The translations under genes were made by a program, and so were the position numbers. Of a stretch of DNA of 33,039 bases, positions 1-33,039 are shown piece by piece. Within the stretch, counting starts at the first letter, position 1, and every line of letters starts with the position of its first letter. The notes beneath the pieces are model-generated. The model worked only from the letters and a program-made list of their open reading frames with translations, did not search any database and had not been told where the DNA came from. Source of the DNA: Jimgerdemannia flammicorona (Eukaryota); contig RBNJ01000325.1 of the NCBI GenBank assembly GCA_003990765.1, positions 1-33,039 of the forward strand. Reading direction: 5' to 3'.

Positions 1-142
1 CTTCCCAATGAAAGACCACTTTGTCTAACACTATTGCCACCCTTCCACCACTCTGCTCACAGATCCTTACCACCAAACAGCAATGTTGTCCCCCCTGAGG
101 ACCCCAACCCACCCACCACCCAGTCAACAGATCCCCCAACAG
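1..142 (-). mobile_element. Fragment of a LINE related to the 439-1408 insertion, interrupting the 3' LTR of gypsy element A (continues off the left edge)
   Basis: 1-135 aligns by eye with 600-730 (aagaccact...cacagat...caccaaacagca) and has the same C-rich plus-strand bias. Similarity to A's 5' LTR stops abruptly at 143. Confidence 0.6.
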
Positions 143-165
143 GCTAATTTGGATCAACCATCACA
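143..165 (-). repeat. Start of the 3' LTR of element A (first 23 bp only)
   Basis: gctaatttggatcaaccatcaca (143-165) vs gctaattcggatcaaccatcaca (7370-7392), 22/23 identical. Reads TGTGATGG... on the minus strand. Confidence 0.8.
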
Positions 166-178
166 ATTTCCTCCTAAA
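166..178 (-). promoter_or_regulatory. Polypurine tract of element A
   Basis: Minus strand reads ttAGGAGGAAAt immediately before the TG of the 3' LTR. Confidence 0.65.
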
Positions 179-199
179 TAAGTAAATTGTCTCTGAAAT

Positions 200-1660
200 A
201 TCCTATTAACTTGAACTCCCAAGCTTCTACAATTTGTATCTCTTTGTACTGTACAATTTGTATCATTATGTTCTCCCAATAGTGTCTCTTGGTGTGTCTA
301 AAGTCTCCTGGAACTACTTCTTAGAAATGGGCTAGGGCTGGCTCATCATCTTTGAACAGCTTATTAACTTATTTGGTGATTATGATCTGGGCATAAGAGA
401 GCTGGCACTTTCTGATCCAGTCTTCTTTTCTCATCTCTTTTTTTTTTTTTTTTTTTTTTATAGTTGCTTGGACTTCTTTATTATCTAGATAACTAATACA
501 ATAATAACTCTATATCCTGACCAATCTATCATATATAATTATGTTATTCCCTCACACTATCCAATACTCCTAGGGAGCCTCCCCCCCATACTCTCATACT
601 TGAAGACCACTCTGCCACCCACTACTCCAATTCTCCTCTCACTCTACCCACAGATTTTCTTCACCAAACAGCACCACTGACCCTCCTGCAGACTCTATCC
701 TAACCACTAGCCTGTCAAGATATCCTCTATCAACCCTTCTCATCTCACCAACTGCTCTCCCAAACTCAAATACTTCCCTTCCTCAAATACAAACAGCCAG
801 TGACCTACTAGTCCCACTCATACTACTAATACCCAACCTAAAGTCAGTCACTCTCTCCCCACCCCCTCCACCAATCTATCTCTCAGATCCTCCCATCAAT
901 CCTGCTCTCTATCCCCCATATACACCCCATCTAATCTATTCCCAACTACTAATCAAAAACCTCCCAGTATCTTGTACTTCTCCAGCCAATGTTCTGATAT
1001 CTGCACAAACCCCCCTTCCTGTCCTACATTATAGCACTCCTCACAATAAAAGTCCCCTTCCTCTATAAGATGGCTTGAGCAAAAGTTGAGCATAACATTC
1101 CTCTACAACATGCACTATCAAACCACTCAGTACTTGGGTGGCAACCATTGCTATGTTACTGCACTCCAGGCCCAGACTCCATTCCAGTCCCACTTCTTGC
1201 CAATTCTAGCCATCTGCTAGCAGCTAGGCCATACATCCTGTCCCATCCCCCTTTGGTACTCTACTCTATTACTAATATTAAAGTTTATAAGGGAGATACC
1301 CCCCAGTAACACTTGATCCTAACTCCACATTGCTGGGCCCCAAGGCACCTCTCCTTCATCCCCCTGCTAGTAAATTCTGATATGGTGAGCTCTATTTACT
1401 ACTCTCTACTTCTTTTCTCATCTCTGCCTGCAAGTTCAGTAACTGTCCTAACTTGAAGTATTCTTGAAGCTCTGTCTAATTCTGGTAGGCCTTGAAGTGT
1501 GAAATTTATGATAGATATATGTATCTGTATTATATTTTAGATACCATCAAAGAATTCCTCCATTGTAGGCAGCTTAGTAGTATACTATTGTCTTTCTATG
1601 ACTCATTATATAGCACTAGTGATCTTGAGACCTGTGACCATACTTTATTAACTAGCCATG
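200..1660 (-). pseudogene. Extra ORF of element A between integrase and 3' LTR, split by the LINE insertion (bounds approximate)
   Basis: Removing the LINE and one TSD copy restores a continuous frame: ELQEYFKLGQLLNLQAEMRKEDWIRKCQLSYAQIIITK*VNKLFKDDEPALAHF*EVVPGDFRH. It resembles the extra ORF of C. Confidence 0.5.
439..1408 (-). mobile_element. 5'-truncated LINE (L1/Tx1-like ORF2 C-terminus with zf-RVT region), with poly(A) tail and 17-bp TSD
   Basis: T22 at 438-459 is the poly(A) on the minus strand, with AATAAA at 477-482 (minus). Direct repeat cttcttttctcatctct at 422-438 and 1409-1425. Minus translation gives KKWDWNGVWAW...LPPKY...DFYCEECYNVGQEGGFVQISEHWLEKY, a W..VW..PPK segment plus CxxC...H zinc-finger pattern. 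Confidence 0.88.
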
Positions 1661-4600
1661 ATATTTCTTAAGTTAGTTTTAGTGAATAGTAGTAAGGGTG
1701 ATTGTGTCTGAGAGTTTATGTAGCCAAAAGGTGGTTCTTTTTATATCTTATACAAGATAAGGTTCTTTCCATTTAGGCTCCAGTTTTCATGACTATGAAG
1801 CTTCTATTATATTCTGATATACCAGGACTTTGTCTCCTATCTTAATAATCTTCAGGGGCTTGTGAATTTTTTCTGCATTGTTCTATTATAATGTCTGTAC
1901 CTTAGTTATATAATCTTCAGCCTTCTTTCTGATTTGGTGTAGTCTTTGTATCTCTGTGTCCACACATATCTATAAAGCATCTCCATTGAATAATAAGGTT
2001 CTTTGAGAACTTTTTTTTCTGAATAGCATTTCTCAGAAAGTAAAGTGGGTGCTTTGTGATCAGATATCTCAGAGAGCAGATAATGCTATTGGCAGATAGT
2101 GATACCAGTTTTTGTAGTTATCACAGATCTTGGCAATAATATTCTTAAGAGTTTTGTTAGTTCTTTCTATATATCCATTTTCTTGTGAATGATAGGCTGT
2201 GATCTGAATGTACTGGATCTTATATTTCTTGTAAAGAACCTTAAAGAACTGGTTTATGAATTCTGTTCCTCTGTCTATAATTACTTGCATTGGGGTCTTG
2301 AATCAGCAGATGATTTCTTTATAGAAGAAATTGGCAATTGACTGTGCAATTGGGTTTCTTGAGGAGTTCTGCCTCTATCTATTTCATGAAAAGGTCTACA
2401 ATAACTATAATATATCAGTAATCAATCAAAGTCAATGATAGGGGGCCAATTATATCTATTGCAATGTGTACAAAGGGTACTGGTTCTATATATGCTGATC
2501 CTGAGATCTGATTTTATTGATTTTATTTCTGTTTCTGATATTTGTTGTAGGTCTTGACAAATTGTCTGATATCTTCCTCTATTCCCAGCTACCACATTGT
2601 TCTTCTTGCTTTATCATATATATTTATTCCTCCTAGATAGCTAAGTTCATATACTGACTTCATTGCTTACTCTTTCTTATATTCAGATATGACTAGTAAT
2701 TTTCCTTTCTTCAGTATTTCTCCATCAGTTTCGAATTGTTTCTATGTTCTGTTGATAATTGTTTATATCTATTCTTCCAGATATTGGGGCATCTTTTGCT
2801 GTCTCAGGTAGGTGATAATTCTGTAGTAGAGCTCCTTTTGATTTGCTGGTTGGGAGTCCTTTAGAGTATCTATGAGATGATATCTGCATTGGCATTGGTT
2901 CTTTCTGAGTAGTATATGATGGTTATATCATAGGCTTGCAACTTTATGATCTATCTTATATAGATTCCTTTGGGCTGTCCAGTGGTCAGTAGCTAAGTGA
3001 GGGCTGAATGATCTGTCTGGATAGTGAATTATCTTCTAGTGAGATAGTAGTGGAACTTTTCTATAGCCCAGATGACTGTAAGGCATTCTAACTTATAGAA
3101 TTCATATACTTTTTCAGCTTCTTGGATTCCTTGGCTTAGATATGCAATGATATACTCTACTTTATCTTTCTTTTGAGTCAGGATTACTCCTAGTTCTTGG
3201 ATGCTTACATCTGTCTGCAGGATGAATTCTTAAGTCCAATTAGGTCTTTTGAGGATGGGTATCTGAGTCAGTCTGATCTTAAGCTCATTGAATGCTTTTT
3301 GTTACCTATCAGTCTATTGGAACTTGATATCCTTCTTGTTGAGTTTATAGATTGGGCTTATAATGTTGAAGAATCCTCTGATAAATCTCTAATAGTAGGA
3401 GGTAAGTCCTATGAATACTTGGGCTTTGGTAACTATAGTGGGCCTTAGGTATGCTACTACTGCTTGAATATTGAGGGGGTCTGTGTGTGTTTCATCTCAA
3501 TTGATAATATGACCAAGATAGATGATCTTGATTTCTATGAACTTGCACTTCTTATACTTGATATAAAGACCATGATGTCTTAGCTTCTCTATCATCTGCT
3601 GAATGTACTGCAGATGTTCCTCAGATGTCTTGCTGTAGATGATCACATCATCTATATAGACCATCATCTATCTTTCTATATTATAGTAGAAGATTTTGTT
3701 TATTATTCACTGAAAGCTTGCTGGTGCAATGCACATTCCAAATGGTATTCACAGATAGATATAGGTTCCATCTTGGGTGATAAAAGCTGACTTTTTGCTT
3801 GCTGCTTCAGTGAGCCCAATTTGGTAGAATCCTGAGTATATGTCTAAGGTACTGTAGTATTGTACTTTATCTCCCAAGGTTACAAGAATATCACTAATGA
3901 GGGATAATAGTTGGTGATCTTTCTTGGTAACCAAGTTGAGCTTTCTGTAATCAGTGCAAAGTCTTGAGGCAAATTCTCCTAGCTGGCTTTCTTTTTTTGG
4001 AGTTAGTACAACTGGTGAAGCCCAGAGACTGCTGGCTTCTTTAATAATACTGGCTTCTTCTATCTGCTTGATTTCTTCTCTGAGCCATTAGTGGTAGACT
4101 GGTGGTATTGACCTTACCTTTTGGTAGAATTGTTCAGTATCTTCTATATCTATATCATGATAGTAGTGTGGAGTCTTTCCTTTAATATCCTTGAAATCCA
4201 TAGCTAGGACATCTTTGAATTTATAGAGTATTTTCTTGAGTTCCTTCTTGAGTGGGAATTCATTTCCAATGATGTAGCTATACTTGTTTATAGTTTTCTC
4301 CTTCTTGTGATCCAGTTCAGTGATCTTGATACTAGTGAATACTCCTCTTCCTATAGATCTGAATCCTTTCCTTTCTCTTTCCATTTTCTCCAACTTCTTG
4401 ACTTCTATGATCCTTGGCTGAAGAACTGAGAAGATCAACATATGTGCCAGTCAGTCCTTCTTTTTGATTGGAAATGGAATTGTAGGATTGTAGTTTCTGG
4501 CAATAAGTAGTATTTCTCTAATGTAATCTGAATTGATGACTTCTCCTTCAATTGCGATTTCACTCCTAGCCAGGCTGCTTCTTGTCTTGAGGGTTCTGAC

Positions 4601-6900
4601 ATAGTCCTTTGGAATGGTCATCTCCAGACTAGTTGCAAGTAGGGTGGTTGTCTGGGGCTTCAGTACAGTTTCTTTTACTGTGGCAATATTCATTTTGGCT
4701 ACATTCTCTGACTTGTATTCTGGTAGAACTGCATCAAAGTAGATCCTCTGAATCTTGACCTTGATTTCTTCTTCTTCATCACTGTCCTCCAGAAGGGCTG
4801 GTGATTCATCATTCTCTTCCTCTATCTTTTCTTCTATTGCCTGCTTTTCGAGAGCCTTCTGTCTTCCTTTCTGGTAGATCTTTCTGACACCAATGCTATA
4901 TTTGTAATAGTCATTGATGTGCTTGCTATAGTATATCTTGATTCTATAAAAGCAGACTTCTTATAGTGCATATCTTTCTGTAATCTTCCTGCACCAGTCT
5001 TCTTCACTAATCCATCTGACCTTTTTTTTCTTTTTCTGAGTAGTCACCATATAGGCTTCTTTGCTCACTTTCTTCTTTCTCTATCTCAGGCAGTACTTCT
5101 TTAGTAACATTAATGGGAATTTGTATCTTCTGGCCTCAGTAGATGATCTGCATCTTTTGGGCATTTAGATTGATTATTGCTTTGGCTTTATAAAGCCACT
5201 GGTTGCTGATGAGGATATCATAGTTGGTGGCATTGATCATGATCACATTTACTGGAATAGTTGCTCTCCTAATCTTGATGAGAACATTTCAGATCTTTCT
5301 TAGAGATATGGCTCTTGTGCTATCTACTGTAACAAACACTAATTTGGTTACTTCTTCAACTTCTCAACCTAGGCAGTCTACTGCTTTCTTGCTGAGAAGA
5401 TATCTTCTTGCTCCTGTGTCAATAATGGCTTTGAAGATTCTATCTTCAATCTGATAGGTTACATAGGCAGAGATCTTATAATTATCTTTGCTCTCTTCTC
5501 TTGTGTCTTTTTGAACATTGTTGGCCTCAGTTATCTTCCAACCTTACTTCTTGGTTATCTCAGCAAGTCCATATCTCATTTGCTGTCTGAATGTAGATAT
5601 TTCTGCCAGCTAACTAAAGGTTACATTTACCTTTTGTTAACTGAGGTCCTTAAAGATATTATACTTAAAGGTCTTGGTTTTGCAAAGCTTCTTCTTCTTC
5701 TCTCCTTTATTGACTGGAGTGGTTCCTTAGATGATATCTTGAACAGTTTGTTCTAGCTTCATATCTTGATCTATTTCTTTATCTTGACTTTCTATAGCAG
5801 TCTCCATCTGCTTTTCTACAGAGTTCTTCTTGAGTCTCTCTGATGGTCTCTTGTAGGGTTGTTTGCAGACATCTTTCTTAATAGTCTCAGCAGGATAGGC
5901 TATCCATTATTCTTCATCTGATTCTCCAATCTCTTCAAAGGTGATGATATTAGCCTGTTTCTTATTTCACATAGCATTGCTTGACTGGACCTTGTGCTTG
6001 GTTTTACTCATATATTCATATAAGTAGTGACCTTCTTCTCTACAAGTATAATAGGTATCTTTCTTCTTGTCTGAGATAGCAGCAAACTTCTGAACTGGGC
6101 AGCAGTCTCTTTCTCTAATTTCCTTTACCACATCTCCTAGGTGGGTTGTTATTTTGGTGAACTTCTTGGCAAGTTCCTCCATGGGATCACTATTTCTCTA
6201 CTGCTCAGTAGCTCTTAGCTGAGGTATGTTTCAATTGATCACTATAGTAGGGATCACACTAGTTGTCTTGGATGCTTCAATTCTAACTCCAGTGACTCTC
6301 TCCATTATATAGTCTTATGGATGTCTGGCTATCCAGTATTACTGAGCATAGGTGACTTTTTGTAATAGATTCAGGACTATTGGTGATGAGCAGATAGCTA
6401 AGACTATCTCTGGGTGAACTTCTTTCATGAAGGTTGTCTTGGCTACTTGATCTTGGATAGTGGTAGTATAATCTGTAAAGATTATCTAATATTGGATTCT
6501 GGTATAGAATGTGTTTGAATCCTTACTCATTTCTTGACAAGTTGTATTAAGCTGATCCTTCAGAGCTTGCTTGATCTCATCTGTATAGTAGGTGGCTCAA
6601 AGCCAGGTCTTCTGTACTGCTAGTACTGTATTGTCATCATTTCTCACATAGGTTGTAGCTATGAATGCTGCTCTTGCTGGTCCTCAGAAACTAAAGGACA
6701 GGAGAGCTACTTGCTGTATTGCTGTCAGAGTTCTTATAGCAGTATACTACTCAAAATCATCAATGAAGGTAATGATTGATTTATCTGAGATATATCTATA
6801 GAATACTAATGGTCTCATATCTATCTTATCTAGATATCTTGGTTCAATTTATATGATTGTTTGAGTGATAGCAGTTGTTTGGGTGGTAGTAGTTATTCAT
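1655..6900 (-). pseudogene. gag-pol of element A, many stops and frameshifts (5' bound approximate)
   Basis: ORF fragments 5967-6182 (gag), 4451-4693 and 4088-4441 (dUTPase, pre-RT), 3749-3934 (RT), 2069-2290 (integrase core). Confidence 0.85.
4350..4765 (-). pseudogene. dUTPase domain in pol of element A
   Basis: VLKPQ...IPKDY...KTRSSLARS (motif 2), EGEVINSDYIREI (motif 3, from GGVIDxDYxGEI), KKD*LAHM (motif 4), ERERKGFRS (motif 5). Confidence 0.85.
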
Positions 6901-6956
6901 TATTCAGCTTGAAAGTAGGGAATTCATATTGAATTACCAACCAATAGGTACTAAGT

Positions 6957-7392
6957 TGTAATATAGCAGATACCTAATCTTGAAAATATAGTGGATTTCT
7001 GTATCTTGAAAACTTGACTTGTTCTGACTCTTGCAAAGTCCTCAAGATATAGAGGAGTGAGTTTGAAGTATATCTGCATACAGGCTTACTAGTTCCTCTG
7101 CTATCTCTTTGCTTTGAACTATTTAAATCTGAGGTTTATTCACTCTAAGATACTGGGTTATTTATACAAGTTTGCTAGCTATAAGGTGGCTAAGTTTTGA
7201 CTATGTTATGAGTCACTTTTTACAAATGTTAATACTTGACATTTGTGAAGTGTTTAACATTTGTGAAAACCTTAACACTTATGAAATGACTGCTATTTAT
7301 AAGGTTATACTATATCAGGAATTGGGTTCAGGTACTATGATCAAATGTCTAATTCCCCTGATTCATGTTGCTAATTCGGATCAACCATCACA
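6957..7392 (-). repeat. 5' LTR of element A (inner boundary tentative)
   Basis: Outer end TGTGATGG at 7392 matches the 3' LTR start. Contains the TATAAA...GAGTGAATAAACCTCAG core (7129-7170) shared with the B/C/D LTRs. Candidate inner end ATTACA at 6957-6962. Confidence 0.55.
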
Positions 7393-8514
7393 GTATATAC
7401 ATTCAGATACTTATACCCCTCAAACAAGAGGCGCTATCCCTGCAAGACAAAAATAAATAAATAAATAAAAAAAAAAAATATTAAATCGAGCACTTCTGCT
7501 AAATACTCGTTTAACGCGCCATATAATTGCGTAGGTTTACTGTTCGACCTTTCTTGCTGTTCGAACTTTCTTGCTGTTAGTTGTGATGATCATCAGTGCA
7601 ATTTACAGGGGAATTTTCCTGAATGTACGTGTTTGTACTGGCTATCTTTTCCATTAACGTCAAGAAGAGCAATGAAAAAAACCCCCAAAAGTGGGGGAGC
7701 GGATCCAAAGAATGAGGACTTGCAAAACTAAAATATTCACTTTGTATACTTCGACTTTCAGTGGCGAACATTTGGTGCGAAATCGGCCTATAACAAAAAA
7801 CACGGAAGTGGGCGTAGAAATGTCAACAATACAAACGCACGCAATCGGGGAGGATAGAAACAACTAAACGGTGGTCGAATACAAATGGCAGGCTTACCCG
7901 TTTGTGATCAAACGCGCAAAAGACAAACAGACAGACGGACAGGAAACAGGTGTGTGAGGATCCTGGAATATGACGTTGTACCGTTACAACAAGTATACCA
8001 CATGAAGGGAATGACTTTGGGGGTATGAAAGAAAAGAAAAGAAAAAATTGTGTTAGATTCGATACAGAGAGGTCAAAAAAAAAACCAAAAAAAAAAAAAC
8101 AAAAAATAGATATATTTCCGTTGATATGATTCTATGGACACGGTGATTTTCCGACCGTTTTACGCGACATAAATCCCCAAAATCTCTCGTAGTTATGAAT
8201 CCGTTCGCATTCGAATGTGAAAACCCAATAAAAAATCCTGCTCCTCCGTCTTGATATTTGAAAAGACCCCTTGATGGTGGCTATGGTTGTTGTATTCAGG
8301 TTCACGGCCGCTTGAATGGCCTACGCTCGGGCTAACGGTTAAATCAAACAATTGCAAAAATGGCAATGAATTCAATATACAATCATCCAAAACACTACTC
8401 GTCTCCTATAATTACATAAGAGAAGACATACCATGCATCGGCGACTGCCGCATGGCTATGGTAGCTTCCAGTTATTTCATTAATTCTTTGATTCTGGAAG
8501 AAGCACACAAGCTT

Positions 8515-9060
8515 TTTATCCGCGGCGCTCGGCAGGCGGCACCACGACGACGTGAACATGTTCGTCGTCAAGTTCGTGTAATCTGGATCAACGTTCTGCT
8601 AGGCAGATTCGTGTACGGTTTGTCGCTCGGTTTATCGCGGGAGACGTGCACCTTCCAAAATACGAGGTCTTTTGTGTCGACGTCAAAAATACTTCGCTTT
8701 GATAGCTTCCTTGAAGTCATCAACGCTTTCGGTCTCGAAAATCTTAACTGTGAAAAGGCGCGTTCAGACGGTTGAGGTTTATGAAGTCTGACAAAGAAGA
8801 GTCTGTCAGAGTGAGCGGGTCTCACCAAACTGAGGAATTCGGAAGAATTCGAAAGGAATGTATATGAACGCTAAAGAGGGATGGCGCTTTCTATCTAACC
8901 TAATACATACTCATAGATTACAACTCGCAATGGCGCGGAACGGAAAGGCAAAGAGAGGGACGGTAGTTTTGTAGACGAAGTCGTTGTCGCCACCAGTAAT
9001 TCCACCACAGTTTGAGATCAATGGCGGGTCAGGTGTCACAGGGGCTCGTTTTTGAATCAC
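8515..9060 (-). pseudogene. Crinkler (CRN) effector-family N-terminal domain pseudogene, frameshifted; possibly two tandem CRN-N domains, with further degraded exons toward ~7700
   Basis: Joining minus frames gives RLFFVRLHKPQPSERAF / TVKIFETESVDDFKEAIKAK / FDVDTKDLVFWKVHVS ... / EHVHVVVVPP. These are the DLxLWKV (LxLFLAK-equivalent) and HVLVVVP hallmark motifs. A second AIDLKLW occurs at ~9005-9025. GT-AG intron-like segments at ~8831-8910, ~8331-8432 and ~7789-7897. Confidence 0.78.
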
Positions 9061-9456
9061 TACTAATTAGTTATGAAGCTTCGCGGTAGGGCGACTCTGC
9101 ACTCCTTTGTAGACATGGGCGAAGCAACCGCCTTAGCTCTTATATGGTACACACTTTAAGAATTTTACGCAGGCTTTCTCTTGTGGTAGGTCATATAGAC
9201 GGCTCAACTCGGTGTTCGGGTGGAAGTGAAGAAAGCTCCAGTGCAGAGAGTCGACGATCGGAAAGTAGGCCTCGGCGTAACGGGATGGGCCTAAAGAGAA
9301 CCAAAATTAATAGGAGAAAATGACGGCGAAAGGAGAAAAAGACGGCGAAAGGAGAAAGACGGCGATTGTGGTGACGGGTCGATTGGACGTGTCGATGTTA
9401 CGAGACAAAGGCAGAGGCCGTGTTTCTGACGTTACCTATCGAATCCCTGGTATGTC

Positions 9457-9490
9457 ATTAATAATATTACTATTATTATTATTATTATTA
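9457..9490. repeat. (TTA)n microsatellite, imperfect
   Basis: attaataatattactattattattattattatta. Confidence 0.7.
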
Positions 9491-10161
9491 ACACTATCGG
9501 AAAGTCCAATGCATCCATCCAATAACTCCTCTTCATCAATCGAAATACGTCTTATTGTATATTTTAACTGATGTAATCGAAGATGTAGTGCAACTGAATT
9601 TACAAAGACGCCTCATCCGCCTCACAATTTAATCCATTATTTTAACTTGTGCATGAAACATATATCTTACTGTTTATGCGGGCATAATGTCAGCTACGCT
9701 ATGCCACAAATCACTGGTGGGGTGACACTAAGAGAGGATTTAGATTTCGGCGGCGTTGAGATGAAGACAAATAAATGGTTCTGAACATGCTTTAGTCTAG
9801 GCGCTGTCAAGAATTTCTGCGTTCTATTTATCTTTATAATTATCCAATCTCTTCAAAAATCAGCCCCAGTCGAATTCTTTCTCGAAACGAGAAGTGAATA
9901 GCATTTATTGCGGTTCACCAGCATGTAATCAAGGATACCTTCATCTGGAAAATTGCCCCGCAGATATGTTGAATAGTTGAGCATTAACAAGAAGGCAATA
10001 GACCTACTAAAGGGAATTACGAAGCGATAATGAATTGAATAATAATTTCTTATTTTAATTTAATTTATTTTTTCTTTTCCGAACATCTGAAGCCGATACC
10101 GTGTTATTTACGCGAACGCGTTAATACATAATTATATTGTAATCATGTAAATACTCGTGGG

Positions 10162-11081
10162 TTAAACATTTACATCAAGCGCGTTACATACTCTATAAAT
10201 TGCTCTATGTACACACTCGAGAATCAATGTAGCGAGCGCGGTTGGTGGGCTTTCAAACCTTTGCGACTCACGCAAACATTGTAAATAAACATCTCGTTTT
10301 TCCCCGTCCAAATATAAAGAGACCGGCACTACTGTGTACTTTGCAAGGAGATAACTCAAAAGCAACCTTGCCACTCTTCCGTTCCCATTGATGAAACGGT
10401 GTATGTCCAAGAACTCGCTGAAAAAGCACGCCCCGAGCTTGATAGCTTCTTCCAGCTGCAGGTCCCCCCCCTAAACCTCTCCTAACACTCGTGAAATAAA
10501 TTTTCTATCTTACCGACGATCTAGTCTGGTTTCGAATACTCGTAGTATTCTTGCGCCACCATGACGTCTCGCGTCCTATATTCGCCGGCATTTTCGATCA
10601 AACCATGGCCAACCAGGCGGTGCAGCTCTCGGGCCAAAGATGGTGTAAACCGTTCAATGGGGAGCTCCGGAAAGAGGATGGACGGAAACGTGTTGTTAAT
10701 GGCGTCCAAGATGTTTCGTACTTTCGGAACATTGCGTAAAGAATTGTCGGACGTCTGAGGCAGTGCTTCAACGTCTTCGAGGTTGAGACCGAGCTTCATG
10801 CTGGGTGGCGAGTCGTCAGACGTCTGTAACAGCGCTTCGACGCGGTTGAGGGTGAGGTCATCGACGTTGCCTTCCGCCGAAAGACACTCAAGGAGGTATG
10901 TTTTGCGATGCAAGTCACTATATCCTTCCCAAAATTCCAGTTCAACACTATGGAATGCCAGTCTTATAGCATCTTGGCGCCGTTTTGTGTCCTCGATAAA
11001 ATACGTGGGATTGCGGTCATCGTAAGGCTTCTTCCACCATAGTTTGTCTGGGAATTCAAAGTTGGTGCGCAACATTGCCAT
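10162..11081 (-). pseudogene. Fic/DOC-domain protein pseudogene (class II-like), apparently intronless
   Basis: Fic motif variant HRFINGNGRVAR (consensus HPFx[DE]GNGRxxR), upstream ELHRLV...AGEYRTRDV, and inhibitory-helix-like CLSAEGN. The two ORF halves are joined by KPD*IVGKIENLFHEC*ERF / DLQLEEAIKLGACFFSEFLDIH, with two TAG stops (10521-10523, ~10482-10484) and a frameshift at the G8 run (10464-10471). Confidence 0.88.
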
Positions 11082-11181
11082 TTTGAATGCCTTTGGGGTT
11101 CTGGTTGTAATGGTCGGCAGTTAGTTGTCATAAAGTGCGGATACGTTGAACATGACGAAAAACAATACTACGTACAATACG

Positions 11182-13812
11182 TTTGCTTGTGGTGAGTTTT
11201 TCAATCTGTCCAACCAATCAGTCCAACTTGGAACTGAGGTCTTGGATTTTGCTCCTGTCCTTCTTTCCTTCTATGGCTGGCCTTCTTTCTTCAGATCTTT
11301 CCTGTCCTTAAAGGAGTCCTTGTAGGGCTTTGACCAGGATATCTTCTTTGTCATCCTTCTTGTCATGGTCACTCCAGGTAGTTCCTTGTCTGATATCTAA
11401 GAATCCTTGGGCTACATCTACTTATTCTTCAGACCTTCTGATGCCTAGGGTGTAGATATGCTGGATAATGTTCAGGAGAATTCCATTCATAAAGATCATT
11501 GGACCTATAATCTCTTGGTTAGTGGCATTGAATTCAGCTACATAAATTCTCTTCTGAATTCTTGTAAAGAAGGCTCTGGCCAATTCTCTAAGGTTTATCT
11601 TTATCCTCATGATGGATTCTTAAGCCTTATGGTGGGTCTCATTTCCTGCATATTTCTTGATAAGCCAGTAGATCATGGCTTGATACTCTGCTAGCCAAGT
11701 TGTTGCTACAATAATGGCTACTCCAAGGTCTGAATTTGGATTATTGTGTGCTTAGGTAAAAATTCCTTTGCCTGGCTCTCTGAATTGGGTCTTATAGATG
11801 GCGATTTTCCTTTCAGGAGTAAGGTTTTTCAGAGCTGTAATTCCTTTTATTCTATCAAGGAATTCTCTTGAGTCTTCTTTGGGGTATTTTGCAAAGTTTG
11901 GCAATGAGGTGGCTATTTCATCATCACTGTCTTCTAGTTCTAGTTCTGGTTCTGATCTTAGTGCTGAGTCTAATTCTAATTCTGATTCTAACTCCAATAC
12001 TGATTCTGATTTGCTTTCTGAGTTGTTGCTGGAATTTGGAACACTTGGATATCCTGAGGATGGTGTGGGAAATCTTAGGCAAGGTGAAATAGGTTTGGGT
12101 ATCCTTGATGGAGCTTTTTCTTGATCTTCTTGTTCTGTGGCAGCTGGTGGTAGAGGATCAATGGGTGAAATTGGGGGGTCTCCTGCAAGGACTCAGGCTG
12201 ATGCAATAAGATCTTCAAATTATTGTATAAGCTCATCAAAAACTCTGGCAGGACTGCCTGCATAATCTAGTTAATATGGTTGATCCTGTAATAAGTCTGT
12301 TGATACTGGCTGGAGATTTTGTAATATACTGGCTTCAGGTTAGGATTCTTCTGATACTGAGTAGTTGGTAAGTCTTAAAGTAATTACTTCTCTTCCTGTC
12401 CAAATGCTGGAGATGACTGGTTCTTTTATAGTGATAGAGATTAGTATTGTATCAAATGTATCCAGTTTGACTGTGGGTTCTTGTGAGCTAAAAAGTCACA
12501 TCAATTTTGAAATCTTTCTAGTTGAGTCTCTATATATAATGTGTTTAGCTCAATGGAGGCAAATTACAAGGTTGGGGTTGATGTAGTTTCACTTGAGCCA
12601 CTAGTTACTTTATTAAAAAGCAATAAAATATTCTAAGATTCTTAGCATAATAGTCAAAGCTGGATATCTACCAGTAATTCTGACAATTTCCTTATTGGAA
12701 TGAGTTCTTAGGTATAGTAGTGATTTTGTATGAAGGACAATCTCTGTGTAGCATAATGATCTCCTTATGCATGATAGTCTGGCAATTTAGCAGTTTTCTT
12801 CCTGAGTGATAATCTCCAAAAATATGCAATTTCTATATGACAATCTCTATATAGTGTGATGGTCTCTATGTAGTATATCAGGTTCCTTATATGGTTTTGG
12901 CAGATAACTTAATTTGGCAGATGACTCAATTTTGGTATAGATTCTCCTGAATCAGCAGGCTTCTTAGATAATAACTTAGATGGTATGGATAGTTTAAATA
13001 ACTCAGATAACTCAGATGATGTGAATTCTTTCTAAATCAGCAGGCTCACTGTGAATAAAGGATAGTACAGATTCTTCTGAATTGGGCTCACTGGGAATAA
13101 ATTAATAACTTGGGTAGTAGATAATTCAATAACTTGGTTTGGTATAAATAACTCAGATTCTTGGCAAGTTATATCAAAGACTGGCTTTGTTTGTATGGGG
13201 TTATCATAGACTGGCTCCACTGTGAAGTTGTATCAAGAGACTGACTTTTGGTAAGGTTCCTTAAGAGCTCTCTGGAAATATGGGTTCTTGGCAAAGTTAT
13301 GTTGAGACTGGCTTCATTTGTACAAACAAGTTTACTGTGAAGTTATATCAATAGACTGGTTTTATGACAAGATGGCAGATTTCTTAGAAATAGCAGCTTA
13401 TTTCTTAAGCAGCAGACTACTCAAATGGTAGCAAAGTTCTTTACTTGAACTTTGATAGTAAATCTTCAGGCTTATCTAGTAAGCAAACCAAAAGCAGACT
13501 TATTCTTTATATTAGAAAGTGGACCAAAGTGGGAAAAGAAGACCAATGCACAATCTTTAGAGACTTCTTTGGTTTGTACTTCAATTTGGACTGAGGTTTA
13601 TTCACTCTTATTTCTGGGGTATTTTATACATTATAGTTACTATCTGGTTACTATCTGGATAATTATAGATTTACTATCTCTGGTAATATTTGAGTGTATC
13701 CATAGAACATGAGTGTATCTGAATATGAGTATGTCTGCTAGATACAGATGTATCCTCAGGATATATATAAACAACTCTGATTTAGTATTCTAGCTAATTA
13801 TAAGTATAATAG
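11182..13812 (-). mobile_element. Truncated gypsy element B (gag plus most of 5' LTR), a diverged relative of C/D
   Basis: Gag fragments ATSLPNFAKYPKEDSREFLD (11752-11997) and RAFFTRIQKR...MIFMNGI (11422-11610) are homologous to C/D gag. Decayed PBS at ~12516-12533; LTR from 12535. Homology ends at ~11182, before the Zn knuckle. Confidence 0.88.
12535..13812 (-). repeat. 5' LTR of element B, inner part (interrupted by element C)
   Basis: Aligns with the C LTR from 22769 (taatgtg..gctcaat.gag.caaattacaaggttgggg). TATA/AATAAA core at ~13590-13630. Confidence 0.8.
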
Positions 13813-15209
13813 TGTAATATGCCTGGCTCAATAGAGGCAAATTACAAGGTTGAGGGTTGATGTAGTTTGGCTTGAGCCCACAGTTACTTTGTCAAAAAGT
13901 AACAAAATGTTCTATATGGTCCTTGGCATTTAGTGATATAATAGTCAAGCTAGATATCGGCAAGCAGTTTGTGTGTTGATTTCCTAATTGGGATGGTTCT
14001 CTGGGTGTAGCAGTAATTTGGGTCTTTCCTTCTTGGGTCAACAGGGAATTGGTAGAATTTCATATGTAGCATGAGCAGGTTCCTTATTTGGGTCAACTGG
14101 GAATGCTACAAATTTGTGTAGTGCAATGATCTCTGTGTGATAGTCTGGCAATTCAGCGGATCTCCCTCTTGGGTGACAGGTGATCTCTATATAGCACGAT
14201 GGGTTCCTTATGAGGGACATTTTGATAATTTGGTGGATAACTTGATTTGGCTCACTGGGAATAGCGGATGGCATGAGTTCTTCTTACTGGGAATTATACT
14301 GGTAGTGGGTTCTCTGAATTAGGCTCACTGGGAACAAATGAATAACTCAGATGGTGCAGATGTCATGAATTCTTCTGAATCAGCAGCTTCAACTGGGAAT
14401 GTGGCAGATAACTTAGAAATGACAGATGACACAGATTTGGCTTTAACTGGGAATACTATTTGGATGGCACAAGTTCTTCTTCTGGGAATACAATGATGTG
14501 GATTCTGGAAATGTAGATAACTCAAATGCAGTGGATGATACAGATTCTCCTGAATCAGCAGGCTTCTGGGAAATAACTTGGATGGCACAGATAACTTGGA
14601 TGTTGCAGATTCTTCCTGAACCAGTGGCTTTAACTGGGAAATGGCAGCGAAGTTCTTCCTTGAACTTGGGTGGCAAATCTTCAGGCTTATCTAGCAAGTG
14701 AACCAAAAATGGACTCATTCTTTATATCAGAAAGTGGACCAGAGTGGAAGAGAAGAGAACCAAGCTCACAACTTCTTGGCAGTGGCTCATTGGCAGGCAT
14801 ATCTTCTAAGTGTTACAATCCTTCCTGGATCAAGTGACTTTTGGCAGATGTTTCTCCTAAGTATACCAGACAATTGACTTTTGCTTTGGTTTGTATTCAA
14901 CTTTCAGACTGAGGTTTATTCACTCTTGTCTCTGGGGTAATTTATACAAGTTAGTTGCTATCTGGTTGCTATGTGGCGAACTATAGGTTTGCTATTTGTG
15001 GCAGGTGTACAGAGTCTGTACAGTGTACAGAGTCTGTATAGGTAAACAGACCCTATCTGGTATGTCCAGCCAATTATAAGTATGGCAGCATGAGTAACTA
15101 TGATATACTGGATATCATGCTGGGAGCCTATGTCATCTGGTTAAGTATGCCAATTGTTCACATTATCTGGCTAAGTTATAATTTGGGTGGTATGTTTTGG
15201 TCTATTACA
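13813..15209 (-). repeat. 3' LTR of element C (1397 bp)
   Basis: Colinear with 22769-24226. Plus-strand ends are tgtaat (13813) and attaca (15209). Confidence 0.95.
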
Positions 15210-15248
15210 TCAGTCTCCACTGAAGGATAGTCTGTCCCAGACTGTTCC

Positions 15249-15764
15249 TCAGTCGTCATCCCAGTAAGCATAGACTGCTTCTGCATCTATACCTGTTCCA
15301 TCATCTTCATTATCTGTACTAGGGTCACTCCATTGTATGGGCTCTTCTTCTTCTTCAGGGAATAGAATTTCGACAGAATTGATGATACTCAAATAGGTAA
15401 CAGGGTTCATTCCTTGAATGTCATTCAGGGAGAACAGTTCCTGTATCAGAGCTATGACATTTTATTTATAAATGGTGTATAGTCTGTCTGCAGCAGTAGT
15501 GTCTCTCCTGGTCAGATCTGTGGTGTTCCTGATGTAGGTCTGCTCTGGGGCTGGAAGGTTCTGCAATTGTTTGCCATTTGCATAATAGGCCTGCAGTTAG
15601 TAGACTTGTAGTAGGCATCTGGCTAAGGTGAGATTTTCTTGGTGAACTTGGATCTTCTGAAGGGGGTTTCCATAGGCTTGGCCAAATTGAGGTAGAGGAA
15701 CTGGTAGGGTCTGGAAGGAGCTAAGGACCAATGTCTGGAGGCACTGATCAATCCTTTGGCTCAT
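15249..15764 (-). pseudogene. Extra ~170-aa ORF of element C downstream of integrase, unknown function, acidic C-terminus
   Basis: MSQRIDQCLQTLVLSSFQTLPVPLPQFGQAYGNPLQKIQVHQENLTLARCLLQVY*LQAYYANGKQLQNL...AADRLYTIYN / ALIQELFSLNDIQGM...EEEEE...AYWDDD*. One stop and one frameshift. The same start is present in D at 32950. Confidence 0.7.
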
Positions 15765-18700
15765 GATGCAGGGAAAAATATAGTTTGAGGAGATTGATAT
15801 GTACTGGTGTTCTCAGGGTTCATCTGTCCATGCTTCTTAAATAGATGCTAGTTCCTCTGATGTTGTATACAAGATAAGGTCCTTCCCATTTGGGTTCTAA
15901 TTTGGTGGCAAAATTTGTTTCAATCATACTTCTCCAAACTAGTACTTGATCTCCAATCTTGATCTCCTGATCCTTCTGTTTCTGGTCATAATACTTCTTT
16001 TGTCTTTCCTGGGCTTTGATAATCTGATCTCAGGCTTGATTACATAACTGTTCTGCCTTCTTAAGGAGGTCTCCAAGATTCTCATGGTCAGGAGTCCTGA
16101 TTTTCTTGGCAAATATCATTTCAAATGGCTTTTGTTTAGTGGAGACAGCAGGGGTATTCTGAATTTCCCATAGGATCTCAGGTAAGCAGAGGTCTCAATT
16201 GGTAGAATTGACTCAGGCAAGTCTCTTCTTGATGGTCTGGTTCATTCTTTCTGTCATGCCATTGGTCTGAGGGTAATATGATATGGTCCATTTGAGATAG
16301 ATCTTGTGAATTTGGGCATAACTTGTGATTATGTTATTGATGAATTCTGTGCCTCAGTCAGAGATAAGTTCTTCTGGGGATTCATATCTGAGTGTGAGTC
16401 TATGGAGAAGGCCTACAATGGTTAGGGTATCTGTGATTTCCATTGAGAAAGCCTTGGGCCACTTGGTCAGATATTCTACAAATATAAGGATGTATTTGTT
16501 TCTTCTTAGTGTAACTGATAGAGGTCCAATTTCATCTATTTTCCATCTCTGAAAGATATTGTCTGATGGTACAATTGGTTGCAGTGGTGCTTGATAGTTC
16601 TTCCTTCCTTAGTACTTCTGGCAGATGTCACATTTCTTAACTATATTCTGGACTTGTGTTCTAAGATTGGGCCAATGTTGGTGTATTGTTTGCAGCTTCT
16701 CTTCTACATTTGCCTGTCCTTGGTGGGCTTTCTGATGTTCTTTTTGGATGAGATTTTCTTGTACCTTGATGGTCTGAGGAGCTTTCTTTAGGATGTAGTT
16801 TCTTGGAACACCCTTCTTCTGGTTCATTGGGGCTGGTGGGAAAGTACATCAACATTATTGTGGGTTTTCTCTGTTTTGTAAATAATGGTAATTTTGTAAT
16901 CCTGAAGGATAAGGATCCAGCAGGCTAGGATTCTGGTGGGTTCCTTGCAGTTGAATAGCCATTTGAGGGCTGCATGATCTGTGATCAGAGTGAACTTTTT
17001 TTCAATGAGGTAATGTTTGAACAGGGTGACCACCCATATGACTGCAAGGTATTTCAGTTTGGTGCTACCATAGTTCATCTGCTGCTGATTGGTAGCTCTG
17101 CTTGCATAGGCTATCATATGGTACTGTTGATCAGGTCCTTCTTGGGCCAGAACTGCCCCAAGACCATCTTTAGAAGCATCTGTATATAAGATGAATGGCT
17201 TCTGTAGATTGGGGTGCATAAGGATTGGTGCTGTAGTCATGTGGTTCTTGAGTTCTCTGAAGGCTTTTTCTTATATTTCTGTCCATTTGAATGGCACTCC
17301 TTTCTTGAGAAGGATTCGGATTGGGGCAGTGATTTGGACAAAGTCTTTGATAAACCTTCTGTAGTGGGATACTAGCATCAGAAATGATAGTGTTTCCTTT
17401 GGGGTTTTGGGTGCTGGCCAATTGTTAATTTTTTCAGTTTTCTTTGGGTCTGTATGAGTTCCTTCTTTTGAAACTATGAATCCAAGGAATTCAAGTTTCT
17501 GTTTCTCAAAGTAGCATTTCTTTGTATTCATCCTCATGAGGTTCTTGTGGGTGAGCTTGAAGAATTCCTCTGGGTGGTGCAGATGTTCTTCGAAATTTGC
17601 TGAATAGATATTGGAATCATCCATGTATACAATCAGACAGTGGTAGATCAAGCGAGCATAGACTGAATTCATCATCCTCTGAAAGGTGGGGGGTGCATTG
17701 CAAAGTCCAAAGGGCATTCGGAGGTACTCAAACAGTTTTTCTAGAGCAAGAAAAGCTGTCTTTTGAATGTCCTTGGGGTCCATGGAGATCTCATGGAATC
17801 CTGTGAAGAGGACTGCTGAAGTATCTGGCATCTTGTAACTGATCCAAGAGGTCATCAATTCTGGGCAGAGGATAGGCATCCTTTTCAGTTACTGAATTGA
17901 GTTTCCTGTAATCTACACAGAGTCTCCATCCTCCTTTCTTTGGTACAATAAGTATAGGGCTGGCCCAGGGGCTGGTAGAGGGTCAGATGACCCCATTGTT
18001 TAAGAGTTCTTGAATGTGCTCCTTTTTGAATGTTTTCAAGTGATAGGGTATTCTATAGGGTTTCTGCCAGATGGGTGTTGCATTTTCTGTATTTATGCTG
18101 TGGTGATATGCTGGATTTTATGGCAGGTTGCCATAATCAGTGGCGAAGATATCTTGATATTTGTTGAGAAGTTCTACTAGTTGTTGTTGTTGTTGAGATG
18201 TCAATTCTTCTCCAATATTGGTGGAAGGCTTCACTGTCTCCTGGGTCGCAGAGGGGCCTTTCCTTTCTTCTGGGACCTTTTGCCATTTCCCAATAGGTTT
18301 AGTTCATAAACTTCTCTATGAGTTCGGTTGAGAAAAGGTACCAGGTATCCTATGATGGTTCCTTTCAGCAAGATGATGGTTTCCCAACTTTGGTTGGTTG
18401 CTCGGGAGTATACTGGGTTCATCTTGTTGGGGAATGTGTGTCCCTCTATATCCAGATGGGGAATATCTTCCTTGGGTTCAAAGAAAAGATTCCTGGGGTC
18501 GAGTGGTGCAAAGATTTCAAAGGTTGTTTATTCTCCAGGCTCCAGGATAAGATTCTTGTGCAGTCTGACTGGTTGCTGGTACACTTGCTGGGGAACATTT
18601 CTCTTGAGATGGTTGACTTGAAGGAGGTATACTTCCTTTCTGTCTGAACTTCCAAATCCCTTGGCTTGTCTTGTTCCTTCAGTTGGTTTAGAGACTTCTT

Positions 18701-21700
18701 GTAACTGTGGGGTCTTGACTTTCATGAAGACTACTTGGGCAATCTTCTGTCCTCTAATGATTCGGTACTATTCTGCACTGCTGTTGTGTAAGATAACCTT
18801 GATTTCGCCTGTATATCCTGGGTCAATAGTTCCTCCTTCCACAGTTATCCCTTGTCTGGCAAGTCTGGACCTTGAGGTCAATTAGATATAAGCTCTCTGA
18901 GGTGGCTGCATGGCTAACGTGGTTCTGATCATAAAGGTCTTTCCAGGTTTGATATATTCATCCTCCAGACTGTTGAGGTCATACCCTATATCTACCAGGT
19001 GGGCTTTGGTCGGGGGTTTGGCCTTGGGGTGCAGCAGGGCATACTGGGCAATATCCTTGCTGAGTTCAGGCTTACCTAAGGCTGAAGCTCTACTAGCAGA
19101 GAGCCTCTAAGCTCTGAGGTTGAGGTGTGGCCATCTGGCTCCAGTGGAAGGGTCTCGGAGGTAATTAATTCCCCTTATTCCTGTAGGGTCTAGGGCTTCC
19201 ATAAAGTTGGTGACATCTTCTGCCCATCCTTGGTGGGTTGCATGTCTGATGAGAGCTAGGATGTCTTCTCCCAAATTGTAGATCTTGAGAATTCTTTTTC
19301 CTGACTTCTTGGTCTGACTTTTTCAGATCTGGCTTCAGTTATCTCCTCTCTTCAAGGTGTGAACTACAACATCATGGCTGAGATGGACCTTCTGTTGTCT
19401 GCAATCTCAGCAGTCTGTGTGTCTTCTATGGTTGCAATATCCCATTGCTTGGAAATGATGTTCCTGAATATTGATCTCTTGTTGTCTCAGGAATCAGTAC
19501 CCATCTTGATCATAAGTTGGGGGAAGGGTAGATAAGGGGTATATTTCTGTTAGGGTGAAGAAGTCTTGTCCTCTAAATCGACTTTGTAACCTTATGGTAA
19601 CTTCTTGAAAGGTGGTTGACTGTGCAAGTGTAGTTGGGGGTTCTGGTCTCTGGGGTATCTGTCTTTCTTGTTGGTCTAACAGATGACACTAATAGCAGTA
19701 GTCTTGGGGAGAGTGGAAGACCATTTGGTGTAGGCATCTTCCTAGCTGAAAGGCCTTCTCTTGGTGAGTTTCTTTCTTAGAGATAATTATTATCATACTG
19801 GGTCCTTCTTCTATATTCCAAGGGTCATTGTCCTTGAGTAGTGTCCATCAAGGGTCATCCCAGAGAATGAGTTCAGGGACTTCTTCCTCCTTGGGTACTT
19901 TTTGTTCAGGAACTTCTTGGTCAGAAGTTTCTTCTTCCTCAGATGATTCTTGACCCCAAATTGCTTGTACTTCTGCAGCTTTAGTCGCAGGTGTTTCTGG
20001 AATATGTCTGCATTTCTTCTTCTTCTTTCTGCATTCTGAGCAGGCTGTGCCAGGTGATTTCCTTGTTCCCATGATCTTGGAGGAATGCTCAGGACACCTG
20101 TGTCTCTTAAGGCAGGTAGGACATCCTTTGGCTTCTTCTGCAATAGCTTCAATAGTGATAGAGATGGTGTTCTTGGCCCACACATTATCTTCTGGTCTGT
20201 CATCCACCAGATTAATTCAGAGATTAAGTTGGGGATCATTTCTGTCTTCAGATTCTTTTTCCTTTTTTGTAGTAGACTCCTTGCTGCTGGTATATTCTTC
20301 CTGAATAGTGACCTTCTTCTTCTTCGATTGCTCATAGCTGGTTACCTTAACTCTGTACTTCTTGCCTCAGTAGTCAAACTTAAGTACTTGTTGGCCAATA
20401 TCAACAACTGCATTCATTTCCTTCATCCAGTTGGTGTCAAGAATCATGTCATAGGTGACAGCTTCAGTGACAACAGCTTTGGGGATGGAGAACTGAATGT
20501 GACCAAGGGAGATGGTGATATTTCATACTTCTCCAAAGGGTTGAGTTCAGGCTCCATCTGCTACTATGATGCTGAGGTTGGATGGTCCATCAATGGGCCA
20601 TTGGAGGGTGTCCAGGAACCATTTGGCAATGACACAGATAGCTGCTCCTGTGTCTATGAGAATCTTCGCATTTTGTCCTCCAATATCTCCATGTAAGTAG
20701 GTGCTGACATATCTTTCAGCTGTCTGAACAAGGATGGGAACTGGTTCTTGCTGTGGGATTGGGACTCAGCCAGTGCTAGACCTGGTGGTTCTCAGCAATT
20801 TGTTTCAGACTCCAGCTGGTATCAATTTCAGGAACTGCAGGAGGGGAATATCCATCTTGGTCTCTTGGATCTTCTGCCAGGCTTCATTGTAGATGTCTCT
20901 AGGCATGGGCTTTGGGGTATACTTTCTTGGGCTTTGGGGCAACAGGTTCCTGTTCTTCTTGTTCCATTTCTTCATCCTCTGGTGGTAACTCATTTGTCTT
21001 GGGAATAAAAGATAATGGGGTTTGGGGAGATGTTTCTACCTGTTCCTCTTCATGTTCTTCATCTTCTTCTTGGATGATTCTTCTGCTGATATTCCTGGAT
21101 GGCCTTCCCACAGGTCTCTTCCTTTTCTCTGCTGGGTAAACTGTTTTTCGAGAGGTGACCTTGGTAGGGTACAAGTCTAGATCACTATAGTCTTTACTGT
21201 TACTTGCTTCCTCGAAATATTCCACAGGATGGGCTTCACTCTTCTTGTACTGAGTGTCATTCCTGCAGTTTAGTGGTTCTGAGTCCCTTTGGTCACTTAT
21301 TTTATTGTCACATTCAGTAGAATAGTGTCTGAATTGTCCACAGTAAAAGTATTGGACTTGGGCTCTATCTCAGACAGGGTATTCTCTCTTCTTACTGATA
21401 ACTCCTGTTATCTCTGGGTGGATAACCTTGGCTCCTCTGTGGTGGGTATTCTATATTGTCTTGGTAGCTCTAATTTTTGCATATAGTGAGTTTTTCAATC
21501 TGTCCAACCAATCAGTCCAACTTGGAGCTGAGGTCTTGGATTTCACTTCTATCCTTCTTTTCTTCCTTGGCTGGCCTTCTTTCTTCAGATCTTTCTTGTT
21601 CTTGAAGGAGTCCTTGTAGGGATTTGACCAGGATGTCTTCTTTCTCTTCTTTCCTGTCATGATCACTCCAGGTAGTTTCTTGTCTGACATCAAGGAATCC

Positions 21701-22210
21701 CTGGGCTATATCTACTTGCTCTTCAGACCTTCTGATGCCTAGGGTGTGGACATACTTGGTAATATTTGGGGGAATTCCATTCATGAAGGTCATTGGACTG
21801 ATGATGTCCTGATTGATGGCATTGAACCCAGCAGCATGCATTCTCTTCTAGATTCTTGTGAAGAAGGCTCTGAGTGATTCTCCAAGATTCATCTTCATCC
21901 CCATGATGGATTTCTGAGCCTTGTGGTGGGTTTCATTTCCTGTATACTTTTCAATGAGCCAGTGGACCATGGCCTCATATTCTAGCTCATAAGACATTGC
22001 TACTTGTATCTGTCTTGCCAGTTCTGAATCTGGGTTGTTTGCTGTTCAATAGAAAATTCCTCTAGCTGGTTCTCTGAGCTGAGCATTGTAGATGGCGATT
22101 TTTCTTTCATCTGAGAGATTTCTCAAGACTGTGATTCCTTCAATTCCATCAAGGAATTCTCTGGAGTCTTCCTCCGGGTATCCTGTAAAGGTTGGCAATG
22201 AGGTGGCCAT
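15761..22210 (-). pseudogene. gag-pol of element C (frame probably extends upstream toward ~22740)
   Basis: ORF pieces 22046-22375 and 21512-21841 (gag), 19848-20207, 18528-18725, 17271-17879 (RT), 16824-17240 (RNase H), 16609-16827 (integrase HHCC). Confidence 0.93.
18645..19065 (-). pseudogene. dUTPase domain in pol of element C
   Basis: Minus strand encodes DIGYDL (motif 1), TSRSRLARQG (2), EGGTIDPGYTGEIKV (3), RGQKIAQ (4), TRQAKGFGSS (5). Confidence 0.92.
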
Positions 22211-22749
22211 TTCTTCATCACTTTCTTCTAATTCTAGTTTGGGTTCAGATTCTGATTCTGATTCACTTTCTGAGCTATCACTGGAGGTGGGGGTGCTTGG
22301 GTATCTTGAGGATAGTGTTCTGGACCTTGGACAAAGTGGGATAAGTCTAGGTATTCTTGTAGGAGCTACTTCCAACTCTGCAAGGGGTTGTGGTAAAGGT
22401 TCTATTGGTGAAATTGGTGGGACTGGTATGGGGCATCTGGCTGTAAGGTCTCAGGTTCATGTAATAAAATCTTCTAGTTCTTGTACAAGTTCTTCAAAAT
22501 CTCTAGCAGAACTGCATGTATTGTCTGATTGATCTGGTTGGGAATTTCAGGCTGCACTGCCATTTGGTTCTGGTTGGGATCCTTCTGATGCTGGGTAGTT
22601 GGCAAGTCTTGATGTGATTACTTCTCTTCCTGTCCAAATGCTGGTGATGACTGGTTTTTCTGTAGTAGCAGAGGTTAGTGTTGTATCAAATATATCCAGT
22701 TTGACTGTGGGTTCTTATGAGCTAAAAAGTCATGTTGATTTTGAAATCT

Positions 22750-22766
22750 TCCCAGTTGAGCCTCCA
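22750..22766 (-). promoter_or_regulatory. Primer-binding site of element C
   Basis: TGGAGGCTCAACTGGGA begins 2 nt inside the 5' LTR end. Complementary to a tRNA ending ...GAGCCU-CCA (U discriminator, Gln- or Cys-type; identity not established). Confidence 0.8.
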
Positions 22767-22768
22767 AA

Positions 22769-24226
22769 TGTAATGTGCCTGGCTCAATAGAGATAAATTA
22801 CAAGGTTGGGGGTTGATGTAGTTTGGCTTGAGCCCCCAGTTACTTTGTCAAAAAGCAACAAAATGTTCTAAGATTCCTGTGGTCTTTGGTATTTAGTGGT
22901 ATAATAGTCAAGCTGGATATTTGCAAGCAGTTTGTTTGTCAATTTCCTGATTGGGATAGTTCTCTGGATGTAGCAGTGATTTGGGGCTTTCCTTCTTGAG
23001 TCAATGAGGAATTGGTAGAATTTTGTATATAGTGTGAGTGGGTTCCTTATTTGGGTCAACTGGGAATGCCACAAATTTGTGTAGCATGACGATCTCTGTA
23101 TGATGGTCTGGCAATTTGGCAGTTCTCCCTCTTGGGTGATGGGTGATCTCTATATAGCATGATGGGTTCCTTATGTGGGACATTCTGATAATTTGGCAGA
23201 TAACTCGATTTGGCTCACTGGGAATAGTGGATGGTGTGGGTTCTTCTTACTGGGAATTATACTGGTGGCAGGTTCTCTGAATCAGACTCACTGGGAACAA
23301 ATGAATAACTTAGATGGTGCAGATGTTGTAGATTCTTCTGAATCAGCAGCTTCAACTGGGAATGTGGCAGATAACTTAGAAATAATGAATGATATAAATT
23401 TGGCTTTAACTGGGAATACTACTTGGATGGTGCAAGTTCATCTTCTGGGAATACGATGGCATGGATTCGGGGAATGCAGATAACTCAAAAGTGGTAGATG
23501 ACACAGATTCTCCTGAATTGGCAGGCTTCTGGGAAATAACTCAGATGGTGTGGATAACTTGGATGTTGCAGATTCTTCCTGAACCAGCAGCTTCAACTAG
23601 GAAATGGTGGCAAAGTTCTTCCTTGAACTTGGGCAGCAAATCTTCAGACTTATCTGATAAGTGAACCAAAAACAGACTTGTTCTTTGTATCAGAAAGTGG
23701 ACTGGAGTAGAAGAGAAGAGAACTAAACTCACAACTTCTTAGCAGTGGCTCATTGGCAGGCATATCTCCTAAGTGTTGCAATCCTTCCTAGATCAAGTGG
23801 CTTTTGGCAGACATTTCTCCTAAGTGTACCAGATAATTGACTTTTGCTTTGGTTTGTATTCAACTTTCGGACTGAGGTTTATTCACTCTTGTCTCTGGGG
23901 TAATTTGTACAAGTTGGTTGCTATCTGGTTGCTATGTGGCTAACTATAGGTTTGCTATTTGTGGCAGATATACAGAGTCTATATAGTGTACAGGTCCTAT
24001 ACAGTGTACAGAGTCTGTACAGTATACAGAGGCTGTACAGTATACAGAGTCTATACAGGTAAACAGACCCTATCAGGTATATCCAGCTAATTATAAGTAT
24101 GGCAGCATAAGTAACTATGATATACTGGATGTCATGCTGGGAGCCTACATCATCTGGTTAAGTATGCCAATTGTTTACATTATCTGGCTAAGTTATAATT
24201 TGGGTGGTATGTTTTGGTCTGTTACA
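22769..24226 (-). repeat. 5' LTR of element C (1458 bp)
   Basis: Colinear with 13813-15209. TGTAAC start at 24226 on the minus strand; followed by the PBS. Confidence 0.95.
23969..24058. repeat. 5 x 18-bp tandem array of a palindromic unit (TGTACAGA-G-TCTGTACA-G) in U3 of C's 5' LTR
   Basis: Units tatacagagtctatatag, tgtacaggtcctatacag, tgtacagagtctgtacag, tatacagaggctgtacag, tatacagagtctatacag. Two units at 15006-15041 in the 3' LTR; one in D (~24507-24524). Confidence 0.9.
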
Positions 24227-24230
24227 ATAG

Positions 24231-24297
24231 ATATGAGTAACTATACTATGCTTAGAGTTTATATTATCTGGTTATCTTATATTATTTGTTCATTACA
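24231..24297 (-). repeat. Outer remainder of element B's 5' LTR
   Basis: 13790-13812 joined to 24231 onward reads agctaattataagtataatag|atatgagtaactat..., homologous to the C LTR agctaattataagtatggcagcataagtaactat. Ends ...cattaca. Confidence 0.7.
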
Positions 24298-24368
24298 TTA
24301 TATATATATTAATTATATATAGGTATAGTAGTAATAACAAAAATAGTCTCTATTGCAATTATAGATAT

Positions 24369-25598
24369 TGTCACAAACCAAGATATACCACCTGAATTAT
24401 AACTTAACCAGATGATATAGGCTCCCAGCATAACATTCAGTATATCATAGTTACTCATGCCACCATACTTATAATTAGCTGGATATACTAGATAGGGTCT
24501 ATTTACCTGTACAGACTCTGTACATCTGATATAAGTAACAGGTCTATAGTTAGCCACATAGCAACCCATAGCAACCAAACTATATAAATTACCCCAGAGA
24601 CAAGAGTGAATAAACCTCAGTCCAAAAGTTGAATACAAACCAAAGCAAAAGTCAATTATCTGGTACACTTAGGAGAAACACCTGCCAAAAGCCACTTGAT
24701 CCAGGAAGGATTGCAACACTTAGGAGATATACCTGCCAATGAGTCACTGCTCAGAAGTTGTGAGCTTGGTTCTCTTCTCTTCTACTCCAGTCCACTTTCC
24801 AATATAAAGAACAAGTCTATTTTTGGTTTGCTTGTCAGATAAGCCTGAAGATTTGCTGCCCAAGTTCAAGGAAGAACTTTGCCACTGTTTCTCAGTTGAA
24901 GCTGCTGATTCAGAAGAATCTGCACCATAGTATTCCCAGTCGAAGCTGCCATTTTCAACTTGTCTGCATTCTCAGAGGACCTGTACCACCAGAGTTATTA
25001 TTCTCAGAAGAGCCTGATTCGCACCATCTGAGTTATTCATTGTTTCCGGTAAGTCTGAGTTATCAAGTTACCTGCTGCCAGCATTATTCCTGCTTATTCG
25101 AATTATCTGCACCATCCAAGTTATTAGTCCCAGAAGTCTGCCAATTCAGGAGAAGTCATGCCAAATCAAGCTATCTGCCAGAAATTGCATATTTTTGGAG
25201 ATTGTCATGCTACACTGAGATCGCCCATCACTCAAGAAGGAGAACTGTTATATTGCCAGACTGTCACACAGAGATCATTGTGCTACACAAACTGTGGTAT
25301 TCCCAGTTGACCCAAATAAGGAACCCACTCACACTACATATGAAATTCCACCAATTCCCAGTTGACCCAAGAAGGAAAAGACACAAATTGCCACTATACC
25401 CAGAGAATCATCCCAATTAGGAAATCAACACACAAAATACTCACAGATATTAAGTTTTGACTATTATACCACTAAATACCAAGGACCACAGGAATCTTAG
25501 AACATTTTGTTGCTTTTGACAAAGTAACTGGGGGCTCAAGCCAAACTACATCAATTCCTAACCTTGTAATTTACCTCCATTGAGCCAGGCACATTACA
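24369..25598 (+). repeat. 5' LTR of element D (1230 bp)
   Basis: TGTCAC...ATTACA termini. Reverse-complement homologue of the C LTRs, with TATATAAA at ~24581 and GAGTGAATAAACCTCAG at 24604-24620. Confidence 0.92.
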
Positions 25599-25599
25599 T

Positions 25600-25617
25600 T
25601 TGTGGGCTCAACTGGGA
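25600..25617 (+). promoter_or_regulatory. Mutated primer-binding site of element D
   Basis: ttgtgggctcaactggga vs C ttggaggctcaactggga, at the same position after the LTR. Confidence 0.7.
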
Positions 25618-25789
25618 AGATTTCAAAATCAATGTGACTTTTTAGCTTACAAGAACCTACAGTCAAACTGTATACATTTGATACAATGCCAACCTCTGCC
25701 ACTATAGGAGAACTAGTCATCACCAGCATTTGGACAGGAAGAGAAGTAATTACATCAAGACTTGCCAACTACCCAGCATTAGAAAGATC

Positions 25790-25870
25790 CCAACCAGAAC
25801 TAGAAAGCAGTGTAGCCTGAAATCCCCAACCAGAACCAGAAGGCAGTGCAGCCTGAAATCTCCAACCAGA
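25790..25870 (+). repeat. 36-bp tandem duplication in the leader/N-terminal gag region of D
   Basis: ccaaccagaactagaaagcagtgtagcctgaaatcc / ccaaccagaaccagaaggcagtgcagcctgaaatct. Single copy in C (~22535-22577). Confidence 0.8.
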
Positions 25871-27201
25871 TCAACCAGATAATACAAGCAGTTCTGCTAG
25901 AGATTTTGAAGAACTTGCACAAGAATTAGAAGATTTTATTACATAAACCTGAGACCTTATAGCCAGATGCCCCATATCAGTCCCACTAATTTCACCAATA
26001 GAACCTTTACCACAACTCCTTGCAGAGTCAGTAGTAGCTCCTACAAGAATACCTAGACTTACTCCACTTCATCCAAGGACCAGAACACCATCCTCAGGAA
26101 GCCCAAGCATCTTCATCTCTAGTGACGGTTCTGAAAGTGAACCAGAATCAGAATCCAGACCAGAACCAGAATCAGAAGAAAGTGATAAAAAAATGGCCAC
26201 CTTACTTCCAACCTTTGCAGGATACCCAGAGGAAGACTCCAGAGAATTCCTTGATGGGATTGAAGGAATTGCAGTCTTGAGAAATCTCCCAGATGACAGA
26301 AAAATCACCATCTACAAGGCTCAGCTCAGAGAACCAGCCAGAGGAATTTTCCATCAAACAGTAAACAACTCAGATTCAGAACTGGCAAGACAGATACAAG
26401 CAGCAATGTCCTATGAGCTAGAATATGAGGCCATGGTCCACTGGCTCATTGAAAAGTATGTGGGAAATGAAACCTACCACAAGGCTCTGGAATCCATTAT
26501 GAGGATGAAGATGAATCTTAAAGAATCACCCAGAGCCTTCTTCACAAGAATCCAGAAGAGAATGCATGCTGCCAGGTTCAATGCCACCAACCAGGACATC
26601 ATTGGTCCAATGACCTTCATGAATGGAATTCCCCCAAACATTGCCCAGCATGTTCACACCCTAGATATCAGAAGGTCAGAAGAGCAAGTAGATGCAGCCT
26701 AAGGATTCTTTGATGTCAGACAAGGAACTACCTGGAGTGATCATGATAAGAAAGAAGATAAAGAAGACATCCTGGTCAAAGCCCTACAAGGACTCCTTCA
26801 AGGACAAGAAAGATCCAAAGAAAAAAGACCAGCCAAGGAAGGAAAGAAAGACAGAAGTAAAATCTAAGACCTTAGCTCCAAGTTGGACTGATTGGTTGGA
26901 CAGATTGAAAAACTCACCACATGCAAAAATTGGGGCTACCAAGACAACAGAGGATATCCACTACAGAGGAGCCAAGGCTATCCACCAAGAGATAATAGGA
27001 ATTACCAGCAAGAAGAAAGAAGGTACCCTGTCCAAGACAGAACCCAAGTCCAATGCTTCCACTGTGGACAATTTGGACATTATGCCACCGAATGTGACAA
27101 CAAAAGAAGTGACCAAAGGGACTCAGAACCACCAAACCAAAGGAATGATACTCAGTATAAGAAGACTGAAGCCCATCCTGTGGAAGATTTCGAGGAAGCA
27201 A

Positions 27202-27318
27202 AAAACTTGCCTGTATAGGGCTATCCACTCAGGAAGATAGTGTCATCCTTGTGCAGGGGCCATGCTAATCTTCTCTGTATCATTCCAATTTTTTCAAGTG
27301 TCAGTGGTCCCGAAGGAC
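27202..27318 (-). ncRNA. U6: U6 spliceosomal snRNA retrocopy (pseudogene), full length
   Basis: Minus strand: GTCCTTCGGGAC (5' UUCG hairpin) CACTGACACTTGAAAAAATTGGAATGATACAGAGAAGATTAGCATGGCCCCTGCACAAGGATGACAC...GTTTT. ACAGAGA box, AGC triad, ISL and oligo-U end are all present. Flanked by the 16-bp TSD gatttcgaggaagcaa (27186-27201, 27324-27339). Absent from the homologous site in C (~21200-21222). Confidence 0.97.
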
Positions 27319-28607
27319 TTGATGATTTCGAGGAAGCAAGCAACAGTGAAGACTATAGTGACCTGGACTTGTACCCTACCAAGGTCACCTCCCAAAAAAC
27401 AGTTTACCCAGCAGAGAAAAGGAAGAGACCTGTGGGAAGGCCATCCAGGAACATCAGCAGAAGAATCATCCAAGAAGAAGACGAAGAACATGAGGAAGAA
27501 CAAGTAGAAATATCTCTCTGAACCCCCTCACCTTTTGTCTCTGAGACAAATGAGTTGCCACCAGAAGATGAAGAAATAGAATAAGTAGAACAGGAACTTG
27601 TTGCCCCAAAGCCCAAGAAAAAGTACACCCCAAAGATCATACCTAGAGACATCTACAATGAAGCCTGGCAGAAGATCCAAGAGGCCAAGATGGAAGTCCC
27701 CCTCCTGTAGTTCCTGCAACTGATGCCAGTTGGCATCCGAAACAAATTACTGAGAACCACCAGGTCTAGCACTGGCTGAGTCCCAATCCCACAGCAAGAA
27801 CCAGTTCCCATCCCTGTCCAGGCAGCTGAAAGACATATCAGCATCTACCTACATGGAGATATTGGAGGACAAAAAGTAAAGATCCTCATAGATACCAGAG
27901 CAGCTGTCTGTGTCATTGCCAAATAGTTCCTGGACACCCTCCAATGGCCCATTGATGGACCATCCAATTGCAGTATCATAGTAGCAGATAGAGCCCAAAT
28001 TCAACCCCTTGGAGAAGTATGAAATATCACTATCTCCCTCAGACACATTTAGTTCTCCATCTCCAAAGCTGTTGTCACTGAAGCTATCACCTATGACATG
28101 ATTCTTGGCACCAACTGGATGAAGGAAATGAATGCAGTTGTTGATATTGGCCAACAAGTACTCAAGTTTGACTACTGAGGCAAGAAGTACAGAGGTAAGG
28201 TGACCAGCTATGAGCAATTGAAGAAGAAGAAGGAGGTTACTATTCAGGAAGAATATGTCAGCAGTGAAGAGTCTACCATAGAGGAGGAAGAAGAATCTGA
28301 AGATGGAAATGATCCTAGACTCAACCCCCGAATTAACCTGGTAGATGATAGACCAGAGGACAATGTATGGGCCAAGAACACTGTCCCCATTATCATTGGA
28401 GCCATTGCTGGAGAAATCAAAGGATGCCCTATCTGTCTCAAGAGACACAAGTGTCCCAAGCATTCCTCCAAGACTATGGGAATAAGGAAATCACCTGGCA
28501 CAGTCTGCTCAGAGTGCAGAAGGAAGAAGAAGAAATGCAGACATGTTCCAGAAACACCTGCAACTGAAGCTGCAGAAGTACAAGCAATTTGGGGTCAAGA
28601 ATCATCT

Positions 28608-28799
28608 GAGGAAGAAGAAACTTCTGACCAAGAAGTTCTTGAACAAGAAGCACCTGAAGAAGAAGAAACTTCTGACCAAGAAGTTCTTGAACAAGAAGCA
28701 CCTGAAGAAGAAGAAACTTCTGACCAAGAAGTTCTTGAACAAGAAGCATCTGAAGAAGAAGAAACTTCTGACCAAGAAGTTCTTGAACAAGAAGCACCT
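28608..28799 (+). repeat. 4 x 48-bp coding tandem repeat (EEEETSDQEVLEQEAP)
   Basis: Four near-identical gaagaagaagaaacttctgaccaagaagttcttgaacaagaagcacct units. One unit in C (~19893-19940). Confidence 0.95.
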
Positions 28800-29649
28800 A
28801 AAGAAGAAGAGGTCCCCGAACTCATGCCCTGGGATGATCCTCACTGGACACCACCCAAAGACAACGACCCTTGGAATATGGAAGAAGGACCTAGTATAAT
28901 CACCATTATCCCCAAGAAAGGAACCCACCAAGAAAAAGCTTTTCAGCTAGGAAGATGTCCACATCAAATTGTCTTCCACTCTCCCTGAGACTACTGCTAT
29001 CAGTGCCATTTACTAGACCAACAGGAGAGACAGACCCCAGAGACCAGAACCCCCGAACACACTCACACAGTCAATTACCTTTCAAGAAGTCACCACCAAG
29101 TTGCAAAGCTGATTCAGGGGACAAGGCTTCTTCACCCAGACAGAAATATATCTCTTGTCTACTCTTCCACCCACCTATGACCAAGATGGGTACCCTTTCC
29201 CAAGACAACAAGAGATCAATAACTGGGAATATCATTTCTGAGTAATGAGATACTGCAACCATGGAAGACATCCAGACTGCTGAGACTGCAGGCATCAGAA
29301 GATCCATCTCAGTTATGATGTTACAGTCCACACCTTGAAGAAAGGAGATAACCAAAGCCAGATCTGAAATAGCCAGATCCAAAAAAGCTAGACCAAAAAG
29401 CCTGGAAGAAGGACCCTCAAGATCTATAATGTAGGCAAAGATATCCTAGCTCTCATCAGACATACAACCCACCAAGGATGGGCAGAAGATGCCACCAACT
29501 TCATGAAAGCCCTTAATCCTACAGGAAGAAGGGGAATCAACTATCTCTGAGACCCCTCTACTGGAGCCAGGTGACCACACCTCAAACTTAGAGCTTGGAG
29601 GCTTTCCACTAGTGGAGCTTCAGCCTTAGGAAAGCCTGAACTCAGCAAG

Positions 29650-30060
29650 GATATTGCCCAATATGCCCTGCTGCACCCCAAGGCCAAACCCCTGACCAAA
29701 GCCCACCCAGAGGATATAGGATATGATCTTCACAGCCTGGAGGATGAATCTATCAAACCTGGAAAAACCTTTATGATCAGAACCGGATTAGCCATGCAGC
29801 CACCCTAAGGAGCTTATATCCAACTGACCTCAAGGTCTGGACTTGCTAGACAAGGAATAACTGTGGAAGGAGAAACCATTGACCTAGGATAAATAGGTGA
29901 AATCAAGGTTATCTTACACAATAGCAGTGCAGAATAGCACTGAATCATTAGAGGACAGAAGATTGCCCAAGCAGTCTTTATGAAAATCAAGACCCTACAA
30001 TTACAAGAAGTCTCTGAACTAACTGAAGGAACAAGACAAGCCAAGGGATTTGGAAGTTCA
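29650..30060 (+). pseudogene. dUTPase domain in pol of element D
   Basis: KAHPEDIGYDL, TSRSGLARQG, EGETIDLG*IGEIKV, RGQKIAQ, TRQAKGFGSS. Confidence 0.92.
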
Positions 30061-32949
30061 GACAGAAAGGAAGTATATCTCCTTCAAGTTAACCACCTCA
30101 AGAGGAATGTTCCCCAGCAAGTGTACCAGCAACCAGTCAGACTGCACAAAAATCTTATCCTGAAGCCTGGAGAACAAACAACCTTCGAAATATTTGCACC
30201 ACCCGACCCCAGAAAACCTTTTCTTTGAACCCAAGGAAGATATTCCCCACCTGGACATAGAGAGACACACATTCCCTGATAAGATGAACCCAGTACACTC
30301 CAGAGCAACCAACCAAAGTTGGGAAACCATCATCTTGCCGAAAGGAACCATTATAGGGCACCTGGTACCTTTTCTCAACCAAACTCATAGAGAAGTTTAT
30401 GAACTAAACCTATTGGGAAACAGCAAAAGATCCCAGAGGAAAGGAAAGACCCCTCTGTGACCCAGGAAACAGTGAAGCCTTCCACCAACATTGGTGAAGA
30501 ATTGGCACCTCAACAACAACAACAACTAGTAGAACTTCTTAATAAATATCAAGATATCTTCACCACCGATTATAGCAACCTACCATACAATTCATCATAT
30601 CACCATAGCATAAATACAAGAAATGCAACACCCATCTGGCAGAAACTCTATAGAATACCCCATGACTTGAAAACATTTAAAAAAGTGCATATCCAAGAAC
30701 TCTTAGATAATAGAGTCATCCGACCCTCTACCAGCCCTTGGGCTAGCCCTATACTTATTGTACCAAAGAAAGGAGGATGGAGACTCTGTGTGGACTACAG
30801 GAAACTCAATTCAGTCACCAAAAAGGATACCTATCCTTTGCCCAGAATCGATGACCTTTTGGATCAGTTACAAGATGCCAGATACTTCAGCAGTATGGAC
30901 CTCTTTGTGGGATTCCATAAAATCCCCATGGACCCAAAAGACATTCAGAAAACAGCCTTCCTTGCTCTAGAAAAACTGTTTAAATACCTCCAAATACCCT
31001 TTGGACTTTGCAATGTACCCCCCCACCTTTCAGAGAATGATGAATTCAGTCTATACTCCCTTGATTCACTACTGCCTGATTTTATACATAGACAATTCCA
31101 ACATCTATTCAGCAAATTCTAAAGAACACCTGCACCACCTAGAGGAATTCGTTATACTCACCCACAAGAACTACTTGAGGCTGAATGCAAAGAAATGCTA
31201 CTTTGGAAAACAGAAACTCAAATTTCTTAAATTCATAGTTTCGAAGGAAGGAACCCATGCAGACCCAAAGAAAACTGTGAAGATCAACAATTGGCCAGTA
31301 CCCAAGACCCTGAAGGAAACACTATCATTCCTGATACTAGTATCCTACTACAGAAGGTTTATCAAGGATTTTGCCCAAATTGCTACTCTAATCCAGATCC
31401 TTCTCAAGATAGGAGTATCATTCAAATAGACAGAATCACAAGAAAAAGCCTTCAAAGAACTCAAGAACTGCATAATTACAGTACTGATCCTTATGTGCCC
31501 CAATCTACAGAAGCCATTCATCTTGTATACAGATGCTTCTAAAGATGGCCTCAGGGGCAGTTCTGGCTCAAGAAGGACCCAATCAACAGCACCATGTAAT
31601 AGCTTATGCAAGCAGAGCTACCAATTAGTAACAGAAGAACTATGGTAGCACCAAACTGGAATTCCTTGCAGTCATATTGGCAGTCACTCTGTTCAAACAT
31701 TACCTCATTAGAAAAAGATTCACTCTGATCACAGACTATGCAGCCCTCAAATAGCTATTCAACTATAAGGAACTCACCAGAATCCTAGTCTGCTGGATCC
31801 TTATCCTTCAGGATTACAAAATCACCATCATTCACAAAGCAGGGAAAGCCCATAACAATGTTGATGTACTTTTCCACCAGCCCCAATGAACCAAAAGAAG
31901 GGTGTCCCAAGGAACTATACTCTAAAGGAAGCTCCTCAGACCATCAAGGCACAGGAAGACCTCATCTGAAAAGAACATCAGAAAGCCCATTAAGGATAAG
32001 CAAACATAGAAGAAAAGCTGCAAACAATACACCAACATTGGCCCAATCTCAGAACATAAGTCTGAGATATACTCATAAAATGTGATACCTGCCAGAAGTA
32101 CCAAGGAAAGAAGAACTATCAAGCACCATTGCAATCAATTATACTGCCAGAAAACATCTTTCAGAGATGGAGAATAGATGTAATTGGACCTCTACCAGTT
32201 ACACCAAGAAGAAACAAATATATCCTTATATTTGTAGAACATCTGACCAAGTGGTCTAAGGCTTTTCCAATAGTAATCACAGATGCCTTAACCATTGTAG
32301 GTCTCCTCCATGGACTCACACTCAGATATGGACCCCCAGAAGAACTTATCTCTGACCAAGGCACAAAATTCATTAATAACATAATCACAAGTTATATCCG
32401 AATTCACAAGATCTACCTCAAAAGGACCACATCATACCACCCTCAGACCAATGGCATGACAGAGAGAATGAACCAGACCATCAAGAAAGAACTTGCCTGA
32501 GTCAATCCTACTAATTGGGACCTCTGCTTACCTGAGATCCTATGGGAAATTTGGAATACCCCTGCTGCCTCCACCAAACAAAAGCTATTCAAAATGATGT
32601 TTGCCAAAAAAACCAGAATTGCTGACTATGAGAATCTTGGAGACCTCCTCAAGAAAGCAGAACAGTTACATAGTCAAGCCCAAGGACAGATTATAAAAGC
32701 CCAAGAAAGACAAAAGAAGTACTATAACCAAAAACAGAAGGATCAGGAGATTAAGATTGGAGATCAAGTACTAGTTTGGAGAAGCATGATTGAAACAAAT
32801 TTTGCCACCAAACTGGAACTCAAATGGGAAGGACCTTATTTTGTATATAACATTAGAGGAACCAACATCTATTTAAGAAGCATGGATGGATGAATCCTGA
32901 GAATACCAGTATACATCAATCACCTCAAACTATATCTTCCCTCCACACC

Positions 32950-33020
32950 ATGAGCCAAAGGATTGATCAGCGCCTCCAGACATTGGTTCTCAGCTCCTTC
33001 CAAGCCCTACTAGTTCCTCT
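32950..33020 (+). pseudogene. Start of the extra 3' ORF of element D, interrupted by poly(T)
   Basis: MSQRIDQRLQTLVLSSFQALLVP, homologous to C 15764 onward. The ATG overlaps the pol TGA (ATGA). Confidence 0.65.
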
Positions 33021-33039
33021 TTTTTTTTTTTTTTTTTTT
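33020..33039 (-). mobile_element. Probable poly(A) tail of a further minus-strand non-LTR insertion
   Basis: A run of 20 T replaces the sequence that follows gttcctct in C (acctcaatttgg). Same junction style as 422-459. Confidence 0.55.

Follow-up and report, generated by a model that had tools for sequence, protein, structure and literature searches.

The window, by which we mean the whole stretch of 33,039 bases that we analysed, contains two copies of the same Ty3/gypsy family that lie in inverted orientation to each other (Table 1). Element C is a complete copy with an LTR pair that is 85.9% identical and is flanked by a 4-bp target duplication (CTAT); element D is disrupted by a second insertion and by the end of the contig. 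The domains of D follow the Ty3/gypsy order, with RVT_1 at 30403-31426 and rve at 32066-32497, and the segment that we describe here is inserted within its gag, approximately 85 nt beyond the CCHC zinc knuckle. The reverse transcriptase ORF yielded 2950 protein matches, of which the top one, at 67% identity, carries no name; those with a name are 32-50% identical and come from arachnids, plants, Chara and a microsporidian, and no relatives of this ORF were found among viral contigs. These matches point to no one taxon, and the fungal origin put forward in the earlier note gains no support from them. For the gag ORF of D, no homologues were found at E ≤ 0.001 (742 candidates, 5.8 billion proteins). 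The window also holds a Fic-like ORF, for which one relative (52%) was recovered besides its own record. Eight sequencing runs were listed, six of them with 0.05-0.17 of the sampled words (four studies, all labelled metagenomes) and none listed as an RNA run, and such small shares are uninformative on habitat, strain or expression.

Table 1. Features of the window discussed in the text, with the insert read as a probable U6 retrocopy.
Feature	Position	Strand	Details
Poly(A)-tailed retroposon (439-1408) with its duplications	422..1425	-	22-nt A-run, in its own sense
Element C, complete sister copy	13813..24226	-	LTRs 13813-15209 and 22769-24226
Empty site in element C	21204..21219		15/16 identical to the duplication in D
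Element D, Ty3/gypsy	24369..33019	+	5′ LTR 24369-25598, then gag, RT, integrase
CCHC zinc knuckle, gag of D	27051..27101	+	PF00098, E 9.1e-06, residues 54-70 of ORF 26892-27215
Left duplication copy, GATTTCGAGGAAGCAA	27186..27201		16/16 identical to 27324-27339
Insert	27202..27323	-	122 bp, in D and not in C; antisense to gag
3′ end of insert	27202..27210	-	9 nt past the end of the Rfam model (..GCAAGTTTT, U6 sense)
Rfam U6 match	27211..27318	-	RF00026, full model length
In-frame TAG brought into gag by the insert	27216..27218	+
Five extra nucleotides (ATCAA, U6 sense)	27319..27323	-	separate the canonical 5′ G from the duplication
Right duplication copy	27324..27339		16 bp, direct reading
Terminal 20-T run of the contig, inside D	33020..33039	-

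An Rfam search of the window returned a single match of any family at or above its gathering score, and this match was to the U6 snRNA (RF00026). It runs on the minus strand from 27318 to 27211, scores 75.4 bits (E = 1.4e-17) against a gathering score of 44, and spans model positions 1-105 of 105, which confirms the earlier note that had read a full-length antisense U6 in gag from the letters of the DNA. The alignment contains the ACAGAGA box, the AGC triad and the 5′ UUCG stem-loop, the stem of which has 4 bp, and the core follows the consensus nearly letter for letter. A consensus C is replaced by U within ..AACGAUAC..., just upstream of ACAGAGA, and a further difference, one G/A, lies in the ..CUGCxCAAGG.. 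segment. The proposed explanation of the C-to-U change as CpG decay is plausible, given that the CpG observed/expected ratio of the window is 0.21 and that transitions account for 782 of the 886 mismatches in the MAFFT alignment of C and D.

Read in the sense of U6, the insert begins with ATCAA, continues through U6 to ..GTTTT and then passes directly into the duplication, which begins with TT. As judged from the insert itself, its 3′ side stops at a terminal U-run and its 5′ side carries 5 extra nt. We read the last 9 nt of the insert as the terminal U-run of the U6 RNA, and no A-run or poly(A) follows it in the insert sequence, in agreement with the earlier reading of a U-run that abuts the duplication and of five additional 5′ nucleotides. 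The 3′ domain, which continues for 9 nt past the Rfam model, is putative U6 sequence, and ATCAA is either a true 5′ extension of the U6 of this lineage or consists of nucleotides added by the reverse transcriptase or as filler. In the minimum free energy fold of the insert, nt 2-7 pair with nt 25-30 and replace the canonical 5′ stem-loop, a fold that is suggestive only.

The insert is flanked by a direct repeat that is identical at 16 of 16 positions, and the chance expectation for such a 16-mer repeated within 200 bp is ~0.0015 over the whole window. Because the last two A of the left copy could equally be cDNA of two more U of the tail, the duplication is 14-16 bp long. In the sister element C, the corresponding site is uninterrupted. 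The self-BLAST alignment of C and D is broken exactly at the insert (19881-21218 pairs with 28667-27325, and 21204-23162 with 27201-25205), and in the MAFFT alignment the U6 insert is the only indel of at least 10 bp outside tandem-repeat tracts, the other three lying inside such tracts. The perfect 16-bp duplication and the empty site in C, both of which had been claimed before, were thus recovered at the same places, and together they give the combination expected of a LINE-made retropseudogene, in which a duplication of roughly 7-20 bp is paired with a homologous sequence that has the site empty.

The earlier note had also pointed to a length that preserves the frame of gag. The arithmetic holds, as the insert plus the duplication amount to 138 bp or 46 codons with the one TAG, and the frame of 26892-27218 reopens at 27219-27521. 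This observation nevertheless carries no weight, because one third of insertions keep the frame, the insert itself brings a stop, and the gag frame of D contains three further stops (26700, 26865 and 26889).

We consider the insert to be probably a processed retropseudogene of the host U6 snRNA that was made by a LINE-type reverse transcriptase in a resident, ageing Ty3/gypsy copy. That the copy is derived from RNA is supported by its 3′ boundary, which falls exactly at a Pol III-type U-run. Because this boundary consists of 4-6 U with nothing beyond, it fits the end of a Pol III RNA, whereas a duplication at the DNA level would give an arbitrary boundary. Because the gypsy integrase leaves a duplication of 4 bp (CTAT around C), the integrase did not insert the U6 sequence. 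The 16-bp duplication lies within the LINE range, as do the 17 bp duplicated at a poly(A) retroposon of this contig; flanking repeats of 10-20 bp are described for LINE insertions and for chimeras made by LINEs in fungi (PMC2104539). Functional U6 genes have a Pol III promoter with an upstream TATA and with A and B blocks in fungi or a PSE in animals and plants. No such promoter was imported, the flanks being gag sequence common to C, and the sole TATA-like motif in them is a weak, pre-existing TATAG ~39 nt upstream of the U6 copy. No function is evident for the copy, which CpG loss appears to be eroding.

That LINE-type insertion machinery acted here is shown by two poly(A) retroposons of the contig. 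The first of them, at 439-1408, has a perfect 17-bp duplication (422-438 and 1409-1425). The T-run at 33020 sets in precisely at the point from which the colinear sequence goes on in C, so it marks the beginning of a second poly(A) retroposon, on the minus strand and within D. The earlier description of 439-1408 as a LINE is not supported: with its poly(A) tail and a duplication close in length to 16 bp the element shows LINE-type activity, but it is not itself a LINE, as no LINE-like coding content was found in it. Moreover, no non-LTR reverse transcriptase was found in the 33 kb, where all RVT_1 matches are of the LTR type. The primer end at the U6 copy is purine-rich (..AGCAA^GC), and those at the two poly(A) retroposons are pyrimidine-rich (..TCTCT^GC and ..TCCTC^T). 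Because the primer ends differ, a common endonuclease is not demonstrated.

For a U6 retropseudogene, the following course of events would account for the structure. The plus strand of the window would be opened after ..GAGGAAGCAA, by an endonuclease of the LINE type or at a nick that was already there. The AA thus exposed at the 3′ end would pair with the U-run that terminates a U6 RNA, mature or nascent, without any part played by poly(A). In trans, a reverse transcriptase of the non-LTR (LINE) type would then copy this RNA as far as its 5′ end and add 5 nt that may or may not come from it. A second nick on the other strand, 16 (14-16) bp away, followed by fill-in, would give rise to the target-site duplication. 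The enzyme, the AA:UU priming, the order of the nicks and the relative age of the insertion are points that we infer. Target-primed reverse transcription that starts on the U-tail, as proposed in the earlier note, is plausible in view of the primer strand ending in ..GCAA.

The age of the insertion was approached through its CpGs. In the comparison of C and D, 2 CpGs are common to both, 33 are retained in one copy only and 64 appear as TG/CA double decays, and the per-copy CpG survival between the two elements is ~0.11. Three CpGs are retained at the insertion, one in each copy of the duplication and one in the 5′ stem-loop of U6. Under a CpG clock, the probability of an unchanged duplication pair is 0.0027 for an insertion as old as the split of C and D and 0.053 for one half as old. 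CpG survival suggests that the insertion is younger than its host element D. The age argument leans on a single CpG, which C has kept as well, so the site may be an unusually stable one; once the CpG term is left out, the age test is powerless (0.23 at the full age of the split).

A younger age counts against a template switch inside a gypsy virus-like particle, an origin that we regard as unlikely. Here the reverse transcriptase would have jumped, during plus-strand synthesis in the replication cycle of D itself, from minus-strand DNA onto co-packaged U6 RNA and back to a position 16 nt upstream, so that D integrated with the insert already in place. A 2004 paper reportedly proposed that the packaging of U6 by retroviruses can generate pseudogenes, and retroviruses are reported to package U6 selectively. 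A jump during plus-strand synthesis also predicts the antisense orientation, and the two junctions show a 2-nt AA:UU microhomology and a GAT/GAT repeat, respectively. Template-switch recombinants, however, normally show microhomology and not duplications, and a precise back-jump would be required for a perfect 16-bp duplication. Moreover, the three CpGs have been kept despite near-saturated decay since the C/D split, and the 16 bp agree with the 17 bp duplicated around a retroposon of this contig that is unrelated.

Capture without a LINE endonuclease appears equally improbable; here the repair of a staggered double-strand break would have used, as a patch, U6 cDNA or U6 RNA that some cellular reverse transcriptase had copied. 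A clean 16-bp duplication is not a normal product of end-joining capture, and the insert stops precisely at the 3′ end of the RNA, with primer complementarity as in templated priming. What such a capture would explain are the extra nucleotides at the 5′ junction and a nick site that does not resemble the pyrimidine-rich primer ends at either poly(A) retroposon; in addition, pre-existing nicks can be used by the L1 RT/EN (PMC5322556).

About as improbable is a U6-headed member of a SINE-like family or a chimera of U6 with another RNA, in which the last ~36 nt would be foreign (e.g. LINE-derived) and act as a recognition tail. The 3′ domain does extend 9 nt beyond the Rfam model and has few identities after ..GAUGACAC, U1- and U2-headed SINEs exist (PMC4494074), and vertebrate U6-LINE chimeras are common (PMC4476161). 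Against this, what closes the insert is an ordinary Pol III U-run and not a LINE-type tail, and no extended match to the 36-nt tail was found elsewhere in the window. The longest common word is 12 nt; the tail has 8 common 10-mers, several of them in duplicated TE copies, whereas 200 shuffles gave 1.3 on average and 6 at most.

Nor was a second copy found in the window: no further U6 or other Rfam match was detected at E ≤ 1 in 1-27237 (27297-33039 was searched at the gathering threshold), and the window contains no tRNA. Exact scans gave 0 hits for a 22-mer of the U6 5′ part in metagenome, genome and viral contigs and 0 for a 32-mer of its 3′ part in metagenome contigs, the sole collection scanned with that word, which is weak evidence because few eukaryotes are represented there. 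A full-text literature search with 19 nt of the U6 5′ part matched 0 papers. An assembly artefact, in which a U6 segment was mis-joined into what is apparently a whole assembled contig, is extremely improbable, as a chimeric join would not yield a 122-bp insert with a perfect 16-bp duplication in otherwise colinear sequence.

The structure of the proposed U6 retropseudogene was compared with known systems. For 36 characterised human U6 copies, Doucet et al. (2015, PMC4476161) give duplications in 13 of 14 retrotransposon chimeras, in 6 of 6 poly(A)-extended copies and in 12 of 12 3′-truncated copies, whereas 0 of 4 full-length 'alone' copies have one, and the latter are taken as genes. Unlike these classes, the copy in D combines full length and the lack of any partner or tail with a flanking duplication. 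It resembles the mammalian L1-made U6 pseudogenes of the same source in that U6 would have been copied by LINE machinery in trans, with duplications of variable size, and in being non-functional and without promoter context. It differs from them in a nick that is not TTTT/A and in a U6 sequence that is not vertebrate-like.

Tailless retropseudogenes are said to have been reported by Schmitz et al. in 2004. In Noll et al. (2015, PMC5322556), they are a class of therian mammals with 2-18 nt of complementarity between target and RNA, and the cases described there are all 3′-truncated at internal single-stranded purine-rich segments. The U6 copy shares with this class the lack of oligo(A), the flanking duplication and the complementarity between target and RNA, which here amounts to 2 nt (AA:UU) between the primer ..GCAA and the RNA end ..GUUUU(UU). 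It departs from the class in being untruncated, its Rfam match extending through the last of the 105 model positions with the terminal U-run beyond, and priming appears to have taken place at the extreme 3′ terminus of the RNA.

A small non-coding RNA, a LINE reverse transcriptase and direct repeats of 10-20 bp would also link the copy to U6-LINE chimeras and to the fungal WEIRD-MGL (MINE) chimeras (Gogvadze et al. 2007, PMC2104539), the latter being examples of RNA copied by LINE machinery outside animals. Those are bipartite or tripartite fusions with a LINE or SINE 3′ part, whereas no second component is detectable here, and the 5′ partner of the Magnaporthe chimeras is explicitly not U6. 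SINEU (Kojima 2015, PMC4494074) is likewise snRNA-derived sequence mobilised by LINEs; it is multi-copy with LINE-derived tails, in contrast to the single copy and plain U-run end in D. A U6 head was not found among the SINEU families that we compared, the heads being U1 or U2. A full-length U6 retrocopy from a fungus or another non-vertebrate was not among the cases in the literature, which was searched mainly through titles and the openings of abstracts.

The insert in D is a single clean case of a known type of event with an uncommon structure, one dead copy in a dead transposon. There is a small chance that U6 with a lineage-specific 3′ extension is a recurrent passenger of a LINE with a reverse transcriptase able to start on a bare U-tail, with dispersed full-length, tailless, duplication-flanked copies that make up a SINE-like family of which the copy in the gag of D is one member. 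If this were true, such a family would represent a mode of retroposition and a type of SINE head that are so far undescribed.

If our reading of a processed U6 retropseudogene is right, the U-run with which a Pol III transcript naturally ends can serve as the starting point of LINE-type target-primed reverse transcription at nicked DNA that ends in A. A start on the U-run would produce a complete, tailless snRNA retrocopy, a form absent from the human U6 classes catalogued so far and from the always-truncated tailless class, and it would extend snRNA retroposition beyond vertebrates. The value of this U6 copy is that of a datable marker of past LINE activity rather than of a new system.

Searching the 33,039-base window against Rfam showed that U6 (RF00026) was the sole family at or above its gathering score, and the match covered the complete model on the minus strand, which bears out the proposal of an earlier note that a full-length U6 snRNA copy lies antisense in the gag of element D, a plus-strand LTR retrotransposon. 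The catalytic core aligned nearly letter for letter with the Rfam consensus. Directly upstream of the ACAGAGA box the consensus C was replaced by U, and the 5′ stem-loop consisted of a UUCG loop on a 4-bp stem. Along the minus strand, in U6 orientation, the order is the 16-mer TTGCTTCCTCGAAATC, ATCAA, U6 and the 16-mer TTGCTTCCTCGAAATC again. The 3′ portion extends 9 nt beyond the end of the model, to ..GCAAGTTTT, and the U-run directly abuts the duplication, with no A-run after it. The 16-bp duplication, the missing poly(A) and the five extra nucleotides were all found as previously described. In U6 orientation the first two letters of the 16-mer are TT, so the U-tail may be anything from 4 to 6 nt long and the duplication from 14 to 16 bp. 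By chance, about 0.0015 exact 16-mers would recur within 200 bp of each other in this window. Insert plus duplication indeed amount to 138 bp (46 codons) with a single TAG at 27216-27218, but the weight that the earlier note placed on the preserved gag frame is not warranted: one third of insertions are frame-neutral, the insert itself adds the TAG, and the gag of D contains three other stops. Anti-U6 RNA in any D transcript would be a trivial consequence.

Features of the U6 insert, its host elements and the poly(A) retroposons
Feature	Position	Strand	Details
U6 (RF00026) match	27318 to 27211	minus	75.4 bits (gathering score 44), E 1.4e-17, model positions 1-105 of 105
16-mer duplication copies	27186-27201 and 27324-27339	+ strand coordinates	122-bp insert between
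Element C	13813-24226	minus	LTRs 13813-15209 and 22769-24226, 85.9% identical; termini TG..CA
Element D	24369 to 33019	plus	5′ LTR 24369-25598
CCHC zinc knuckle of D	27051-27101	plus	domain search
RVT_1 of D	30403-31426	plus	domain search
Integrase core of D	32066-32497	plus	domain search
Further stops in the D gag frame	26700, 26865, 26889	plus	frame reading
Poly(A)-tailed non-coding retroposon	439-1408	minus	22-nt A-run; perfect 17-bp duplication 422-438 and 1409-1425
Terminal run of 20 T	33020-33039	minus-strand poly(A)	begins exactly where C stays colinear (C 15694 onward)

Self-BLAST identified D and its sister element C as two head-to-head copies of one LTR retrotransposon family, which are 142 bp apart (24227-24368) and 88% identical over 7,465 aligned positions. 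The succession of zinc knuckle, RVT_1 and integrase in D is the Ty3/gypsy order. Because C has its own 4-bp target duplication, CTAT, the two elements are separate insertions and not an inverted duplication. The U6 insert formed an exact break in their alignment (19881-21218 of C versus 28667-27325 of D, and 21204-23162 versus 27201-25205), and the reported empty site in C held up as an uninterrupted single target at 21204-21219 that is 15/16 identical. Four C/D indels measured at least 10 bp, and the three besides the U6 insert fall in tandem-repeat tracts. Adjoining C is a third, older and partial member of the family (11182-12726), which shares 73-74% identity with both elements and, ending ~260 bp before the target site, is uninformative on the insert.

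No homologues of the D gag were found in 5.8 billion proteins at E ≤ 0.001. The best relative of the D reverse transcriptase in the protein search was 67% identical, with named matches from arachnids, plants, Chara and a microsporidian at 32-50%; several of its protein-database relatives also carry a dUTPase. Such a domain (PF00692, E 3.1e-09) accompanies an RVT_1 fragment in the remnant of a different retroelement at 3752-4960 (minus). Between gag and pol, D contains a 48-bp tandem repeat (28596-28810; 4.5 copies, 96% matches) that codes for acidic EEEETSDQEVLEQEAP-type repeats, and C lacks 144 bp of this tract (D 28611-28754). Tandem repeats of 18/36 bp with TATACAG-type units (23969-24081) are expanded in the 5′ LTR of C relative to its 3′ LTR and the D LTR.

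Because the RNA 3′ end is precise, the duplication has the size of a LINE staggered cut and the empty site is clean, the U6 copy most likely arose by RNA-mediated insertion through target-primed reverse transcription. Repeats of 10-20 bp are described as flanking LINE insertions and fungal LINE-made chimeras (PMC2104539). The primer strand, which is the plus strand of the window, terminates ..GAGGAAGCAA, and its last two A would pair with the U6 U-run, so that an A-tail would not be required for priming. That such machinery acted here follows from two poly(A) retroposons in the contig. One had been called a LINE, but we found no Pfam domain or LINE-like ORF in it, making it a poly(A) retroposon and not a demonstrable LINE; a 5′-truncated LINE, a SINE or a processed transcript are candidates for its origin. 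The 20 T at the contig end are probably the start of the second, a minus-strand element in the integrase-distal region of D at which the assembly broke. Elsewhere, a Fic/DOC-domain pseudogene (10165-11120, minus) has six stops in 318 codons, and its sole relative found was one 293-aa protein (52% identity). The window seems to span an entire assembled contig, since the protein cluster to which this ORF belongs has a longest contig of 33,039 bases. Integrase-mediated insertion of particle-made U6 cDNA is excluded, because the integrase of this gypsy family leaves 4 bp, not 16.

Transitions made up 782 of the 886 C/D mismatches, and the CpG observed/expected ratio of the window was 0.21, with TpG/CpA in excess (1.19) and TpA at 0.77. 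The two elements have 2 CpGs in common, 33 survive in just one of them and TG/CA double decay is seen at 64 sites, corresponding to a CpG survival of ~0.11 per copy. This looks like methylation-driven transposon CpG decay rather than classical RIP. The duplication copies are mutually identical and both keep their CpG; within U6, the CpG of the 5′ stem-loop is intact, and that of ..ACGAU.. is now TG. On the C/D clock, a duplication pair would stay unchanged with a probability of 0.0027 if the insertion dated from the C/D split and of 0.053 if it were half as old; the test had no power without its CpG term (0.23 at full age). Because an unchanged CpG-bearing pair is improbable at the age of the split, U6 most likely entered a D copy that was already long resident. 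The duplication CpG may be an unusually stable site, since the same CpG survives in C. The antisense orientation and the microhomologies at the junctions would also be accounted for if plus-strand synthesis inside the gypsy particle had switched templates to a co-packaged U6. Such a switch requires a back-jump of exactly 16 nt and predicts that insert and D are of equal age, and we consider it improbable. We give an equally small chance to endonuclease-independent capture at a staggered break that was already present, which amounts to a variety of the same reverse-transcription route; the purine-rich primer end fits such capture and differs from the pyrimidine-rich ends of the poly(A) retroposons, ..TCTCT^GC and ..TCCTC^T.

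The 3′ domain of the U6 copy is longer than the Rfam consensus and probably unlike the near-invariant U6 3′ ends of animals and plants. In its ..CUGCACAAGG.. variant, and in how far a UGAG motif lies from the preceding ..GAUGACAC, it presumably resembles the fission-yeast arrangement, a lead that would point to a fungus but falls short of a test. A chimera or U6-headed SINE with a foreign last 36 nt is likewise improbable: neither a partner for this tail nor a second U6 copy was found in the window, the copy terminates in a plain Pol III U-run, and exact words from the insert were absent from contig collections containing few eukaryotes (the 5′ 22-mer from metagenome, genome and viral contigs, the 3′ 32-mer from metagenome contigs). 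Mis-assembly is hardly credible, being incapable of producing a duplication-flanked insert. At the other end, ATCAA may belong to the U6 of this lineage as a true 5′ extension; it starts with a purine, and in the MFE fold insert nt 2-7 form perfect pairs with nt 25-30. Equally, it could have been added at the 5′ junction, as commonly happens in LINE-made insertions.

Among the 36 human U6 copies characterised by Doucet et al. 2015 (PMC4476161), duplications are reported for 13/14 retrotransposon chimeras, 6/6 poly(A)-extended and 12/12 3′-truncated copies, whereas the four full-length 'alone' copies are without duplication and are taken to be genes. Tailless retropseudogenes, described in therian mammals, have no A-tail, are primed by 2-18 nt of target/RNA complementarity and are all reported as truncated at internal single-stranded segments (PMC5322556). 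The U6 copy in D works the same way but, unlike these, appears to have been primed at the extreme RNA 3′ end, so that nothing was lost from it, and belongs to a non-vertebrate. For the LINE-made chimeras of Magnaporthe, U6 is described as explicitly not involved (PMC2104539), and a literature search, mostly at the level of titles and abstract openings, found no full-length U6 retrocopy from a fungus or other non-vertebrate. The insert, a lone copy in decay for which no function is indicated, is best filed as an snRNA retropseudogene from LINE-type reverse transcription, of a structurally new variant.
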